Positions 1-64,000 of a stretch of 64,000 nt of DNA are shown one piece after another. The position numbers and the translations under genes are program-made. The notes beneath the pieces are model-generated. The model ran no database searches. It saw nothing but the letters and a program-made list of their open reading frames with translations, and was not told the origin of the DNA. The DNA lies in IMG/VR virus record IMGVR_UViG_3300037452_000118, positions 32,001 to 96,000 of that record; one strand, 5' to 3'. Position 1 is the stretch's first letter. Each line of letters starts with the position of its first letter. The stretch comes from a virus.

Positions 1-131
1 GCCCGCGTCGTTCTGCAACGCTGTGTCCCCGGTCCGATTGGCCCTTGGAATAATCGCCACTCACATACCGAAGTCGTCGCGGCCTTCGACGCTGCAATCG
101 CGTGCATAAGCGGCCAAGCCCAAGGGGCAAC

Positions 132-1052
132 ATGAGATTCCGCTTCACCCTCGTGGTCTGGGGCGATTGGCACATCGGCCAGTTCGTCAGGCACGGCCTG
201 CCCAGCCTGCGGGCGCCGGGCAACCTCGACGCGATCGACCACGTCGTTTCCGCGAAGACACGGCCGTCGGACCTGGAGCGCGTGCGCGCGGCGCTGGACG
301 GCGTCAACGCCGAGATCGAAGCGCTGCTTCCCGACGACATCGGCTCCGACCAGGCGACCTGCAACACGGCGGTCTTCACGCACAACGTCGACGACCGATC
401 CGCCGCCGCCCAGGCCGGGGAGGCCTGGGGACTGCTGTCGCCCGACATGGTGTGGGGCGAGGGAACGTGGGCGCACCACCGCGCCGCGCTGGAGGGCGGC
501 GCGAAGGCGGTCTTCCGCCCGCTGCTGCGCGTCGACTCCGAACGCGCCGGGACGATCCGCGATTTCCGCAGACGCAGCCTCGCCGCGACCGCCTTGGAGC
601 ACGAGCACGCGATCGCGCGGACGGACTACCGCGCCGGCGGGGAGAGGTTCTCGCCGCACGCCGAGATGATTATCTGGGAGGCGCCGGGTTGGCTGATCAA
701 CCGGACCATCACCGCTGAAGTCCAGACCTGCATCCCGGCTGCGGTGCCGTTCAACTCGCAGGGTTTGTCGGCGCTGCCGCTGGACGGCGAGATGTGCGTG
801 GTCCGCGACAGCGACGAGGCGATCGCGGTGGCGATGTGCCCGCCGGACAAGGACTTCGGCTGGCTGCAGGGGACGCGACCGCTCGATGTCGACCTTGTCC
901 GCGGTTTCCTGCGGTCCTACAACTCGCCGGCATCGAGGAACATCGCGCGCCAATCCTACCACCTGCATGCGGGCGACATCGTCGATGCCGAGATATGGAA
1001 AACGGTATTAGATCGTAGATCAGACGATTTCATCACGGAGGTCTTCGCGTGA
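132..1052 (+). CDS. Putative glycosyltransferase-like (GT-A-like) hypothetical protein
   Basis: ORF 102..1052; ATG at 132 follows AAGGGG. N-terminus FTLVVWG..LPSLRAPGNL and SPDMVW resemble nucleotide-sugar transferase-like proteins; similar to ORF 5724..6647. Confidence 0.45.
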   Translation: MRFRFTLVVWGDWHIGQFVRHGLPSLRAPGNLDAIDHVVSAKTRPSDLERVRAALDGVNAEIEALLPDDIGSDQATCNTAVFTHNVDDRSAAAQAGEAWGLLSPDMVWGEGTWAHHRAALEGGAKAVFRPLLRVDSERAGTIRDFRRRSLAATALEHEHAIARTDYRAGGERFSPHAEMIIWEAPGWLINRTITAEVQTCIPAAVPFNSQGLSALPLDGEMCVVRDSDEAIAVAMCPPDKDFGWLQGTRPLDVDLVRGFLRSYNSPASRNIARQSYHLHAGDIVDAEIWKTVLDRRSDDFITEVFA

Positions 1053-2167
1053 ACCTGCACCTCGCGTCAGACCTGCTCCTGGACAAGCATCTTCCGGAGC
1101 CGGAGCCTGTCCCCGACAAGGCGGCCTACCTCCGCGAGCGCGAGGCCTGCCTGGCGCTGTCGCCGGCGGCGCGCGAGAACTGGGAGCGCTACGAGCGCTC
1201 GACGAGGCGCGAGGCGGAGCTGGACTACCTGCCGGTCCGGCTCGACGTCGAGAACGTCAGCCGCTGCAATTTTCGTTGCACCATGTGCCAGGTCAGCGAC
1301 TGGCCGAAGGGCCAGCGCGCCGCCGACATGAGCCTCGACGACTTCAAGCGGCTGCTCGACGAGCAGGTCGGAGTCGTAGAGCTGAAAATCCAGGGCTTCG
1401 GCGAGCCGACGATGGGCGCCCACTATTTTGAAATGATCCAATACGCGAGGGCGCGGCGGATATGGGTGCGCACCATCACCAACGCCTCGCGGCTGCATTT
1501 GAGAAACACGTTTCAAAAGTTGGTCGATACCGACGTGAACGAAATCCAAATATCAATAGACGGCGCAACGAAGGAAGTCTTCGAGGGCATCCGGCGCGGC
1601 TCGGTGTTCGAGCAGGTCGTGAAGAATTGCGCGCTGATCAATGGCTATGCAAAAGCCCAGGGCAAGCTACGAACCAAAATGTGGACTGTCGTGCAACAAA
1701 CCAACGCGCACCAGCTCGACGACCTGGTCGACCTCGCCTACGACGCCGGCTTTGCGCATTTGGTTTTTTCATTTGAATTGATTGATTTTGGGCAGCCGAA
1801 ATGGAAGGAGACGAACGATGCCGCCTCGGTCGCGGATCGGATAAGCCTCGCGGAATGTTGGCGGCTGCACCATCGCGCCAAGGCGCTCGGCGTCCGATTG
1901 GGTTTTTGGTTTGCCAACGAACGCTATAGCTATGAGGCGGGCAACCCGGAAAAGCTATGCTCGTGGCCGTTTCAGTCTGCCTACATCTCGTCCGACATGA
2001 AAATCGTACCGTGCTGTATAATTGGAAACCCCGAAGTTAGCAATTTCGGCGATGCCCGCAAGCTCACTGAACTTTGGAATGGCCCCGCCATCAAGGCTTT
2101 CCGTGAGGGTCATTTGACGGGGTGTGTTCCGGATATTTGCAGGTCCTGTTATAAGGGGAATCGCTGA
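1049..2167 (+). CDS. Radical SAM protein with C-terminal SPASM/twitch domain
   Basis: CNFRCTMC (CxxxCxxC), GFGEP, ISIDG motifs; C-terminal CSWPF..VPCC..CRSC. Confidence 0.92.
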   Translation: MNLHLASDLLLDKHLPEPEPVPDKAAYLREREACLALSPAARENWERYERSTRREAELDYLPVRLDVENVSRCNFRCTMCQVSDWPKGQRAADMSLDDFKRLLDEQVGVVELKIQGFGEPTMGAHYFEMIQYARARRIWVRTITNASRLHLRNTFQKLVDTDVNEIQISIDGATKEVFEGIRRGSVFEQVVKNCALINGYAKAQGKLRTKMWTVVQQTNAHQLDDLVDLAYDAGFAHLVFSFELIDFGQPKWKETNDAASVADRISLAECWRLHHRAKALGVRLGFWFANERYSYEAGNPEKLCSWPFQSAYISSDMKIVPCCIIGNPEVSNFGDARKLTELWNGPAIKAFREGHLTGCVPDICRSCYKGNR

Positions 2168-2177
2168 ATCAACTCTA

Positions 2178-2216
2178 TTGACTTATAATTATCGCGTGGT
2201 GTAGGAATGGTTCCTA
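2178..2216 (+). promoter_or_regulatory. Putative sigma70-type promoter with palindromic operator
   Basis: TTGACT at 2178; AT-rich spacer; inverted repeat TAGGAA-tgg-TTCCTA (2202-2216) over the -10 region, ending at the RHH start codon. Confidence 0.5.
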
Positions 2217-2368
2217 TGAGAACCACGCACAAGCAGACGATTACCTTCACGAAACCAGAGATCGACTACCTGCGGATCGAGGCTAAACGCCTCGGCATAT
2301 CCGTGGCCGATCTTGTGCGGCGGATCATAGATCAGCACCAAGAGAGCCAAAGGAAAGCAGCAAAATGA
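2216..2368 (+). CDS. Ribbon-helix-helix (CopG-like) regulator, 50 aa
   Basis: Hand translation MRTTHKQTITFTKPEIDYLRIEAKRLGISVADLVRRIIDQH...; beta-strand then GISVADLVRR helix pattern; ATGA overlap with the next gene. Absent from the ORF track because it is short. Confidence 0.8.
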   Translation: MRTTHKQTITFTKPEIDYLRIEAKRLGISVADLVRRIIDQHQESQRKAAK

Positions 2369-3177
2369 ACAAACCAATCCAAGCCGAAGAGGCCGTTACC
2401 GTTGCCGAGATACAGATGACCGAGATGAGCTTCAACATCGTCGGGACATCCCCTCTCGTGATCCATGCTATGAGCGCGAAGAGCAAAGGCTCTCTGCTCT
2501 TTCCATCTCCGCGCAAGAATGCGACGGAGCGAGCGACGACGATGAAGCACGAACCATATGAGGAGTTTCTCGGCGCTTGCTATCGCTTCAGGGACGCCGA
2601 CAAATCGCCGACCCGGCTCTATATGCCGGCCGGAGCTTTTCATGCCGCGATGGCCAACTCCGCGATTGATATGGTCGGCGCTAAGAAAGCGCAGATCGGG
2701 CGCTTGACTACGGTACCCGGCGGCAAGATTCCAATCTTCGGTGTGCCGCAACTCTGGATGACCACCGTCAGGTCGAGCGACATGGCGCGAACACCGGACA
2801 TTCGCACGCTGCCGATCCTGCCGTCATGGTGCGCCACGATCACGGTGCAGTTCGTCGGTAGCCTGATCAAGCAGCAGTCGATCGCCAATCTGCTCGCTGC
2901 CGCTGGCGTCATCATTGGTATCGGTGACGGGCGCCCAGAGAAGGGCAAATTGTCGATGGGCCAGTTTCGCCTTTGCTCCGACGATGATCTAGAGTTTTTG
3001 CGGATCGTGAAGCAAGGCGTAACCGCGCAGGATAAGGCGCTTGCCGACCCGGCGACTTTCGACGAGGAAACTGCAGAACTTTGGGATTGGTTCACAAAAG
3101 AAAAAACCAAACGGGCGGCGGCTCCGGCGTCAATACCGAAGCGCCCCCCCCAAGGCAGAGCATGCAGCGCGAGCTAA
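2365..3177 (+). CDS. Stand-alone Cas7/RAMP-like protein, candidate effector of the adjacent pentamer arrays
   Basis: RAMP-like motifs: N-terminal strand IVGTSPLVIH, LYMPAGAFHAAM (like the YIPGSSLKGA motif), W-x-x-T-I-T-V strand and Gly-rich loop GIGDGRPEKGK..GQF. No cas1/2/3/10 in the window. Confidence 0.75.
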   Translation: MNKPIQAEEAVTVAEIQMTEMSFNIVGTSPLVIHAMSAKSKGSLLFPSPRKNATERATTMKHEPYEEFLGACYRFRDADKSPTRLYMPAGAFHAAMANSAIDMVGAKKAQIGRLTTVPGGKIPIFGVPQLWMTTVRSSDMARTPDIRTLPILPSWCATITVQFVGSLIKQQSIANLLAAAGVIIGIGDGRPEKGKLSMGQFRLCSDDDLEFLRIVKQGVTAQDKALADPATFDEETAELWDWFTKEKTKRAAAPASIPKRPPQGRACSAS

Positions 3178-3188
3178 CGGCTCTTGAA

Positions 3189-4060
3189 ATCCAGTCCAGT
3201 TGGGACACGATAGCCCAGTCATATCTCGATGTGACGAGATACGACTAGATGCGACCGGGACCAACAAGACTTGATCGGTCAAGATGCGAACAGTCTTGAT
3301 GCGACGGGACCGGATATGATCCGATGAGCCGTGACTGGACCAACGCGACTAGACCGGACGCGACGCGATACGATCTGGCTAGATACGATGAGACCAATGC
3401 GATGCGTTTGGCCGAGTTCGGACGCGACATGATCCGCCGTGATGCGCTTTGCCAAGACGCGACCAACATGATGAGCCGTGACCAGCCACGATCAGACCCG
3501 ACGGGCCGGAGCGCGACTTGCTCAGACCAACAAGACCTGCCGAGCCGCGATCGGCCGCGCTGCGATACGATTGGACAGGACGTGTTTTGTCCAACATGAC
3601 CCGACTAGCGATGACGAGCGGTGCCGGGCCATGACGAGACCAACAAGCCAAGTCTGGACGTGCTCGGACGGAATATGATCGGACTGGACAAGACCAACAC
3701 GACAAGACTGGAGACGACGTGCGGAGCCGGGACCGGCCGCGACAACGCTGGACCTGACCAACGGGCCTAGAAGGGACCGGATTAGCAATGCCGTGGCGAG
3801 ACGGGACCGACAAGTCACGATCAGCCAAGTCCCGAGGAGCCAACGCGAGATCGGACATGCCAAGACCAACGAGGTTTGCTCAGATGAGCGAAGCCGCGAC
3901 GTGATCGGCCAAGACGTGACCAACGTGACTGGCTATGCCGAGATTGGCCCGGACCAGATGCCTTGGGACGAGACTTGAAATGCCGAGACCAACGAGCCGC
4001 GATGTGACCTGACGCGCTATGCCGCGATCAGTAGCGATGAGATGGGATAAGTTGCCAACC
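3189..4060 (+). repeat. Pentamer-periodic array 1, (G-led triplet + NN)n units separated by GACCAAC; candidate guide-RNA array
   Basis: Delimiters at 3259, 3338, 3392, 3461, 3525, 3589, 3638, 3692, 3756, 3805, 3864, 3918, 3987 (variants GACCAAT, GTCCAAC, GACCGAC). Spacings 79,54,69,64,64,49,54,64,49,59,54,69 are all 5n+4. Triplets are mostly GAC/GAT/GCC/GTC. Confidence 0.93.
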
Positions 4061-4076
4061 AAAGAGGAGGTTAAAA

Positions 4077-4571
4077 ATGTCGACCATGAAAATCCGCGCT
4101 GCGGCGATCAAAGCGATCGAGGATGAAGCCGGCAGAGTGACGGCGGAAGCGCTGGTATTGGCGGCGCGCGATCAAACCCATCCGCTGCACAAGGAGTTTC
4201 CCTGGGACGACAAAAAGGCGGCGCACCAGCATCGCCTCGATGTCGCCCGCCGTATAATCGCCAGCGTAAGGGTAACCATCACAACTACAACCAAGAAGGT
4301 AACCTGCGTTGGCTATGTCAGGGATCCTGAAGCCGGGCTACGACAGGGCTACGTCAGCACCGTCAAGCTGCGTACTGAGGCCGATGCTGCGCGGGAAGCC
4401 CTCGGCGCGGAGATCGCCAGGGTACAGAGCATTTTGGAAAGAGCGAAGGAACTCGCTGCAGGCCTCGAGCTTGACGAGGATTTTCAATTGTCTCTCGCCG
4501 GCGCCTTGGATTTTTCCAGCCGGATGCGAAAAGGACTCGGTTTTCCAGGAGATGGAAGAGCCTTGCAATAA
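4077..4571 (+). CDS. Phage hypothetical protein embedded between the two arrays (partner of the RAMP gene)
   Basis: Strong SD AGAGGAGG; motif TAEALVLAAR..HPLHKEFPWDD..AA..HRL..ARRII. Confidence 0.8.
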   Translation: MSTMKIRAAAIKAIEDEAGRVTAEALVLAARDQTHPLHKEFPWDDKKAAHQHRLDVARRIIASVRVTITTTTKKVTCVGYVRDPEAGLRQGYVSTVKLRTEADAAREALGAEIARVQSILERAKELAAGLELDEDFQLSLAGALDFSSRMRKGLGFPGDGRALQ

Positions 4572-4577
4572 AGCCTA

Positions 4578-4711
4578 AACGTACTGTGCCGTGTCACGTT
4601 ACGACATGATCGGACACGATCTGACGAGACCAACGCGACCTGACTCGTCTTGTTGCGGTGAGGCATGACATGATGCGATTTGTCGCGATCCGACTAGCCG
4701 CAGCAAGATGA
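4578..4711 (+). repeat. Pentamer-periodic array 2 (two units)
   Basis: aac gt/act gt/gcc gt/gtc ac/gtt ac/gac at/gat cg/gac ac/gat ct/gac ga, GACCAAC at 4628, then 15 further pentamers. Confidence 0.88.
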
Positions 4712-4725
4712 TCAAAGGGAAGCTA

Positions 4726-5727
4726 ATGATACTCTCTGTCGGGGAATACGATGCCCTTGAGCAGGAAGCTCGCTGCGGTCTTTCTTTTTGCGAGCTCATG
4801 GCCTTCGCGCCGCGCACTTTCGACATGCTCGGCTTCCCGCATCGCGTCGAGGATGAGCGGGAGCTCGTCCGCTACGCCGATTGGAATCGGGACACCGGAA
4901 ATCAAGAATACTTTCGGCCCGGCCATTTCTTCGGCGGCCCGGCCGTGCAGACCGACTTCACCGCCGATGAGGTCGAGATGATGAATCGCGTCCGCGACCA
5001 GGCCGTCGCGGCGACCACCAAGCTCGGCCGGCCGGTGCGGCCGCTGTGCAGTCCCTTCGCGCAGCTCGGCCTGTTTCGCATCTTGGCCGCCATCGGATTG
5101 CCTGGGCTCCGCGTCTTCGAGGTCGGCCCCGGTACCGCCTATCTCGGCGCCATGCTCATCAACGAAGGCGCGAGCTATTATTCTTTCACCGACAACGCCC
5201 AGGCGCTTTTCCTTTGGCAATGTCGCTTGATGGCCGAGGTCGGGTATCAACCGACGTCGCGCGCTGGGCTTCCGTGGTGGGACTTCGCCCGCGGCGTCAA
5301 CCTTCTTCCGGTCGATGTCGTGGTCTCCAACACCAACCTCGGCGAGATGACCGGCGACGCGCTCAAGATCACGGCGCACCGCGCGCGGCAGATGCTGGAG
5401 AGATCGCCGCTTGGTCTCTTCCTGTTCGTCAACGTCGGGGCGCCGATGTACAATTCGGAGGAGGGCGTCGACCGCGAGCTGCGCCGTGCCGGCTTCAGCC
5501 TCGTCGTCAACCGCTTTTTCCGCGCCTACCGGGCGCCCAACTCCGAGCCGCTCCCGGAGGCGGCGCTGGCCTTGGAGTTCGGCATGCCGCTCTATAATCC
5601 AAGCGGCAGGCCTGGCACGGTGTCCGGTGGCGAGGCCGTGTACATCCCCGACGACCAGCGCCCGCTCGACCTCGACGTTACGGAGCTGCTGGAGGGGTGG
5701 CGCCCGCCGGTGAGGAGCAAGCCATGA
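4726..5727 (+). CDS. SAM-dependent methyltransferase (putative sugar O-methyltransferase-like)
   Basis: Motif I VFEVGPGTAYLG, acidic FTD at strand 2, later DVVVSNTNLGEM. ATG 4726 preferred because 4708 lies inside array 2. Confidence 0.75.
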   Translation: MILSVGEYDALEQEARCGLSFCELMAFAPRTFDMLGFPHRVEDERELVRYADWNRDTGNQEYFRPGHFFGGPAVQTDFTADEVEMMNRVRDQAVAATTKLGRPVRPLCSPFAQLGLFRILAAIGLPGLRVFEVGPGTAYLGAMLINEGASYYSFTDNAQALFLWQCRLMAEVGYQPTSRAGLPWWDFARGVNLLPVDVVVSNTNLGEMTGDALKITAHRARQMLERSPLGLFLFVNVGAPMYNSEEGVDRELRRAGFSLVVNRFFRAYRAPNSEPLPEAALALEFGMPLYNPSGRPGTVSGGEAVYIPDDQRPLDLDVTELLEGWRPPVRSKP

Positions 5728-6647
5728 AGATCGAGGTCGTCGTCGCGGCGTGGGGACACTGGGCGCAGCGCTGGCGCAACCTCAACTGCGCCGTCGTGCG
5801 GGCCGAGGCCGACGACGTCGGCGGCACCTTGGTCGTCTACGCCGACGACGACGGCCGCGAGCGGCTGGCGGGGGAATGGATCGACGAGTTCAGGCCGCTG
5901 CCGGAGCCGGTGAGCTGGTTCGACCAGGCCGACGGCGCGCACGCCGACGCGATCGACCGGGCCCTGGCCGGCGGCTACGCCGTGGCGCCGCTGTGCGCGT
6001 CGCTCCGCCTCGGCAGGGGGACGCTCGCCGCCGCCAAGCGCCGGCTCGACGCCGGCTACCGGGCCTGCATGGCGCTCTGCGTCCCGGCCGGGGTGCCCGA
6101 CAAGGTCGAGACCGCCGCGGCGATGTCGGCCAAGCTCAAGCACGCCGGGTTCGGCTGGTGGGAGGGCAGGACGAGGACGACCCACCCCGGCCACTATGCC
6201 TGGCGCTCGGCCAACGGCGCCGTCCTGGTGCGGCCGATCTACCACCACCCCGTCCTCATCAGGCCGACGCGCGCCCACGCTCCGCGCCGCGCCGCCGACC
6301 ACTTCATGACCGAGGGCTACCTCGACGACGTCTCGCAGGTCGCGCAGCTCGACCCCCTCGACGGCTGCATCAGCGGCCTGCCGGCCCACGACGGCACCGG
6401 CCCTCCGCCGGGCCCGGCCAGGCCCCCGGAGAACCCGGCGCTGGCGGAGCCCGCCGGCATCGTGGGCTGGATGCTGTCCGGGGTCGGCGTCGCCGGCGGC
6501 GTCAACGTGATGCCCTGGAACCTGCACTACATGGCCCACCGCTTCTGGTGTGGCGAGCCCGGCGCCGACAGGCTAGAAGTTGAGATGGAATCGGACCGCG
6601 CCGTCGCCGAGATCAGGCGGATTTATTTTGAAAGGGTAGGAAAGTGA
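5724..6647 (+). CDS. Hypothetical protein, probable paralogue of 132..1052
   Basis: SD GAGGAG; N-terminus IEVVVAAWG and similar length and layout to the first ORF. Confidence 0.5.
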   Translation: MKIEVVVAAWGHWAQRWRNLNCAVVRAEADDVGGTLVVYADDDGRERLAGEWIDEFRPLPEPVSWFDQADGAHADAIDRALAGGYAVAPLCASLRLGRGTLAAAKRRLDAGYRACMALCVPAGVPDKVETAAAMSAKLKHAGFGWWEGRTRTTHPGHYAWRSANGAVLVRPIYHHPVLIRPTRAHAPRRAADHFMTEGYLDDVSQVAQLDPLDGCISGLPAHDGTGPPPGPARPPENPALAEPAGIVGWMLSGVGVAGGVNVMPWNLHYMAHRFWCGEPGADRLEVEMESDRAVAEIRRIYFERVGK

Positions 6648-6823
6648 ACTTAGCGGAGCGGAGGCGGGGAAAGCAGACCCGCACGGACTGGACACAGGTA
6701 CGCAGGGAATTAGGGGCGCAAGCTCCGTGAATTGCGACGCACCTCAGCGGGTTCGATTCCCGACGGTCATCAACGAAATAGCGATGAAGCTGGAGTAGCG
6801 CCCAGCCCGCTCCGCTAAGTTCA
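6645..6823 (+). ncRNA. Candidate structured tRNA-like ncRNA
   Basis: Perfect 17-bp terminal inverted repeat (6645-6661 / 6807-6823) enclosing a GCGGG..CCCGC hairpin, a T-arm motif CGGGTTCGATTCCCG and a GCTGG-AGTAGCGC-CCAGC hairpin. Confidence 0.55.
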
Positions 6824-6852
6824 TACGAGCTAAAGCCGCAAAGGAGGATCAA

Positions 6853-7062
6853 ATGCCCAAGTGTCGTTTCTGCGGTGCGGACATGATCTTCCGAGATTTT
6901 GGTCCGTACTACCCGCTCTACGATGTTCCCGGCGCGAGCGTCGGCTATTGGGAATGTCTCAATTTCAACGATGGTCGCCACGGCGATCCGCGACAGAGAC
7001 AGGACCGTTATCAGACGAACGACAAAACCCTCGTGCCAAAGGAGAAATATCATGCCGCTTAA
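6853..7062 (+). CDS. Small Cys-containing hypothetical protein
   Basis: SD AAGGAGG; CRFC..C. Confidence 0.55.
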   Translation: MPKCRFCGADMIFRDFGPYYPLYDVPGASVGYWECLNFNDGRHGDPRQRQDRYQTNDKTLVPKEKYHAA

Positions 7063-7486
7063 AGACCCGCGCGAATCCCTCGTTGAACGCCGCGCGCTAC
7101 TAAAATTTTTCGGGATTGCCGTCCCCGCCGCGCTTCTACCGACCGTTGCCGAAGAAAGCGAGCGGCCTTCTGGCCCGCAATTCTTTATGAGGCCGGACGA
7201 AATCTTCACATTGTTCGTGAGCGAAATGGTAGCCGCGCTGCCCCAGCAATATGCCGATGCGGCGCGTGATCGTAGTTCGGTATTGCGAACGATGATCGAG
7301 GCACACGGCGTCGCGATGGCAACCGTTTTAGCAACGTTCCAGATGCCGCCGCAGGATATTGCCATCGGGAAAACGTTGACGGACTTCGGAATAATGTGGG
7401 ATGTCGTCCGCTTAGATGGCGAATCCGACAATGATTTGCGGACTCGGCTGGCAGATCGAATGAAAGGCACCGCGAGACGATCATGA
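7052..7486 (+). CDS. Hypothetical protein with Tat-like RR signal
   Basis: SD AAGGAG; ERRALLKFFGIAVPAALL; C-terminal RLDGESDNDLRTRL. Confidence 0.55.
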   Translation: MPLKDPRESLVERRALLKFFGIAVPAALLPTVAEESERPSGPQFFMRPDEIFTLFVSEMVAALPQQYADAARDRSSVLRTMIEAHGVAMATVLATFQMPPQDIAIGKTLTDFGIMWDVVRLDGESDNDLRTRLADRMKGTARRS

Positions 7487-7770
7487 AAATGATGAAAACT
7501 ATTTCGGTCCCGGCGACAACGCGCGAAGCGCTTGATTACATCAAATGCGAGCTTTGCCCTACGCAAACACGCTCCGATGGCTATTGGCCTACGAACATAG
7601 GCTACAGAGTTGATGACGTTGAGGTTGAGTACGTCACGGGGGACAGCTACCCGGAAGGTGGCTCTACAAAAACCGTCATTCTCGACATCTGCCCCAAATG
7701 CTTCGAAGAAAAGTTGGTCCCGTGGTTTAGGTCTCAAGGTGGTGTACCTCGTGTGGAAGAAAGGGACTGA
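7483..7770 (+). CDS. Zn-ribbon-like hypothetical protein
   Basis: CELC ... DICPKC; ATGA overlap. Confidence 0.65.
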   Translation: MKMMKTISVPATTREALDYIKCELCPTQTRSDGYWPTNIGYRVDDVEVEYVTGDSYPEGGSTKTVILDICPKCFEEKLVPWFRSQGGVPRVEERD

Positions 7771-7948
7771 CGATATGCCGGACGTTCCCAAAGTCCTCGA
7801 CACCATTGCCGACCGGGTCCTCCGATACCGGCCCAAGCCGAAGTCAAAGCCCGCTCGCCGCCGTAAGCGCCGGGCTGCCAAGCTGGCGTCAAAATGAGCG
7901 GAAGAATCAGAAGCGGGTTGATCTATATGCAGCATTGGAGATGATATA

Positions 7949-8917
7949 ATGCAGTGGTGTTGGAATTGTTTTTCGCATAATCCTACGGGCATCCGCTCTC
8001 TCGAGGACATCATCGAGATCGTCTCCGGCCAGCTCATCGCGCTGGGCCACACCGCGGCGTGGGACCGGACCAACGAGCACATGGTCGCGCGGGACGCCGG
8101 CATCAACATCCTCGTCGAGGGCTTCACGGAGCACCACGTCGGCATCGTCAAGCAGATGCACGAGGCCGGCGCGCGCTTCATCGTCCTCGCCACCGAGGAG
8201 CCGACCGACAAGGGCTTCAACCACGGCACGCAGAAGGAGATGGTGGAGAGGCAGCAGGTGTTCCCGCTGATCGCCCCGTACATCGAGGGCATCATCCACC
8301 TCGTCCCCGGCGACCACGTCACGCGCTGGTACTCGCAGTTCGCGCCGTCGGCCTACACCGAGCTAGGCTGGTCGCCGAAGATCATGCGGCAGAACGCGCC
8401 GATCGTCGTGAAGAACAAGGACGGCTCGCAGCGCGTCATCCCGGAGCCGGACTACGAGTTCGGCTTCTACGGCTCGCTGACCGATCGGCGGCACAAGCTG
8501 CTGAAGAAGCTGGCCAAGAGGGTCACCAACAACCCGAAGGCCATCGTGACGATGGTCGACTTCGGCACCCGGGGCAACCGCGACAACGAGATGCGCCGCG
8601 CCAAGGTCATCGTGCAGCTCCGCAAGTTCGACGAGATGGGGCTGGTGTCGTCGAGCCGCTGCAACACCGCGCTGGCCATCGGGCGGCCGGTGATCGCGGA
8701 GCCGCACGAATTGGCGAAACCGTGGGACGAAGTGATCCGCTTCTCGAAGACGCAGGAGTCCTTCATCGACGAGGCGATGGCGATGCGCGCGATGTGGCGC
8801 GGCGTCTACCAGCACCAGGTGGCCAAGTTCAAGGAGAAGTTCCCGCCGGAGGCCTGCATCGGTCGCGCGCTGGAGATCCTCGGCATCGGGCAGGAGCCGC
8901 GGAGGCTGGCGTCGTGA
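7949..8917 (+). CDS. Putative GT-B glycosyltransferase
   Basis: YEFGFYGSLTDRR and AKVIVQLR...SSSRCNTALAIGRPVIAE resemble the C-terminal nucleotide-sugar-binding lobe of GT-B enzymes. Confidence 0.65.
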   Translation: MQWCWNCFSHNPTGIRSLEDIIEIVSGQLIALGHTAAWDRTNEHMVARDAGINILVEGFTEHHVGIVKQMHEAGARFIVLATEEPTDKGFNHGTQKEMVERQQVFPLIAPYIEGIIHLVPGDHVTRWYSQFAPSAYTELGWSPKIMRQNAPIVVKNKDGSQRVIPEPDYEFGFYGSLTDRRHKLLKKLAKRVTNNPKAIVTMVDFGTRGNRDNEMRRAKVIVQLRKFDEMGLVSSSRCNTALAIGRPVIAEPHELAKPWDEVIRFSKTQESFIDEAMAMRAMWRGVYQHQVAKFKEKFPPEACIGRALEILGIGQEPRRLAS

Positions 8918-8956
8918 GAAAGCGCGCGCTTGCTTCTGCATAGTCGAGAGAAAACT

Positions 8957-9268
8957 ATGATCGATCTTGAGAGCGACGATATTCCAGAGGGCTACTTTGA
9001 GTGCGAAGATGGCGATTATTGCGACCATGAAGAATATGAAATTGACGTGTGCACCGGCCGCGCCGCATGCCAGGTTTGCGGAGCCCGATGGTGGGCAACA
9101 AAAGAACAAGTCGATGCGGAGTTAGATCGCATCGCTGACTATACGAAATGGACTGATCAAGAAAATCGCCGCGAGCGTTGGCGCGAAGTTCTTTATTGGT
9201 TATGGTGGCCGTTGCGCCAGTTACGCCGCTTTTGGCCCGAACGGCATGACGATGAAATCCCGTTCTAA
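8957..9268 (+). CDS. Hypothetical protein
   Basis: ORF with CDH..CQVC. Confidence 0.55.
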   Translation: MIDLESDDIPEGYFECEDGDYCDHEEYEIDVCTGRAACQVCGARWWATKEQVDAELDRIADYTKWTDQENRRERWREVLYWLWWPLRQLRRFWPERHDDEIPF

Positions 9269-9296
9269 GGCCGGTTAACTGAGGTCTAGCATCCCG

Positions 9297-10094
9297 ATGC
9301 CGAGGCCGCCTAAACGCGACAAAGCCTTCAAGACTGAGGTTGAATTATGCGGTGCATTTTTGGCCGCTGTTGATAATACTCAATGGACCGCATTCGCGGA
9401 AACGGCGAATTGGGACATACTTTTAGTCCGCAAGATCGACGGCTTCCAGATCGGCATCCAGGCGAAGCTGAAGCTCAACGTCGACGTTGTAAACCAGGTG
9501 ATCGAGGGCGACGATGGCTGGTTCAACACCGCCCACGCCCACCCCGACTGCTGCGCGATCCTCGTCCCCGAGGGCGACGACGGCAAGCTCGGGAAAGTGT
9601 GCGACTGCCTCGGCATCACGGTGATCAGGATGCGGTCGGCGAGCGCGGAGGGCTGGCGCGAGAGCGACTTCAAGCACAACGCCCGCTTCACGCCTGACCT
9701 GCCGCAGCCGGGGAAGTCTTGGAGTCAGGAAGCCTGGCACGACCTCGCCACGGTGAAGCGGCACAAGCTGCCGGAATACGTGCCGGACGTCGCGGCCGGC
9801 GCGCCCTCCCCGCTCCAGCTCACCGACTGGAAGATCAAGGCGATCAAGCTCGCCGTCACGCTGGAAATGAGAAAGCATCTCACCCGCCGCGACTTCGCCC
9901 ACCACGGCGTCGACCACCGCCGCTGGGTAACGCAGGGCTGGCTGAAGGTAGTCGACGGCCGCTACGTCAAGGACGCCTTCCCGAACTTCAAGAAAATGCA
10001 CCCGGTCAATTACAAGCAAATCAAAAAGGACGCGCCGAAATGGCTGCCGAAGACTCTGCTGGAGCCGGTGGCAACCCAGGCGGCGATGCTGTGA
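9297..10094 (+). CDS. Hypothetical protein, possible PD-(D/E)XK-like fold
   Basis: E...WDILLV...IGIQAK pattern; strong coding bias. Confidence 0.5.
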   Translation: MPRPPKRDKAFKTEVELCGAFLAAVDNTQWTAFAETANWDILLVRKIDGFQIGIQAKLKLNVDVVNQVIEGDDGWFNTAHAHPDCCAILVPEGDDGKLGKVCDCLGITVIRMRSASAEGWRESDFKHNARFTPDLPQPGKSWSQEAWHDLATVKRHKLPEYVPDVAAGAPSPLQLTDWKIKAIKLAVTLEMRKHLTRRDFAHHGVDHRRWVTQGWLKVVDGRYVKDAFPNFKKMHPVNYKQIKKDAPKWLPKTLLEPVATQAAML

Positions 10095-10930
10095 GCCTGA
10101 TCCGGGTTTTCCCCAGGCGCACGCGGGCGACGCCCGACGATGCCCTCGCGCGCTTCGGGCCGCCCGACCTCCTCGATGAGGCCGACGAGGTGCACGTCTC
10201 GGTCACCTTTACCTACGACAAGGCCAAGGCGGAGCAGCTCGCGGAGCAATGGCGCCACGTCGCGCCGGTCAAGATCGGCGGCGTGGCCTACGGCGACACC
10301 AGCCTGGAGTTCATCCCCGGCCGCTATCTGAGGCCCGGCTACACGATCACCTCGCGCGGCTGCCCGCGCCGCTGCTGGTTCTGCAGCGTCCCAAAGAAGT
10401 GGCCGACCGTGAACCTGCTTCCGATCTACGACGGCTGGAACGTCCTCGACGACAACCTGCTGGCCTGCGACCGCGGCCACTTCGAGAGCGTCATCGCCAT
10501 GCTCCGGCGCCAGAAACTGCCGGAGAACGGCCGCGTCGAGTTCAGCGGCGGGCTCGAGGCGCTGTCGCTGCAGGACTGGCACGTCGACATGCTGGCCAGC
10601 CTGAAGCCGCGCCCGAACTGCTTCTTCGCCTACGACCCCGGCGACGCCTTCGAGACGCTGGAGAGCGCCGCGCGCCGGATGCTCGCCGCTGGCTTCACGG
10701 CGGCGTCGCACCGGCTGCGGACCTTCGTCCTCGTCGGCTATCCCAAGGACACGCTGGCGCTCGCCGAGGCGAGGCTGCGGCAGATGACTTCCATCGGCTT
10801 TACCCCGTTCGCGATGCTGTGGAGGCCGGAGACGCCATCGCAGCAGAGATATGCGCCCGGACCGGAGTGGAAGCGGTTCCAAAAAATGTGGGCGCGACCG
10901 GCTATCATTCACGCCCAGGCGGCGGCATAG
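10091..10930 (+). CDS. Radical SAM protein
   Basis: TSRGCPRRCWFC, LDDNLL; GTG start at 10091 overlaps the previous stop. Confidence 0.85.
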   Translation: MSLIRVFPRRTRATPDDALARFGPPDLLDEADEVHVSVTFTYDKAKAEQLAEQWRHVAPVKIGGVAYGDTSLEFIPGRYLRPGYTITSRGCPRRCWFCSVPKKWPTVNLLPIYDGWNVLDDNLLACDRGHFESVIAMLRRQKLPENGRVEFSGGLEALSLQDWHVDMLASLKPRPNCFFAYDPGDAFETLESAARRMLAAGFTAASHRLRTFVLVGYPKDTLALAEARLRQMTSIGFTPFAMLWRPETPSQQRYAPGPEWKRFQKMWARPAIIHAQAAA

Positions 10931-10960
10931 TGGGCGAATCCAGTTTTCAAGAGAGCGCCG

Positions 10961-11236
10961 ATGAGCAACCGCAAGGGCCGATGCTTCCGATCACAGCGCC
11001 GCCTGAAGAGGCGCAAGGCGCGGCAGGACAAGGTTCAGCGGCGCATCGATCTTATGGCGCTCGCCGTCGAGGTCGGGGCGGTGCTGTCGCTGGTGGAGGC
11101 GATGAGGTTCTCCAATGAAAGCCTCACCGCGATGACTCGAGGGCGGCGGTCGCGCCTCCGGGATTTTTACCCGCCGCTCAACGTGACCGCCGCCATGATG
11201 AAGGCACGGCAAGCAGGAATAGGATTGCGGATATGA
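10961..11236 (+). CDS. Hypothetical protein
   Basis: Basic ORF in operon context. Confidence 0.4.
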   Translation: MSNRKGRCFRSQRRLKRRKARQDKVQRRIDLMALAVEVGAVLSLVEAMRFSNESLTAMTRGRRSRLRDFYPPLNVTAAMMKARQAGIGLRI

Positions 11237-11478
11237 CCAACGAGCAGCACGCTTGGCTTCAGGCTCACCCCGACTACACGATGATCGGCCAGGTCGGCGG
11301 CGGCATGCGCTACGTCAGGCGCGGCACGCTGAGGAAGGACGGCACCTTCGTCCCGGTCACCCGGTCCGCCCCGCTGGTCGACACCCGCGACGGCGGCTTC
11401 GGGGTCGGCGTCAAGGAGGTCGGCAGGATGGGCGCCGATCCCCGCACCGACTTCGGCCCGCGGTCGGCGGGGCGCTGA
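11233..11478 (+). CDS. Hypothetical protein
   Basis: ATGA overlap, GC3-rich codons. Confidence 0.55.
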   Translation: MTNEQHAWLQAHPDYTMIGQVGGGMRYVRRGTLRKDGTFVPVTRSAPLVDTRDGGFGVGVKEVGRMGADPRTDFGPRSAGR

Positions 11479-11480
11479 AC

Positions 11481-11729
11481 GTGGGATTGCTCGTGCGCTG
11501 CACGGACGAGGCGGCGCCCTTCCCGCGCCCGGTAATCCTCGAGCTGGCCTGCGACGGCGCCGCGCACGGCATGTTCCCCGACCATCAAACCTTCGCCGAT
11601 CCTGACGGCTTCATCGCGCAGCACTCCGCCGCGATCGCGTCGGGATGGACCGAGCGCCAAGGCCCGCAGGGCAGGACATGGATCGGCCGCTGCTGCACCG
11701 GAAAAGGAGCGCGCGATGTTCCGGTTTGA
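11481..11729 (+). CDS. Hypothetical protein
   Basis: GTG start directly after previous stop; Cys-containing. Confidence 0.45.
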   Translation: MGLLVRCTDEAAPFPRPVILELACDGAAHGMFPDHQTFADPDGFIAQHSAAIASGWTERQGPQGRTWIGRCCTGKGARDVPV

Positions 11730-11835
11730 ATGGCCGCCGCAGTTGCTCTATCGTCTCCGGCGCCACCACCGTCGAGTCGCGATCGTCGTCGACGGCCGCA
11801 TCCACGAGCTCAACCCCCACCGGAGGACGCACCTC

Positions 11836-12162
11836 ATGCTCCCAGTCACCGCCGGCCACGCCGTCGCCCTCGCCATCGCCTACCTCGACGCCAACGGCCA
11901 CAAGATGCTGACGCAGCCGACCCCGGACGGCCCGCCGTCCTGGACAGACGCCCCGAGCGCCCCCGGCATCGACACGCTGACCGTCGCCCCCGACGGGTCG
12001 AGCGCCATCCTGGCCACCAACCCCGCCGACGCCGACGGCTCCGACACCGTCGGCCTGTCCGTAACCGTCGGCGGCAAGACGTTCTCCGCGACGCTCGCCG
12101 TCGCGATCTCCGCCGCACCACAAGTCTTGAGCAGCGTGGAAATCGTCGGCACCGTCCAATAA
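11836..12162 (+). CDS. Beta-rich hypothetical protein
   Basis: SD GGAGG before ATG 11836; Ser/Thr/Val-rich. Confidence 0.55.
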   Translation: MLPVTAGHAVALAIAYLDANGHKMLTQPTPDGPPSWTDAPSAPGIDTLTVAPDGSSAILATNPADADGSDTVGLSVTVGGKTFSATLAVAISAAPQVLSSVEIVGTVQ

Positions 12163-12242
12163 TCCCGTTGCAACGAATCGTCGCCCCGTGCGACAAACGT
12201 CGCCGGTGCGAGAGAACTCCTCGAAACCGTTGGAAGTCCCCG

Positions 12243-12277
12243 CCGCCGGCAGCACCCCCTGCCGGCGGTTTGCTTTT
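12243..12277 (+). terminator. Putative intrinsic terminator
   Basis: CCGCCGGCAG-caccc(c)-CTGCCGGCGG followed by TTTGCTTTT. Confidence 0.55.
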
Positions 12278-12339
12278 GCGGATGGCATGCGGCTAAGATA
12301 GCCAATGCCGCAAAAAAATAGCCATTGGACCTGATCAAG

Positions 12340-12855
12340 ATGCCGCGCGGAGGGGCAAAGCCCGGCGAACGCCGCGGCGGTCGCAAGAAGAACTCGCTCA
12401 ACAAGGCGACGATCGCCAAGCTGCACGATGCCGCCATCGTCGAGAGGGTCGCCGCCGACATCGGCGCCGACAAGACCATGGTAGACGCCGCGCTCAAGAG
12501 GGCGCAGGCCCTGCAAGGCTTCCGCGCCAAGTACGAACTCATCGAGCTGGCGATGGTGATGAAAAACCACCTGCTCCATTTCCAGGAGGCGGCGATGGCG
12601 GCCGGACTCCCCGGCGCGAAGGGCTACAGCAAGGCGCTATGGGACGAGGTCAAGGAATGGGGCAAGTTCTACCTCGACCTCTGCGACACGGTCGCGGACT
12701 TCGGCCCCGACGCCCGCATCAAGACGATCGCGATGGTAATGGCAGCGCCGCCGGAGTCTCCGAAAGCGCAGCCTGAAAACATCCATCAGATCGAAGATGC
12801 CAACGCGGCCTCGCGCGTCTATCTGCGCGTCGTGAAGGGGGGCAAAGCCGCCTAA
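12340..12855 (+). CDS. terS: Probable terminase small subunit
   Basis: GGAKPGERRGGRKKNSLNK motif; directly upstream of terL. Confidence 0.65.
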   Translation: MPRGGAKPGERRGGRKKNSLNKATIAKLHDAAIVERVAADIGADKTMVDAALKRAQALQGFRAKYELIELAMVMKNHLLHFQEAAMAAGLPGAKGYSKALWDEVKEWGKFYLDLCDTVADFGPDARIKTIAMVMAAPPESPKAQPENIHQIEDANAASRVYLRVVKGGKAA

Positions 12856-12879
12856 CGCTCCGGGCGCGCCGAGCGCGCG

Positions 12880-14577
12880 ATGATCACCGACCCCGACTCG
12901 ATCGATTGGAAGCATCCGGATTACTCCGCCATCTTCCGGGCGCGGCTCAAGGTGCTGGAGGCGATCCGCGCCGACCCTTCGGTGCTCCCCGCCTTGAAAG
13001 AGTATTACCGTGACAACCCCGCCGATTTCATCTCAGATTGGGGCTTGACCTACGAACCCCGCAACGCCGAGCGCAACCTGCCGACCTTTATCCCGTTCAT
13101 CCTTTTCCCGCGGCAGCGGGAGTGGGTAGACTGGGTAGTGGCGCATTGGCGGGCCGGAACGCCGGGACTGACGGAGAAGTCGCGCGATTGCGGCGTCTCC
13201 TGGCTGGCGATGGCCCTGTCTTGCACGCTCTGCCTTTTCCACGAAGGCATCGCCATCGGCGTCGGCAGCCGCAAGACAGAGTACGTTGACAAAATTGGCA
13301 CCTATAAGCCGCTTCTGCCGAAGGGCCGATTGTTCGTCGAGCACCTGCCGGAGGAGTTCCGCGGCGGTTGGGTGGACTGGCGCGACGCGCCGTTCATGCG
13401 GATCACGTTCCCGCAGACGCGGTCGATCATCGGCGGCGAGGGCGGCGACGACCTCGGCCGGGGAGATCGTACGTCGCTTTTCATAGTCGACGAGTTCGCA
13501 TATTTCGAAAGGCCGGAGCTGACGGAGATGTCGCTGTCGCAGACGACGAACTGCCGCATCGACGTTTCGTCCGTCGCTGGCATGAACAATAAGTTCGCCG
13601 AGAAACGGCATAGCGGTCGCGTCGACGTCTTCATTTTCGATTGGAAAGAAGATTTTCGGAAAGACCAGGAATGGTACGACAACCTCGGCAAGCCGGAATC
13701 TGAGGGCGGCAAGGGCCTCGATCCCGTCACCATCGCGCAGGAGGTCGACCGCGACTACTCCGCCTCGGTCGAGGGCATCGTCATCCCCGGGGCGTGGGTG
13801 CGCTCGGCGATCGACGCTCATCTCAAACTAAAGGTCGAGATCACCGGCCGGCGCGGCATGTCGCTCGACGTCGCCGACGAGGGCGCCGACAAGAACGCGG
13901 CGTGCCGGTCGCAGGGCATCCTCATTGAGGGCAGCGAGGAGTGGAGCGGCAAGGGCGCCGACATCTTCGACACCGTGCAGCGGGCCTTCAACATCTGCGA
14001 CCTCTACGGTATCCCTGACTTCGACTACGATTCCGACGGGCTAGGCGCTGGCGTCCGCGGCGATGCCCGGATCATCAACGAGACGCGCCGCGCGAACGGC
14101 GCAAAGCCGATCCCGGCGCTCGGCTTCCGCAGCTCCGAGGCCGTAGTCAACCCGGACGGCATCGTCGAGGGCACCATCGGACGCGACGACGACAAGGGGC
14201 GCCTCAACAAGGATTACTTCGCTAACCGAAAAGCGCAGGGCTGGTGGTCGCTGCGGCGGCGCTTCCAGAAGATCCACCGCTGGGTAGTCGACGGCGTCAA
14301 ATGTTCGCCAGACGAGATCGTCGCGATCAGCTCGAAGTGTCCCAACCATCTCAAGCTCGTCGCCGAACTCAGCCAGCCGACCTACGCCACGAACGGCGTC
14401 GGCAAGATCGTCATCAACAAGAAGCCGGGCGGCATGAAGAGCCCGAACATGGCCGACGCCTGCATGATCCGCTTCGCCCCGAAGGACCAGCAGCCCGCCG
14501 AGTACACCGCGGAGCTGACCCAGCTGATCCGGCAGTACGGCGCCCAGCGCCAGGCCCGCCGGAACCGCGGCCGTTGA
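12880..14577 (+). CDS. terL: Terminase large subunit
   Basis: Walker A-like EKSRDCGVSW, Walker B IVDEFA, nuclease LDVADEGAD and KSPNMADA. Confidence 0.92.
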   Translation: MITDPDSIDWKHPDYSAIFRARLKVLEAIRADPSVLPALKEYYRDNPADFISDWGLTYEPRNAERNLPTFIPFILFPRQREWVDWVVAHWRAGTPGLTEKSRDCGVSWLAMALSCTLCLFHEGIAIGVGSRKTEYVDKIGTYKPLLPKGRLFVEHLPEEFRGGWVDWRDAPFMRITFPQTRSIIGGEGGDDLGRGDRTSLFIVDEFAYFERPELTEMSLSQTTNCRIDVSSVAGMNNKFAEKRHSGRVDVFIFDWKEDFRKDQEWYDNLGKPESEGGKGLDPVTIAQEVDRDYSASVEGIVIPGAWVRSAIDAHLKLKVEITGRRGMSLDVADEGADKNAACRSQGILIEGSEEWSGKGADIFDTVQRAFNICDLYGIPDFDYDSDGLGAGVRGDARIINETRRANGAKPIPALGFRSSEAVVNPDGIVEGTIGRDDDKGRLNKDYFANRKAQGWWSLRRRFQKIHRWVVDGVKCSPDEIVAISSKCPNHLKLVAELSQPTYATNGVGKIVINKKPGGMKSPNMADACMIRFAPKDQQPAEYTAELTQLIRQYGAQRQARRNRGR

Positions 14578-14641
14578 CGCGCCCTTGGTTTCGGGACACG
14601 GTGCCGTGCTCGATTTTCAAAAAAATCAAGGGGCAAATCCG

Positions 14642-14914
14642 ATGAGCGTTCCGCGCCTTCTCCGCAACGCCCGCGACGGGCTGGGCAAGTACAGCGTCTT
14701 CGACAACCGCAAGCAGAAGCCGGTGCTGCAGGACGGCCCCGGCGAGGCGAACGAGCACTTCGTCCTGATGCTCAAGGACAAATACTCGCGCGCCGCGCTG
14801 ATGGCCTACGCCGACGCGGCCGCTGCCGACGGCGAGCTGGAGTATGCCAGGGACGTGACCGATCTGGCGAACCGCGCCGGGCCGCTGCACCCGAACTGCA
14901 AGGCGCCGGACTGA
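14642..14914 (+). CDS. Hypothetical protein
   Basis: FVLMLKDKYSRAALMAYA; good coding bias. Confidence 0.6.
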   Translation: MSVPRLLRNARDGLGKYSVFDNRKQKPVLQDGPGEANEHFVLMLKDKYSRAALMAYADAAAADGELEYARDVTDLANRAGPLHPNCKAPD

Positions 14915-15054
14915 TGCGCACCGATCCCTACAAGGTCGCCGACCGGCTGACGGCGGTCTACGTCTTCGCCGGCGTCGGGATTGGCCTCGCCATCCTCGGC
15001 GGATGGGGCTACGTCGTCGTCCATTTCGCGCGCAAGTTCTGGTGAGAAACACGC

Positions 15055-15273
15055 ATGAGCGCCGACAAGCACAAGAAGAAGCAGCGGGCTTTCGAGATGC
15101 TCCGCGATCACAGGCGATGGGTGCGCCACGACGGTCCGATGTCCTTCCATTTCAGCGGAACGCCATCGGCCGCGATGCGATGGCTCGTCGAGAAAGGTCA
15201 CGCCGTCATTACCAGACGGGCTCGGCATCCGGCAGGCTTGGCGGGACGCAACGTGTTCACAGAGCTAAGTTGA
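15055..15273 (+). CDS. Hypothetical protein
   Basis: Short ORF in operon. Confidence 0.4.
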   Translation: MSADKHKKKQRAFEMLRDHRRWVRHDGPMSFHFSGTPSAAMRWLVEKGHAVITRRARHPAGLAGRNVFTELS

Positions 15274-15735
15274 ATGAACGAGATCCCGCGCCGATCCTTC
15301 CTCGCCCTGCTCGGCGCCGCCGTGGTCGCGGCGAAGCTGCCGCCGGAGCCTTTGCTGGCGACGCCGCTTCAGGCGTTCACCCCGGAGGAGATCAAGAGCG
15401 ATCCGGTCACCATCGTGCGGCGCTGGTACGTCACCCGCGTTGAGATATGTGACGGATGGGGAGGAGAGCGTTCCCGCGTGCGCCTCGTCGAGACTTTTTT
15501 CCCAGAAGACGATGCCGCCAAGTTCCCGCAGGCGCAGATTGATTACGGGGACATCATCGCCTGCTCGGTGGAGAGGCCGGTCGAGACCTACATGACGCAG
15601 GAGATGGGCCCGATCCATTTTCCGCTGCCGGCGACCGCAGAGGTCGAGATAAGTACCGGCAAAGCGATGGACCTGCAGCGGAAGATGATGGGCGGCCTCG
15701 ACCTCGTCGAGTTCGTCGGCGACGCTCCGCTTTGA
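15274..15735 (+). CDS. Hypothetical protein with Tat-like signal
   Basis: PRRSFLALLGAAVVAA. Confidence 0.6.
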   Translation: MNEIPRRSFLALLGAAVVAAKLPPEPLLATPLQAFTPEEIKSDPVTIVRRWYVTRVEICDGWGGERSRVRLVETFFPEDDAAKFPQAQIDYGDIIACSVERPVETYMTQEMGPIHFPLPATAEVEISTGKAMDLQRKMMGGLDLVEFVGDAPL

Positions 15736-16077
15736 TCCCAAAGGAGTTTCATGTGAAACAGTCGCTTGCAGGACGTTAGTATGGACAAGGCCGCACTGCC
15801 TGAAATGAGAGAAGGTCGCCCCGATGATTGGGTGGCCTCATGTGGCGTCTGTGACGAACCGTTCGCTATGCGAAACGCGGACGCCCCAGAAGGCAATCCT
15901 TATCCGCATGGGTGCTTTTGCCCAGACTGCCAAGCTCGGAAATTGATTGCGCCGGGGGTGCTGCACTGGCATCGCCGCGCGGAAAACGACTAACCGCCGA
16001 CAATCGCGCGCCGCGTGACACCTGCTTGATTCCCGGCCATACTGCGAGTCGCCTTTTCAAATCGGGGGACTAGCCTG

Positions 16078-16557
16078 ATGGCTGACCAACGGCGCGAGCG
16101 CGACAAGTCCGGCGCCGCCGCGGCGTTCGGCGTCGCGATCCTCCTCCTGCTGGCGGTCATGCTGGCTTGGTGCGGGCATCGCGTCCCGGCGGCGCTCCCG
16201 CCGGCCGCAGAGCCGCCGATCGTTGCGCCGACCCCTCCGGTTGTTGCGCCGGAACCCCCTCCCGTTGCATCGGAGCCGCCGGCCGTCGCGCAACCGGGCG
16301 AAGCGCCCCAGATGGCGCCGCAGGAAGAGCCGAAACCACCGGAACCGGCCGTTCCAGCTATGCCCCTGCCGCCAGATAGGGCCGTGGCGCCGCCGACCCC
16401 GCCAGACGCGGCGCCGCCGGCGCGGGCCACGCCAGCGGGCCCGGCGCCCGGTCGCGCCCCCGCCCCCCGCAGGCACCGGGCGCCCCGTCCCCGCGGCGAC
16501 CGCGGCTGCAGCCAAGCCTACCTGTCGATCTCCTGCCCGCAGAAGGAACGCCAATGA
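16078..16557 (+). CDS. Membrane-anchored proline-rich protein
   Basis: Hydrophobic N-terminal helix then Pro-rich tract; ATGA overlap with the portal gene. Confidence 0.55.
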   Translation: MADQRRERDKSGAAAAFGVAILLLLAVMLAWCGHRVPAALPPAAEPPIVAPTPPVVAPEPPPVASEPPAVAQPGEAPQMAPQEEPKPPEPAVPAMPLPPDRAVAPPTPPDAAPPARATPAGPAPGRAPAPRRHRAPRPRGDRGCSQAYLSISCPQKERQ

Positions 16558-19500
16558 CCAAGAAAGCCGGCCACGGCGGCCCGAGGCCCGGCGCCGGCCG
16601 CAAGCCGCTGACCCCCGAGGAGCAGGAGGCCAAGCGGGTTCGGCGGAACGAGGCCGCCCGGAAACGCCGCGCCGACGCCAAGGCGAAGGCCGCCGGCGCG
16701 GCCGTAGCCGAGGCCCCCGCCACCGTCCCCGCCGCGCCGAAGGGCCAGCAGGCGGGCGCCTGGGGCGACGCGCGGGCCATCGAGGCGCTGATGGAGCGGA
16801 TGGGCCAGCGGAGGAAGCGGAGCCGGGCGCCGGAGTTCAACCCGTTCCAGGTCGCCAAGCACCCGCCGCGGGCCACCCCGCCGAAGAAGCTCCAGATGGC
16901 GATGGACGACGGCACGATGGGCTGGGCGGCGAGCGCCTGGCTGGGCGGGTTCGGCGGCGTCTTCGGGGCGGTGGGCGCGGAGGGGCTGCAGTTCCTCGGC
17001 TACCCCTACCTGTCGGAGCTGGCGCAGCGGACGGAGTACCGCGTCATCTCGGAGACCATCGCCGACGACGCCACGCGGAAGTGGATCGACTTCGACGTCA
17101 CCGGCACCATCAAGGACAAGGAGAAGGGCCAGGACGACGAGGAGACCGAGGAGAAGGAGGAGGCCGGCGAGCCGGTCGACCCCGACGAGGAGAAGCAGAA
17201 GCGCGAGGACCGCGTGAAGTCCTCGGGCAAGATGGAGAAGGTGAAGCAGCTCAAGGACGAGCTGGCGCGGCTCGAGCTGCGGGACTGCATGTACCGGATC
17301 TGCCGCGACGACGGCTTCTTCGGGCGATCGCACCTCTACCTCGACTTCGGCGACGACCTCGACAAGACCGAGGCGATGAACGAGCTGAAGACGCCGATCG
17401 GCGACGGCCGCGACAAGCTCAGCCAGGGCAAGGTGGGACCGCAGAAGCCGCTGGCGGCGGTGCGCCCGGTCGAGCCGGTGTGGTGCTACCCGACGACCTA
17501 CAACGCCATCAACCCGCTGCGCGACGACTGGTACAACCCGCAGGTCTGGTACGTGATGGGCCGCGAGATCCACCGCAGCCGCCTGCCGACCTTCGTCGGC
17601 CACCCGGTCCCCGACCTCCTGAAGCCTGCGTACTCGTTCGGCGGCCTGTCGCTGTCGCAGATAGCGAAACCCTACGTCGACATCTGGCTGCAGACCCGGG
17701 ACAGCGTTGGGGAGCTGATCCACGCCTTCTCGACGATGGTGCTGCTGACCGACGTGCAGACCAACCTGGCGCCGGGGGCGACCGGCGGTCCGGGCACGCT
17801 GATGGCGCGCGTCGCCGCGTTCAACGACTTCCGCGACAACATGAACACCTTCGTGCTGAACAAAAATACGGAGGATTTCAAAAATGTGTCGGTCCCGCTC
17901 GGCGGCCTGCACGAGCTCCAGGCGCAGTCGCAGGAGCATGTTGCCTCGGCTGTACGCATCCCGCTCATCAAGTTCACGGGGCTGCAGCCTGCGGGACTCA
18001 ATGCGTCCGCCGAGGGTGAGGTGCGAGCATATTACGACACGATCGCGGCCTACCAGAACCGCTTCCTACGGCCCAACCTGACCCGCGTCCTCAACTTCGT
18101 GCAGCTCTCGCTATGGGGCGAGATTGACCCAGAAATTGTCTTCGACTTCGAGGGCCTCTGGGAGATGAGCGAGAAGGAGAAGGCCGACCTCCAGAAGGCC
18201 GAGGCGGAGCGCAACCAGACCTACGTCGACATGGGCGTCATCGCGCCGGAGGAGGTCCGCGGCGTGGTCATCGACGACCCCGAGCTGCCGTTCGGCGACC
18301 TCGACCCCGACGACGTGCCGGAGCTCAAGGAGGAGGAAGAGGGCGGCCTCATCCCGCCCGGCGGCGGGCGCGCCGAGGAGGCCATCATCGGCGAGCCGGG
18401 CGCGGAGCCCGGCGGTCCGGGCCGGCCGGCGGGCGCCCCGGCGCCGAAGCCCGGCGGCGGCCACGGCGACCCGGCGTTCCAGGAAGACGGGGGAGGCGCG
18501 GCGGCGGGGGCGCGCAACGTGGTCCCTTTCAGGGCGCGCGGCGCCGCTGACGAGCTGGACCCGCTCTTCGCCAGCCTCGCCAACGACGCCGCGATCGAGT
18601 GGAACGAGAGCAAGCACCCCCGCGACCCCAAGGGCGAGTTCACGGCTGGCGCGTCGGCTGGCGCGGCGTCCCATGCCGCGGAGACCGGCGCCGGCGCCCC
18701 GAAGGCCAAGGGCTACGGCTGGCACGGCGGCCCCCAGCAGCACTTCGTCATGCCGCAGTTCGGGCTGTGGGGGCCGCCGGGCAGTTTCGGCGGCGGGCAC
18801 TGGAGGCCGGAGCCGCGGCCGCCGCTCGACCCCTCGACGCTCAAGAAGGTCGGCCCGCAGATGGGGTCGAACCCCGGCGGCGTGTTCGAGGACGAGAAGG
18901 GGCGCAAGTTCTACGTCAAGGAGGGCCGGTCCAAGGACCACGTCCGCAACGAGCTCACCGCGGCCGACCTCTACGACCTCGCCGGCGCCCCGACGCTGCG
19001 CTACCGCGACGTCGCCGGCGGCGCGCACATAGCGTCGGAGATGGAGAAGCTCAGCAAGAAGAACGCGTCGGAGCTGTCGGCGGAGGAGGTGCGCAAGGCC
19101 AAGCGCGACTTCGCCGCGCACGCCTGGACGGCGAACTACGACGCGGTGGGCACCGGCGGCGACAACCTTGTCGCGGCGGGCCCGGACGTCTTCACGGTCG
19201 ACCTCGGCGGCGCGCTTGAATACCGGGCGCGCGGCAAGCCCAAGGGCGACGCGTTCGGGAACCAAGTCACAGAGATGGACACCATGCGCGATCCGAGCAT
19301 CGCGCCGGACGCCTCCGCGATCTTCGGCGACATCACCCCCGCCGAGTTCAGGGAATCGGCCGCCCGCGTGACGCGGATCAGCGACGGCGCCATCCGCGCC
19401 GCGGTCAAAGCGCGCGGCGGGTCGGACGCCTTGGCCGACAAGATGATCGCGCGGCGCGACGACATAGCGAAGCGGGCCAAGACTTTCGGCGCCGAGGGCG

Positions 19501-22500
19501 ATCCGAAGAAGAAGACCTCGACCGTGATCTTCCCCGCCGGCGACGCGCTACCGGTGAAGACGCTCAACGGGGTGGCGTTCGAGCCGTGGACGCCGCCGGC
19601 CGACGGCGACTGGAACGAGGTCGACGGCCAGATGGACATCGAGGACGAGGCGCCGCTGCCGGAGGGCGCGCAGGGCAAGCAGCTGGCCTCGGGACTGATC
19701 ATCAGGGAGAAGGACGGCCGCGTCTGGCTCGCCCGGCCGAAGGGTGGCTTCGGCGGATACGACAGCACATTTCCAAAGGGCCGGGTCGAGCACGCGCTGT
19801 CGATGCAGGCCAACGCGATCAAGGAGGCCTTCGAGGAGACCGGGCTCAAGGGGCGGATCACCGGCATGGCCGGCGACCGCGTCGGCGACGTCACGCTGAC
19901 CCGGTACTATCTCGCGGAGCGCGAGGGCGGCGATCCCAGCCGGCCCGGAGAGGAGAGCGAGGGCGTGGTGCTGGCGCCGGCGGACAAGCTCGACGGCTTC
20001 CTCAACCGCGACCGCGACCGCAAGCTGGCCAAGGAGATCGCCCAGGACGAGGAGCCCGGCGCGCCGCGGACGCTCTACGTCAACCGCCCGCTGCTCAACG
20101 CCGGCGACCTGGCGGCGTGGGCGCGGGAGCACGGCGTCAAGAAGCTGCTGCCGGCCGACGACATGCACGTTACCGTGGCGTTCAGCAAGGCGCCGCTGGC
20201 GTGGGCCGCTGCTGGGGACGGCGCGGCGAAGGTCGTCGCCGAGGGTGGCGAGCGGTCGGTCGAGCGCCTCGGCAACGAGGGCGCCGTAGTGCTGCGCTTC
20301 GAGTGCCCCGCGCTGGACCGGGACTGGCGGCGGTTCGTCGACGCCGGCGCCTCGTGGGACCATCCAGGCTACAAGCCGCACGTCACCTTCACGATGGGCG
20401 ACGTCGACGTCGACGCGGTCGAGCCCTACGACGGGCCGCTGGAGTTCGGGCCGGAAGAGTGGGACGAGATCGGCAACCGGCCGGCCGACTGGGCCGCCAA
20501 GGCGAAGGCCTCGCTGGTCGCCGCGGACGCCTTCGAGGAGGGCAAGCACCCCCGCGGGCAGCCGGAGAACAAGGGCCAGTTCGGCCCCGGAGGCGGCGGG
20601 GGCGGCCAGGCGAAGCGGACCTCGGCCGGCAGGCCGACGCCCCGGCGCGGGAGCGGGGCGGTGCTGCAAAGCCGGAGCCAGGGCGCCGCCCAGGCGGCGG
20701 CCGCGGCGCCGAAGCACGACTCCGCGAAGCTGCTGGAGAAGTCGGTCTCCGACGCGCTGGCGAAGGCCACGCCGAAGCAGAAAGAGCAGGCGGCCGACCA
20801 CGACCGCAAGACGAAAGCGTTCCTCGCCTCGGAGCCCGCCCGCAAGTCGATGGCGGCGTCGGTCAAGGCGTTCGCCGCCAAGCACGCCGCGGCGATGGCG
20901 AACTACCACCTCACCGACGCGATCATGCTGCCCGGGGTGCACCACGTCGTCGAGCAGGCGGTCTCTGCGATCGGGCTGGGCGCGGTGCCCGGCCTCACGC
21001 TGGGCGCCACCGCGGTCGCGGCGTACGCGGCGAACCGGCTGATCGAGACCTACCACCTCAACCTCACCGGGGCGAAGCAGCTGCTGGCGCCGGTGGTGCG
21101 CGGGATGGTCGACGTGCTCGGCAACGTCAAGGAGACCTCGGCGCGGATCGCCGACCTGGAGCGGCGCGGGCTCGTCGGGGCGGAGGACGCGAAACGCGAC
21201 GATACCGTGCTCGACGCGCTGATCGTACTGCTGCTGGAGGTCGAGAAGCTCGGCGAGGAGGAGCCGCAGGCCGAGGACGAGGCGCCGTTTGAGGAGTCGA
21301 AGCATCCCCGCGACGCGCACGGCGAGTTCACCAGCAAAGGCGGCGAGGGCGGGGGCGGGCAGTACATCGGCACTGGCGGCGAGGAGGATCCCGCGGAGCA
21401 GATCGCCGCGGCCAACGAGCCGCCGGCCGGCGAGGGCACGAAGCCGGTATCTACCAACGACATCGTGAAGAAGGCGAACGCGAACGCCGAGGCCGCCGGC
21501 CAGGGCGGCCTCGACGACGTGGACCCGCTGACGAGCGCGAAGCACAAGTACAACGCCGCGATCCAGCTCGGCGCCAACTACGCTACGGCGACGTGGGCGA
21601 CGACGCACGAGGAGGACGCGGCGCTCAAGCAGGTCTACAGCTCGACCGAAGACGCATGGAAAGCGCTCGCCGAGGCTGAGAAAAATAAGGCCGGCGACCC
21701 GCAACAATCGTTCAAGGCCGAGATCGCGAAGATCGACAACGCTGAGGGCGAGTACGCCGACCTCGATACCAACCTGAAATCTGCCGAAGCGAAGGTAAAG
21801 GCCGGCATGGCGCACGAGATGGCGCCGGATGATGTTGTCGATGCTCTCTCCGAGGTCGAATACAACGCGATCCAGAAGAAGTACGGCAACATTACCGGCG
21901 CCTACGCAGAGATGAAGAAGGCCGATGAGGAAAAACCTCAAGGAGCGCTGGAGTGGGCCAAAAAACTGCTTGAGACCGGGCTTGTCGGGCCAGAGGCGGA
22001 GAAGATTCTCGCCCACCTTGATACGATCGGATACGGCGACACCGACAAACTCAATGCTTTGATCGCGCAGGCTGCCGGGAAAGAAGCGCCCACTCCACAA
22101 GCCAAGGAGGGCAAAACCAAGTTCGGCGGCCTGTGGAAGGTGACCGGCCTCGGCGAGAAGGCGGACATCCAGCTCAACGCCAAGACGGTGCTCCTCAAAC
22201 CGACCAACGCCGGACAGAGCTACCGGCAGATGATGACGTTCCTGATCAACAACGCCGCGGCCGGCGACCTCGACGCCGACATCGTCGGCAAATTGAAAGT
22301 TAAACTGGTCGAGGCGCTCTACAAGGCCAGCGACAAGGCGACTCAGCTCGGCAAGGAGGGCGACGCCAAGAAGATCAACCTCGCGCTGAACAAGATCAGC
22401 ATGAAGGAGCCGGCCATCCTCGCCGCCGGGATGGGGGCGTGGGAGGCCAGCAAGAACGGCCAGCCGCCGCCGGCCTACAAGCCCCCGCAGCCCGAGCCCG

Positions 22501-23777
22501 ATCCGGCGCCGCAATCCAAGCCGACCGTGAACGACAAGGCGATGGCCTCCTTCAAGAAAGCTGCCGCCGCGATGTGGAAGAAGGCCGGTTACGGCCCCGA
22601 CAGCAAGGGCGATTCGGTCACCGCGTCCGAGAAGGCCAAGCTGGCCGCGCAGCACGGCATCTCGACGCAAGACCTCATCGACAATCTCACCTTGGCGGAG
22701 AACAAGTCGCTGAAGGATTTTTACGGCTCGATCGCCAACGCGATGAATTGGGCCGCGAACAAGGTCGAACCCGACGCCAACGAGGCGAAGGAGGTCGCCA
22801 CGATCGCGCCGGCGACGTCCGCGTCGGAGCCACCGTCATCGTTGAAGGCGACCTATGCCGAGATCACCAAGGCGAAGAAGACCGCTCCGCTCCAACTGCA
22901 GTACGTGCCGAACGCGCCGCAGACCGATGAAGCGCAGAAGCTCGTCGACGAGTTCAACGCGAAGTGGTCCGGCAAGGAGGTCGACGACGACATCGCGCTG
23001 AAGAAGATCGCCGACTTCAAGGCGATGCAGCAGAAGATGGTGCCGCTGATGAACGCGGCGCAGAAGGCGGCGGCGGAGCAGAACGCCAAGATCGCCGCGG
23101 AGGCGAAAAAATCGCAGGCGGAGCAAGTCGCGAAGTCGGCGAAGGAGACCGCGAAGCACGCGGCGCAGCTCGAGGAGTACAAGAAGGAACTCGGCGTCGG
23201 CGACGCGGAGGCCGAGGCCTTCGAGGGCCTGGTCGACATGCTCGGCGGCGACAAGCAGAAGGTGCTGGCCAGTTTCAAGAGCTACGCTACCTCCGCAGGC
23301 CACGGCCTGACCGGCTTCGAGGGCAAGCTGATCGCGGGCTACAAGTCGGACAGCAGCGTCGTCAACGCGGAGATGCGGAAGCCTATGGCGTCGTGGAAGT
23401 CGCCGAAGTTCATGTACGCCAAGATATTGAACAAGGCGCTGTCGAAGCTGCCCGGCTACAGCGGCGTCACGATCAGGAACACGCCGCTGAGCAGCGAGCT
23501 GCAGATGCGCTACCAGCCCGGCAACGTCGTCATGGAGCACGGCTTCACCGGGACCTCGAAGCAGAAGCCGAACGGGGTGTTCAGCGGCAACACGAGGTTC
23601 TACATCAAGGGGATCGGCAAGCGGGCGGCCGACATCTCGGAGATGTACGGCTTCCAGGGCGAGGGCGAGGTGCTCTACCAAGCGCACACCGCCTTCCACG
23701 TCGACAAGGTCGAGGGCCAGGTAGGCAGCGACGGCGAGGCGAGCTACAAGGTCTACATGACCGAGCTGGAGGTTTGA
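16554..23777 (+). CDS. Giant portal (DUF1073-like) fusion with kinase-like, Nudix, 2H phosphoesterase (Acb1-like) and ADP-ribosyltransferase domains
   Basis: Portal ~16896-18330 (FLGYPYLSELAQR, IPLIKFTGLQPAGLNASAEGE); kinase-like ~18840-19490 (GSNPGG, FYVK, NE, D..G..DN, VDLGG); Nudix box GRVE..AIKEAFEETGL ~19670-20040; two HxT motifs (HVTV, HVTF) ~20068-20470; ART R..GTS..EGE ~23310-23777. Confidence 0.88.
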   Translation: MTKKAGHGGPRPGAGRKPLTPEEQEAKRVRRNEAARKRRADAKAKAAGAAVAEAPATVPAAPKGQQAGAWGDARAIEALMERMGQRRKRSRAPEFNPFQVAKHPPRATPPKKLQMAMDDGTMGWAASAWLGGFGGVFGAVGAEGLQFLGYPYLSELAQRTEYRVISETIADDATRKWIDFDVTGTIKDKEKGQDDEETEEKEEAGEPVDPDEEKQKREDRVKSSGKMEKVKQLKDELARLELRDCMYRICRDDGFFGRSHLYLDFGDDLDKTEAMNELKTPIGDGRDKLSQGKVGPQKPLAAVRPVEPVWCYPTTYNAINPLRDDWYNPQVWYVMGREIHRSRLPTFVGHPVPDLLKPAYSFGGLSLSQIAKPYVDIWLQTRDSVGELIHAFSTMVLLTDVQTNLAPGATGGPGTLMARVAAFNDFRDNMNTFVLNKNTEDFKNVSVPLGGLHELQAQSQEHVASAVRIPLIKFTGLQPAGLNASAEGEVRAYYDTIAAYQNRFLRPNLTRVLNFVQLSLWGEIDPEIVFDFEGLWEMSEKEKADLQKAEAERNQTYVDMGVIAPEEVRGVVIDDPELPFGDLDPDDVPELKEEEEGGLIPPGGGRAEEAIIGEPGAEPGGPGRPAGAPAPKPGGGHGDPAFQEDGGGAAAGARNVVPFRARGAADELDPLFASLANDAAIEWNESKHPRDPKGEFTAGASAGAASHAAETGAGAPKAKGYGWHGGPQQHFVMPQFGLWGPPGSFGGGHWRPEPRPPLDPSTLKKVGPQMGSNPGGVFEDEKGRKFYVKEGRSKDHVRNELTAADLYDLAGAPTLRYRDVAGGAHIASEMEKLSKKNASELSAEEVRKAKRDFAAHAWTANYDAVGTGGDNLVAAGPDVFTVDLGGALEYRARGKPKGDAFGNQVTEMDTMRDPSIAPDASAIFGDITPAEFRESAARVTRISDGAIRAAVKARGGSDALADKMIARRDDIAKRAKTFGAEGDPKKKTSTVIFPAGDALPVKTLNGVAFEPWTPPADGDWNEVDGQMDIEDEAPLPEGAQGKQLASGLIIREKDGRVWLARPKGGFGGYDSTFPKGRVEHALSMQANAIKEAFEETGLKGRITGMAGDRVGDVTLTRYYLAEREGGDPSRPGEESEGVVLAPADKLDGFLNRDRDRKLAKEIAQDEEPGAPRTLYVNRPLLNAGDLAAWAREHGVKKLLPADDMHVTVAFSKAPLAWAAAGDGAAKVVAEGGERSVERLGNEGAVVLRFECPALDRDWRRFVDAGASWDHPGYKPHVTFTMGDVDVDAVEPYDGPLEFGPEEWDEIGNRPADWAAKAKASLVAADAFEEGKHPRGQPENKGQFGPGGGGGGQAKRTSAGRPTPRRGSGAVLQSRSQGAAQAAAAAPKHDSAKLLEKSVSDALAKATPKQKEQAADHDRKTKAFLASEPARKSMAASVKAFAAKHAAAMANYHLTDAIMLPGVHHVVEQAVSAIGLGAVPGLTLGATAVAAYAANRLIETYHLNLTGAKQLLAPVVRGMVDVLGNVKETSARIADLERRGLVGAEDAKRDDTVLDALIVLLLEVEKLGEEEPQAEDEAPFEESKHPRDAHGEFTSKGGEGGGGQYIGTGGEEDPAEQIAAANEPPAGEGTKPVSTNDIVKKANANAEAAGQGGLDDVDPLTSAKHKYNAAIQLGANYATATWATTHEEDAALKQVYSSTEDAWKALAEAEKNKAGDPQQSFKAEIAKIDNAEGEYADLDTNLKSAEAKVKAGMAHEMAPDDVVDALSEVEYNAIQKKYGNITGAYAEMKKADEEKPQGALEWAKKLLETGLVGPEAEKILAHLDTIGYGDTDKLNALIAQAAGKEAPTPQAKEGKTKFGGLWKVTGLGEKADIQLNAKTVLLKPTNAGQSYRQMMTFLINNAAAGDLDADIVGKLKVKLVEALYKASDKATQLGKEGDAKKINLALNKISMKEPAILAAGMGAWEASKNGQPPPAYKPPQPEPDPAPQSKPTVNDKAMASFKKAAAAMWKKAGYGPDSKGDSVTASEKAKLAAQHGISTQDLIDNLTLAENKSLKDFYGSIANAMNWAANKVEPDANEAKEVATIAPATSASEPPSSLKATYAEITKAKKTAPLQLQYVPNAPQTDEAQKLVDEFNAKWSGKEVDDDIALKKIADFKAMQQKMVPLMNAAQKAAAEQNAKIAAEAKKSQAEQVAKSAKETAKHAAQLEEYKKELGVGDAEAEAFEGLVDMLGGDKQKVLASFKSYATSAGHGLTGFEGKLIAGYKSDSSVVNAEMRKPMASWKSPKFMYAKILNKALSKLPGYSGVTIRNTPLSSELQMRYQPGNVVMEHGFTGTSKQKPNGVFSGNTRFYIKGIGKRAADISEMYGFQGEGEVLYQAHTAFHVDKVEGQVGSDGEASYKVYMTELEV

Positions 23778-23781
23778 GGCG

Positions 23782-24204
23782 ATGGCGAAGCTGGAGCATC
23801 AGTACGGCGTCGGAGAGCGGTCCGACGGCACGATCGACACGTTCCCGATGAGCGAGTGGCCTGCAAGACTGGCGGAGCTCCGCGCGATGCTCGATGGCGA
23901 GACGAAGCCCGACGACCTCGAAGATCTCGGCGCGATCGAGAAGTTGTTCGAGGCGGAGCCCAAAGATGCCGCGGCTGACGAGCGCCGGACGGTCCGCGTT
24001 TTCAAGCTGAAGCCGCCCGGCGGCGAAGCGTTCGTGGCCGCGCTGGCCGGCGGCCGCATCGTGTCGAACCGTGCCGGGAAATGGGCGGACGAGGATCAGA
24101 TCAGCGTCGCCGACCTCGCGATGCCGGAGCAGCGGCTCGGCGAGTGGGACGTCGAGGAGATCCCGGCCGACGATCCAAGAGTCGCCGCGCTTCGGCGCCA
24201 GTAA
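23782..24204 (+). CDS. Hypothetical protein directly after the ART domain
   Basis: SD GGAGG; 4-nt gap to the upstream stop. Confidence 0.6.
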   Translation: MAKLEHQYGVGERSDGTIDTFPMSEWPARLAELRAMLDGETKPDDLEDLGAIEKLFEAEPKDAAADERRTVRVFKLKPPGGEAFVAALAGGRIVSNRAGKWADEDQISVADLAMPEQRLGEWDVEEIPADDPRVAALRRQ

Positions 24205-24805
24205 CGATGCGGGCATCGCCGGTCACGCCGTCGATAACCTTGACCGAATAATCGTAGATCAAATCGCCGACCGTTGCCGGTGCGAGCATCTCGCGTAACG
24301 CCCAAAACTCCACGCCTTGCCCCGAGACAGCATAAAGTTCGCCGCGCTCGGTGACCTCCTTGCGGCCGACCTTGAACGGCTTGCCAAGCAGCGCATTGAA
24401 ATCGACGGACCACCAAGCGGCGCCATCTGGAGGGGGAGGCGGCGTTGCAACGAGGGTTACTGTATCATCGAGGCTTATGGGCTTCGATAATCCTAATGTC
24501 TCGGCCGCCTCTGGCGACATGAACAATGTCTGAGGTTCTGGAATCGCCTCCCGCATGACCGCGGCGAGAAGTTGCGCACTCTCCCATACCTGCCACGTCG
24601 GGTCACGCTGCTGCGCGTCCCAGACCCAGGACAGCGCCGCCAGAACATCGCGCGCCGCAGATTCCCGTTCCCAGTTGAACTTTCGCGCGTCTGCCAAAAA
24701 GTCTTGGCAACCCCGCAGATATGCCCGCGCCTGCTCCAACTCGGACGGCGGCCGCACCAAATGGGTGACGTCGACTATTTGGGTGACGTTCTGCAAGGTG
24801 GTCAT
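24101..24805 (-). CDS. Hypothetical protein
   Basis: SD GGAG before ATG at 24805; 3' end overlaps the opposite-strand ORF. Confidence 0.45.
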   Translation of the reverse strand: MTTLQNVTQIVDVTHLVRPPSELEQARAYLRGCQDFLADARKFNWERESAARDVLAALSWVWDAQQRDPTWQVWESAQLLAAVMREAIPEPQTLFMSPEAAETLGLSKPISLDDTVTLVATPPPPPDGAAWWSVDFNALLGKPFKVGRKEVTERGELYAVSGQGVEFWALREMLAPATVGDLIYDYSVKVIDGVTGDARIVTGAEARRLLDRRPGSPRRPTRRAAAPASRGRRR

Positions 24806-25032
24806 AGATTCTCCATTTGGCGGACGAGGAAAGCGCGGGGGCGGTTTTATCCCACGCCCCCGCGCCCGTGACGGCTTCGGACCTGCCGCCTTTTGCACCG
24901 GCGGCGCCTTAAAGCCGCCCCGCCGCGGATTGCTACGCGGCGTTGGTGCTGGCGAGGCGGTACGGCGATCGACCGCCGTTTTCGTACACGCCTCGCCGCG
25001 CGAAAGGCCTTCTTATATAGAGCCCTCCGCTG

Positions 25033-25380
25033 TTAAGCGCCCGGATCGGTTGCACCGGATGCGCCCCGCCTGGATTGCTCCAGGTAGCCGATTATCGAGC
25101 CGGTGACGCGCTTGACGATGGAGCGGCGGGCATCGGCGACTTGCTGGTTCGACCCAAAATACTCCCTGTGGTGGAGGATGCAATCGGCCACGGCGCCGTC
25201 GACGATCCTCCATATCTGGGTGTAGCGGCCGCGCGGCTTCTGCGGCGGCACCTTGGCGCGCTTCCAGCGCTGGCGTTTTGATGCTGGCCTCTTCGCGACG
25301 AATCTCTTCAGCTCCGGCGACCACTTGCCGAGGAGGCGGCGCCGCGCCTTGCGCCGGGCCCTAGCGCCTTTCGCGCTCAT
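25033..25380 (-). CDS. Basic hypothetical protein
   Basis: MSAKGARARRK...IWRIVDGAVADCILHH. Confidence 0.5.
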   Translation of the reverse strand: MSAKGARARRKARRRLLGKWSPELKRFVAKRPASKRQRWKRAKVPPQKPRGRYTQIWRIVDGAVADCILHHREYFGSNQQVADARRSIVKRVTGSIIGYLEQSRRGASGATDPGA

Positions 25381-25541
25381 TGCTTTTGCGAAAACTCTTG
25401 AAGACGTTTCAGGAAGTCTGGAGGGGGATCCGTGAAGCGCCGGGTGATCTTCAGACAAACCCATGCGAACGGGAGGGCGATGCCAAACTCGATCAGGTTG
25501 GCCAATCCCTGCGCGGCGTGTTCCGGGGTGATGCTCATCGG

Positions 25542-25814
25542 TCAGTTCGCCTTTCTGCCGCCGGACAGCCGGCAGCCCAGCTTGACGGAGCGCGGGTCGT
25601 CGGGCCGGCCCGCGGTCGTCACCACGACGAACAGGCCGCAATCCTCGCAGTGGACAGTGTAGGCGCCGCACCGCCTCGCCGGGTAGTCGAGCTTCAGCGA
25701 GCAGGTCGCCTCGGCGCCGGCGGAGAGGTCGGCGTCGACGCCGCGCGGGAATGCGGGGTTTGGTTTGCACTTCGGCTCGCGGCCGGCGTCGTGCCAGCGG
25801 ACGCGGAAGGTCAT
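25542..25814 (-). CDS. Cys-rich hypothetical protein
   Basis: GREPKCKPNPAFPRGVD..C..CG..CEDC..TAGRPDDPRS. Confidence 0.65.
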   Translation of the reverse strand: MTFRVRWHDAGREPKCKPNPAFPRGVDADLSAGAEATCSLKLDYPARRCGAYTVHCEDCGLFVVVTTAGRPDDPRSVKLGCRLSGGRKAN

Positions 25815-26014
25815 CGGTCGTCCTTCCATTTCGTCTCGTTCCAGGCGCTCGCCATGCAGGCTCCGACGACGACGCCGCCGACGAAACCGAGCTCGCCGAA
25901 GGAAAACCGCAGGACGAGGTAAGTCCCAGCGCCGGCGGCGAGCGCGGCGCACAGGCTGCAGGCCTGCCAGGTCCAGTAGTACGTCCGCGTCATCCTGAGA
26001 TCGGGCGGCGTCAT
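25811..26014 (-). CDS. Small membrane protein
   Basis: Two hydrophobic segments; overlaps neighbours. Confidence 0.5.
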   Translation of the reverse strand: MTPPDLRMTRTYYWTWQACSLCAALAAGAGTYLVLRFSFGELGFVGGVVVGACMASAWNETKWKDDR

Positions 26015-26361
26015 TGCTTCCTCGGCCAAATGGTCGCGCCGCGCGCCGCCCCACGCGAAGGGTCTTTCTCCTTGAACCTGTCCTCGTCGCGCATGACCTT
26101 GGAGATCGCGGCGCGGAGGTCGCGCTGGTCGCGCCCCGTCGTGGCTTGGTAGGCCGCCGCGATGTGGTCGAGCAGGTCGGAGAGCAAGACGCCGGCGACC
26201 CTGGGGTCGTCCATGTTTTCGTTAATGTCGCCGAACGAGATCAGATAGCGGACACCGCCATCGTCGGTTTTGTACACGACGATGATCGGGTTGCGGATGA
26301 AGCCGGACGGATCGCCGCCGGGCGGGATCAGCGAATCGTCGTCTTGGATGCGGTCAGTCAT
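26011..26361 (-). CDS. Hypothetical protein
   Basis: SD AAGGAG; operon context. Confidence 0.6.
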   Translation of the reverse strand: MTDRIQDDDSLIPPGGDPSGFIRNPIIVVYKTDDGGVRYLISFGDINENMDDPRVAGVLLSDLLDHIAAAYQATTGRDQRDLRAAISKVMRDEDRFKEKDPSRGAARGATIWPRKQ

Positions 26362-26601
26362 GCGTCGGTCTCCTTTACGATCCCGGCCGCGGACGCCGTC
26401 TCGCCGCGCGAGACCGGGTCGACGATGGCCGCAGCGGCCGGGTACTCAACGGGGTCGGTCATCGCTCTATCCAAGCGCGGCAGCGATTGAGGTCTATAAT
26501 CAGCGTTCCCGGCTTGCGTACTGGAAACATCAAGTCCAGGACGTCATCGATGGCGCAGACGACGGCGATCTGCGGCAAAACCAAAATCCACCTCAGTGTC
26601 A

Positions 26602-26880
26602 TCATCGGATTTTCTCCGGCGACTGCGCCTTCTTCTTGGCTTCGCGCTTCTTCCTGGCCTTCGCCGCCTCTTTGATCAGCCCGGGCACCAACTGCTCGAC
26701 TTCGTCGAAGGCGATCTTCCCCTCGTCGATGAAATGCAGAAGCGCCGCCGTCGGGACCGGGATCGGCAGGCCGTTGGCGTAGCCTTGCGATGTCCGCTTG
26801 CCGATGCCGAACGCGCGCCCGAAAGCCTCTTGCGAGAGTTTGAGTTTGGCGAGCAAGCTGCGATATTGGTCCTTCGTCAT
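26602..26880 (-). CDS. HTH (Cro/XRE-like) regulator
   Basis: LSQEAFGRAFGIGKRTSQGYANG. Confidence 0.8.
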   Translation of the reverse strand: MTKDQYRSLLAKLKLSQEAFGRAFGIGKRTSQGYANGLPIPVPTAALLHFIDEGKIAFDEVEQLVPGLIKEAAKARKKREAKKKAQSPEKIR

Positions 26881-26937
26881 CTTGTCCTCTCAGATGGGCG
26901 CGGAAACCGCGCTTTGTGCAACATCCGCGCCCCGGTG

Positions 26938-27276
26938 TCAAAACTCCTTGAACATCGGCCAGTCGTCCCAGTTCTCCTGGAGCGGGCCGAGCGCGCTCCA
27001 GACCCGCATGTAGGCCATGTGCAGTTTGTTGTCGGCGACGGAGCTCTTGAAGTTGGGGTAGGTGATCCGGTCGACCTCGCCCTTGAGCGCCTCGGCGATC
27101 GCGGACTTCTTGATCGCGGCGCGGTAGAGGTAGTCGGCCTTCGGGTCGCGCTTCACCTTCGCCTTCGGGAACACCTTCTCGATGTCGCCCTTGCGCCTGG
27201 CGCGCACCAGCAGCTCGTCGCGGGCGCAGTCCTTTGACACAATGGAGAGGAAGCAATCTGAAAGTAGCAGCCACAT
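26938..27276 (-). CDS. Phage hypothetical protein
   Basis: FLSIV..LLVRARRKGDIE..DYLYRA..YPNFKSSV. Confidence 0.7.
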   Translation of the reverse strand: MWLLLSDCFLSIVSKDCARDELLVRARRKGDIEKVFPKAKVKRDPKADYLYRAAIKKSAIAEALKGEVDRITYPNFKSSVADNKLHMAYMRVWSALGPLQENWDDWPMFKEF

Positions 27277-27282
27277 CGTGGT

Positions 27283-27576
27283 TTATTTCCTTTCCAACAT
27301 CGTCAGGCAGATCGAGTTGTGGCTATGCTCGCGTCCCCAGCGCTGCATCGCCCAGATCAGCGTATCGGCGTTGCCGCAGGCCTGCATCGCCCACCAAACC
27401 ATCCGCAAGGAAACGCTGGCGTCATCCCGGACGCTCATGGTGCTGCCGCCCTCGTCCGGCGCCCACTCGACCTTCGCCAGAAATGACATGCCATTGGCGT
27501 CGCATTTGCTGGCGAGCTCCATCAGCGTCGGCGCGATCTCGCGGTCGTAGAAAGCCTCGCGTTCTTTCTCGTCCAT
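27283..27576 (-). CDS. Hypothetical protein
   Basis: REAFYDREIAPTLMELASKC; SD GAGGG. Confidence 0.65.
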   Translation of the reverse strand: MDEKEREAFYDREIAPTLMELASKCDANGMSFLAKVEWAPDEGGSTMSVRDDASVSLRMVWWAMQACGNADTLIWAMQRWGREHSHNSICLTMLERK

Positions 27577-27579
27577 CCC

Positions 27580-27855
27580 TCAGTCCTCCCTCTTTTCCCA
27601 ACGCCACTTCTTGACGGACGAGAACGTCACGCGCACGCGAAACCGCGCCGGCACGCTGTTGTAGATGGCGTCCTTGACCGCTTGCTTCGTAGAGGCGGAC
27701 AGCCGGCGAGAAGTCGAGATGTCCCAACGGAAATCCCAAAATTCGAGGTAGTTCTCCCGAACCAGCCAATCGTCGCACTCCTCCGCGAGAAACTCGCATA
27801 TCATCTTCATCGCCTTCGTGAGGCTCGCATGGATCGGAAGTTGAGCGTGCGGCAT
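27580..27855 (-). CDS. Hypothetical protein
   Basis: Operon context. Confidence 0.5.
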   Translation of the reverse strand: MPHAQLPIHASLTKAMKMICEFLAEECDDWLVRENYLEFWDFRWDISTSRRLSASTKQAVKDAIYNSVPARFRVRVTFSSVKKWRWEKRED

Positions 27856-28238
27856 CAGTATTCGCTCGGCAGAAGGATCACGTTGTCGGTGCAGTACAGC
27901 TTGACCTCCGGCAGCGGGAAGTCAGTGAACTCGATGTGCTTGCTGGCGACGACGTTTCCGTTGCCGTCGTCGCAGCTCAGCGTCGCCCCGTTTCCAGTCT
28001 TGCCAATCGCCGCATCGTCGCGAAGGAGCGTCCAGACCTGGAACTCCTCGGCGGCGACCTTCTTGTCGAACTTCTGCGCCAGCGCGATCTCGTCCAGGAG
28101 CCAATAGGCGCCGCCGGCATCGGCGACGTGCTTCGCCCCGTCGGTGAACGTGATCTTCGGCACCAAGCCGTGCTGGTACCATTGCTCGCTGCCGGTGAAC
28201 TGCCGCAACTCCGCTTCGTTCAAGGTCATCGTCGTCAT
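27855..28238 (-). CDS. DUF6876-like protein
   Basis: LRQFTGSE.WY.H..TDG..GAYWLLDEI..DDGNGN..FTDFPL..LLPSEY. Confidence 0.7.
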   Translation of the reverse strand: MTTMTLNEAELRQFTGSEQWYQHGLVPKITFTDGAKHVADAGGAYWLLDEIALAQKFDKKVAAEEFQVWTLLRDDAAIGKTGNGATLSCDDGNGNVVASKHIEFTDFPLPEVKLYCTDNVILLPSEY

Positions 28239-28260
28239 CGTTTTCTCTCCCCTCTTTGTT

Positions 28261-28515
28261 TCAATCCAACCCGGCGACGTGCTCGCCGATCTCGCGCAGC
28301 TCGGCCAGGACGGCCTCGAGCTTCTGCAGGCGCGCCCAATGCTCGGTCGTCGCGGCCGTCCCGGCGCCGGGGACGAGGTAGTAGTCCCGCAGGTTCGGCC
28401 CGTTCTTCTGGCAGACCTCGATGGCGTGCCGCACCGCGTTGACGCAGTCGATGTAGCCCTCGAGCAGCGCCTCGCGCGAGGTGCCGTTGAGGTGGACCGT
28501 CGGGAAGGTCGTCAT
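28261..28515 (-). CDS. Hypothetical protein
   Basis: PTVHLNGTSREALLEGY..PNLRDYY. Confidence 0.65.
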   Translation of the reverse strand: MTTFPTVHLNGTSREALLEGYIDCVNAVRHAIEVCQKNGPNLRDYYLVPGAGTAATTEHWARLQKLEAVLAELREIGEHVAGLD

Positions 28516-28733
28516 AGCCCGATCCTCATCATGAGCTCTTCGGCGCCGTAGACGGCGTTCTCGCCGCAGCCTTCGCACTTGTACTTGCGGGCGTCGGGCT
28601 CGCAGCAGCCGTTCTCCAGCCCACAGGCGAGACAGATGCCGGGGTTGTCGAGCGAGGTCATCTGCCGCTCGCAGGCCTCCATGATCACCTCCTCGGTGAC
28701 CTTGGGGTTCACGTTTATTCCGTCGATCTTCAT
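28512..28733 (-). CDS. Small Zn-finger protein
   Basis: GICLACG..CEPDARKYKCEGCG..VYGAEE. Confidence 0.7.
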   Translation of the reverse strand: MKIDGINVNPKVTEEVIMEACERQMTSLDNPGICLACGLENGCCEPDARKYKCEGCGENAVYGAEELMMRIGL

Positions 28734-28915
28734 TTTCTCAACCCCGCTTGCTGGATGATGGACAGCCCGATCAGCATCGCCTCGTCGGCCGCCTTGTGCT
28801 CCCCGCGCTGCGTCTTGCGCTGGAACGAGGACTCGACGGCGTGGACGACGTGAATCCAGTCGGCGATGGGTAGCGCGACGGCGACTATCGGCGATTTGAC
28901 CTTGGTGTCGCTCAC
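28730..28915 (-). CDS. Hypothetical protein
   Basis: GTG start overlapping the upstream stop. Confidence 0.4.
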   Translation of the reverse strand: MSDTKVKSPIVAVALPIADWIHVVHAVESSFQRKTQRGEHKAADEAMLIGLSIIQQAGLRK

Positions 28916-29250
28916 TGCTCGCCCCCGATGAACTTTTGCCGCGCGATCTCCCATGCCTCGTTCCAGAGGGCAGTATCGGCGTCTGATCCGAAGTCCAATG
29001 GGCGGCCGACGACATCCGTGAAGGCCTCGTCCATCGCCATGTTCGCGTCGCAGAAATCGTGCGAGGCGCAGCAGCCCTCGGCATAGGCTGAGGTTTGGTT
29101 GCGCTTCCGCATCTCGGCGAACTCGCCGGGGGAAAGCCACCGCCGCAGCACCGCCGCGAACTTCTCGGCGATCTGCGCCGGGCGCTCGTCGCCCTCGGCA
29201 TAGGCGACGTAGTTCTCTGCGGCGCTTTCAAAGCCTTTGATGATTGCCAT
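28912..29250 (-). CDS. Hypothetical protein
   Basis: CASHDFCDANMAMDEAF; SD GGAG. Confidence 0.65.
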   Translation of the reverse strand: MAIIKGFESAAENYVAYAEGDERPAQIAEKFAAVLRRWLSPGEFAEMRKRNQTSAYAEGCCASHDFCDANMAMDEAFTDVVGRPLDFGSDADTALWNEAWEIARQKFIGGEQ

Positions 29251-29254
29251 CGTT

Positions 29255-29500
29255 TCAAGTCTCCGCTCGATTGTCATAGAGAAGGACGGTTTGCGAGGTC
29301 CAGTCCTTCGCCGATCCGGCCCAGACCCGGCCGTTATAGCTGATATGGCCGATGACCTTGCCGTCCTGAAACAAGGCGGCGGCCGAGAGCCGGGAGGCGC
29401 CGAGACCGAGGCCGTCGCGGACGTTGGAGTAGGTCTCCGAGCATTCCTTGATCGTCGCGCACTCGAAGGCCATCCGGTTGACGCGGAACTTGTAGGCCAT
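29255..29500 (-). CDS. Hypothetical protein, first gene of the leftward cluster
   Basis: GHISYNGRVW; purine-rich SD. Confidence 0.65.
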   Translation of the reverse strand: MAYKFRVNRMAFECATIKECSETYSNVRDGLGLGASRLSAAALFQDGKVIGHISYNGRVWAGSAKDWTSQTVLLYDNRAET

Positions 29501-29530
29501 TGATCTTTTCCCCTTCCTCTTATGCTCTCA

Positions 29531-29656
29531 ATATGCGCATTTTCCGCGCCTTACGCAATATCCGCGCTTACGGCGGAACGGTGTGCCTGGCACGCGCCCC
29601 CGGCATAGCCCCCGGAGGGCGCGGGTATTGCGTACGCGGATATTGCGCATATATCA
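29531..29656. promoter_or_regulatory. Mirror-symmetric divergent promoter/operator region
   Basis: Four copies of ~TRCGCAATATCCGCG, two per strand; TTGCGT-N17-CATATT on the minus strand and TTGCGT-N16-TATATC on the plus strand. Confidence 0.55.
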
Positions 29657-29786
29657 GTATCGAAGGGAAAAGGAGGGGAAAAGCCGCGCAGTAAGGCCAA
29701 TCCGTTGCCCCCGGTCAAAAAGCGGACACCGCAAGTAGACCGTGGAGGGCAGCGAGCGCGGCGGCCCCCTCCCTGAAGGAGCAAGC

Positions 29787-30143
29787 ATGACACTGCCAAC
29801 AGTCGAGAAAAACACGGTCCTCGTGATCCGCACCGATGGAAGGGAGGAGATCGTCAAAGGCAAGCCGAAGGTCGCGGCGATGCACGCGATGATCGGGGCC
29901 GAAAGCCTGGACTTCGTCCGCATCGGAAAACTCGTGCCGAGCGACCTGACGATGGCAGTCGACGACTTCGGCTGGGAGACGGAGCGGATCGAGACGCCGG
30001 GCAAGGTCGAGCTGCGCCCGGTCCGGGCGCGGAAGCCGATCAACGCCAAGGCGACCGCGCTCTACCTCGCGGTCTGCCGCCCCGGCACGACGCATCAGAT
30101 CGCCGGCGACGTCGCGGTTTTTCACGACGAGGACATCGGATAA
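29787..30143 (+). CDS. Hypothetical protein
   Basis: SD AAGGAG; PINAKATALY..HQIAGDV. Confidence 0.65.
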   Translation: MTLPTVEKNTVLVIRTDGREEIVKGKPKVAAMHAMIGAESLDFVRIGKLVPSDLTMAVDDFGWETERIETPGKVELRPVRARKPINAKATALYLAVCRPGTTHQIAGDVAVFHDEDIG

Positions 30144-30182
30144 CGGTAGACTTTCGGCGCCGGGGCGGCCACATATCGCGGC

Positions 30183-30533
30183 ATGGCCCCTCAACGTCAC
30201 CAGCCAGCAGAAGATCGCCGCGCAATGGCGCGCCGCCTGGGCGCGACGAAGCATACATTCATCGCGTGGCTGTCTTACCAGCGAGGAGCGGCCTACGTAT
30301 TGGCCGCTCGATTGGAGTACCACGGCCATGAACCAGGATTACATTGCCATGCGTCGTGCGGCGACCTGGATGAGCTTCCTGCCGGAGTCGTGAAGCCCTT
30401 CGGCACCCGACGTGTGCCACAATACGGCACGTTTCACAGGCGAGTAACCTACGAAATGACAGAATCGTCAGCGCTCAGTTTGTCATTCGAATTTTTTGGG
30501 GTAAATGCGCCGCCAGAAGGTGCGATGATATGA
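30183..30533 (+). CDS. Hypothetical protein, possibly 5'-truncated partner of the DUF1828-like gene
   Basis: ARLEYHGHEPGLHCH; N-terminus looks non-native. Confidence 0.45.
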   Translation: MAPQRHQPAEDRRAMARRLGATKHTFIAWLSYQRGAAYVLAARLEYHGHEPGLHCHASCGDLDELPAGVVKPFGTRRVPQYGTFHRRVTYEMTESSALSLSFEFFGVNAPPEGAMI

Positions 30534-31315
30534 ACAAGGAGCAGCTTTGCCACGCTTTCTGCAATGATCTCAAGGTCCAGCAGGTCCCTGCCGGACTCGC
30601 CGTCACAACTGCGTTCGCCGCTGCTGACGGCGATCATATTGGCTTTTACATAATCAACGAGGGTGGCCTGTTCCGCATTGAAGACGATGGCGCCACCCTT
30701 CCATATTTGGAAGCCAGCGGCGTTGATTTTCGTTCCGGTACGCGAGGCGAGGCCCTAAGCGAACTGCTTGGGGAATATGGCGTTCATATCGATGAGACGA
30801 CACAAGAGTTTTATATCGCGCAGTTGAACGAGGAAGAGGTTCCTGCGGCGGCGCTCAAGTTCGTCGCATTTTCATTGCGTGTCCGAGACTTCATGTTGAT
30901 GACGGAGTTTCGTGTTGCCACGACATTCCGTGAGGATGCCGCCAAGCTGCTTAAGGAGGCGGTGAGCGGGAAGGCTCGTTTCGAGGAAAACCAAAAGATC
31001 AGCGACAACCTTGCGGACTTTCCTGCAGATTTCGTCCTTCGCGCTCCTCATCGTCCTCCGGTTGGAGTATATCTTGGCATCTCGGATAACCGTATCCTAG
31101 AGGCGCTTTTCATGCACATGCGAGCGCTGCACGAAGTACATGAACCCGTTCAGATCATTGCGTTGCTTGAACGTGGTCGTGGGATCAGCGCGAAGGTAAG
31201 ACAACAAGCAATGAATCGCTTAGACGCAGTGACTGAATTTAGAGGCGATGAAATCGCAGCGGTTCAGCGCATTGCGCGTGCGGCTCTTGGAGAGGCTCCC
31301 CGTGTTGCCCATTGA
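30530..31315 (+). CDS. DUF1828/DUF1829-like protein
   Basis: TTAF..DGDHIGFYI..RIEDDGAT; lower GC. Confidence 0.65.
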   Translation: MNKEQLCHAFCNDLKVQQVPAGLAVTTAFAAADGDHIGFYIINEGGLFRIEDDGATLPYLEASGVDFRSGTRGEALSELLGEYGVHIDETTQEFYIAQLNEEEVPAAALKFVAFSLRVRDFMLMTEFRVATTFREDAAKLLKEAVSGKARFEENQKISDNLADFPADFVLRAPHRPPVGVYLGISDNRILEALFMHMRALHEVHEPVQIIALLERGRGISAKVRQQAMNRLDAVTEFRGDEIAAVQRIARAALGEAPRVAH

Positions 31316-31562
31316 TCCCAAAGCAAACCCAGAAGTCGAATTGCGCCCTGACGCTTGGCAACGATTCGAACGCGCCGTTGATGTTGTGGCTAAGTCGCCG
31401 CCGCAACATAAGACGAAGATTGACAAAATACGTGGCAAGCGGAAAGTAACGAAACTAAAGGCATCACCCAAGCGTTGAAATCTGAAGCCCACTCTTTCGG
31501 AGGCCCGTTTCATGGAACGCCCAGACCGACAAAATTCATGTGGCCTGCTCACATCAGACGGA

Positions 31563-32087
31563 TCAGCCTATTTCCCCAATCTCGTGAATAATTCCGGCTT
31601 TCAATGCAGCATCTGGGTCGATCGTGCCGGGGTTGCGAAAGTAGGTTTCAACGTCCTTGGCAGAGAGATTAGTGCGCTCGACAATAATGTCGGTCATAAT
31701 CTTCTCGCCAATCTTCAGCGTCTCTAGCGCATCTTCATAGACAACGCGGTGTGAGGTTCCTTGGAGCGGATAGAATGTTCCGTGGTGGCGGAAATAACTG
31801 TGCTTGCAAGCTCGTCGTTTTTCACCCGCTAAAAATATAATATTTGCGCCCGATGTCACCTCACCGATGTTGTGAGTGGTAACCGGAATTTTTATTGAGC
31901 GCAGAATATTATAGATCGCTATAGATGCTCCAATATCACCTCCAAGGCTGCTGATCGGAATAATTAGTTCCGTGATAGCTTTTGACGGGTCAGCCTGCGG
32001 GACAGCAAGTTGCGAAGCCAATTGGAATACTGAAGCTACGATGGTGTGGTCCAGACTCCCCACGATGTAGAATGAGTATGTGGTCAT
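31563..32087 (-). CDS. ClpP-like serine protease (IS passenger)
   Basis: ISSLGGDI..IYNILR..HNIGEVTSGANIIFLAGEKR..HG; low GC. Confidence 0.8.
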   Translation of the reverse strand: MTTYSFYIVGSLDHTIVASVFQLASQLAVPQADPSKAITELIIPISSLGGDIGASIAIYNILRSIKIPVTTHNIGEVTSGANIIFLAGEKRRACKHSYFRHHGTFYPLQGTSHRVVYEDALETLKIGEKIMTDIIVERTNLSAKDVETYFRNPGTIDPDAALKAGIIHEIGEIG

Positions 32088-32155
32088 CAGTTTTTCCTAG
32101 CCGATCAATTCATTTTCTCATATTGCGCCAGCGCATAAAGCGCTTCGCCTCGCGC

Positions 32156-33097
32156 TTAAAGCGCGTTCGATTTAGTGATTTTGTGAGGCCGTCGATAAGT
32201 TAGCCTCTTGCCTTTGATGCCGGAGGCCGCTGCTTCGGCGCGCATTAGATCGTTGAAGCCCAAGGCCGTGCGCGTGTTGTAGCGGAAATCAAATTCCGCC
32301 AAATAACGATGAAGGTGCTTTTCAGCGCAATGCTGATAGACGCCTTTCATCCCGCGTTTGAAGATCGAAAAGAAGCCTTCGACCGTGTTGGTTGTCACGT
32401 CGCCGCGTGCGTATTCCTCTTTGCTGTGGTTGACGGTTTGGTGGCTGGCAAAGTCCTTATTGAGATATTTGTATTGCAAGCCCTCGTCCGTCATAACAGC
32501 AGTTTCTCGGGCAACATTGGCGCGGATGATTGGTACCAATGCGAATTTACTGGTCGCGTGAACATGAAAAGATCGCGCGGTACCGTCACGTTCAACCAGC
32601 GACAGCACTACATTTCGGTCCTGAAAGCCCTTGCGACGTTTCTTGGGTGCATTTTCATGGCGACCAATGCCGGTTTCATCGATTTCTACAATCTTGCTAG
32701 TGCCACCCATAGGCGCAAGACCGCCAGTGCGCATGGCTTCGCGTAAACGGTGCATCATGAACCAGCTCGACTTGTATGAAATGCCAAGCGAACGATGCAC
32801 TTGATGGGCGGAAACGCCTTTCTTGGACGCGGTGAGCAGGAATAGCGCGGCAAGCCACTTGGACAAAGGGATTTTGCTGCGCTCGAATACCGTCTTGACC
32901 GTGACCGTGAATTGCTCGCGGCACTGGCTGCACTGGTAGAGGCCCGGACGGTGGGCCTTACCCTGGAGCGCCGTCACGTCATCGCCTGTAGCGCCACAGT
33001 GAGGGCATACAGGACCATTCGGCCAAACCCGTGCCTCCAGCCACTCCCTGGCCTTGGTTTCGTCGGTGAAAATGGGGTTTTGGAGGTTCGCGGTCAT
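32156..33097 (-). CDS. IS1595-family (ISXO2-like) DDE transposase
   Basis: Zn ribbon CPHC..CSQC, VEIDET, MTDE, TNTVEGFFS, YLAEFDFRYN. Confidence 0.95.
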   Translation of the reverse strand: MTANLQNPIFTDETKAREWLEARVWPNGPVCPHCGATGDDVTALQGKAHRPGLYQCSQCREQFTVTVKTVFERSKIPLSKWLAALFLLTASKKGVSAHQVHRSLGISYKSSWFMMHRLREAMRTGGLAPMGGTSKIVEIDETGIGRHENAPKKRRKGFQDRNVVLSLVERDGTARSFHVHATSKFALVPIIRANVARETAVMTDEGLQYKYLNKDFASHQTVNHSKEEYARGDVTTNTVEGFFSIFKRGMKGVYQHCAEKHLHRYLAEFDFRYNTRTALGFNDLMRAEAAASGIKGKRLTYRRPHKITKSNAL

Positions 33098-33576
33098 AGG
33101 AAAGGCCCTTGTTTATGCGCCTAACCTATATCCTGTGGTCTGCTTTGTCAAGGTTATAATCCCCACCTGACCGGCGAAGCGGAGATCACTCTCCATCAGG
33201 CCGATCCGACGAAGGACTGCCGCATCGACATCGTTCCAGCGGACCGAAAGCGGCAAGAAGATTGGCCCCCAGTTTTTCAATGGGCTTACATCGAGAACGC
33301 CGCCGGCAAAACGGTCGAGCGGCTTCATCTGCTCCCCGTCGACCTGCCGTCGAAGGCCGCATAAAATCCAAGTTTCGGCGGATGTGCCCCGTACCGCCCG
33401 GCGATGTAGGCCGGTGTCGACGCGAACGGCTCGCGAACGAAGGGGGAAGCATCTCATGGCGCTGCGGCGCGTAGGCGCCCGTCAACGAGTATGGACGGCG
33501 CTTTGGCGCTCGCGATGGCGACCTCACGACGCGGGGATGGCGCCCCGCCCGTCCGCCGATTTTTTCCTCCGCCAAA

Positions 33577-33801
33577 TCATCGGCCGATGATGATCGTCAC
33601 CGTGCCGTTGCGGATGACCTGCTCCTGTTGCGGCTGCGGGGGCGGCGCGTAACAGCACCGGCGGTACGCGTTCAGGCAATAGTCCGACGTGGCCGCCTGC
33701 GGGCGCAACGCGCAGTCCCTGGCCCAGACGGCGTATTGCGCCGTCGCCGGCGATGCGGCGAGGGACGCGAGCAGCGCGGCGGCGAGGCAGATGCGGGTCA
33801 T
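33577..33801 (-). CDS. Small secreted protein
   Basis: Signal peptide MTRICLAAALLASLAASPATA; SD AAGGAG. Confidence 0.55.
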   Translation of the reverse strand: MTRICLAAALLASLAASPATAQYAVWARDCALRPQAATSDYCLNAYRRCCYAPPPQPQQEQVIRNGTVTIIIGR

Positions 33802-33975
33802 GTTGGTCGCTCCTTGGGTCAATTTGGGAAAAACTCGTCCGCCGCAGACTGCCACACAGGCCAGGCGAATCAACGGCTTGCATTTTCGGTAGGCGACATC
33901 TTGGGAAAATCCGGGTGAATCGTCCATCCCTCCTGCCATATTGCCAACCCCTGCCCGGACGTTCACATTGCGCCG

Positions 33976-34215
33976 ATGATCGATCCCAAGAAGCTGCAGG
34001 AGGCGCTGGACTCCGCGATGGCCGACAACGTCGGCGGCGAGTTCAGGGGCCTGATCACCAACCTCATCGAGGCGCGCTCGAAGCATCCCTCCCCGGCGGC
34101 GCCGAACGAGCAGCAGTCCATCGTCGTCTTCACCAACGGCGTCCGGATGATCTGGGACGCCTACCTCAAGGCCTCCGACATCGTCGCCGGGATCGCCAAG
34201 CCCCCGGTGGCGTGA
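33976..34215 (+). CDS. Hypothetical protein
   Basis: GC3-rich ORF. Confidence 0.55.
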   Translation: MIDPKKLQEALDSAMADNVGGEFRGLITNLIEARSKHPSPAAPNEQQSIVVFTNGVRMIWDAYLKASDIVAGIAKPPVA

Positions 34216-34263
34216 CGCGCCGAAGGCCGGTAGGATGACCTTCCCCCAAGGAGGATTCCCCCC

Positions 34264-34571
34264 ATGAGCATCGTCGGCAAGTTCTTCTGCTTCTGCGGCG
34301 AGGAATACCTGCACACCGGGGAGATAGTCGAGCAGCTCGACGCCGCCACGGTGCTGGTGCGGTTCACAAGTGCAAGCACGTTCCGGTCGCCAGCACGGTC
34401 GCGCTGGCGACGTCTTCGATGATCTCGAAGATGGATAAGGATGGCGACTTGAACGCCACGTGGGAGTTCTTCGACACCCGCGCCGACCTCGACGCCTGGA
34501 TGACGTGGCTCGGCATGCCGGACGACGACCGCCACAAGGACGCCGGCGAAGAAGTGCCGAAGCTGAACTGA
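34264..34571 (+). pseudogene. Possible frameshifted small gene
   Basis: MSIVGKFF..VRF continues as coding-like ..WEFFDTRADLDAW.. only after a frame change near 34370; could be a sequencing error. Confidence 0.35.
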
Positions 34572-34573
34572 CC

Positions 34574-35371
34574 ATGCGCCGGCGCAAGGGCGAGAAGGTG
34601 CTGCGGCCGGTGTTCGCCAACGCCGGCATCGCGGCGCTCTACCGCAAAAAACTTCGCGCGCTGATCGAGGAGATGCAGGCGTCGTACGCCCACTTCCTCA
34701 AGGCGCAGTACCGCCGAACGCCCCCGATCATGGCGCAGGACGACTCGCCGGCGAAGGAGCTGGAGCGCGAGCTGCGACGGCTCGGCGTCCAATGGCGGAA
34801 GAATTTCGACGCCGCAGCCCCGGCGCTGGCGGCATGGTTCGCGAAAGCGGCCTGGAAGCGCTCCGACGCCGCGCTACGGAAGATTCTGAAAGACGCCGGA
34901 ATTTCCGTGGAATTTCAGATGACCCGCGCGATGCGCGACATCCTCAACGCGACCGTCGCACAAAATGTCTCCCTGATAAAATCCATCGGCAGCGAGTACC
35001 ATACCGAGGTCGAGGGGCTTGTGATGCGTTCAGTAACAGCCGGCCGCGACCTCGGATTCCTGGCTAAAGAACTCCAGCACCGCTTTGGCGTTACGCAGCG
35101 CCGAGCGGCGTTTATCAGCCTTGACCAGAACAACAAGGCGACCTCTGCGCTGATGGCCGCGCGGCAGACGAGCCTCGGCATCGAAGAGGGGACATGGCTT
35201 CACTCTGGGGCCCGCAAACACCCTCGACCCAGCCATGTACGCAACAACGGGAAACGATTTAGTATCCGTGATGGCTGGCCCGATCCAGCGCTGAAAGGCA
35301 AGCGGATATGGCCCGGAACGGAGCCAAACTGCCGCTGTACCTGGAAACCCGTCGTCTTCGGATTTAGCTAA
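34574..35371 (+). CDS. MuF-like minor head morphogenesis protein
   Basis: NVSLIKSI, RAAFISLDQNNK, WLHS..PRPSH, PGTEPNCRC. Confidence 0.9.
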   Translation: MRRRKGEKVLRPVFANAGIAALYRKKLRALIEEMQASYAHFLKAQYRRTPPIMAQDDSPAKELERELRRLGVQWRKNFDAAAPALAAWFAKAAWKRSDAALRKILKDAGISVEFQMTRAMRDILNATVAQNVSLIKSIGSEYHTEVEGLVMRSVTAGRDLGFLAKELQHRFGVTQRRAAFISLDQNNKATSALMAARQTSLGIEEGTWLHSGARKHPRPSHVRNNGKRFSIRDGWPDPALKGKRIWPGTEPNCRCTWKPVVFGFS

Positions 35372-35800
35372 GTAGGGAAATAGGGGGGGGTTGTTTTTCG
35401 AGTTTGGGCATGGCATATCCCCCAGACAACGAGGAAATCATGCTTTCGATACGCTCATATATCGCGCCAACAGCCGCCGCCCGACCGAGCAATCGGTTCA
35501 GGACGTGGGCGTTGTCGCGCGTGTGTGATTTCCAGACGAAGCCCGAACAAGGGCTAGAGACCAAGGACTAAACGGCAGGGGCCAATCTCCCTCTGCCGAG
35601 ACAGGCAGAGAGGATCGAGACGGCCCGCAAAGTCCAAGTTAGAAACACCTCCCAAGCGAGCCGATACCTTCCGAACTGCCTGACGACCTCGCAAGAGCGT
35701 CGTGATGTTGCTCATCGTGAACGTCCAGAATTTTGGACGGGTGTTGTGCGACCGCCTCCTAACGGATGCTCAGCGGAACGCCCGTCCGTTTGTCAATTTT

Positions 35801-35875
35801 GCTGGCATAGCTCAGATGTAGAGCAGCTCCCCTGTAAGGAGACGCGCGGAGACTCAAGCCCTCCTGTCAGCACCA
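35801..35875 (+). tRNA. tRNA-Thr(TGT)
   Basis: Cloverleaf, CCA end, atypical T-loop. Confidence 0.8.
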
Positions 35876-35878
35876 TTC

Positions 35879-35953
35879 GGCCCCTGAAGCATTGTGACGA
35901 TGCAGCCGCCCCGTAAGCGGCAGAGCCGTGTTTGATTCACGGCTGGGGCTCCA
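35879..35953 (+). tRNA. tRNA-Thr(CGT)
   Basis: CCGC-CCCGTAA-GCGG; CCA. Confidence 0.72.
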
Positions 35954-35954
35954 T

Positions 35955-36030
35955 GCTCTCTTAGCTCATTTGGTAGAGCACCGAGTTGGTATCTCGGAGG
36001 CGGGTGGATCGAAGCCACCAGGGAGCACCA
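35955..36030 (+). tRNA. tRNA-Thr(GGT)
   Basis: CCGAG-TTGGTAT-CTCGG; CCA. Confidence 0.88.
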
Positions 36031-36035
36031 TTTTC

Positions 36036-36112
36036 GGCCTCGTAGTCCAACTGGCAGAGACGACGCCCTCAGAAGGCGTGCGTTGGGAGTTCGAATCTCC
36101 CCGAGGCTACCA
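36036..36112 (+). tRNA. tRNA-Leu(CAG)
   Basis: ACGCC-CTCAGAA-GGCGT; short variable loop. Confidence 0.85.
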
Positions 36113-36116
36113 ATTC

Positions 36117-36193
36117 GCTCGCGTATGCAAATCGGTAAAGCAGCGAAGCTCAAACCTTCGTGTTTGGAGATTCGAGTTCTCCCGCGAGCACCA
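36117..36193 (+). tRNA. tRNA-Leu(CAA)
   Basis: CGAAG-CTCAAAC-CTTCG; short variable loop. Confidence 0.82.
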
Positions 36194-36194
36194 T

Positions 36195-36271
36195 GCCGCA
36201 GTAGCCCAATTGGCAGAGGCATCCGGCTTAAACCCGGTTCAGTGCGGGATCGTGGCCCGCTTGCGGCACCA
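36195..36271 (+). tRNA. tRNA-Leu(TAA)
   Basis: CCGG-CTTAAAC-CCGG; short variable loop. Confidence 0.82.
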
Positions 36272-36277
36272 TTTCAC

Positions 36278-36349
36278 GGGCGCTTAGCTCAGAGGAAGAG
36301 CGTCGCGTTTACACCGCGAAGGTCGAGATATCATAATTCTCAGCGCCTA
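36278..36349 (+). tRNA. tRNA-Val(TAC)
   Basis: TCGCG-TTTACAC-CGCGA; no encoded CCA. Confidence 0.8.
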
Positions 36350-36350
36350 C

Positions 36351-36425
36351 GGGCTGTTAGTTCAGCGGCAGAATGCTTGCTCGACACGCAAGAGGTCCGG
36401 TGTTCGATTCACCGACAGCCCACCA
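36351..36425 (+). tRNA. tRNA-Val(GAC)
   Basis: CTTGC-TCGACAC-GCAAG; CCA. Confidence 0.85.
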
Positions 36426-36429
36426 TCAT

Positions 36430-36503
36430 GGTCCTGTATCTCAGTGGCAGAGAACGCGGCCGATAACCGTGAGACGCGGGTTCGATTCCCGACGGGACTA
36501 CCA
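36430..36503 (+). tRNA. tRNA-Ile(GAT)
   Basis: CGCGG-CCGATAA-CCGTG; CCA. Confidence 0.85.
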
Positions 36504-36550
36504 ACGAAAGGAACTAGGAAAATGCTCTATCCGCTCAAACGCGGGTCTGC

Positions 36551-36625
36551 GGACCCGTGGTGTAATAGGTAGCACACGAGACTTTTAATCTTGGAGCCAG
36601 AGTTCAAATCTCTGCGGGTCTACCA
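36551..36625 (+). tRNA. tRNA-Lys(TTT)
   Basis: CGAGA-CTTTTAA-TCTTG; CCA. Confidence 0.85.
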
Positions 36626-36631
36626 AATAAC

Positions 36632-36707
36632 GGACGACTAGCTCAATTGGCAGAGCATCCGCCTCTTAAGCGGCAGGTTCGGGGATCGTGGCCCCGGTCG
36701 TCCTCCA
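36632..36707 (+). tRNA. tRNA-Lys(CTT)
   Basis: CCGC-CTCTTAA-GCGG; CCA. Confidence 0.85.
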
Positions 36708-36708
36708 T

Positions 36709-36784
36709 GTGCCAGTACCCCAACGGTAGAGGGATCGCCCTGAGAAGGCGTTCAGTGGGCGTTCGAATCGCCCTTGGCACACCA
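36709..36784 (+). tRNA. tRNA-Leu(GAG)
   Basis: CGCC-CTGAGAA-GGCG; short variable loop. Confidence 0.8.
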
Positions 36785-36785
36785 T

Positions 36786-36859
36786 GCGGCTATAGCTCAA
36801 AGGCAGAGCGTTCGGTTGTCAACCGAGGGACCGGGGATCAATACCCCGTAGCCGCGCCA
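36786..36859 (+). tRNA. tRNA-Asp(GTC)
   Basis: TTCGG-TTGTCAA-CCGAG; GCCA end. Confidence 0.85.
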
Positions 36860-36865
36860 ATTCAA

Positions 36866-36942
36866 CAGGGTGTAGCTCAGTCTGGTAGAGCACTTGCTTC
36901 GGAAGCAAGGGGCCGCAGGATCGAAGCCTGCCACCCTGACCA
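36866..36942 (+). tRNA. tRNA-Pro(CGG)
   Basis: CTTGC-TTCGGAA-GCAAG; CCA. Confidence 0.9.
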
Positions 36943-36946
36943 ATTC

Positions 36947-37021
36947 GGCCGTCTAGCTTAACGGCAGAGCCCGCGCCTCATAAGCGCAGTGATGCGAGTT
37001 CGACTCTCGCGGCGGCTACCA
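36947..37021 (+). tRNA. tRNA with CAT anticodon (Met or Ile2)
   Basis: GCGC-CTCATAA-GCGC; CCA. Confidence 0.8.
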
Positions 37022-37031
37022 GGAGGCGGCC

Positions 37032-37358
37032 ATGCGCTGCATCGTCAAATACGAGCATCCGAAAAGATTGCTCCGCGTCTACGTGCACGGCGCGCCTCAT
37101 CGGCGCGTCCATCGCGAAGTGCTCAAACGCTACCGCGAGGAATTGTGGAAGGCGGCGCAGGCTGCGGGCATCACGGCGGCGATGACCCATCAAATAACTT
37201 TGTCGGCGACGTTCATCGACCCGACGGGACCGGACTTGGACAACCTCATCACGGCGCTGTTTCAGGCGCTGGACGGCAAATGCGGGAAAGGTCCGACGAT
37301 CTTGAAAGACGACAAACAGATCGTCTACATCGAAAAAACTGGGATCATCTTCCCTTAG
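37032..37358 (+). CDS. RusA-like Holliday junction resolvase/endonuclease inside the tRNA array
   Basis: PDLDNLITALFQALDG..LKDDKQIV; SD AGGAGG. Confidence 0.7.
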   Translation: MRCIVKYEHPKRLLRVYVHGAPHRRVHREVLKRYREELWKAAQAAGITAAMTHQITLSATFIDPTGPDLDNLITALFQALDGKCGKGPTILKDDKQIVYIEKTGIIFP

Positions 37359-37425
37359 CTCATTTGGACAGAGCACCCGGTTCCGAACCGGGAGGTACGG
37401 TGTTCGAATCACCGAGGGAAGGCCA
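37349..37425 (+). tRNA. tRNA-Arg(CCG)
   Basis: CCCGG-TTCCGAA-CCGGG; overlaps the RusA-like stop codon. Confidence 0.88.
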
Positions 37426-37429
37426 ACAT

Positions 37430-37514
37430 GGATGGTTTGCCGGCGGCCCGGCGGCGAGTTTTGAAAACTCGTAGCACCGAAAGGTGTGGCGATCGACACG
37501 TCAACCATCCGCCA
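37430..37514 (+). tRNA. tRNA-Ser(TGA)
   Basis: CGAGT-TTTGAAA-ACTCG; long variable arm. Confidence 0.8.
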
Positions 37515-37518
37515 ATAC

Positions 37519-37604
37519 GGAAGGCTAACCGAACAGGGTTCGGCGTCGCCTGGAAAGCGCACGGCTCGGCAACGAGTGGAGATCGTGTCTTCAGCCTTCC
37601 GCCA
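37519..37604 (+). tRNA. tRNA-Ser(GGA)
   Basis: CGC-CTGGAAA-GCG; long variable arm; GCCA. Confidence 0.75.
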
Positions 37605-37608
37605 TTAC

Positions 37609-37698
37609 GGAAAGTCAACGCGGCGAGTGCCGCGCGCCCGTTCGAAGCGGGATGGAACGCGCATAGCGTTTGGGGATCAAGACCTCGGCTTTCCGCCA
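37609..37698 (+). tRNA. tRNA-Ser(CGA)
   Basis: CCCG-TTCGAAG-CGGG; long variable arm; GCCA. Confidence 0.75.
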
Positions 37699-37702
37699 TT
37701 GA

Positions 37703-37776
37703 CGCGCGATGGAGGAGGAGTTCCTTGCTAGGCTCATAACCTGGAGACGTCGGTGCAAGTCCGGCTCGCGCAACCA
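37703..37776 (+). tRNA. Initiator-like tRNA-fMet(CAT)
   Basis: C1:A72 mismatch; CTAGG-CTCATAA-CCTGG. Confidence 0.78.
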
Positions 37777-37781
37777 ACTAA

Positions 37782-37868
37782 GGGCAAGTATGCAAGAGGC
37801 CAAAGCAGCGGCGCTGTAAACGCCGTCCCGAAAGGGTTCGCAGGTTCGAATCCGTGCCTTGCCCACCA
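37782..37868 (+). tRNA. tRNA-Tyr(GTA)
   Basis: CGGCG-CTGTAAA-CGCCG; long variable arm. Confidence 0.88.
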
Positions 37869-37869
37869 T

Positions 37870-37943
37870 GCGGACAAAGGATTACGGCAGTCTCCCTCGT
37901 TGCCAACGAGGTGGCGGGAGTTCGACTCTCCCTGTCCGTACCA
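37870..37943 (+). tRNA. tRNA-Gly(GCC)
   Basis: CCTCG-TTGCCAA-CGAGG. Confidence 0.82.
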
Positions 37944-37945
37944 AC

Positions 37946-38021
37946 GCCCACTAAGCTAATCTGGTGAAAGCGTCTGCCTGAAGAGCAGAAGAGCGTGGCT
38001 CGAAACCACGAGTGGGCACCA
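37946..38021 (+). tRNA. tRNA-Phe(GAA)
   Basis: TCTGC-CTGAAGA-GCAGA. Confidence 0.85.
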
Positions 38022-38025
38022 ATCT

Positions 38026-38097
38026 GGGCCGGGCGTCGGGACGCAGTGATGCCTTGCAAGCAACGCGTTGGGAGTTCAACTCTCCCTCGGTCCACCA
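38026..38097 (+). tRNA. tRNA-Ala(TGC)
   Basis: TGC-CTTGCAA-GCA; G3:U70 pair; reduced D-arm. Confidence 0.72.
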
Positions 38098-38104
38098 ATT
38101 TTAT

Positions 38105-38178
38105 TCCCCTCTCGTTCAACGGTAGGACACCTGACTGTTAATCAGAGAATTGTGGTTCGATTCCACGGAGGGGAGCCA
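38105..38178 (+). tRNA. tRNA-Asn(GTT)
   Basis: CTGA-CTGTTAA-TCAG; GCCA. Confidence 0.9.
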
Positions 38179-38181
38179 ATT

Positions 38182-38256
38182 GCCGCCATCGTCTAGTGGC
38201 TAGGATATTTGGTTCTCAACCAAATGAAGCGGGGTCGGAACCCGCTGGCGGCTCCA
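38182..38256 (+). tRNA. tRNA-Glu(CTC)
   Basis: TTTGG-TTCTCAA-CCAAA. Confidence 0.85.
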
Positions 38257-38262
38257 TTTTAC

Positions 38263-38339
38263 GGTGGGCGTAGCTCAATCGGTAGAGCACCAGATTGTGA
38301 ATCTGGTGGCCACGGGTTCGATCCCCGTCGCTCACCCCA
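38263..38339 (+). tRNA. tRNA-His(GTG)
   Basis: G-1, CCAGA-TTGTGAA-TCTGG, CCCA end. Confidence 0.92.
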
Positions 38340-38340
38340 A

Positions 38341-38417
38341 GGTCCCATAGCTCAACTGGACAGAGTGCCAGATTACGAATCTGGGAGATCGGGGTTCGAA
38401 TCCTCGTGGGATCGCCA
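38341..38417 (+). tRNA. tRNA-Arg(ACG)
   Basis: CCAGA-TTACGAA-TCTGG. Confidence 0.92.
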
Positions 38418-38422
38418 TTTAA

Positions 38423-38499
38423 CAGGGAGTGGGAAAGTCTGGTAATCCGCTTGCCTTGGAAGCAAGAGATCGCGGGATCGAAGCCCGCCTCCCTGACCA
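38423..38499 (+). tRNA. tRNA-Pro(TGG)
   Basis: CTTGC-CTTGGAA-GCAAG. Confidence 0.85.
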
Positions 38500-38502
38500 A
38501 TT

Positions 38503-38576
38503 GCCCCTTTCGCTCAATGGTAGGGCGCTGCGCTCTGAACGCAGATACGGTGGTTCGATTCCATCAAGGGGTGCCA
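38503..38576 (+). tRNA. tRNA-Gln(CTG)
   Basis: CTGCG-CTCTGAA-CGCAG. Confidence 0.88.
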
Positions 38577-38580
38577 TGAT

Positions 38581-38655
38581 GTTGCAGTGCCGAGAGTGGC
38601 TATCGGCCGGTCTGCAAAACCGAGAACGCGAGTTCGATCCTCGCCTGCAACTCCA
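38581..38655 (+). tRNA. tRNA-Cys(GCA)
   Basis: CGGT-CTGCAAA-ACCG; TCCA end. Confidence 0.85.
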
Positions 38656-38659
38656 TCTT

Positions 38660-38735
38660 GCGCTCGTAGCTCAGTGGACAGAGCGGCCGGTTTCTACCCG
38701 GTTGGTCCGGGGTTCGAATCCTCGCGAGCGCGCCA
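38660..38735 (+). tRNA. tRNA-Arg(TCT)
   Basis: GCCGG-TTTCTAC-CCGGT. Confidence 0.9.
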
Positions 38736-38736
38736 C

Positions 38737-38813
38737 GGTCACGTAGCTCAATTGGACAGAGCCGCAGTTTCCTAAACTGCCGTGTGGGGGTTCGAGTCCT
38801 CCCGTGATCGCCA
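38737..38813 (+). tRNA. tRNA-Arg(CCT)
   Basis: GCAGT-TTCCTAA-ACTGC. Confidence 0.9.
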
Positions 38814-38818
38814 TTTTT

Positions 38819-38902
38819 GGAGAGTTAATTCGGCAGGGACCGAACGCGGTTTGCTAAACCGTTGGTGCCGCAAGGCATGGGAATCGTGCTCTCAACTCTC
38901 CG
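38819..38902 (+). tRNA. tRNA-Ser(GCT)
   Basis: GCGGT-TTGCTAA-ACCGT; long variable arm. Confidence 0.8.
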
Positions 38903-38903
38903 C

Positions 38904-38977
38904 GCGGGTATGGTATATAGGCTGTGCCCAAGGCTTCCAACCTTGTGAACGGAGTTCGAGTCTCCGTGCCCGCACCA
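38904..38977 (+). tRNA. tRNA-Gly(TCC)
   Basis: CAAGG-CTTCCAA-CCTTG. Confidence 0.88.
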
Positions 38978-38983
38978 AATAAC

Positions 38984-39058
38984 GGCCCCTTAGTTTACTG
39001 GCTAGAATCTCCGGCCTTCACCCGGAAGGAAGCGGATCGAAACCGCTAGGGGCTGCCA
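38984..39058 (+). tRNA. tRNA-Glu(TTC)
   Basis: TCCGG-CCTTCAC-CCGGA. Confidence 0.8.
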
Positions 39059-39062
39059 AAAT

Positions 39063-39136
39063 AGCCGGTTCGTTCAACGGTAGGACGTGGGACTTTGAAT
39101 CCCACTATGAGGGTTCGATTCCTTCACCGGCTGCCA
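39063..39136 (+). tRNA. tRNA-Gln(TTG)
   Basis: TGGGA-CTTTGAA-TCCCA. Confidence 0.9.
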
Positions 39137-39137
39137 T

Positions 39138-39211
39138 GGCGGCAGAGCGCTGGGTCTCAGCGGTTCCTCATAAGGACCGTGTGCGCGGATCGTCACCGCG
39201 GGCCGCTACCA
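39138..39211 (+). tRNA. tRNA-Met(CAT), atypical
   Basis: GGTTC-CTCATAA-GGACC; degenerate D and T arms; CCA. Confidence 0.65.
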
Positions 39212-39214
39212 AAT

Positions 39215-39289
39215 ACGGGTGTAAGATAACGGTAGTCGGCAGGTCTCCAAAACCTTGCAGTCCGGGTTCAAATCCTGGCACCCGTGCCA
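39215..39289 (+). tRNA. tRNA-Trp(CCA)
   Basis: AGGT-CTCCAAA-ACCT; GCCA. Confidence 0.88.
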
Positions 39290-39355
39290 TTCCTTTCTGG
39301 ACGTTTACTGCCTGCTTCATTTCTGGCGATAGGCTGGTGACGGGAATCGCGGGGC

Positions 39356-39607
39356 GTGCTAAACGCCTTCCCGGCCATGCAGATCATCCCCAGCGGCTGC
39401 GCGTCCCCCGGCGTCGTCCTCTCGATCGCCGCGCTGGCGCCGTACTCGTTCTGGACGCGCAACGAGATGATAGGGTCGAGCAACGAGGAGATGCTGGCGG
39501 TCATGCTCAACCAGGTGCCCGCGGCGCGGATCGCCGAGATCAACGCCGCGCACGCCGCCGCGCTGAACCGGCTCGCCGGGATGCCGGTCGAGGGGAGGCC
39601 GTCGTGA
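39356..39607 (+). CDS. Hypothetical protein
   Basis: GC3-rich ORF. Confidence 0.45.
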   Translation: MLNAFPAMQIIPSGCASPGVVLSIAALAPYSFWTRNEMIGSSNEEMLAVMLNQVPAARIAEINAAHAAALNRLAGMPVEGRPS

Positions 39608-39801
39608 GCGCGCTGGTCCCGAAGACGGCGGCGCGGCGCAGGATGCTGATGGGCACCGCGATCTACCACGCCGGCGCCGCCCCGCACCTCTTCGGCACGA
39701 TCCCGCGGGCGGTCGTCGTCCCGGAGGGGACGCCGGAGCGCGTCGTCGAGAGGCTCAGCAAGGCTCAGATCAAGGCGGCGCGGAAAGAGGAGAAGCGGTG
39801 A
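39604..39801 (+). CDS. Hypothetical protein
   Basis: GTGA overlaps at both ends. Confidence 0.45.
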   Translation: MSALVPKTAARRRMLMGTAIYHAGAAPHLFGTIPRAVVVPEGTPERVVERLSKAQIKAARKEEKR

Positions 39802-41912
39802 TGCAGCCGGCGATGAGCACTTCGGCGAGCAGCGGCTTCCCTGCCGGCGCCAGGCAGGCCGACGACATGACGCCGGAGGGCTGGGCCGGCCTGATCGGCG
39901 GGCTGATGGAGTTCCTGGGCGAGGAGGTCAAGGAGCCGGAGCACGCCGCGGACGCGCAGCCGCACGGCGCCGGCGTCGCCTTCGTAACCCCGGAGGGGCA
40001 CGCTCTGTTCCTGAAGAGGTCGGCCGCAGGGGACCACCCCAACGAATTTTGTTTTCCAGGCGGCGGCGTCGAGCCCGGCGAGAACGCCGTCGAGGCGGCG
40101 CGCCGCGAGGGCGCGGAGGAGACCGGCCACCCGACCGATGGCGAGCTGCAGCCGATCGACCGCCGCAGCACCGCTGGCGTCGACTTCATGACCTTCGCCC
40201 ATCCGGTCGACGAGAAGTTCGAGCCGAAGCTCAACGGCGAGCACACCGAGCACGTCTGGGCGCCGCTCGACTCGCCGCCGTCCCCGCTGCACCCCGGCGT
40301 CGAGGCGACGCTCAAGGGCGCCGACGACTCGATGCCGGTCAAGGGCGGCAAGCAGAGCCCGTTCGACCCCGGCACCGACCCCGAGGTCAGCCTGGACGAC
40401 GAGTACCGCCGCGACGCGAAGGGCGAGTTCGCCAGCGCGGGCGAGGAGTCCGGCTCCGGCACCTCCCGCCGCGAGAGGGAGGACGGGGAGGGCCGCGGCC
40501 GGCGCCTCGACAAGGGCCGCGAGGGCGGCTCCGGCTGGTCCGAGCAGGACCTCGCCGACTACGCCGACGAGAAGCCGGAGGATGTTGCCGCCGCCGACGC
40601 GGCGAAGGAAGCGGAGCACACCGCGACGATCAAGTTCAACGGCGACTTCGACATGGCGGGGCTGCTCAAGCACCTGCACCACCTCGGCGCCATCGGCGCG
40701 TCGCGGGCGGTGGACGCGATAGACGCCGACGACAAGCCGGTCCACTTCGGCTGGGACGGCGACGGCGCCGACAAGATCGTCGAGGCGCAGATCGACGGGA
40801 AGGACGTCCTCGCCGGCGACGAGGCGATCGACGGCATCGAGGTCGATGCTACGCACGACGGCCCGTGGATGTCGTGCATGTCCAAGGACCGGCGCCGGAT
40901 GTACCGCAACAAGAATGTGCCGGCCCAAGCGGACGTCGACGGCAAGTCGGTGCCGGTCGACCCCATCCTGGCCCGCCACGAGAAGGCGGAGGTCGTCGAG
41001 CTTGAGCGGCTGCTCGCGGAGTTCAAGGAGAAGAACGGCCGCGAGCCGGACGAGGAGGAGCGCAAGGCGCTCTACCTCAAGGCCCACAAGGCGAAGGGCA
41101 CGCCGGCGGAACGGGACTTCGTCGAGCAGACCTACGGCCCCGGCTTCTGGACGAAGTGGTCGGCGTGGTGCCGCGGCGAGGAGGCCAAGGTCGAGAAGAT
41201 GCCGGTGACCAACGCGCCGGCCGACGCCGATGTCAAGCCGATCCCGCACGGGCACGGCGACCTCGAGGCCGAGGACGCCGCGTGGGACGCCGCGATCGAC
41301 ATCGCGACGGACTGGGCGCTGCGCATGGCGCTGGACCGCGAATCGGTGCGCTCGATCGACCACGACGGCCGCCTCCACATCGAGGTCGCCAACATCTGCA
41401 AGGCGAACGTCTGCCCGTACAAGGGCGACGAGATCCCGGGATGGGAGGAGCTCGGCCTCGACCCTGACAAGATCTACCGGCTGCTGCGCGACCCCGAGGA
41501 GCTGGAGAAGGCGCTGCCCTCGGCGAACAGCCTCCAGATCCTCAAGCGCCACGTCCCGGTTAACGCGGACGACCACCAGCCGTGGGAGACCGTCGGCGCG
41601 ACGGGGAGCACGGCGACGTGGGTCGCCCCTTGCATCCAGAACAGCCTCGTCATCTGGGCGCAGGACGCCATCGACGACATCGAATCGGACGCGAAGCGCG
41701 AGCTGTCGCCGGGCTACCACTACAGGCCGGACATGACGCCGGGCTCCTACCAGGGCGAGGCGCACGACGGCGTCATGCGCGAGATCAAGTTCAACCACCT
41801 CGCGCTCGTCGAGACCGGCAGGCAGGGCGACGACGTCGTGATCGGCGACACCGACGAGGTGCTGTGGGCGATCGCGGAGCGCGCCATCACGGAATTTTTG
41901 CAGGATGTCTGA
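39798..41912 (+). CDS. Multidomain prohead protease (C-terminal DUF2213-like) with N-terminal Nudix and other domains
   Basis: Nudix box GGGVEPGENAVEAARREGAEETG; HEKAE..YLKAH region; C-terminal NICKANVCPYKG..RELSPGY..FNHLALVETGRQG. Confidence 0.85.
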   Translation: MMQPAMSTSASSGFPAGARQADDMTPEGWAGLIGGLMEFLGEEVKEPEHAADAQPHGAGVAFVTPEGHALFLKRSAAGDHPNEFCFPGGGVEPGENAVEAARREGAEETGHPTDGELQPIDRRSTAGVDFMTFAHPVDEKFEPKLNGEHTEHVWAPLDSPPSPLHPGVEATLKGADDSMPVKGGKQSPFDPGTDPEVSLDDEYRRDAKGEFASAGEESGSGTSRREREDGEGRGRRLDKGREGGSGWSEQDLADYADEKPEDVAAADAAKEAEHTATIKFNGDFDMAGLLKHLHHLGAIGASRAVDAIDADDKPVHFGWDGDGADKIVEAQIDGKDVLAGDEAIDGIEVDATHDGPWMSCMSKDRRRMYRNKNVPAQADVDGKSVPVDPILARHEKAEVVELERLLAEFKEKNGREPDEEERKALYLKAHKAKGTPAERDFVEQTYGPGFWTKWSAWCRGEEAKVEKMPVTNAPADADVKPIPHGHGDLEAEDAAWDAAIDIATDWALRMALDRESVRSIDHDGRLHIEVANICKANVCPYKGDEIPGWEELGLDPDKIYRLLRDPEELEKALPSANSLQILKRHVPVNADDHQPWETVGATGSTATWVAPCIQNSLVIWAQDAIDDIESDAKRELSPGYHYRPDMTPGSYQGEAHDGVMREIKFNHLALVETGRQGDDVVIGDTDEVLWAIAERAITEFLQDV

Positions 41913-42117
41913 AGTCGTGGTAATCGACGTGAAAACCCTGCGTTTGCGGCTGCAACTGACGCAGGAGCAGTTCGCGTTGCGCTTCGGATTCAACGTCACG
42001 ACCTTGCGCCAATGGGAGCAGGGACGCCGCTGTCCGGACAGAGCAGCTAGGGCCTTCCTCGCCGTCATCGCGCACTCCCCCGAGATCGTGAGCGACGCGC
42101 TCCGCGCGGCATCTTGA
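41905..42117 (+). CDS. XRE-family HTH protein
   Basis: LTQEQFALRFGFNVTTLRQWEQGRRCP. Confidence 0.85.
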   Translation: MSEVVVIDVKTLRLRLQLTQEQFALRFGFNVTTLRQWEQGRRCPDRAARAFLAVIAHSPEIVSDALRAAS

Positions 42118-42218
42118 GCGCCGCCGCCCGCGCTAATGCAATGACGCACTATCGAATTTAGAAAAAATGCGTCATTCATAGCCGAAGTCTTTTTCTTCGG
42201 GATGCAGGACGCCGCCCA

Positions 42219-43334
42219 GTGACCACCAAGCTCGGTGCAGCCCTCCGCGAGAAGTTCGGCGACCCGAAGAAGTTGCTGGAGGCCCTCGGCCTCGACGAGA
42301 GCGTCCTCGACGCGCGCAAAACGGAGAGCCACATGTCGACGAAGCCGACGCGCCTTGCCTACGCGGTCCTCATGAATACCGCCCGCGCCGTCAACCCGCT
42401 CCTGGCCTTCGACGCCCAGGTCGACTACGCGCCGATCGTGGCCGGGCTGACGATGAAGAACTTCAAGGCGCGGAAACCGGAGATCGTCAAGCAGCTCGGC
42501 GCCGCGCTCAAGGGCAAGCTGGCGATCGACGAGGGCGTCACAATGGGCCACGTCGGCAAGATGCTCGACCACATCGAGAAGGAGGGCATGTCGAAGCCCG
42601 AATCGCTCGACGAGTCGGTATCGCCGGAGCAGCACGGCGCGATGGAGGCGGCCGCGCACGGCCACTCCAACCTCGGCATCCCCAAGGACGTCGGCAAGGA
42701 GTTTGCCGACGCCGACAAGGGCAAGACGTTCGACGCCGGCGGCCTGGAGAACCTCAAGGGGTTCCTGAAGTCCAAGGGCGTCAGCGACGAGGACATCGCG
42801 ACGGGCTGCGACATGATGTTCAAGAAGACCGTCGGCGACGCCGAGGCCGGCAAGGAAGACAAGGAAGAGCGCGAGAGCGCCCAGGCCGCCGTCGGCGACG
42901 AGACGCCGGAGGAGAAGGCCGCCCGAGAGAAGAAAGAGGGCGAGGACAAGGCCGCCAAGGACGCCGCCGACAAGGCCGCGCGCGACAACATGGTCACCAA
43001 GGACGAGATGAACAAGTCGATCTCCGCCGCCGTGAGGGCGTCGCGCGAGAACGACCGCCAGACCTTCGCCGCGCTGGAGGACGTCCGCCCCTACGTCGGC
43101 GAGCTCAAGGGCATGACCTTCGACAGCGCCGAGAAGGTCTACAGCCACGCGCTCAAGACGCTCGGCGTCAAGGTCGACGGCGTCCACCCGTCCGCGTTCA
43201 AGACGATCCTCGACCTGCAGCCGAAGCCCGGCGCGAGGCCGGCGCACGTCGCGCAGGACGCCGCGATCGACGCGACGGCGCGCAGCGACTTCAACACGAT
43301 GTTCCCGGGCGCGGCCCGCATCCAGGCGGGCTGA
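42219..43334 (+). CDS. Capsid scaffold-like protein
   Basis: Charged, helical; VRPYVGEL..FDSAEKVY..GVHPSA..AQDAA; lies between protease and capsid genes. Confidence 0.7.
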   Translation: MTTKLGAALREKFGDPKKLLEALGLDESVLDARKTESHMSTKPTRLAYAVLMNTARAVNPLLAFDAQVDYAPIVAGLTMKNFKARKPEIVKQLGAALKGKLAIDEGVTMGHVGKMLDHIEKEGMSKPESLDESVSPEQHGAMEAAAHGHSNLGIPKDVGKEFADADKGKTFDAGGLENLKGFLKSKGVSDEDIATGCDMMFKKTVGDAEAGKEDKEERESAQAAVGDETPEEKAAREKKEGEDKAAKDAADKAARDNMVTKDEMNKSISAAVRASRENDRQTFAALEDVRPYVGELKGMTFDSAEKVYSHALKTLGVKVDGVHPSAFKTILDLQPKPGARPAHVAQDAAIDATARSDFNTMFPGAARIQAG

Positions 43335-43343
43335 AAGGCAAAA

Positions 43344-44030
43344 ATGAGCCCCGACGCGAACTTCTACGTCTACGCTTACCTCCGCCCCGACGGGCGCCCC
43401 TGCTACGTCGGCAAGGGGAAGGGCAAGCGTTGGCAGCATCGGGGAAAGTGCGGGCGCAACAAGCATTTCCTGAGCATCCGCGCGCAGGCCAAGGCCGCGG
43501 GCATGGAGATGCCCTGCATCAAACTCGTCGAGGGCTTGACGGACGAGCAGGCCAAGCAGATCGAGCGCGACCTTATCTTGCTCATCGGTCGCGAGGCCAA
43601 CGGCGGTCCGCTCGTCAATCTGACGGACGGCGGGGACGGGGCGTCGGGCTACAAGCCGACCCCGGAAACGTTGGCGAAGCATAGCGCGAACCGAAAGGGC
43701 CGCACTCTTTCGCCGGAGTGGTGCGCCGCGATCAGCGCCGCGATGCCGAAGACCAAAGCCCCAGAACACGTTGCGAGTCAGGCCGCCAGCCAACGCGGCG
43801 GCACCAAAAAAAGCGGCTGGTGGTCTACTGAGGAAGGCCGCGCGAAACAACGAGCCAACAACCCCGGACATACCGGACATCACCACTCGCCGGAGACTAA
43901 GGAAATCATTCGTCGCGCTACCATACGGCAGAACGCGCGCAGAGCGGTGATCACTTCACCCGCTTGGATGATCCAAAACGCGGTCCGGTATCCTCAGCCT
44001 ACGGCTGTTTGCACAGGAGAAATTCGATGA
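43344..44030 (+). CDS. GIY-YIG-type homing endonuclease with NUMOD3-like repeats
   Basis: FYVYAY..CYVGKG..R; LVNLTDGGDG; HSPETKE. Confidence 0.8.
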   Translation: MSPDANFYVYAYLRPDGRPCYVGKGKGKRWQHRGKCGRNKHFLSIRAQAKAAGMEMPCIKLVEGLTDEQAKQIERDLILLIGREANGGPLVNLTDGGDGASGYKPTPETLAKHSANRKGRTLSPEWCAAISAAMPKTKAPEHVASQAASQRGGTKKSGWWSTEEGRAKQRANNPGHTGHHHSPETKEIIRRATIRQNARRAVITSPAWMIQNAVRYPQPTAVCTGEIR

Positions 44031-45004
44031 GCGGTTCTGGTGGATTCCAGCAGCAGGCGTTCCCCCAACCTTCTATGGCGGTGGCGGGCGACTTCGCCAG
44101 CCAGAACCCGTACTTCACCTACGACGCCGGCCCCGGCGGCCTCGTCGCCGGCGTCGGCGGCCTGACGGTCGGGCGCTTCGCCTGGGCCTACCCGCCGTCG
44201 GACCCCGACGGCACGCCGACGATCGCGCTGAACTCCGGCAGCGGCCCGGTCTCCGGCTTCGTCCACCGCGAGCAGCAGGCGCTCATCACGCCCTACCTCG
44301 CCGTCGCCTCGCAGGTCGTCCCGGTGGGCTACGAGGCCACGCTGTGCACCGGCGGCGACTTCTGGGTGGTCAACGACGGCACCTCGCAGGCGCTCCCGCA
44401 GAGCCCCGGCCAGGCGGCGATGAAGGCCTACGCCAACCTCGCCACCGGCAAGGTCAGTTTCGCGCTGACCGGCGCGCCGACGAACGCGGCGACCTCGACG
44501 GCGTCCTCGATCGCCGCGGCGTCCTCGACGTTCACCGGCTCGATCACCGGCAACGTGCTGACGGTCACCACGGCGCCGACGACGACGCTCCAGCCCGGCG
44601 CGACGATCACCGGCACCGCGGGCACCATCCCGGCGACGACGCAGATCGTCTCGCAGCTCAGCGGCTCCGTCGGCGGCATCGGCACCTACCTTCTCAACAA
44701 CCCGGAGGGCAACTACGCCTCCGGGCCGCTCACGGCGACGTGGGGCATCCTCACCGTCGGCGGCTCCGTCACCGGCACCTTCGCGGTGGGCGAGACGCTG
44801 TCCGGCACCGGCGTGGCGGCGAACACCAACATCACGGCGCTCGGCACCGGCACCGGCGGCGCCGGCACCTACTACGTCAACAACAACGCCGTGGTGGGGT
44901 CGTCCACGATCAACGTCGTCGGCAACGTCGAGACGAAGTGGATCGCGATGTCGAGCGGCCTGCCCGGCGAGCTCGTCAAGATCAGCGATCACGCCCTCGG
45001 GTAA
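44027..45004 (+). CDS. Head decoration/cement-like structural protein
   Basis: AVAGDFASQNP..GFVHREQQALIT..GDFWV; upstream of the capsid gene. Confidence 0.75.
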   Translation: MSGSGGFQQQAFPQPSMAVAGDFASQNPYFTYDAGPGGLVAGVGGLTVGRFAWAYPPSDPDGTPTIALNSGSGPVSGFVHREQQALITPYLAVASQVVPVGYEATLCTGGDFWVVNDGTSQALPQSPGQAAMKAYANLATGKVSFALTGAPTNAATSTASSIAAASSTFTGSITGNVLTVTTAPTTTLQPGATITGTAGTIPATTQIVSQLSGSVGGIGTYLLNNPEGNYASGPLTATWGILTVGGSVTGTFAVGETLSGTGVAANTNITALGTGTGGAGTYYVNNNAVVGSSTINVVGNVETKWIAMSSGLPGELVKISDHALG

Positions 45005-45046
45005 CAGAGCTGATTTGACCCTGGGATCAAAATAGGAGCAACGGCG

Positions 45047-46141
45047 ATGAATTTGCAGGAAGCCCGGACGAAGTTCCAAGAGCACAAGCCGATGCTCGAG
45101 GAGCGGGGCGTCTTCCTCCCCGGCGTCACGATGTACCTGCCGGACGAGTGGAAGAAGGACTGGCGGCTCGCGATGGACGCGCAGCCGACGCTGTCCACGG
45201 ACCCCAGCTCGGGCATCCCGTCGCTGCTGACGACGGTCATCGACCCGAAGGTCATCCGCATCGTCTTCACGCCGCTGAACTTCGCCAAGATCCTCGGCGA
45301 GCAGAAGGCCGGCGACTGGCTCGAGGAGACCCGCATCTTCCCGGTCATCGAGGAGACCGGCGAGGTGTCGAGCTACGGCGACTTCAACAACAACGGCCGC
45401 GCCGGCGTCAACCTGAACTTCCCGAACTTCCAGGCCTACCTCTTCCAGACCTTCGTCCGCTACGGCGAGCGCGAGCTGGAGAGGGCCGGGCTGGCGAAGA
45501 TCAACTACGTCTCCGAGCTCAACGTCTCGGCGTCGGACCTGCTGAACCGGTACCAGAACCTCAGCTACGCCTTCGGCATCAACGGGCTGCAGAGCTACGG
45601 CATCATCAACAACCCGTTCCTGTCGGCCTACATCACCCCGGCCACCAAGGCGAACGGCGGCACGGCGTGGTTCACCGCGGGCGGCGCGCCGAACGCCACG
45701 GCGAACGAGGTCTACAACGACGTCGTCGCGCTGTTCAACAAGCTGATCTCGCTGACCAACGGCACGGTCGAGCTCGACGCCAAGTGCACGCTCGTGATGG
45801 CGCCGATCTCGGCGCTGGCGCTGCGCTTCGCCAACACCTTCGGCGTCTACGTGAAGGACCTCCTCAAGGAGGGCTTCCCGAACATGGAGGTCATGACGGC
45901 GCCGCAGTACGGCCAGAACACCTCGACCAACCCGCAGGGCTACTCCGCGGCCGGCAACGCGATGCAGCTGATCGTCAAGGACATCGCCGGCCAGGAGGTA
46001 GCCTACGCGGCCTTCAACGAGAAGCTCCGCGCCCACAAGATCATCCCGGAGCCGTCCGCCTGGCAGCAGAAGATGACGTCCGGCACCTGGGGGACCATCA
46101 CCAGGATCCCGATGGGCGTCGTCGGGATGCTCGGCATCTGA
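45047..46141 (+). CDS. Major capsid protein (DUF2184-like)
   Basis: AMDAQP, GEQKAGDW, SSYGDFNNNG, YGERELE, KMTSGTWG; strong codon bias. Confidence 0.9.
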   Translation: MNLQEARTKFQEHKPMLEERGVFLPGVTMYLPDEWKKDWRLAMDAQPTLSTDPSSGIPSLLTTVIDPKVIRIVFTPLNFAKILGEQKAGDWLEETRIFPVIEETGEVSSYGDFNNNGRAGVNLNFPNFQAYLFQTFVRYGERELERAGLAKINYVSELNVSASDLLNRYQNLSYAFGINGLQSYGIINNPFLSAYITPATKANGGTAWFTAGGAPNATANEVYNDVVALFNKLISLTNGTVELDAKCTLVMAPISALALRFANTFGVYVKDLLKEGFPNMEVMTAPQYGQNTSTNPQGYSAAGNAMQLIVKDIAGQEVAYAAFNEKLRAHKIIPEPSAWQQKMTSGTWGTITRIPMGVVGMLGI

Positions 46142-46169
46142 TCTTTTCGACCCGGCCTGCCTGGCTGAG

Positions 46170-46198
46170 GCCGCCCCTGCGAATCGGGGGCGGCTTTT
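46170..46198 (+). terminator. Intrinsic terminator after the capsid gene
   Basis: GCCGCCCC..GGGGCGGC followed by TTTT. Confidence 0.7.
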
Positions 46199-46275
46199 CC
46201 GTTCGCTGGTGACAAAGCCCGCGCGACGGAGTATGGGTGAACCCCAGTGGAAACCCGCGATCCGGAGAATCACCG

Positions 46276-46848
46276 ATGGCGACGCCGAAGAGGAAGCAGC
46301 CGACCCCCGCCGCGAAGTCGGTCATCGACGCCCCCCACGTACCGCCGGCCGCGCGGCCGACCCGCTCCTACGCCGGCGGCAAGGTGACGGTCTGCAGCAA
46401 GCTCCCCTTCGCGCTGGAGCTCCAGCTCTGCGAGCCGACGCAGGTCCAGATGCGCTACAAGCAAGAGGCTTGGTTCGAGCAGGTCTTCGCCAAGACCGGA
46501 CCCGTCGTCGTGATCCAGGGCACCAACTACCCGATCGGCGCGCCGCCGGAGGGCGTTGTGTGGCCGGAGCGGCCGACGATGGCCGGCGGCTACGCGCTGA
46601 CGTTCGGCGTCGACGCCGACTTCTTCGAGGTTTGGCTGGAGCAGAACAAGACGACCGACATGGTCAAGAACAAGATGATCTTCGCCCAGGAGAAGGTCGA
46701 TGACGCCAAGGCCGAGGCGGTCGAGAACAAGTCGCGCGACAGCGGCTTCGGCCCGCTGCGGCCGGACAATGACAAGCGGATGCCGAAGAAGACCCGCGTC
46801 AACCCGATGAGCCGGCCGGCGGAAGACGCGCTGCTCGCCGACGCCTGA
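46276..46848 (+). CDS. Phage head-associated hypothetical protein
   Basis: VTVCSKLP..GGYALTFGVDADFFEVWLEQNK. Confidence 0.7.
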   Translation: MATPKRKQPTPAAKSVIDAPHVPPAARPTRSYAGGKVTVCSKLPFALELQLCEPTQVQMRYKQEAWFEQVFAKTGPVVVIQGTNYPIGAPPEGVVWPERPTMAGGYALTFGVDADFFEVWLEQNKTTDMVKNKMIFAQEKVDDAKAEAVENKSRDSGFGPLRPDNDKRMPKKTRVNPMSRPAEDALLADA

Positions 46849-46861
46849 CGGGAGGGGCCAG

Positions 46862-47356
46862 ATGGGTCCCCCGGCCGCGCCGACGGTCACCTTCGACCCC
46901 GCGGCCTTCATCGCCGCTTTCCCGGACTTCGCCGGCTGCTCCGCGCCGCAGCTGCAGGGCTACTTCAACCGGGCGACGCTGCTGTTCGCCAACGCCGGCT
47001 GGACCGGGGCGCTGCCGCAGGCGGCGACGCTCCTCGACCTCCTCACCGCCCACATCGCCTGGCTCAACGCGCCGCGCGACGCCAACGACAACCCGTCCTC
47101 GCAGGGCCAGCCGGCGTCCCCGCTGGTCGGCCGCGTCACCAACGCCAGCGAGGGCTCCGTCTCCGTGCAGGTCGACATGGGCGAGGCCGACGCCGGCAGC
47201 CCGTCGCAGGCATATTTTATGCAGACCAAGTGGGGGGCGGAATTTTGGGCCGCGACCGCCCAATTCCGCACCGCGTTCCCGGTCATCAGGCCCCGCGTCG
47301 CGCCCGGGCTCGCCGGCAGCTACCCGTTCTTCCCGCGCGGCAGGCGCATCTACTGA
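46862..47356 (+). CDS. Head-tail adaptor (DUF4054-like)
   Basis: FDPAAF..LLTAHIA..VGRVTNASEGSVSV..QTKWG. Confidence 0.85.
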   Translation: MGPPAAPTVTFDPAAFIAAFPDFAGCSAPQLQGYFNRATLLFANAGWTGALPQAATLLDLLTAHIAWLNAPRDANDNPSSQGQPASPLVGRVTNASEGSVSVQVDMGEADAGSPSQAYFMQTKWGAEFWAATAQFRTAFPVIRPRVAPGLAGSYPFFPRGRRIY

Positions 47357-47370
47357 GGGAGGCCGTGGCG

Positions 47371-47568
47371 ATGGCCGAGGCCATGAAGAGTCACCGCTTC
47401 GTGTGCGCGGCCTGCCGCGCCGAGACCGTCGTCAAGAACTCCCTCTACGCGGCGGCGAACGTCGCGGTCGGGGCGCTGGGATGGGGGATCGGGCGCCACC
47501 CGAAGCAGCCCGGCGACTTCTGCCTGCAGTGCCCGAAGTGCTTGGCGCCCGCCGCAGAGGCGGCCTGA
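47371..47568 (+). CDS. Small Zn-finger protein
   Basis: CAAC...CPKC; SD GGAGG. Confidence 0.55.
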   Translation: MAEAMKSHRFVCAACRAETVVKNSLYAAANVAVGALGWGIGRHPKQPGDFCLQCPKCLAPAAEAA

Positions 47569-47605
47569 GATGGCGACGATCAGAAAGCCATGATAAACTC
47601 CGCAG

Positions 47606-48343
47606 ATGATCGCACTCCGCAATCGCGCTGGTATTTATCGGATCCGGATTGATCGTCCCGGATTGCCGCCGAAGTTCTACATCGGCCAAGCCGCCAAGTT
47701 TCGCGTTCGCAAAGCAACTCATTTTCGAGATTTGCGCAAAAATAAGCATTGCAACTCATTTTTGCAGAGAGCTTATTTGAAGTATGGCGAAAATGCTTTC
47801 AGTTTCGAAATTATAATAGTCTGTCCAAAAGACAAAGAAATGCTGAACTTCTATGAACAATTGATTTTGGATACTTATGATGGAGCGATTGTCTACAATA
47901 TTCTTCGAGAATGCGTATATTCCAATCTCGGTCGATCACAGTCGGCGATTACTCGTCAAAAAATTTCAACGAAACTTACAGGACTCAAACGAACAGAAGA
48001 ATATCGCGAAGAGTGCAGAAAGCGCCAGATTGAGCGTATGAGCGACCAATCGAAACGTGATGCTATAGCTGAAAAAGTCCGCAAGATTATGGAAGATCCA
48101 GAACGTAGAGAATCTGCGGCTCAATTGCTGCGTAGCATGCGATCATCGCCAGAGCATATGGATTTTATGAGGTCATTTCTTATTGGTCGCACGGTACCGC
48201 AGGAACAAATTGATCGGGCGCGGGAAACATTCAAGAAAAATTATATTCCAAGGCCGGGACGAAAACTATCCGCAGAAGAAATTGCTCGGCGACAGGCTAC
48301 ACGACTAGCTAATCGTCAAGCACAAGGGATTGACAGGTATTAA
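47606..48343 (+). CDS. GIY-YIG homing endonuclease
   Basis: GIYRI..FYIGQ..R..H..HCNSFLQRAY.KYG; low GC. Confidence 0.88.
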   Translation: MIALRNRAGIYRIRIDRPGLPPKFYIGQAAKFRVRKATHFRDLRKNKHCNSFLQRAYLKYGENAFSFEIIIVCPKDKEMLNFYEQLILDTYDGAIVYNILRECVYSNLGRSQSAITRQKISTKLTGLKRTEEYREECRKRQIERMSDQSKRDAIAEKVRKIMEDPERRESAAQLLRSMRSSPEHMDFMRSFLIGRTVPQEQIDRARETFKKNYIPRPGRKLSAEEIARRQATRLANRQAQGIDRY

Positions 48344-48345
48344 AG

Positions 48346-48795
48346 ATGGCTAAAATTGTAGGAGGGCAAAAATTGGCCGCGGCGCTGGCCAAAATCTCGA
48401 AGGGCGTGAGCCAGCCGGCGGTGCTCCGGGTCGGATTTTTGGCCGGCGGAACTTATCCTGACGGCACTTCGATCCCGCTTGTCGCCGCTGTCAACGAATT
48501 TGGTGCGCCGTCGCGCGGGCAGCCACCTCGGCCGGCGTTCCGCAATATGGTTGCGGCCAAAAAGGGGGAATGGCCATCGGCTATTGCCGGCCTTTTGAAA
48601 GCCAATGATTACGATGCTGTAAAGACGCTGCAACAGGCTGGCGAGGCCATTGCCGGGCAGCTCAAGCAGTCTATTATACAGATTACCTCTCCTCCTCTGA
48701 AACCGAGTACGATCAAGAGGAAAGGGTTCGACAAGCCTTGGATAGAGACGGGGCACCTCCTTAACTCCGTCGCGTATGAGGTCAAGACAAAATGA
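48346..48795 (+). CDS. Neck/tail-completion protein
   Basis: LRVGFL..YPDG..NEFG..PPRPAFR..KPWIETGHLLNSV. Confidence 0.8.
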   Translation: MAKIVGGQKLAAALAKISKGVSQPAVLRVGFLAGGTYPDGTSIPLVAAVNEFGAPSRGQPPRPAFRNMVAAKKGEWPSAIAGLLKANDYDAVKTLQQAGEAIAGQLKQSIIQITSPPLKPSTIKRKGFDKPWIETGHLLNSVAYEVKTK

Positions 48796-49481
48796 CATTT
48801 ATTGATCTGACCGGGAAAAAATTTGGTCGCTTGACAGCTATCCGCCGCGTTGAGAATCGAGGTCATCGTCGCCCGCGCCCTCATTGGCTTTTCAGATGCG
48901 ATTGCGGAAATGAGGTAATCCGATCTGCTGAACGCGTCAGAGAAGGGCGCACAAGATCGTGCGGATGCGCGTGGGTAACGCCTCATAAGCATGGTCATAG
49001 TTATGATGAGAATGGCCAACAATCTCGCACCTATAGAGCTTGGGCCAATATGAAAACCCGCGTTAGACCCGGCAAAGAATGGAGTCGATATTACGCTGAC
49101 AAGGGGATTACGGTTTGTGAACGATGGGAAAAAGATTTTCGGGATTTTTTAGCCGACATGGGTGAATGCCCGCCAGGCATGACCCTTGATCGTATTAACA
49201 ACGATGGCAATTATGAGCCTGGAAATTGTCGTTGGGCGACTACTGCTGAACAGAACAGAAATCAAAGTCGCACAAAATTAGTGCCAATGAAGGACGATGA
49301 GATTTGTTTAATGGACGCCTGCATTCGGGCCGGTATAAATTATACGACCGTTCGGAGCCGCATAAATAATGGAATGAGTATAGAAGAGGCGCTGTCAATG
49401 GCGCCTCTTAAACGGACTCGACGCAAACTGTCGCTTGATGTGATGGTTTTAGAACGCGGTTCCGAATGGATGATGTATTGA
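48792..49481 (+). CDS. HNH-type homing endonuclease
   Basis: IDLTGKKFGRLT, CDCG, SCGC, TLDRINNDGNYEPGNCRWAT; low GC. Confidence 0.85.
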   Translation: MTFIDLTGKKFGRLTAIRRVENRGHRRPRPHWLFRCDCGNEVIRSAERVREGRTRSCGCAWVTPHKHGHSYDENGQQSRTYRAWANMKTRVRPGKEWSRYYADKGITVCERWEKDFRDFLADMGECPPGMTLDRINNDGNYEPGNCRWATTAEQNRNQSRTKLVPMKDDEICLMDACIRAGINYTTVRSRINNGMSIEEALSMAPLKRTRRKLSLDVMVLERGSEWMMY

Positions 49482-49506
49482 TCTTGGTCGACCGCAGGAG
49501 GCGGAA

Positions 49507-50097
49507 ATCAATCTTCACTCGATCGTAGCCGGCGCCGTAGGCGCCATCAACCCGCGCATCTACGTCGCGGTCCGGGTCAGCGTCGGCCAGACGACGGCCG
49601 CCGACGGCACGCCGCGGCCGGCCTACGCGACGCCGGGGTCGTTCGTCGGGAGCATCGCTGGCAACACGCTCACCGTCTCCTCCGTCGCCTCCGGGGTTCT
49701 CCAGCCTGGCCAAGCCATCTTCGACGGCTCCGGCGCGGTGCTCCCGGGGACGACGATCGTCGGCGTCGGGAGCGGCGGCGGTCCAGGCACCTACGAGGTC
49801 AGCGAGGAGCAGAACGTCCCGTCGACCGCGATGCAGTCGTCGCTGACGCTGCTCGCCCAGGCGCAGGCGCTGAGCACCCGCGACCTCCGCCAGATCGAGA
49901 TGCTGAACCTCCAGGGCACGCTCAAGGCGTTCTACGTCAACGGCGCGCTCGACGGCGGCGTGCGGGTTCAGCTCAAGGGCGGCGACCTGCTCACGCTCCA
50001 GGACGGCAGCGTCTGGCTGGTCACTATCGTGCCGGAACCGTGGGTGATCACCGCAGGCTGGACGAAATTGATCGCCACGCTCCAGACCGGGGCATAG
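49507..50097 (+). CDS. Head-closure-like structural protein; apparent ATC start
   Basis: Frame is open from 49474; SD GGAGG 5 nt before ATC-AAT-CTT-CAC (xNLHSIVAGAVGAINP); first standard start codon only at 49738. Confidence 0.7.
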   Translation: MNLHSIVAGAVGAINPRIYVAVRVSVGQTTAADGTPRPAYATPGSFVGSIAGNTLTVSSVASGVLQPGQAIFDGSGAVLPGTTIVGVGSGGGPGTYEVSEEQNVPSTAMQSSLTLLAQAQALSTRDLRQIEMLNLQGTLKAFYVNGALDGGVRVQLKGGDLLTLQDGSVWLVTIVPEPWVITAGWTKLIATLQTGA

Positions 50098-50161
50098 TGC
50101 GCGTCACGGCGCGATGTAGTAATGATTCCGGCCGTCGACATTTTCGGAAGGGATCGCGCAA

Positions 50162-50545
50162 ATGAAGAAGCTCTCGCTCGCGGTGGCCGCAGTGCTGCCG
50201 CTGCTCTGCTCTGCGGCGGGGTCGCAGACGCCGATGGTCGGCGTCCCGTGGGTGCCGCTGGGCTTCTGCCAGCTCTCGCCGACCGCGGCGACGAAGCTGT
50301 CGGCCTGCAGCATCAACAACGTCGTCGGCATCCCGGCCGGGGCGAACCTAGTCGTGGTCAGGGCGGAGGGCCAGACCGTGCGCTACCGCGACGACGGCAT
50401 CGCGCCGAGCTCCGGCTCCGGGCAGCCGATCCTGACCACCGACCCGCCGTTCGTCTACGAGGGCAACCTGGCGGCGCTCCAGTTCATCCAGGCCAGCAGC
50501 TCGGCGACGCTCGACGCGACGTTCTACAAGATCCCGGCGCAGTGA
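50162..50545 (+). CDS. Hypothetical protein with signal peptide
   Basis: MKKLSLAVAAVLPLLCSAA; VRYRDDGIAP. Confidence 0.7.
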   Translation: MKKLSLAVAAVLPLLCSAAGSQTPMVGVPWVPLGFCQLSPTAATKLSACSINNVVGIPAGANLVVVRAEGQTVRYRDDGIAPSSGSGQPILTTDPPFVYEGNLAALQFIQASSSATLDATFYKIPAQ

Positions 50546-51523
50546 ATGGTCGCGATCTCCCCGACGCAGTCGAACGTCCAGCAGGCGCTCATCGCCTTCC
50601 TGGGCGCGGTGCTGCCCGGCCTCCCCGGCCAGCCGCCCGCGGTGTTCGTCGGCTCGATCGCGGGGAACGTCCTCACCGTGGCGCCGCTGCCGGGGAAGGT
50701 GCCGGTCGGCATCCAGGGGACTGTCCAGGTCAACGCGCCGCTGCTCGGGCTCGGCGTCGCGCCCGGAACGACGATCTCGGCGCAGCTCACCGGGGCCGGG
50801 GGCGTCGGCACCTACCAGGTCTCGATCTCCCAGACCGTCGACGCGGCCACGATGTCCACCGGGGTCTCCGCGGTGCCCGGCCAAGTCAACCGGGTGCCGG
50901 AGCCCGTAAACCCGTTTTTCGCGATCGCCACGCCGATCAGGATCGAACGGCTGCGGACCAACGTCGACGCCTCGGCGGACGTCAAGCTGGTGGGGTCGAT
51001 CGCGGGCGGCGTGCTGTCGGTCTCGCAGGTCGTCTCCGGCCAAGTCCAGGCCGGCGCCGCGCTCTTCGGCACCGGCGTGGTGCCGAACACCGCGGTGACC
51101 GGGCTCATCTCGGGCGTCGGCGGCACCGGAACCTACGCGGTCTCGCCCTCGCAGAGCGCGGCGGCGCAGACGATGTCGGCGGGGGCCAAGACGCTGACGC
51201 AGTCGGCGGAGATCACGGTCCAGGTGGATTTTCATTCAAGCGACACGATGGCCGGGGACTTCGCGCAGACCGTCTCGACGTGCCTGCGCGACGAGTTCGG
51301 GGTCAACTTCTTCGCCGGGCTGGCGCCCCCGCTGAACGGGGTCGTGCCGCTCTACGCCGACGACCCCCGGCAGGCCCCCTTCGTTAACGCCGAAGGGCAA
51401 TATGAATATCGGTGGACGCTCGACGTCTGCCTCCAGATTTACCAAACGGTGCAGGTCCCATCACAGTACGCCGACTCCGCGACCGTCGCGGTGGAAGACG
51501 TCAACGCGCTTTACCCGCCCTAG
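50546..51523 (+). CDS. Neck/tail terminator protein with two inserted beta-rich repeats
   Basis: GQVNRVPEP, VQVDFH, PLYADDPRQAPF..QYEYRW. Confidence 0.8.
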   Translation: MVAISPTQSNVQQALIAFLGAVLPGLPGQPPAVFVGSIAGNVLTVAPLPGKVPVGIQGTVQVNAPLLGLGVAPGTTISAQLTGAGGVGTYQVSISQTVDAATMSTGVSAVPGQVNRVPEPVNPFFAIATPIRIERLRTNVDASADVKLVGSIAGGVLSVSQVVSGQVQAGAALFGTGVVPNTAVTGLISGVGGTGTYAVSPSQSAAAQTMSAGAKTLTQSAEITVQVDFHSSDTMAGDFAQTVSTCLRDEFGVNFFAGLAPPLNGVVPLYADDPRQAPFVNAEGQYEYRWTLDVCLQIYQTVQVPSQYADSATVAVEDVNALYPP

Positions 51524-51603
51524 CATTTGTCGTGCGCCCCGCGCCGTGTTAATTGGTGCGCGGTGCGGTGCGCCGACTCAGGGGCGCCAAGGGAGACTTC
51601 GCG

Positions 51604-53553
51604 ATGTCAACGATCCCGGCAAGCACGATCGTCAGCGTCGTCCCGAGCGTGCTCGCCGCCGGCGGCACCGGCCTGACCGGCACCGGCCTGATGCTCACCC
51701 GCAACACGCGGGTTCCGGTCGGCACCGTCGCGAACTTCGCCAACCAGGCCGCCGTTTCCGCCTTCTTCGGCGCCAGCGACGCGCTCACCGCCGAGGCCGG
51801 GATATACTTCGCCGGCTTCACCGGGGCGTCGATCCAGCCGTCGTCGCTCCTGATGGCGCAGTTTCCCGCGACAGCAGTCGCCGCCTACCTCCGCGGCGGC
51901 AACATCTCCGGCCTGTCGCTGCCCCAGCTCCAGGCCATCAACGGCACGCTGACCGCCGTATTTGAGGGCTACAGCCGCTCCGGCAACGTCAACCTGGCCG
52001 CGGCGACCAGCTTCTCCAACGCCGCCACGCTCATCCAGACCGCGCTGAACTCCGCGCTGCCGAGCGAGGCCAGCGTCACCGGTACGATCGCGGCGCAGAC
52101 CGCCAGCTTCGTCGGCTCCATCGCCGGCAACGTGCTGTCCGTGACGCAGGTCACCGCGGGGCCGATCGTGACCGGCGGCGCGCTCAGCGGCTCCAGCGTC
52201 GCGGCGAACACCACGGTCACCGGCCAGCTTACCGGTACGCCGGGCGGTATCGGAACGTACGCCGTCTCCGTCGCCCAGATCCTCGCCTCCGAGGCGCTCA
52301 CCGAAACCTACGGCCTGCTCAACGTGACCAACGTGGCCTCCGGCGCGCCCGCGATCGGGCAGGCGCTGTCCGGCACCGGGGTCGCCGCGAACACGTCGAT
52401 CGTCGCGCTGGGTACCGGCGTCGGCGGGACGGGGACGTACTACGTCAGCCCGTCGCAGTCCGCTGGCTCCGGGGCGATGACCGGCGCCGCGATCGCGCTC
52501 GCCGTCACCTACGACTCGGTCTCCGGGGCGCTCGTCGTCACCTCCGGCGTCAACGGTCCGGCCTCCACGGCCGCCTTCGCCACCGGCACCGCGGCGGCGC
52601 CGCTGCTGCTGACCTCCGCGACGGGGGCGGTACTGTCGCAGGGCGCGGCCCCGCAGACGCCGGCGGCCTTCATGACGGCGCTGATCGGGCAGAACGTGAA
52701 CTGGGTCAACTTCATGACCCACTTCGACCCCGACGGCGGCTCCGGCAACGCGGTCAAGCAGCAGTTCGCGGCGTGGAAGAACACCGCGCTGGGCGGCAAC
52801 CGCTTCGGCTACTTCTGCTGGGATCCCGACGCCAGCCCTGCGGCGTCGAACCCCGCCGCAGCGAGCCTCGGCCAGATCCTCAAGGCGAACAACGATTCCG
52901 GCACGCTGCTGATCTGGGAGGGCGGCGCCACCGTCGACACCGGGCTCTGCGCCTTCGCGCTCGGGCTCGCGGCGTCGATCAACTACCAGCAGACCAACGG
53001 CCGCACCGACTTCGCCTTCCGCCAGGGCGCCGGCGAGATCGCCAACGTGACCGATATCAACACGGCAACGAACCTGCTCGCCAACGGCTACTGCTTCTAC
53101 GGCGCCTACGGTGCCGCGAACGCCTCGTACGTCTGGTTCCAGAACGGCCAGATCACCGGCCCGTTCGCGTGGGCGGACAGCTACCAGACGCAGGTCTGGC
53201 TCAACAGTTTCTTCCAGACCCAGCTACTGGCGTTGTTCCAAAACTCGCTCTCGGTGCCGTTCACTCAAGCTGGCGTTTCGCTCATCCAACAAGCGTGTCA
53301 GACCGTCATCCAGCAAGGCCTCGCGTTCGGCGCCTTCGCTCCGAATACGCTGACTGCATCGCAAGTCGCGGAGGTCAACAACATGGCCGGCGCAAATATT
53401 GCCGGAACGCTGCAGGCTCAAGGTTATGCTTTGGTCATCAATATCCCCAGCCAGATAGTACAGGCGGCGCGCGGACCTTGGCCGATGCAGTTTTTTTACA
53501 TCGACCGCAATTCGGTGCACTCGCTCGACTTGTCCTCGGTCTTGGTGCAATAG
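51604..53553 (+). CDS. Tail sheath protein (DUF3383-like)
   Basis: IPASTIVSVVPSVL..AAYLRGG..NGYCFYGAY..WADSY. Confidence 0.88.
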   Translation: MSTIPASTIVSVVPSVLAAGGTGLTGTGLMLTRNTRVPVGTVANFANQAAVSAFFGASDALTAEAGIYFAGFTGASIQPSSLLMAQFPATAVAAYLRGGNISGLSLPQLQAINGTLTAVFEGYSRSGNVNLAAATSFSNAATLIQTALNSALPSEASVTGTIAAQTASFVGSIAGNVLSVTQVTAGPIVTGGALSGSSVAANTTVTGQLTGTPGGIGTYAVSVAQILASEALTETYGLLNVTNVASGAPAIGQALSGTGVAANTSIVALGTGVGGTGTYYVSPSQSAGSGAMTGAAIALAVTYDSVSGALVVTSGVNGPASTAAFATGTAAAPLLLTSATGAVLSQGAAPQTPAAFMTALIGQNVNWVNFMTHFDPDGGSGNAVKQQFAAWKNTALGGNRFGYFCWDPDASPAASNPAAASLGQILKANNDSGTLLIWEGGATVDTGLCAFALGLAASINYQQTNGRTDFAFRQGAGEIANVTDINTATNLLANGYCFYGAYGAANASYVWFQNGQITGPFAWADSYQTQVWLNSFFQTQLLALFQNSLSVPFTQAGVSLIQQACQTVIQQGLAFGAFAPNTLTASQVAEVNNMAGANIAGTLQAQGYALVINIPSQIVQAARGPWPMQFFYIDRNSVHSLDLSSVLVQ

Positions 53554-53565
53554 GAGCCCGCCGTT

Positions 53566-53994
53566 ATGCTCACAGCCGCCAACGCCGTCATTACATTCTC
53601 GCAGGCAACTTTGTTTCCAGTCCCGCAGCAGCTTCAGGGCTTCGCGGCGGACGACGTTACCGACATGGACAACGCGAAGGTCCTCGAGCACGTCATGGGG
53701 GTCGACGGCGTACTTTCTTTCGGCTTCGTCTACGTTGAGCGGATGCAGAACATAACTTTGCAGGCGGACTCGGCATCGAACTCGTTCTTCGACATCATCA
53801 ACGCCAGCCAAGAGGCGGCGCAGACCGCCTACCCGCTCACCGGGGTCATCATCCTCCCCGCCATCGGGCTGATGTTCAGCTGCATCAACGGCGGCCTTGA
53901 TACCTACAACCCGATGCCGCCGGTGCGTAAGATCATCCAACCGCGCAAGTTCCGCATCGTCTGGAACAAGGTCATCGCGGCGCCTGCGGCCTAG
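53566..53994 (+). CDS. Tail tube protein
   Basis: QLQGFAADD..MGVDGVLS..ITLQADSAS; follows the sheath. Confidence 0.8.
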   Translation: MLTAANAVITFSQATLFPVPQQLQGFAADDVTDMDNAKVLEHVMGVDGVLSFGFVYVERMQNITLQADSASNSFFDIINASQEAAQTAYPLTGVIILPAIGLMFSCINGGLDTYNPMPPVRKIIQPRKFRIVWNKVIAAPAA

Positions 53995-53995
53995 G

Positions 53996-54220
53996 ATGCC
54001 ATCCGTCCCGCTGAAGGACGGTGAGTGCCGGTGGTGCGGCGAGGTACATCCGACGCCCTTCCTCTGCCCCTGGGTCAAGGCGCTGGAGTTCGCGCACGGC
54101 GATGAACGGGTGACACGCGTCGAGTTCTTGACCGCGGCGGACTTCCCGAAGGATGACCAGAAGTCGACGCCGCCGGAACAACCTGATTATCCGCGGCTGA
54201 GGCCGATCGAAGGAGGTTGA
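53996..54220 (+). CDS. Small hypothetical protein
   Basis: CRWC..H..CP. Confidence 0.5.
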   Translation: MPSVPLKDGECRWCGEVHPTPFLCPWVKALEFAHGDERVTRVEFLTAADFPKDDQKSTPPEQPDYPRLRPIEGG

Positions 54221-54222
54221 GC

Positions 54223-54893
54223 GTGCGCAAGGAGAAGATCGTCAAGGCGCCGGACTACTGCGGACGCGATTACGCCGCCGGCAGAATTTACAAACTCAAG
54301 GAATGGCCAGCCGCCCGAGCGGAGAAATGGGGCATTCGCGCCGCGCTCTCGTTCAACAGCAAGGGGACAGTCCAGATCCCGATGTCGTGGGCGGGTATCG
54401 GATGGGAGGGGCTCGCCGTCTTGGGCATCAACGCTTTCCTCGGCGGCGGCATGGACCCTGACGTAGTGATCCCCATCCTCGACGAGCTGCTGGAATGCGT
54501 TACTATCATCCGCGATCCCAAGATACGCGATGCCCAGCATCAAGTTCTCGCTACCCCTCTGGTCAGCGACGACGACATCGAGGAAGTTATCACCCGGGGT
54601 TGGCTGCGCAGCGAAGTTTTCGAGCTCCACTCGGGTTTTTCGCCGGCCGACGCCCTGTCGAAGTGGCTATCGACAGTGGAGCGCCGGCAGGACTCGTCGA
54701 AAGCTACCTCGGATATCCAAACCTCAGCCCCAAAATCGGACTCGCCCTCTCCCGCTGCCCCGAGCTGATAGGGCCGCTTAACGACACGTTGGGGCTGGAG
54801 GACTTGGAAGATATAATCGAGGTCATCATGGTCGACTCGCACAACAAGTCGATCACGGCGGCAGCGATACGGCGCAAGCAAGAGAATCAGTAA
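54223..54893 (+). CDS. Tail assembly chaperone pair with probable -1 frameshift
   Basis: Frame-0 ORF ends at 54768; slippery G GGT TTT at 54633-54639; -1 frame open to 54893; located between tube and tape measure. Confidence 0.7.
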
Positions 54894-54924
54894 GATTCGG
54901 CAAATACAAAATAGGAGACAACAG

Positions 54925-55137
54925 ATGGGTCCCGGTGAACAACTTACAGTCGCTGATCTGATCAAAGAACTGCAAAAATTTCCGATGGATGGAAAATTAG
55001 AAATGAGGGACATCAGCGTCGTTACCAAGGATGGCGCCGATCGTCCCAAGCTGATCCTCATCGTCCATGACCACGAGATGGACCCGGTTTTCCAATTTAC
55101 GGGGCCGTTTGAGCGCGGTTTCAGGAGCAAGCCATGA
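54925..55137 (+). CDS. Hypothetical protein
   Basis: SD AGGAG; LTVADLIKELQKFP. Confidence 0.65.
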   Translation: MGPGEQLTVADLIKELQKFPMDGKLEMRDISVVTKDGADRPKLILIVHDHEMDPVFQFTGPFERGFRSKP

Positions 55138-55691
55138 ATCGCAGATCAATCGTCAAGGTGCTGGCCGCCGTCCTTCCCGCCGCCGTAGTTAGCAAGTTTG
55201 CAGCGGCCGAACCGGAAGCATCAACGCCTAACCATATTCGGAAATATGAGATGGAACTGGACAAGCAGCGCGATGGGAAGCTGCCACCAGTTATTTTCAT
55301 GTCGCTACCACTGAATCGCGATGGCAGATGGTATCCGTCATACGAACCGGATACTGTGATGCACATCGAAGTCGCAGCATCAATAAACTGCACGATCGCC
55401 TTCGATACGCCGAGCAAGAGCGGCAAAGGTACCTATCATCAGTATTTTATGTCGGTTCCGCAGATGGTAAAGAACTGGCACGATCCGAATTGGCGCCAAT
55501 ACTATGGTATGCCGCGCTTCAATATCGTCGATAGGGAGCCGGATCAAATTGAAGCCAATCATAAACTTTGGGAAGAATGTGAAGCAGGCGGCATCCCGCT
55601 CAAACAGCGACCGATAGATCTACAGGTTGAGCCGACGATAGCTAACTATCGTGCGCTCGATGAGCGTATTCTAGAGGATATTTTCGGATAG
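55134..55691 (+). CDS. Moron with Tat-like signal
   Basis: MNRRSIVKVLAAVLPAAVV..AAA; lower GC. Confidence 0.6.
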   Translation: MNRRSIVKVLAAVLPAAVVSKFAAAEPEASTPNHIRKYEMELDKQRDGKLPPVIFMSLPLNRDGRWYPSYEPDTVMHIEVAASINCTIAFDTPSKSGKGTYHQYFMSVPQMVKNWHDPNWRQYYGMPRFNIVDREPDQIEANHKLWEECEAGGIPLKQRPIDLQVEPTIANYRALDERILEDIFG

Positions 55692-55703
55692 GGGTAAAGG
55701 AAC

Positions 55704-57128
55704 GTGGCCGTCCTAGACTCGCTCGTCTTGGAATTTTCTCTCGATCCCAGCAAGTTCGAGCGCGGGCGGGAACAGATTGAGTCGGATGTCAAAAAACTGA
55801 AGGAAGGGACGCAGCGCGACGCCGCAGAAACCGAGGCGTCGACCAAGAAGCTCACCGAAGTTTTCACCGGGCTGAAGCGCGAGTTCCTCGGCTTCCTCGG
55901 CATCGCCGTCGGCGGTGCCGCGGCCCGGCAGTTTTTCGACTTCCTGGTCAATCTCGACGCCTCGACATCTCGTCTGAGCCGTACGCTCGGCATCAATATC
56001 TCAGAATTAAATGCTTGGTCGATGGCGGCCAAACAGTTCGGTGGTACTGGCCAAGAAGTCGCCGGTACCATCCAGAGGCTAGGGCAAGAGATATGGAGTT
56101 TTAGATTCGGCGTCCCCAGCAATCTCCCGGGCCAGCTTAATCAACTCGGAATTGACGCTTTCGACGAAAAACGTAACCCAAAAAGTGGTGTGCAGGTATT
56201 ACGCGATCTAGCTGATTGGGCAGATCGAAACCAAATGCCGATGGCTGGCAAAGCAGCATTTTTGCAGCGCGTAATTGGCCTCGACGAAACGACCATCAAC
56301 ATGATCATCCGCGGCCGCGCGGAGCTGGAAAAGACGCTCGCGACGGTGCGGCAGAGCGAAGCGGAAATGAAGGAGGCCGGTCGCACGGCAGAGGAGTTTC
56401 AGAAAAATTGGGCGACGATTGAATCGGGGGCGATTAACGCAGGGCGCGCTATCGCAGGCCCCTTCATGAGGTCGCTGATTGACGCCGTTGCCAAGTTGAA
56501 AGAATGGACAGGTCTGTTAGACAAAAAAAAAGATCTGTCCTCGTCGTTTCTGCTGGGTGAGGGTTGGGGTACTACTGAGCCTGAAGCGCCATCTGGCAAA
56601 GCCGCGCCGGGGAGAGGAGGATCGAACTGGGGCAATTTCCTCTCTGGCCTGTCCTTTCTCGAATCGTCGCAGACTGGCGGCGGCAACGCTGGCAGCACCG
56701 CGCAAGGATTTTTTCAGTTTCTCAGAGGGACCGCCGCAAGGGCTCGATCTGCCGGTATTGCCGACCCACGATTCGGAAACTATGCGAACCAGGCAGACAG
56801 GACGAAGCGGTACATCGAGAAGTTCTATCCCGGCGCGGCGGCGGCAATCGAAAAGGGGGACTTCAAGTCAGCATCGGCCGCATTGAACAAGGAATGGCCT
56901 AGCCTGCCCGGGGGAAGCCAGCCACAGAGCGCCGCGCGCTATTCGACCTTCGCTCAAGAGCTTCAAGGCGGCGGCCCGCGGCCGCCGGGAGGCGGCGGCG
57001 GAAACATCACCGTGCAAAATATGAACGTCTATTCCAAAGCCGACGACGCGGCCGGGATCAGCCGCGACATCAAGAGCAACCTCGAACGGAATCAGTTCAC
57101 GGCGCAGGTGCCGCAGGGGACGCAGTGA
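55704..57128 (+). CDS. Short tape measure protein with C-terminal lysozyme-like domain
   Basis: Helical N-terminus; LESS..STAQGFFQF..LNKEWPSLPG. Confidence 0.75.
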   Translation: MAVLDSLVLEFSLDPSKFERGREQIESDVKKLKEGTQRDAAETEASTKKLTEVFTGLKREFLGFLGIAVGGAAARQFFDFLVNLDASTSRLSRTLGINISELNAWSMAAKQFGGTGQEVAGTIQRLGQEIWSFRFGVPSNLPGQLNQLGIDAFDEKRNPKSGVQVLRDLADWADRNQMPMAGKAAFLQRVIGLDETTINMIIRGRAELEKTLATVRQSEAEMKEAGRTAEEFQKNWATIESGAINAGRAIAGPFMRSLIDAVAKLKEWTGLLDKKKDLSSSFLLGEGWGTTEPEAPSGKAAPGRGGSNWGNFLSGLSFLESSQTGGGNAGSTAQGFFQFLRGTAARARSAGIADPRFGNYANQADRTKRYIEKFYPGAAAAIEKGDFKSASAALNKEWPSLPGGSQPQSAARYSTFAQELQGGGPRPPGGGGGNITVQNMNVYSKADDAAGISRDIKSNLERNQFTAQVPQGTQ

Positions 57129-57790
57129 TGGCGAACATCGAGCTGCTTGTGGCCGACGCCGCCGACCTGTTCCTCGGCGCCCTGCTGGGACCGTCGTGGG
57201 GCATCTACCAGAACGGGCAAGCCGTCATCCAGCCGGCGAACCAATTCAGCGGACTGGTCACGTCGGCGCTGAGCACGCTATCGGACATCGCCTCCATCAT
57301 CGGGGTTCCCGGCCTTGTTCCGGTCGTCGCGTCGACGGTGTCCTTCGACTTCGCGCAGGACTGGCCGATCTCAAATTATCCGCAGGAACAAGGCGCATTC
57401 CAGAGTTACAACAAGGTAACGTTGCCCTACGACATCAAACTCCGGATGACGTGCCAGGGAGACGAAGCAACTCGCCAGGCCTTTCTGAACACCTGCATCG
57501 CCATCGCGAACGCGCCGGCGCCGACGGTCTTTGATATCCAGACGCCGGAAATCGTCTTCACGAGCTGCAGCGCAACGCACATCAGTTGGCGCCGGGAATC
57601 CGATCATGGTGCCACGCTGATAGTTGTCGAACTCTGGTTCCAGAAAATTGCGGTGACCTCAAGTACGACGTTCGAAAACACCCAGCAGCCCGGAGATGCC
57701 TCGCCTCAATCGCTCGGCAACGGCCAAGCGAAGGCGCCGGGCCAAGACATCAATCAACAGCTCACGGCGGGCACATTGGCGGTCCAATAA
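57128..57790 (+). CDS. Baseplate/tail-tube initiator protein
   Basis: WGIY..ISNYPQEQGAFQSYNKV. Confidence 0.75.
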   Translation: MANIELLVADAADLFLGALLGPSWGIYQNGQAVIQPANQFSGLVTSALSTLSDIASIIGVPGLVPVVASTVSFDFAQDWPISNYPQEQGAFQSYNKVTLPYDIKLRMTCQGDEATRQAFLNTCIAIANAPAPTVFDIQTPEIVFTSCSATHISWRRESDHGATLIVVELWFQKIAVTSSTTFENTQQPGDASPQSLGNGQAKAPGQDINQQLTAGTLAVQ

Positions 57791-58110
57791 TGCTCATAGT
57801 CCCCTTGCAAACGCTGCCTAACCAAACGCTTCAGGTCCAGCTCAACGGCCAAGCCTGCACGCTGAATGTCTTCCAATATGCTTACGGGCTTTTTACCTCG
57901 ATCACGGTAGGGGCGATACCGATCGTCAACAGCGTGATATGCGAGAATTTGGTGCGGCTGGTACGCGACGTGTATCTTGGCTTCGTCGGCGATCTTGTAT
58001 TCGTCGATACGCAGGGCAGCGAAAACCCAAACTATACCGAACTCGGTACGCGATGGCAGCTCGTCTATCTCGACCCCGCTGACCTTGCCGCTCTCAACAT
58101 AGCGGGGTGA
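57790..58110 (+). CDS. Baseplate component
   Basis: PNQTLQVQLNGQ..YLGFVGDLVFVDTQG..LGTRWQLVY. Confidence 0.75.
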   Translation: MLIVPLQTLPNQTLQVQLNGQACTLNVFQYAYGLFTSITVGAIPIVNSVICENLVRLVRDVYLGFVGDLVFVDTQGSENPNYTELGTRWQLVYLDPADLAALNIAG

Positions 58111-58111
58111 C

Positions 58112-59131
58112 ATGGTCACCCGCATCACGATCAACAAGGCGTCGCCGGCCGCGGTCCAGCAGCGCAGCCTGTCGAGCTTCACTCAAAAGCTGATCAGCGT
58201 CTCGATTCAACTGGCCGACAATCCCGGTACTAATCAGCCTAATTTCTTCAATCTGCCCGACGGGTCACAGGCATCATCGGCGACCTTTTCCAACCCTACT
58301 ACCGGTCAGCAGTTGCGCACCAGCGTGAGGATTCAAAATTCGGGATCACCATCCTACAGCGCCGCGCAAGTTCGTATCTGGGGGCTGCCGCTATCGGTAG
58401 TGAACCAACTTTCGACGCTGGGTATGCAGCTCAACCTGATCCCGAAAAACAACATCGCGGTGATGGCCGGTGACAGCATTTCCGGACTTTCGACGGTTTT
58501 CACCGGGACCATCCAACAAGCCTACGCCGACTTCAACGCGATGCCGGATACACCGATGTGCTTTGAGTGTCGCTTCGGTCTCGGTCCAGGAACGGCGCTG
58601 GCGAAGCCGGGCAGCTTTCCCGGCTCGCAGAGCGTGGCGAGCATCATGCAGACCTATGCCAAGGCTCTGAGCCTCAATTTCGAGAACAACGGCGTCAACG
58701 GCAACCTTTCAAAGTCATACTTCAAAGGATCGCTGATCGATCAGGTCGCCGCGTGCCGCGACGCCGCCGGCATCGGCGCCGAGTTTGTCGACGGCGGAAC
58801 GACGCTTGCCATCTTTCCAAAGTTTGGTTCCCGCGCGACGCAACCTATCCCGGTTATCTCCGCCCCACTATCAGACGGGACCGGCACGATGATCACTTAT
58901 CCGTCCTACACCCAGCAAGGTATTTTGGTTCACACGCTGTTCGATCCCGCGATCAAGTTCTTCGGACAAGCGCAAGTCCAAAGCAGCCTATACAAGGCGA
59001 GCGGACTCTGGGTAGTGCACAAGCTCGATCTGGCGCTCGATGCCATGCTGCCGAACGGCGAGTGGAAGGCCGATGTCTACTGCTACGCGCCGGGCAACAA
59101 AACCTCGACGCCGATCATGCCGCCGCCATGA
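58112..59131 (+). CDS. Baseplate hub protein
   Basis: AQVRIWGL..VFTGTI..FENNGV..YPS. Confidence 0.75.
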   Translation: MVTRITINKASPAAVQQRSLSSFTQKLISVSIQLADNPGTNQPNFFNLPDGSQASSATFSNPTTGQQLRTSVRIQNSGSPSYSAAQVRIWGLPLSVVNQLSTLGMQLNLIPKNNIAVMAGDSISGLSTVFTGTIQQAYADFNAMPDTPMCFECRFGLGPGTALAKPGSFPGSQSVASIMQTYAKALSLNFENNGVNGNLSKSYFKGSLIDQVAACRDAAGIGAEFVDGGTTLAIFPKFGSRATQPIPVISAPLSDGTGTMITYPSYTQQGILVHTLFDPAIKFFGQAQVQSSLYKASGLWVVHKLDLALDAMLPNGEWKADVYCYAPGNKTSTPIMPPP

Positions 59132-59841
59132 CCCAAACCGCAGACCAAGGCAGCATCGGGGCCAGCCAGCAGGGGCCGAACGACTCCTCGTCGGAGTACA
59201 GCAAGGTCGCCTTCCTGGTCCGCCAGATTCAGGCCCAGCTCGAGATAATGATGCCGGTCGAGGTTGTGACCTTTCATGCCGGCTCCGGCTCGCCGCCGGG
59301 GCCGGGTACCGTCGATGTTCAGCTCCTCGTCAGCCAGCTCGACGGCAACGGCAATGCGGTACCGCACGGCATCGTTTATGGTCTGCCGTATTGGCGACTA
59401 CAGGGCGGTCCCTGGGCCGTGATCCTCGATCCGGCGGCGAACGACTTCGGCTTCATCATCGCGGCATCGCGGGATATCACGTCGGTCCAGGCCAACCCAG
59501 GCATCCAGAACCCGGGATCGCTGCGCAAATACAGCTACAGCGACGGAATTTACCTCGGCGGCATCTTCAACGCCGTCCCGGCGGCGATTCTCTGGCTAAA
59601 GTCTGACGGTACCCTCCAGGTGACCGATGCGCCGGGAAATGTCATAAGCACTTCGGCGGCAGGAATCACGGCGACGCCGGTCAGCGGGGGAGCTTTCATC
59701 GTGAACGGTCCGATCAACGCTACCGGCAAGATCACGGCGCCCGACTTCTCGGACGGCACTGTCATCAGTATCCTGACCCACACGCATGGCGGCGTTCAAA
59801 CCGGTAGCGGTACGACCGGGCCGCCGACGCCGGGGAGCTGA
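59128..59841 (+). CDS. Baseplate spike protein
   Basis: GTVDVQLLV..PYWRLQGG..RDI..C-terminal HTH metal site (THTHGGV). Confidence 0.82.
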   Translation: MTQTADQGSIGASQQGPNDSSSEYSKVAFLVRQIQAQLEIMMPVEVVTFHAGSGSPPGPGTVDVQLLVSQLDGNGNAVPHGIVYGLPYWRLQGGPWAVILDPAANDFGFIIAASRDITSVQANPGIQNPGSLRKYSYSDGIYLGGIFNAVPAAILWLKSDGTLQVTDAPGNVISTSAAGITATPVSGGAFIVNGPINATGKITAPDFSDGTVISILTHTHGGVQTGSGTTGPPTPGS

Positions 59842-59847
59842 TGCGCG

Positions 59848-60237
59848 ATGGCAAATGCCTCCCTGCTTTTGGACGCAACATGGGATTTGACGCTCGATAG
59901 CAGCGGGAACATCGCCGTCGTACTGTCGCCGACTTCGCTCGCGCAGGACGCCGCGTCGGCAATCCAAACCTACCTCGGTGAAGTATATCTCGATACCACG
60001 GTCGGCGTGCCGTGGCTGACGCAGGTCCTCGGCGTCAATCCGCCCCCTACGCTGTCGCTGCTGAAGCAGATTTTGGTCACCGCGGCGCTTTCCGCCAACA
60101 CCGAGATCGCATCGGCGCAAGTCTTTTTGACCAGCTTCTCAAACCGTTCCGTTGGGGGCCAGGTCCAAGTGATTAGTACGGCTGGCCAGCTTACCGCGGC
60201 GGACTTTTCCGTGGTGAATCCGCAGGGGGCCGGCTGA
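59848..60237 (+). CDS. Baseplate wedge/sheath initiator (gp25-like)
   Basis: [33 protein letters not shown]. Confidence 0.75.
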
Positions 60238-60238
60238 G

Positions 60239-62128
60239 ATGGCAAACATCGGAACGACGAATGTCCCGGGAATCGTGTGGGGAGCTAATGGCCCGCAGGC
60301 GCCGTCTACCGCGGCTATCCTTGGCGGCGTTCAATCTGACTACAATATAGCCTTCAATATCTCATTCAATTGGAACGGTACGACCCCGCAAGGGCAGTTG
60401 ACGACGACGACCGCTGCACTGCTCGCCAATTACAACCAGGTCCTAATTTACTACGCCTCGCAGGTCGACCCGGCCTTCTCGCAGGGCCGGATGCAGGACG
60501 CCATCCTGCGCATCAACTTCCTCACCCGCAAGCCGGCGCAGTCGACGGTGCTCCAGATTTCCTGCAACGGCGCCGGGGCGTCCATCCCGGCCGGCCCGCT
60601 CGTCTACGGCACCGTCGTCGATTCATCGGGCAACCTCTACCAGTGCACCGGGTCCGGCACGCTGCCCGCGGCCGGCGGCTCGATCGTGCTGTCCTTCGCC
60701 GCGGTCACCCCAGGCCCGATCGCGGTGCCGAGCTCGGTGAAGATATATCAAGCCATCCCTGGGTGGGATTCGGCGGCCGTGATCTCCGGCGTCGTCGGCA
60801 ACAACACGGAAACCTCGCAGCAGGCCGAGCTGAGGCGGCAGCTCTCCGTGGCGGCGAACGCCCGCAATACCAACTCCGCGGTCCTGGGCGCCGTTCTCTC
60901 CGTCCCCGGGGTGCTCGACGCCTACGTCATCGACAACCCGACGAACTCGCCGGCGACGATCGGCGGCTACACCTTGGCGGCGCGCTCGATCTACGTCGCC
61001 GTGACGGGGGGCATCGCGCAGGCAGTCGGCAACGCGATCTGGACGAAGAAGCCGCCTGGCATCCCGATGAACGGCAACACGTCGGTGACGGTGACCGACC
61101 AGAACCCGGCCTACTCGCCGCCCTACCCCTCCTACACGATCACCTTCGAGACGCCGGCGCCGCTGCCGGTCTACTTCGCGGTCAACATCGCCAACAGCGG
61201 CCTCGTGCCGTCGAACGCCGCCGCGCAGGTCCAGACCGCCATCGTCAACGCCTTCAACGGGGCGAACACCGGCTCGAGCTTCACCGGCTCCATATCTGGC
61301 AACGTGCTCAACGTGACGGCCGTGGCGTCGGGGACTATCGTCGTCGGCCAATCGCTCGGCGGGGCCGGCGTCGTCCCCGGCACCACGATCTCGGCGCTGC
61401 TCACCGGGGCCGGGAACGCCGGCACCTACATCGTCAGCACGCCGCAGAACGTCGCCTCGACGGCGATGACTACGGCGCCGACGACGAACTTGACGGTGCC
61501 GCCGAAGGCCAGGATCGGCTCCGTGGTCTACGCCAGCCAGTACGGCGCCGCGGTCGCCGCGCTGGGCTCCTGGGCGGCCGTGAAGTCGATCCTGTGCGGC
61601 TCCGCCAACGACTCCGACGCCGCCTCCGTGGTCGGCTCCATCTCGGGCACCACGCTGACGGTGAGGTCCGTCACGTCCGGCGCGCTCGTCGTCGGGCAGT
61701 GGCTCACCGGGTTCGATTCCAACGGCGCCATCACGCCCGGGACGACGATCGCGGCCTTCAACACCGGGGTCGGCGGCACCGGGACTTACACCGTCAGCAA
61801 CCCGCAGAACCTCGGCGGCGCCATCTTCACGGGGACCAACGGGACCGGGGCCACGCTGACCGCGACCGGGGTCAGCGGCACCGTCGGCGTCGGCGACGTC
61901 ATCTCCGGGATCGGCGTCCCTTCCGGCACCACGATCACCGGCCAACTGTCCGGCACCATCGGCGGCAACGGCGTCTACACGACGTCGGTCCAGACCAGCT
62001 CGTCCGGCGCCACGATCACCTGCGGGATACAGATAACGGCGGTCGCCGCGACCCAGAACTTGGTCGCCGTCGGCATAGCGCAGGAGCCGACGATCGCGCC
62101 TCAGAACATTTCCGTAAGCGTCACATGA
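60239..62128 (+). CDS. Baseplate J-like wedge protein with three beta-rich repeats
   Basis: [40 protein letters not shown]. Confidence 0.88.
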
Positions 62129-62217
62129 ACGAACTCGCGAACCACGCTACAATGCAAGACCGCCGATTCCTTGCAGGGAATCGACGGCCTCTAACCTCAA
62201 TCCGAACGGAGCGGACT

Positions 62218-62787
62218 ATGGCTGCACGTGAAGATATTACCGCCGCACTTGTGCGGCAACTGCTCGATTACAATCCACAAACCGGAGAATTAATTTGGAA
62301 AATCCGTACGCCGGATATGTTCTTTAGTTCTGGCAATTGGTCAGCAGAATTGAAGTGCAAGCGCTTCAACGAAACGACCGCAGGGCAGCGCGCCGGATGC
62401 TTCAGTAAGGAAGGCTATTTGCAAGTCAAATTTGGCGGACGCCAATATCGCGCTCACAGGCTGATATGGCTGATCGTATTCGGAGAATTTCCGGCAGAAG
62501 AAATTGATCACCTCAATGGTAAAAGAGATGACAATTCTTTGGCAAATCTTCGTTTGGCCAACCGCTCTGGAAATATGCAAAACAAAGGAAAGGGCGCAAA
62601 TAATACGAGTGGCGTCATCGGCGTATATTGGCATAAACCGAGAAACAAATGGCGCGCCATTATCCGGTATAATGGACGAAGAATTGATTTGGGGCGGTTT
62701 GATCGAATCGAAGATGCTGCCAACGCCTATTTAGAAGCAAAGAAAAAATATCATTCATTTCAGCCGGTCCCGCGGGAGCTTCTCTGA
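62218..62787 (+). CDS. HNH-AP2 homing endonuclease
   Basis: YRAHRLIW..IDHLNGKRDDN..NLR; SGVIGVYW..KWRA..LGRF. Confidence 0.9.
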   Translation: MAAREDITAALVRQLLDYNPQTGELIWKIRTPDMFFSSGNWSAELKCKRFNETTAGQRAGCFSKEGYLQVKFGGRQYRAHRLIWLIVFGEFPAEEIDHLNGKRDDNSLANLRLANRSGNMQNKGKGANNTSGVIGVYWHKPRNKWRAIIRYNGRRIDLGRFDRIEDAANAYLEAKKKYHSFQPVPRELL

Positions 62788-63464
62788 TGCCATATAGCCC
62801 AGGGCCCCCGGTACCCCACCCCAATCCGGTCCCCGGCAGCAACGCCATCGGGACCTTCGTCATCGGCACATCGCCGATCGGGACGATCCCGCCGTTCGAT
62901 TGGCTGCAAACGCTGCTAATGCAGTATGCTAATTCCAAAATTCTTTTCACGCTCTGCAACAACATGGCGCAATACATTGACCCGACGCTAAACCTCGACG
63001 AGTTCTTCGATGTCCTTTGGAATGTGGATACCGCCATCGGAGTGGGTTTAGACAACTGGGGCGCCATCGTCGGCGTCGGCCGCGTTCTGCAGCTGCCCAA
63101 CATTTCCAGTTTTTTCGGTTTCGAGGAATCCGGGACGCCGACGACGCGCACCGGGTTCGGACAGTCGTCGTTCTTCAGCGGCCAGAGCGTCACCGGCAAC
63201 TTCACGCTCACCGACGCCGCGTACCGGCCGCTGGTCCTGACGAAGGCTTTGGCGAACATCTGCGACGGATCGATCCCGGCGGTGAACCAGATCCTCATCA
63301 ACCTTTTCCCCGGCATCGGGAACAGCTATGTTGCCGACGGGCTCGACATGACGGAAACGTACACCTTCTCGGCGCCGCTCTCCGCGCTCCAGCAGGCGAT
63401 CGTGCAGAACTCCGGCGTTCTGCCGCGCACCGTCGGCGTCACCGCCAACGTCTCCTTCCCATGA
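62787..63464 (+). CDS. Baseplate wedge protein (DUF2612-like)
   Basis: QYANS..WNVDTA.G.GLDNWGAIVGV.R..KALANI. Confidence 0.85.
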   Translation: MPYSPGPPVPHPNPVPGSNAIGTFVIGTSPIGTIPPFDWLQTLLMQYANSKILFTLCNNMAQYIDPTLNLDEFFDVLWNVDTAIGVGLDNWGAIVGVGRVLQLPNISSFFGFEESGTPTTRTGFGQSSFFSGQSVTGNFTLTDAAYRPLVLTKALANICDGSIPAVNQILINLFPGIGNSYVADGLDMTETYTFSAPLSALQQAIVQNSGVLPRTVGVTANVSFP

Positions 63465-63479
63465 CGAGGGGAAAAGAAA

Positions 63480-64000
63480 ATGCAGTCCGCTAACATCCCG
63501 GTGAAAATAACGGTGACGTGGGGAGCCTCCGCCCCCGCCGGCGACATCACCTACCCGATGCCGGTGCCCTCGCAGATTTCCATCACCCCGGGGCGGGCCT
63601 CGTTCACCGACGGTTTCCCGCCGGACAATTTTTTGCCGCCGGGAGGCGGCGGCGTCCCGCCGTTCGGGCAGGACTTCAACGGCATCGTGTCGCAGATCAC
63701 GCGCTGGACGCAGTGGCAGAACGCCGGGGCGCAGATTCTCTACGATCCTTCGTTCTCCTCCGCCGTCGGCGGCTACCCGAAGTGGGCGATGCTCGCCAAC
63801 GCGGCGACGCCCGGCCTGTTCTGGGTCTCCACCGTCGAGAACAACACCAGCGACCCAGATACCGGCGGCGCGAACTGGGCCAACCCAGGCCTTTTCGCCG
63901 GCGGCACCGTGGTCGGCACATGGCCGTCGCTGACCATCACGAACTCGGGGGTGACCGCAGGGACTTACACCAACCCGACCATCACGGTCGGCGCCGACGG
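63480..64000 (+). CDS. Tail fibre protein, N-terminal part (runs off the window)
   Basis: Hand translation GRASFTDGFPP..GGVPPFGQDFNGI..GGYPK. Confidence 0.8.
   Translation, partial: MQSANIPVKITVTWGASAPAGDITYPMPVPSQISITPGRASFTDGFPPDNFLPPGGGGVPPFGQDFNGIVSQITRWTQWQNAGAQILYDPSFSSAVGGYPKWAMLANAATPGLFWVSTVENNTSDPDTGGANWANPGLFAGGTVVGTWPSLTITNSGVTAGTYTNPTITVGAD

Follow-up and report, generated by a model that had tools for sequence, protein, structure and literature searches.

A VIPR locus of a soil phage whose two outermost guides best match the genes at its own borders

The window analyzed here, a 64,000-nucleotide stretch of viral DNA (positions 32,001 to 96,000 of IMG/VR record IMGVR_UViG_3300037452_000118), carries at positions 2207 to 4709 a soil-phage locus of the VIPR (Viral Interference Programmable Repeat) kind, in which genes for a Vipr RAMP protein and an accessory protein are accompanied by two vrRNA arrays. 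The first full guide and the last guide of these arrays, and no others, find their best matches in the entire phage genome in the two genes that border the module, and many of the corresponding proteins of relatives would match the two guides more closely than those of the phage itself. As judged from the sequences compared, the outer guides most likely target the alleles of relatives, from which the phage's own alleles escape.

Proteins and arrays of the locus

VIPR was described in 2026 as the combination of a phage-borne Vipr RAMP protein, an accessory vap gene, and vrRNAs that serves in phage-versus-phage competition (bioRxiv 10.64898/2026.04.26.720920). According to the main account in that preprint, the vrRNAs are built of 9 to 16 YNNGG repeats, the NN bases of which pair with double-stranded DNA but pass over one target base in three, usually the wobble position of a codon; targets lie on either strand without a PAM, and the types tested silence their targets rather than cutting them. 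Its authors call a target at 80%, and the surveys published there report no self matches of 80% or more (10.64898/2026.04.26.720920). In the structure presented in a further preprint, each repeat is held by one Vipr protomer, with GGY buried and NN presented (10.64898/2026.04.26.720927).

The central gene of the locus, vipr (2365 to 3177, plus strand, 270 aa), encodes a Vipr-family, Cas7-like RAMP protein, which belongs to no Pfam family and matches phrog_4652 (E = 3.9e-16). Vipr proteins are minimal RAMPs that comprise an RRM core, a G-loop, and a thumb. Its AlphaFold model (pLDDT 83.5) recovered 33 PDB matches at an E value of 0.001 or less in Foldseek, those listed being type III/VII Cas7-family chains or complexes (Csm3, Cmr, and Cas7), and a profile built from 32 of its homologues retrieved the chain deposited as "SUSP1 Vipr protein" (PDB 36pp_D; E = 3.8e-4) with the glycine-rich G-loop aligned (...G(I/V)GD.RP..G...). 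Upward of 600 homologues from metagenomes were collected, and the cluster representatives numbered 1585 at E values up to 0.001. The gene is preceded by a small ORF (2207 to 2368, plus strand, 53 aa) resembling ribbon-helix-helix proteins, a possible regulator with two weak sub-cut-off matches, one NikA-like (E = 0.0034) and the other to the BrnA antitoxin (E = 0.0012). Between the arrays lies a vap-like accessory gene (4077 to 4571, plus strand, 164 aa; phrog_15946, E = 4.8e-16), a homologue of which adjoins vipr in 72 of 85 related loci. The model of its product (pLDDT 79.8) has no significant fold match in Foldseek or VIA, the top rows being forkhead/winged-helix domains at an E value of about 1 in the former and helical hairpins with Z scores of at most 6.5 in the latter.

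Period-5 arrays stand beside the vipr homologue in 78 of 82 related loci, with GGC, GGT, GCC, GTC, or GAC as the conserved triplet. The locus in the window thus combines what characterizes VIPR, namely a RAMP protein, pentamer vrRNA arrays, the linkage of arrays, vipr, and vap, and the rule of the 1-nt skip. The last of these had been re-derived from the raw sequence alone in the original prediction, where the NN of each pentamer were read with one skipped base in codon phase; this decoding is identical to the rule set out in the text of the VIPR preprint. An earlier reading of the arrays as a TRAP-like protein-binding RNA with meaningless spacers was dropped because the Vipr protein has a RAMP fold and the VIPR papers describe just such a system. 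Scans of the region returned no consensus promoter, no Rfam family, and no tRNA or tmRNA with ARAGORN.

Some variation was seen at the 3' end of vipr. In the window (3140 to 3190), the ORF ends in ...PPQGRACSAS after a run of seven C residues (3143 to 3149), while the homologue of 95% identity (P0001), like most family members, runs in another frame to a conserved ...NG.. tail, which can also be read from the window with a shift of one frame. The version in the window is present in five contigs, and one variant contig has a 4-base deletion at 3144, so that either a real frameshifted C terminus or a slippery tract may be at hand. A contig of depth 2, the shorter side of which spans 23 bases, links 3211 with 4617 across 16 letters of other sequence; it may stem from a variant that lacks both the accessory gene and array 1, or it may be an artefact. 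Further downstream, the intergenic stretch 6650 to 6835 holds a long inverted repeat (AACTTAGCGGAGCGG ... CCGCTCCGCTAAGTT) around a T-arm-like GGTTCGATTCCC, for which ARAGORN reported no tRNA or tmRNA and Rfam nothing at gathering score.

The array stretches are non-coding and consist of five-base units, in each of which a variable dinucleotide precedes G, then usually A or C, then a pyrimidine. Of 150 pentamers, 145 have G at position 3, 93 have A and 37 have C at position 4, and 139 have C or T at position 5; the two NN positions carry 0.12 and 0.00 bits of information, and the triplet carries 1.76, 0.56, and 0.69 bits, with GAC (56 pentamers), GAT (32), and GCC (24) as its counts. When the NN composition of all 150 pentamers was compared under six phase and strand models, positions 1 and 2 of sense codons gave the best fit (logL −399.6, against −410.8 for the next). 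Array 1, on the plus strand, opens with a short degenerate leader (3226 to 3265), which by direct reading has about 7 pentamers with a 1-nt slip and a CAAC end. It continues with twelve regular units of 9 to 15 NN+G-N-Y pentamers (3266 to 4059), mostly closed by CAAC; the stretch 3813 to 3870 contains short slipped units. The first of these units (3266 to 3344, 15 pentamers plus CAAC) is the first full-length guide. Array 2, on the same strand, has one unit of 9 pentamers plus CAAC (4586 to 4634) and the last unit (4635 to 4709), in which 12 regular pentamers (4635 to 4694) give way to three degenerate ones reaching into the start codon of the gene that follows. The pentamers of this last guide from 4640 to 4694 are CTGAC TCGTC TTGTT GCGGT GAGGC ATGAC ATGAT GCGAT TTGTC GCGAT CCGAC. 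Since the units are parted by CAAC or CAAT alone, the architecture is not of the SUSP1 type. We infer that the guides are transcribed, processed at CAAC, and bound by Vipr.

Matches of the outer guides at the two borders

The upstream flank of the module is a radical SAM/SPASM gene (1049 to 2167, plus strand, 372 aa; Pfam Radical_SAM, E = 1.1e-15, and SPASM, E = 1e-8), and the downstream flank is a 339-aa ORF (4708 to 5727, plus strand). The latter had been labeled a methyltransferase, a label that the searches support weakly: the ORF has no Pfam match, and its NCBIfam match to CpaM (E = 3.1e-4) is far below the cut-off, so that its product is possibly a class I methyltransferase-like protein. 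The match reported in the original prediction, between pentamers 4640 to 4694 and codons 4780 to 4812 of this ORF (LSFCELMAFAP), was reproduced in full, with 9 of 11 dinucleotides and 19 of 22 nucleotides identical, in frame and in the same sense.

We then scanned the complete genome (128,813 bp) on both strands with the NN series of each unit at a target period of 3. The one top-scoring match of the last unit lies at 4777, with 21 of 30 bases over 15 pentamers (next best, 19); the site itself covers codons 24 to 35 of the downstream ORF (4777 to 4812, plus strand), where the score is 20 of 24 if counted from 4777. The first full unit has its single best match at 2096, with 22 of 30 nucleotides (next best, 19), in frame over the peptide AFREGHLTGCVPDIC of the radical SAM gene (2096 to 2140, plus strand); this site ends 27 nt, stop codon included, before the end of the gene. 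Both sites lie roughly 30 to 130 nt outside the borders of the module, in frame and in the same sense. No standout match was found anywhere in the genome for the other 11 units scanned. The first unit of array 2 has a best self score of 13 of 18, which falls inside the range of its shuffles. Target periods of 2, 4, and 6 gave no higher local score, and period 5 returned only the guide's own unmasked array. The claim that guides match both flanks of the module was therefore upheld, and in a sharper form: the first full and last guides alone place their genome-wide best matches there.

Might these matches be a coincidence, or might the guides be ancestral leftovers without a present target? The self scores by themselves leave some room for such a reading. 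When the guides were shuffled and scanned genome-wide, the 19 of 22 of the last guide was reached by 4 of 1000 shuffled guides, its 15-pentamer score of 21 of 30 by 149 of 1000, and the 22 of 30 of the first guide by 15 of 1000; under a stricter local score, the figure was 7 of 100 shuffles for the last unit, and the first unit yielded nothing. That the other 11 guides were scanned without an identifiable target would likewise suit relics. The improbable part is the position: of 13 guides, precisely the two outermost ones have their best match in the genome in the border that each faces, and both do so in frame. The matches stand above chance because they sit at the module borders and because homologues of the two genes fit the guides far better than shuffled guides do, with 0 of 500 shuffles for each guide reaching the family-level scores given below; the guides moreover spell residues that the majority of each family has. 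Under permutation, the significance of the match was moderate for the self score alone and higher at the level of the families. Chance alone is already very unlikely, and we regard chance and relics taken together as highly improbable.

Homologues were scored by the number of guide bases that their residues could match with the most favorable codons, only amino acid sequences being used. The searches found 1038 radical SAM homologues and 55 homologues of the downstream ORF, and the scores below are for 119 and 52 of them, respectively. For the last guide, 24 of the 52 score higher than the phage itself (19 of 22), and 7, which have the peptide LSFAEIMAFAP, allow a perfect 22 of 22. For the first guide, 81 of 119 exceed the self score of 22 of 30, with 60 reaching 80% and the best reaching 27 of 30. 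The family-level scores subjected to shuffling were 23 of 24 for the last guide and 27 of 30 for the first. All 13 guides were also tested, in either orientation, on the Vipr family, the radical SAM family, and the family of the downstream gene; the outer two alone beat their shuffles, each on the family of its own flank. The expectation that the alleles of relatives would fit both guides better than self was therefore borne out at the protein level, while an exact search of IMG/VR with the gapped 22-base pattern of the last guide, which had been proposed along with it, returned 0 matches.

At the upstream codons where guide and self differ, the guide spells the family-majority residues Ala (97 of 119), Arg (48 of 119), Ile (84 of 119), and Val (76 of 119), and the phage has Gly, Cys, Val, and Ile, respectively, in their place; at the downstream ones it spells the family-majority residues Ala (19 of 52) and Ile/Met (34 of 53), and the phage has Cys for Ala and Leu for Ile. 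All of these self residues, that is, Cys and Leu downstream and Gly, Cys, Val, and Ile upstream, are the rarer ones in their families.

This pattern also bears on whether the guides might act on the phage itself, with Vipr filaments, bound where the upstream gene ends and where the downstream gene begins, insulating the cassette or tuning expression of its neighbors. The two sites do bracket the cassette, and if the last guide is taken as 12 pentamers its self match is 20 of 24, or 83%, which exceeds the 80% threshold used by the VIPR authors in their main account, so that there is still scope for self-binding. A self-regulatory guide, however, should match self best, whereas these guides spell the family consensus, not self, at nearly every mismatched codon, and the published surveys, as far as their text goes, are without self matches of 80% or more and have self scores lower than non-self ones. 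Self-regulation consequently appears quite improbable to us, and the targeting of relatives' alleles remains the preferred reading.

Relatives of the phage and recurrence in other loci

Searches for DNA of close relatives recovered little. GenBank phages, for which either Vipr or the protein encoded downstream served as the tblastn query, contained no relative, nor did viral contigs searched with the single Vipr protein, and IMG/VR has no close relative of the phage. From a metagenome scan came just three contigs of at most about 2 kb, and a viral scan with an alignment of the downstream gene yielded only one locus, 35% identical and without a radical SAM or Vipr gene. Four soil sequencing runs, compared at a likeness of at least 80%, gave only short fragments, and none of their contigs joins the radical SAM gene to the downstream gene; the runs that contain the stretch are all DNA runs. 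Homologues of both flanks occur on contigs of the same size in at least seven cases (6,428, 22,387, 121,209, and 73,322 nt and others), and of these sizes only 104,239 nt recurs among the 120 best Vipr homologues; this is only a hint that flank homologues reside on contigs apparently without a close Vipr. The 104,239-nt contig (P0001, P0326, and P0281) encodes a Vipr 95% identical to ours, alongside a radical SAM protein of 80% and a downstream protein of 64% identity, a mosaic that suggests either exchange of the cassette or fast-evolving flanks. A 3,520-nt contig has a Vipr in the same 90% cluster as that of the window. These two relatives seem to carry the cassette already, and their radical SAM alleles would match the first guide at 26 of 30 and 25 of 30 positions. 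The alleles of cassette-bearing relatives would thus still be matched, and the rivals need not be cassette-free, as the original prediction had supposed.

A homing or drive process, also raised in the original prediction, would have the outer guides disable or block both sides of an empty or rival site, after which the only viable recombinants would be those that had copied the cassette together with its resistant flanks; the cassette would in this way be converted into the rival genome and spread among related ones. Homing calls for a nuclease or for some other step that breaks DNA. Targets within about 30 to 130 nt of either cassette border would be apt for such a process; the self sites are mismatched, as in resistant self alleles that withstand a nuclease; and the mosaic 104,239-nt relative would fit movement of the cassette. 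Yet no nuclease domain was found with Pfam, PHROGs, or NCBIfam in the ribbon-helix-helix-like ORF, Vipr, or the accessory ORF, the last of which has an unmatched fold; the VIPRs characterized in the preprints silence and do not cut; the sequencing runs examined contain no cassette-free junction; and the relatives that can be placed appear to bear the cassette already. On balance, we hold homing to be unlikely.

Across 74 to 82 related loci covered by the targeting tests, the arrangement seen in the window is not general, although these tests have low power because the loci sample very diverse phages. Matches to the own locus are not enriched among 493 non-redundant units (9 at P < 0.01 and 17 at P < 0.05), cross-locus matches of at least 85% number 24 against 18 with shuffled guides, showing no general enrichment, and matches of at least 80% to the downstream flanks of other loci number 5 against 3.4. 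The exception by category is the vipr genes of other loci, with 13 matches against 2.8 shuffled, an excess that agrees with the guides against rival VIPR systems described in the published text. Last units also gave a small signal when compared with the 800 same-strand bases that follow them: 5 of 80 had P < 0.01, and of the internal units 3 of 334 did; these matches are in frame and lie in capsid-protease or terminase genes. In two loci, the gene just downstream is matched better in a relative than in self: the last guide of L044 scores 18 of 24 on itself and 21 of 24 on the homologous site of its relative L042, and that of L010 scores 15 of 22 on itself and 19 of 22 on L043.

Several individual loci deserve mention in their own right. 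The VIPR cassette lies directly upstream of a prohead protease-major capsid fusion gene in L010 and L015 and directly upstream of the large terminase gene in L017, which places it next to core genes of morphogenesis. The guide at L018:8044-8098 matches the VR(N/S)SD..RTPD motif in the vipr genes of L049, L022, L026, L076, and others at 18 to 20 of 22 positions and that in its own vipr at 16 of 22; for Arg the own gene uses AGA, against CG in the guide, and for Ser it uses TCT, against AG. The predicted self-escape of L018 is hence a switch between six-fold codon families, which wobble skipping cannot see. Another guide of this locus (L018:6866-6930), the last unit of the array upstream of vipr, matches a coding site at L022:5657 (peptide AELYAEKKGLRPP), about 1.3 kb upstream of vipr, at 25 of 26 positions and thereby provides the strongest natural cross-locus target seen. 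A different array architecture is present in an archaeal MAG contig (L082, 8400 to 8950), where pentamer tracts of the NN+GGT type come after a Vipr-like gene of 26% identity and a conserved AT-rich spacer (TTTCAAAAATCATATT...) lies between the tracts.

Proposed role and comparison with known systems

We propose a mechanism that follows the published VIPRs. One Vipr protomer would cover each pentamer, burying the conserved G-A/C-Y and presenting the two variable bases; the NN would pair with double-stranded DNA, skipping every third (wobble) base, and the bound complex would silence its target. The first full and last guides would be aimed at conserved, codon-phased motifs of the bordering genes in the allelic form common among related phages, such that a rival's copies of the neighboring genes would be bound and silenced in co-infecting or resident relatives, presumably to the advantage of the phage that carries the cassette. 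The phage's own alleles carry amino acid changes at exactly the mismatched target codons, which lower the self match; escape would come about by amino acid replacement because wobble skipping removes most synonymous escape. With the targets located beside the cassette, the guides and the resistance alleles would stay tightly linked. We consider it probable that the outer guides serve competition in this manner, silencing the neighboring genes of relatives while resistant self alleles remain linked to the cassette; a role in phage competition, as had been anticipated for the module, is the one given to VIPR in the preprint text. A bolder version, which strikes us as unlikely, is that the cassette is a linkage-protected selfish element, in which the outer guides silence the common flank alleles of any co-infecting relative and a rival can regain these genes solely by acquisition of the resistant flanks together with the cassette, a kind of RNA-guided "homing without a nuclease." If true, it would be a drive of the poison-antidote type, made up of a silencer plus two escape alleles.

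Natural VIPR targets are known, from the preprints' text, for a few Escherichia and Pseudomonas clades. The present locus would add a soil-phage VIPR of the GAC/NN type whose own flank genes appear to have paid for immunity with amino acid changes in motifs that are otherwise conserved. Were this borne out in nucleotide sequences, it would offer a simple, testable case of how self-silencing is avoided when wobble skipping removes synonymous escape, a hint that the choice of guides and the position of the cassette are coupled, with a bearing on how VIPR cassettes spread, and natural pairs of matched and escaped targets with which mismatch tolerance could be gauged.

Among known systems, the backbone of Class 1 CRISPR-Cas (the Cas7/Csm3/Cmr4 filament) shares its fold with Vipr by Foldseek and likewise forms a guide-RNA filament with periodic base flipping. 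The periods are 6 and 6 in Class 1 CRISPR-Cas, whereas in VIPR they are 5 on the guide and 3 on the target. The locus has period-5 arrays only and no repeat-spacer array, and no Cas-family name was returned by Pfam or NCBIfam among seven ORFs scanned across 132 to 6647; in these features, it differs from a CRISPR-Cas system.

Free-standing homing endonucleases of phages, which bring about intronless homing, offer another parallel: their cassettes lie between two genes, their sites are in the neighboring genes of relatives, and self is protected by sequence differences. In the present locus, RNA-guided recognition would replace that of the endonuclease, and no nuclease was detected here.

The closest relationship is with VIPR itself. 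As in the systems described in the main text of 10.64898/2026.04.26.720920, there is a phage-borne RAMP protein with a G-loop that aligns to that of SUSP1 Vipr, an adjacent small accessory gene, arrays of 9 to 15 pentamers with three conserved and two hypervariable bases, and predicted targets that are read as codon-phased NN plus a skip, lie in coding sequences of related elements, and have a lower self-match. The differences concern the conserved triplet, which is G-A/C-Y here and GGY in the published account, the size of Vipr (270 aa, compared with 202 aa for the solved SUSP1 chain), and the residue aligned with SUSP1 W178, reported to stack on G2, which is Gly in the Vipr family of this locus. 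SUSP1-type (type II) systems, one of the seven VIPR types, are further described as having a pseudoknot tail of about 40 nt on each tract, which is missing here, where the units abut with CAAC between them; in this respect, the arrays are closer to the "staggered arrays" of the fig. S18 legend of the same preprint. Arrays of the GAC/NN kind beside Vipr-like folds are named in 10.64898/2026.10.21.760802, and the present ones can be likened to these non-canonical arrays by their text description, although the motifs there repeat 10 times and the units here have 9 to 15 repeats.

The solo and native vrRNAs of 10.64898/2026.10.15.759431 are comparable in aim. According to its text, their guides are directed against close relatives with a lower self-match than non-self match, and the present guides share with them the aim at homologous sequences of relatives and the sparing of self, as does the L018 guide that matches the vipr genes of other loci better than its own. 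Their targets are vipr genes, vrRNAs, and satellites, whereas here they are predicted to be two ordinary genes bordering the cassette, with self-escape by amino acid replacement in conserved motifs. The VIPR system, its code, its inter-phage role, the lower self-match, and the GAC/NN variants are thus already in print (April to October 2026). Guides against ordinary cassette-bordering genes with protein-level self-escape were not found in the text of these preprints, their supplements aside, and the predicted targeting of its own flanking genes in relatives is apparently an unreported twist that this locus adds to the VIPR repertoire.

Follow-up and report, generated by a model that had tools for sequence, protein, structure and literature searches.

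A single reading frame of an uncultured soil phage joins the portal of the phage head to a chain of enzyme modules, and the boundaries between these modules carry a recurrent junction pattern, in which an A-x-D site precedes a conserved HPR tag at three module starts. The frame (P0001; 16554..23777) encodes 2407 amino acids with a mass of 257.6 kDa, and lies in a window of 64,000 nucleotides, the whole stretch of DNA analysed here (positions 32,001 to 96,000 of IMG/VR record IMGVR_UViG_3300037452_000118); all coordinates below refer to the plus strand of this window. Judged from sequence, the balance tips slightly towards a scheme in which the 258-kDa portal precursor loads its enzyme cargo into the head, where cleavage at the A-x-D sites would release it for delivery at infection. 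The scheme restates the published but untested polyvalent-protein hypothesis, of which P0001 is an unusually rich case and not a new principle; the junction grammar is added here to a general idea that has been in print since 2017.

The frame begins with ATG, which overlaps the stop of the preceding gene as ATGA. GC3 is 0.93 overall and stays between 0.76 and 0.99 across all 200-codon windows, indicating a single coding frame throughout. Two Logan contigs, of 16,025 bp (run X1) and 16,061 bp (run X2), each span positions 16239–24300 with zero differences and at flat depth (85 and 224, respectively); the DNA may come from either sample. An independent soil run, X3, yields 14 pieces, each of at least 99% identity, of which the eight listed extend from 16002 to 23806. 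The frame is real and continuous. A chimeric assembly or a hidden frameshift is exceedingly improbable, given the uniform GC3, the single contigs of even depth in two runs, the X3 pieces, and the collinearity of relatives described below. No support for a chimera was found: the low-depth ‘joints’ consist of sides some 20 letters long at depths of 3–18, well below 85 and 224, and are what sequences of other organisms would be expected to give. The phage genome itself is complete (128.8 kb, with terminal repeats and 100% CheckV completeness) and is that of a myophage.

The N-terminal extension of P0001 (residues 1–118; 16554..16907) is Ala/Arg-rich, contains a GGxRxGAGRK motif that is kept in relatives, and ends with A116-M-D118. 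The portal domain (residues 108–596; 16875..18341) matches PHROG 146 (E 5e-96) and, at residues 152–553, the HI1409-type family Phage_portal_3 (PF06381; E 2e-67, 227.6 bits against a cut-off of 33.8), covering profile positions 3–354 of 357. P0001 is the only PF06381 match in the complete genome, where three other portal profiles (PF04860, PF05136 and PF05133) have none; PF07230 is also without a match, although its control was likewise silent. P0001 is therefore the sole detected portal gene of the genome. Two kilobases 5′ of it lies a candidate large terminase gene (12880..14577), and downstream follow genes for a protease, the major capsid protein (MCP; 45047..46141) and the sheath. The protease is part of a second cargo fusion of 704 residues (39798..41912), arranged as Nudix (57–162), a degenerate tag, a middle domain and a DUF2213 head-maturation protease (518–684). 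A scaffold-like protein (42219..43334) corresponds in sequence to the C-terminal half of a protease-scaffold family, PHROG 2229. In solved portals the C-terminus faces the capsid interior, and the cargo domains of P0001 are all C-terminal to the portal domain. The proposal that the portal acts as a cargo loader agrees with this anatomy of C-terminal cargo on a sole portal; as an idea, it was already in print (Iyer et al. 2017, 2022).

Behind the portal domain, a Gly/Ala/Pro-rich linker (residues 597–678; 18342..18587) with A-x-D sites at 664–666 and 676–678 leads to the first module. Its protein-kinase-like domain (residues 757–987; 18822..19514) is recognized from fold and invariant residues, as the region 750–987 has no sequence match in Pfam or PDB. 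The AF2 model of the region (pLDDT 93.5) superimposes on CtkA (Z 14.9, 211 residues, rmsd 3.5) and CotH (Z 13.1), and the residues invariant in 29 aligned sequences are G771-x4-G776, K789, E800, D863, D870-N871 and D883. The Gly-loop, Lys, Glu, Asp/Asn and metal-binding Asp of a two-lobed kinase fold are hence all present. The atypical kinases CtkA, CotH, PI4K-II and HipA share the Gly-loop, Lys, Glu, Asp/Asn and Asp-x-Gly elements at 10–14% identity. The kinase family of Iyer et al., to which the P0001 domain may or may not belong, is described as being without a C-lobe.

The Nudix module (residues 988–1165; 19515..20048) ends with A1163-Q-D1165 and matches Pfam NUDIX at 1043–1146 (37 bits, cut-off 21.1). 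Against the Nudix box consensus, GX5EX7REUXEEXGU, the box at 1076–1098 keeps G, E1091, E1094, E1095 and GL and departs at two positions, with Leu for the first Glu and Lys for Arg, a variant that is also present in the family consensus. The following Acb1-type 2H phosphoesterase module (residues 1166–1325; 20049..20528; 160 residues, 17.2 kDa) matches PF23474 at 1172–1307 with 101.7 bits (cut-off 27), and both of its HxT motifs, H1205-V-T and H1276-V-T, align with those of T4 Acb1 (7t26). The two belong to the same 2H fold family with HxT/S motifs (PF23474), T4 Acb1 being a free protein and the P0001 version a module on a portal. The P0001 module has A-x-D sites at each flank and no tag.

The next module (residues 1346–1575; 20589..21278), to which no function is assigned, ends with A1573-E-D1575; residues 1346–1578 are predicted to be helical, though at pLDDT 45.6, and include the sole hydrophobic stretch of P0001, a Gly/Ala-rich segment at about 1471–1493. 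For the Ala/Lys/Glu-rich region (residues 1596–2230; 21339..23243) no family match was found; its last part is kept before the ADP-ribosyltransferase (ART) in relatives. This Tre1/C3-like ART (residues 2231–2407; 23244..23774) has as its best PDB sequence match the type VI secretion effector Tre1 of Serratia (6dre; 95 residues covered), chain B of which matches residues 2183–2407 with a phmmer E of 5e-8; C3-like exoenzymes are named alongside Tre1 as its kin. The R, STS and ExE motifs of Tre1 align, in order, with R2308, G-T2334-S2335 and E2370-G-E2372, and an ExE motif marks arginine-specific ARTs. The scores for ADPrib_exo_Tox (PF03496; 19.3 bits at 2322–2394, cut-off 23.4) and PF01129 (14.7 bits, cut-off 22.3) fall below the Pfam thresholds, which, like the variant Nudix box, is a caveat to the assignment. 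All domains originally claimed for one frame, from portal through kinase-like, Nudix, 2H and helical regions to an R-S-E ART, are thus found. The collective description of the cargo as anti-host fits Acb1, the one domain whose part in counter-defence is defined; for the kinase-like domain, the Nudix enzyme and the ART we only infer it.

Relatives at 50–82% identity share the layout of P0001, and P0003 (2792 residues), P0004 (2079) and P0006 (2274) are collinear with it. Among 32 relatives listed, 27 carry PF06381, with lengths of 1327–2792 residues. The cargo is shuffled among the PF06381 relatives, in which precomputed Pfam assignments give NUDIX in 20, ART in 11 and Acb1 in 10; relatives of the C-terminal ART domain do clear the Pfam threshold, since 11 of the 32 listed proteins have a precomputed PF03496 assignment. 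Past tag 3, P0004 has a different C-terminal sequence in place of this cargo, and in P0003 tags flank one additional module. The catalytic residues of the four enzyme domains are kept across relatives at 35–88% identity.

The junctions were examined through the pattern A.D[AE], which occurs nine times in P0001 against 5.2 expected. Three of these sites end 1–4 residues ahead of the aromatic residue of tags 1–3 (chance about 3e-5), and another falls at the Nudix|Acb1 boundary, where A-x-D stands alone, without a tag, before Acb1. The sites at 170 and 917 fall within folded domains, and those at 995 and 1543 lack conservation or an explanation. The A.D tripeptide is common in the Ala/Asp-rich P0001, which counts against its reading as a cut site; ‘MA[FLM]D’ also opens the DUF2213 and portal homology regions, and part of the A-x-D pattern may be domain sequence rather than cut site. 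Across the family, 51 of 68 tags scanned have A.D within the 12 upstream residues and 17 do not. A.D upstream of a tag occurs in 30 of 68 cases where DUF2213 or portal_3 is in the locus and in 4 of 66 elsewhere (p 3e-7).

The MCP of the phage has a single A.D[AE] site, A42-M-D44, at the boundary of propeptide and mature protein, where 15 of 17 aligned MCPs have Asp in that column. The site aligns with A62-M-D64 of the Pbunavirus MCP. For the MCP of phage E217, the first 65 residues are unseen and the model begins at residue 66, and the authors regard the missing part as either cleaved or disordered, as far as the available text goes (PMC10329688); a model start at 66, not 65, counts against an exact cut. 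The cultured Burkholderia phage BcepNY3 pairs the two sites in the same way, with a Phage_portal_3-type portal (gp16) followed by AQD|AA and one Nudix domain, and with YAMD|AA in its MCP; no HPR tag was found in it.

The tag, [WF]xExxHPRx3GxF, is found in P0001 at residues 679–697 (tag 1, opening with W; 18588..18644), 1326–1343 (tag 2, in a long-spacer form, HPRx7GxF; 20529..20582) and 1576–1592 (tag 3; 21279..21329), and is followed by a Gly-rich linker. It occurs in at least 113 IMG/VR loci; the matches listed comprise 136 tags in 122 ORFs, carried by portals, head proteases and free-standing effector genes. Pfam matches in the 79 tagged ORFs scanned, out of the 122, include Phage_portal_3 (20), LPD3 (11), DUF2213 (8), ART (8), Zeta_toxin (6) and Phage_portal_2 (5). 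Within the first 60 residues of their ORF lie 38 of the 136 tags. Ten small ORFs with an N-terminal tag were scanned, and a Pfam domain follows the tag in four (LPD13, LPD3 twice, and ART), whereas five have no Pfam match and one has a weak unrelated match only. In locus L118 the order is unfused, with the portal gene followed by two tagged cargo genes, the DUF2213 protease gene and the MCP gene. The tag accompanies three or more types of portal or anchor and more than one kind of protease, and so cannot itself be the site of one protease. A search of the main text of Iyer et al. 2017 for the string ‘HPR’ returned only ‘HHPRED’, and no description of a cut-site-plus-tag junction was found in the available parts of Iyer et al. 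2017 and 2022.

We tentatively suggest that [WF]xExxHPRx3GxF is a portable head-cargo tag. With the same reserve, it could be a loading or ejection signal used across portal, MuF and head-protease lineages, comparable to the capsid-targeting sequence of T4 or to the cargo-loading peptides of encapsulins. Exchange exactly at tags (P0004 and P0001 differ after tag 3), the shuffled module order, the tag-flanked extra module of P0003, and tagged small genes that sit beside the main genes like orphan cassettes would also fit a motif that is mainly a recombination junction for swapping cassettes and does nothing in the protein itself, like the conserved pre-toxin motifs of polymorphic toxins. We regard this as very unlikely to be its main role: its protein sequence is preserved among otherwise highly dissimilar contigs, it opens free, apparently expressed genes right after Met, and a Gly-rich linker comes behind it, all of which suggests that it works as a peptide. 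The two functions are compatible with each other.

From the anatomy and the junctions we infer the following course for the cutting, packaging and ejection of the cargo. The portal domain would form a 12-mer ring at the head vertex, from which the C-terminal cargo, 184 kDa per chain and about 2.2 MDa per virion, would hang into the prohead. Since the cargo is tied covalently to the portal ring, its exit needs cleavage, for which the A-x-D sites are candidates. The DUF2213 head protease of the phage would cut at A-x-D, the same site as at the MCP propeptide boundary, and would generate four products: residues 679–1165 (tag, kinase-like domain and Nudix; 52 kDa), 1166–1325 (Acb1; 17 kDa), 1326–1575 (tag and helical, partly hydrophobic module; 26 kDa) and 1576–2407 (tag, helical region and ART; 89 kDa). 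Once released, the modules would remain inside the head until they exit with the DNA at the next infection. In the new host, Acb1 would destroy cyclic-nucleotide defence signals, the Nudix enzyme would hydrolyse a nucleotide or an ADP-ribose-type compound, and an arginine of some host protein would be modified by the ART.

The fusion might instead be an expression device, with enzymes made late that act, cut or uncut, in the producing cell against late defences. Late proteins often trigger CBASS-type defences, which lends itself to this explanation, as do the place of the gene in the late head module, adjoining the terminase, and the remark of Iyer et al. 2022 (PMC9503650), in the text available, that ARTs might counter immunity aimed at the packaging apparatus. 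We consider it unlikely: enzymes made in step with the portal reach low copy numbers in the cell next to the product of a free early gene, and fusion to the prohead-core portal and protease, in 27 of the 32 listed relatives and 28 of the 79 tagged ORFs, points to encapsidation.

Several known systems come close to this scheme. The internal proteins and Alt of T4 carry a short N-terminal capsid-targeting sequence, are built into the prohead core, are cut by the gp21 prohead protease and are ejected with the DNA, an ART then acting at once on host proteins. The likeness to the scheme proposed for P0001 is one of logic only: the tag of P0001 lies downstream of the proposed cut and would remain on the product, whereas the T4 signal is removed, and the P0001 cargo is covalently fused. 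The T4 system is mentioned in the available text of Iyer et al. 2017 (PMC5512222). That paper and Iyer et al. 2022 (PMC9503650) report fusions of 2H, Nudix and ART to portal or MuF, name kinase domains as well, and predict packaging, injection and, through the 2H domain, breakdown of defence nucleotides. Like these polyvalent proteins, P0001 strings several effectors into one chain held by a head protein, in a portal-terminase phage; it has at least two different effector chemistries, and differs in its own set and order of domains. The portal of the cultured cyanophage Pam3 (gp3; 8hds), a solved virion portal, ends in a single Acb1-like domain (phmmer E 5e-23) according to its deposited sequence. 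Pam3 and BcepNY3 thus have one cargo domain each, compared with four modules in P0001.

The available text of the Pam3 paper does not discuss the extra Acb1-like domain; it gives the portal five parts, with no mention of a released domain. This, together with the covalent link and the ease with which 12 copies would fit in the head (an estimate from genome size), leaves some room for cargo that stays on the portal ring, undelivered, and serves within the head or at its vertex as a plug, DNA organiser or spacer, or else is dead weight. We hold that outcome to be quite unlikely: the enzymes keep their catalytic residues and have no evident substrate in a DNA-filled head, the same modules exist as free tagged genes between portal and protease, and conserved A-x-D sites lie exactly at module boundaries.

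Release and delivery, the preferred course, can be approached directly, as the candidate cleavage sites foretell both the N-terminus and the size of each product exactly. If the tag reading holds, which we put forward as a possibility short of an even chance, each lineage would set its own protease site just upstream of the tag, so that polyproteins are cut into tagged enzymes in the head, and the 2407-residue portal, with its four modules, would exemplify a cargo-loading system not described before. Pairing a lineage-specific cut site with a widespread tag, the junction grammar offers a handle for testing delivery, and were the tag a loading signal, chosen proteins could be packed into phage heads. 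If the cargo is delivered, pre-loaded counter-defence becomes testable, and the phage would arrive armed, before any phage gene expression, with about 12 copies each of Acb1, Nudix, kinase-like protein and ART from the first second of infection.

The open reading frame at 16554–23777 (+ strand), which encodes the 2407-aa portal fusion P0001, is continuous. GC3 averages 0.93 across the frame and does not fall below 0.76 in any 200-codon window, and this uniformly high value indicates single-frame coding over the entire length. Single Logan contigs of 16,025 bp and 16,061 bp, from the public sequencing runs X1 and X2, span 16239–24300 with no differences, and the depth over the frame is flat (85 and 224, respectively), either run being possibly the source sample of the window. 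The independent soil run X3 contributes 14 pieces, all matching at 99% or more, of which the eight listed fall between 16002 and 23806, and run X4 contains a variant strain of the phage. A 2079-aa relative on a 28-kb IMG/VR contig shares 68% identity across residues 6–1598, relatives of 2792 and 2274 aa in the protein database have their parts in the same order as P0001, and a protein identical to P0001 is on record for five contigs. A DNA search of the frame against the phage collection gave no match. The single contigs without differences in X1 and X2, together with the GC3 profile and the collinear relatives, speak strongly against an assembly chimera.

The original prediction read this frame as a portal fused to anti-host enzymes that are ejected at infection, and every domain that it named is found in P0001 by profile, sequence and fold comparison. 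The portal comprises residues 152–553 by Pfam (Phage_portal_3, E 2e-67) and 108–596 by PHROG 146; apart from weak Nudix matches, the one further result from NCBIfam is the HI1409 portal family. The kinase-like region has no Pfam match, and its sequence search against the PDB was empty even at E 10. An AF2 model of residues 750–987, built from 29 sequences (pLDDT 93.5), superimposes on Helicobacter pylori CtkA with Z 14.9 (211 residues, rmsd 3.5) and on CotH with Z 13.1, followed by PI4K-II-alpha, LepB, actin-fragmin kinase and HipA; the Gly-loop, Lys789, Glu800, Asp863, Asp870-Asn871 and Asp883 are invariant among the 29 sequences. The Nudix domain scores above the Pfam cut-off and keeps three glutamates of the Nudix box, with Leu and Lys replacing two consensus residues. 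The 2H phosphoesterase domain, Acb1, scores 101.7 bits (Pfam), and both of its HxT motifs align to those of T4 Acb1. The C-terminal ADP-ribosyltransferase (ART) scores under the Pfam cut-off for ART; in sequence it matches the ART of Tre1 (E 5e-8), Arg2308, Thr2334-Ser2335 and Glu2370-x-Glu2372 being aligned.

Two stretches of P0001 are assigned to no known fold. Residues 1346–1575 are predicted, at low confidence, to be helical, have no family assigned, and contain the sole hydrophobic stretch of the protein (about 1471–1493; peak mean hydropathy 1.61 over 19 residues); AF2 on residues 1321–1600, from six sequences, returned a helical model with pLDDT 45.6 and no usable fold. Residues 1596–2230 are rich in Ala, Lys and Glu, and gave no usable match in the protein atlas. 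At the opposite end, a basic GGxRxGAGRK motif (residues 8–18; window 16575–16607, + strand) is kept in nearly all portal relatives and sits in a 118-aa N-terminal extension.

A search with residues 600–1600 of P0001 listed a family of 32 proteins, 27 of which have a portal domain and are 1327–2792 aa long. Precomputed Pfam assignments place NUDIX in 20 of the 32, ART in 11, Acb1 in 10 and a type IB topoisomerase in one. The module order differs among these relatives: Acb1 is the foremost module in P0008–P0011, P0004 departs from P0001 in sequence past the third junction, and P0030 is a head-maturation protease (DUF2213) fused to Acb1. In P0005, P0012 and P0013, Hint/intein domains (PF13403, PF14890) break up the conserved portal domain itself, an arrangement that suggests inteins in the portal genes.

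P0001 contains three copies of a tag peptide, [WF]xE[SG]KHPR...G[EQ]F, at about residues 683–697, 1327–1343 and 1579–1592, each followed by a Gly-rich run; no other canonical copy is present in the genome. Of the 32 family proteins, 29 have the tag, in one to four copies each and always between modules. Scanning IMG/VR with a back-translated pattern for [WF]xExxHPRx3GxF yielded at least 113 loci; among the matches listed, there are 136 tags in 122 ORFs, all but one of them open. Pfam on 79 tagged ORFs gave Phage_portal_3 (20) and lambda-type portals (5), along with LPD3 (11), DUF2213 (8), ART (8), Zeta_toxin (6) and NUDIX (4). In 38 of the 136 cases the tag is N-terminal, lying no further in than residue 60 and often straight after a Met. 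Among ten small N-terminally tagged ORFs scanned, a Pfam domain starts past the tag in four (LPD13, LPD3 twice and ART), five have no Pfam match, and one has a weak, unrelated match. At the IMG/VR locus L118 (6663–14496, − strand), the order is unfused and consists of the portal, two free genes starting with the tag, the DUF2213 protease and the major capsid protein (MCP). A type IB topoisomerase is also found as tagged cargo, on a lambda-type portal at locus L044 (3075–5963, + strand) and on a Phage_portal_3 portal in P0021.

We considered that the tag itself might be the site of the head protease, and dropped this reading because the tag is also present on lambda-type portals, on a MuF protein adjoining an XkdF-type protease, and at the N-termini of free genes. 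Its occurrence on free genes and in several head lineages suggests a loading or ejection signal. A tblastn search with a 27-aa tag piece returned a single chance match (E 10). Motif-string searches, which included the main text of Iyer et al. 2017 (PMC5512222), found the motif in no paper; the supplements of that work could contain the motif or the architecture. The tag is not mentioned in the portions consulted of the MuF-toxin and Hardycor1 papers, and the literature searched for capsid targeting and cargo offered nothing specific. In Pakpunavirus-like phages (L006, Jeremy, 4087–9072), the kinase-like domain is in a free 1213-aa protein ending in ART, which in Pseudomonas phage Jeremy is without a canonical tag; a separate Nudix gene follows, whose product carries, close to the N-terminus, a partial 'KHPR' stretch. 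According to the accessible part of the Pakpunavirus P7-1 paper, gp68 and gp69 are probably within the capsid.

Candidate cut sites of the form A-x-D lie at the module boundaries. P0001 contains nine A.D[AE] sites, versus 5.2 expected, and three of these (Asp678, Asp1325 and Asp1575) end 1–4 residues ahead of the tag aromatic; the chance of such sites before all three tags is about 3e-5. Asp1165 of a further site marks the Nudix/Acb1 boundary, and among the others one is in the post-portal linker and two are inside folded domains. Across the family, A.D is found within the 12 residues scanned upstream of 51 of 68 tags. Among the IMG/VR matches listed, it precedes 30 of 68 tags with DUF2213 or Phage_portal_3 recognised in the locus, versus 4 of 66 elsewhere (p 3e-7); thus, the upstream site follows the head module, whereas the tag does not. 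The MCP has one A.D[AE] site only, Ala42-Met-Asp44, with Asp at that column in 15 of 17 aligned MCPs, and it aligns to Ala62-Met-Asp64 of the Pbunavirus MCP. In phage E217, as far as the available part of that report goes, residues 1–65 of the Pbunavirus-type MCP are without density, which may reflect mere disorder of the N-terminus instead of cleavage. In the cultured phage BcepNY3, YAMD|AA is present in the MCP, and AQD|AA precedes the Nudix domain borne by the portal. Against a cut site, 'MA[FLM]D' also marks the beginning of the conserved stretch in the homology regions of DUF2213 and the portal. Taken as sequence evidence, these patterns support, and do not prove, cutting of the P0001 precursor at A-x-D. 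The portal N-terminus may be trimmed as well, at the A-M-D site that ends the 118-aa extension.

The source record is 128,813 bp long with direct terminal repeats (CheckV completeness 100%), and the window covers its bases 32001–96000. The phage is contractile-tailed; its terminase candidate, DUF2213 head protease, MCP, tail sheath and baseplate wedge protein are all encoded in the window. All eight public runs listed with part of the window are labelled soil metagenome. P0001 is the sole portal gene detected in the genome, which implies that all ring subunits start out as the long precursor. The head-maturation protease, too, is a fusion (704 aa; 39798–41912, + strand), in which Nudix (residues 57–162) is followed by a degenerate tag-like stretch, then by a middle domain common to P0030 and last by DUF2213 (518–684), so that two different Nudix domains are carried on two head proteins of this phage. 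An array of 31 tRNA genes (35880–39289, + strand) separates the portal region from the protease and capsid genes. One repeat domain (PHROG 21413/38233, annotated as tail-fibre-like) is inserted in four window proteins (43964–45004, 50546–51523, 51553–53553 and 60239–62128, all + strand), namely a minor head protein, an unknown protein, the tail sheath and the baseplate wedge protein.

In the mechanism we propose, the precursor would build the portal ring, and the protease would free from it a tag-kinase-Nudix product (51.9 kDa), Acb1 (17.2 kDa), a tag plus the helical module without assigned family (25.9 kDa), and a tag-helical-ART product (88.6 kDa), which would leave the head with the DNA at ejection. 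Portals have 12 subunits per ring, and the computed cargo per head is 12 × 184 kDa, or about 2.2 MDa. With 160 aa, the Acb1 product comes near the length of the Pfam model (144 positions), which argues for the proposed boundaries.

Fusions of this kind have precedents. In the sections available, Iyer et al. 2017 (PMC5512222) define 'polyvalent proteins', report fusions of portal or MuF to 2H, PBECR and pyrophosphatase domains, and propose that 2H domains destroy nucleotides from defence systems; Iyer et al. 2022 (PMC9503650), likewise consulted in part, report ART, Nudix and 2H fused to MuF, portal or capsid-processing peptidase, and consider it probable that such fusions are packaged and injected, above all in myoviruses. 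The Pam3 portal, in its deposited sequence (8hds), has an Acb1-like C-terminal end (E 5e-23), on which the accessible text of the Pam3 paper does not comment, and the BcepNY3 portal (695 aa) has Nudix at its C-terminal end. Ejection of portal-borne anti-host enzymes, as originally predicted, is thus the standing, still hypothetical view of the class, already published and here partly supported. P0001 is a rich new example of a known protein class, and the grammar of its junctions, an A-x-D site followed by the tag, is the part that deserves experiment.
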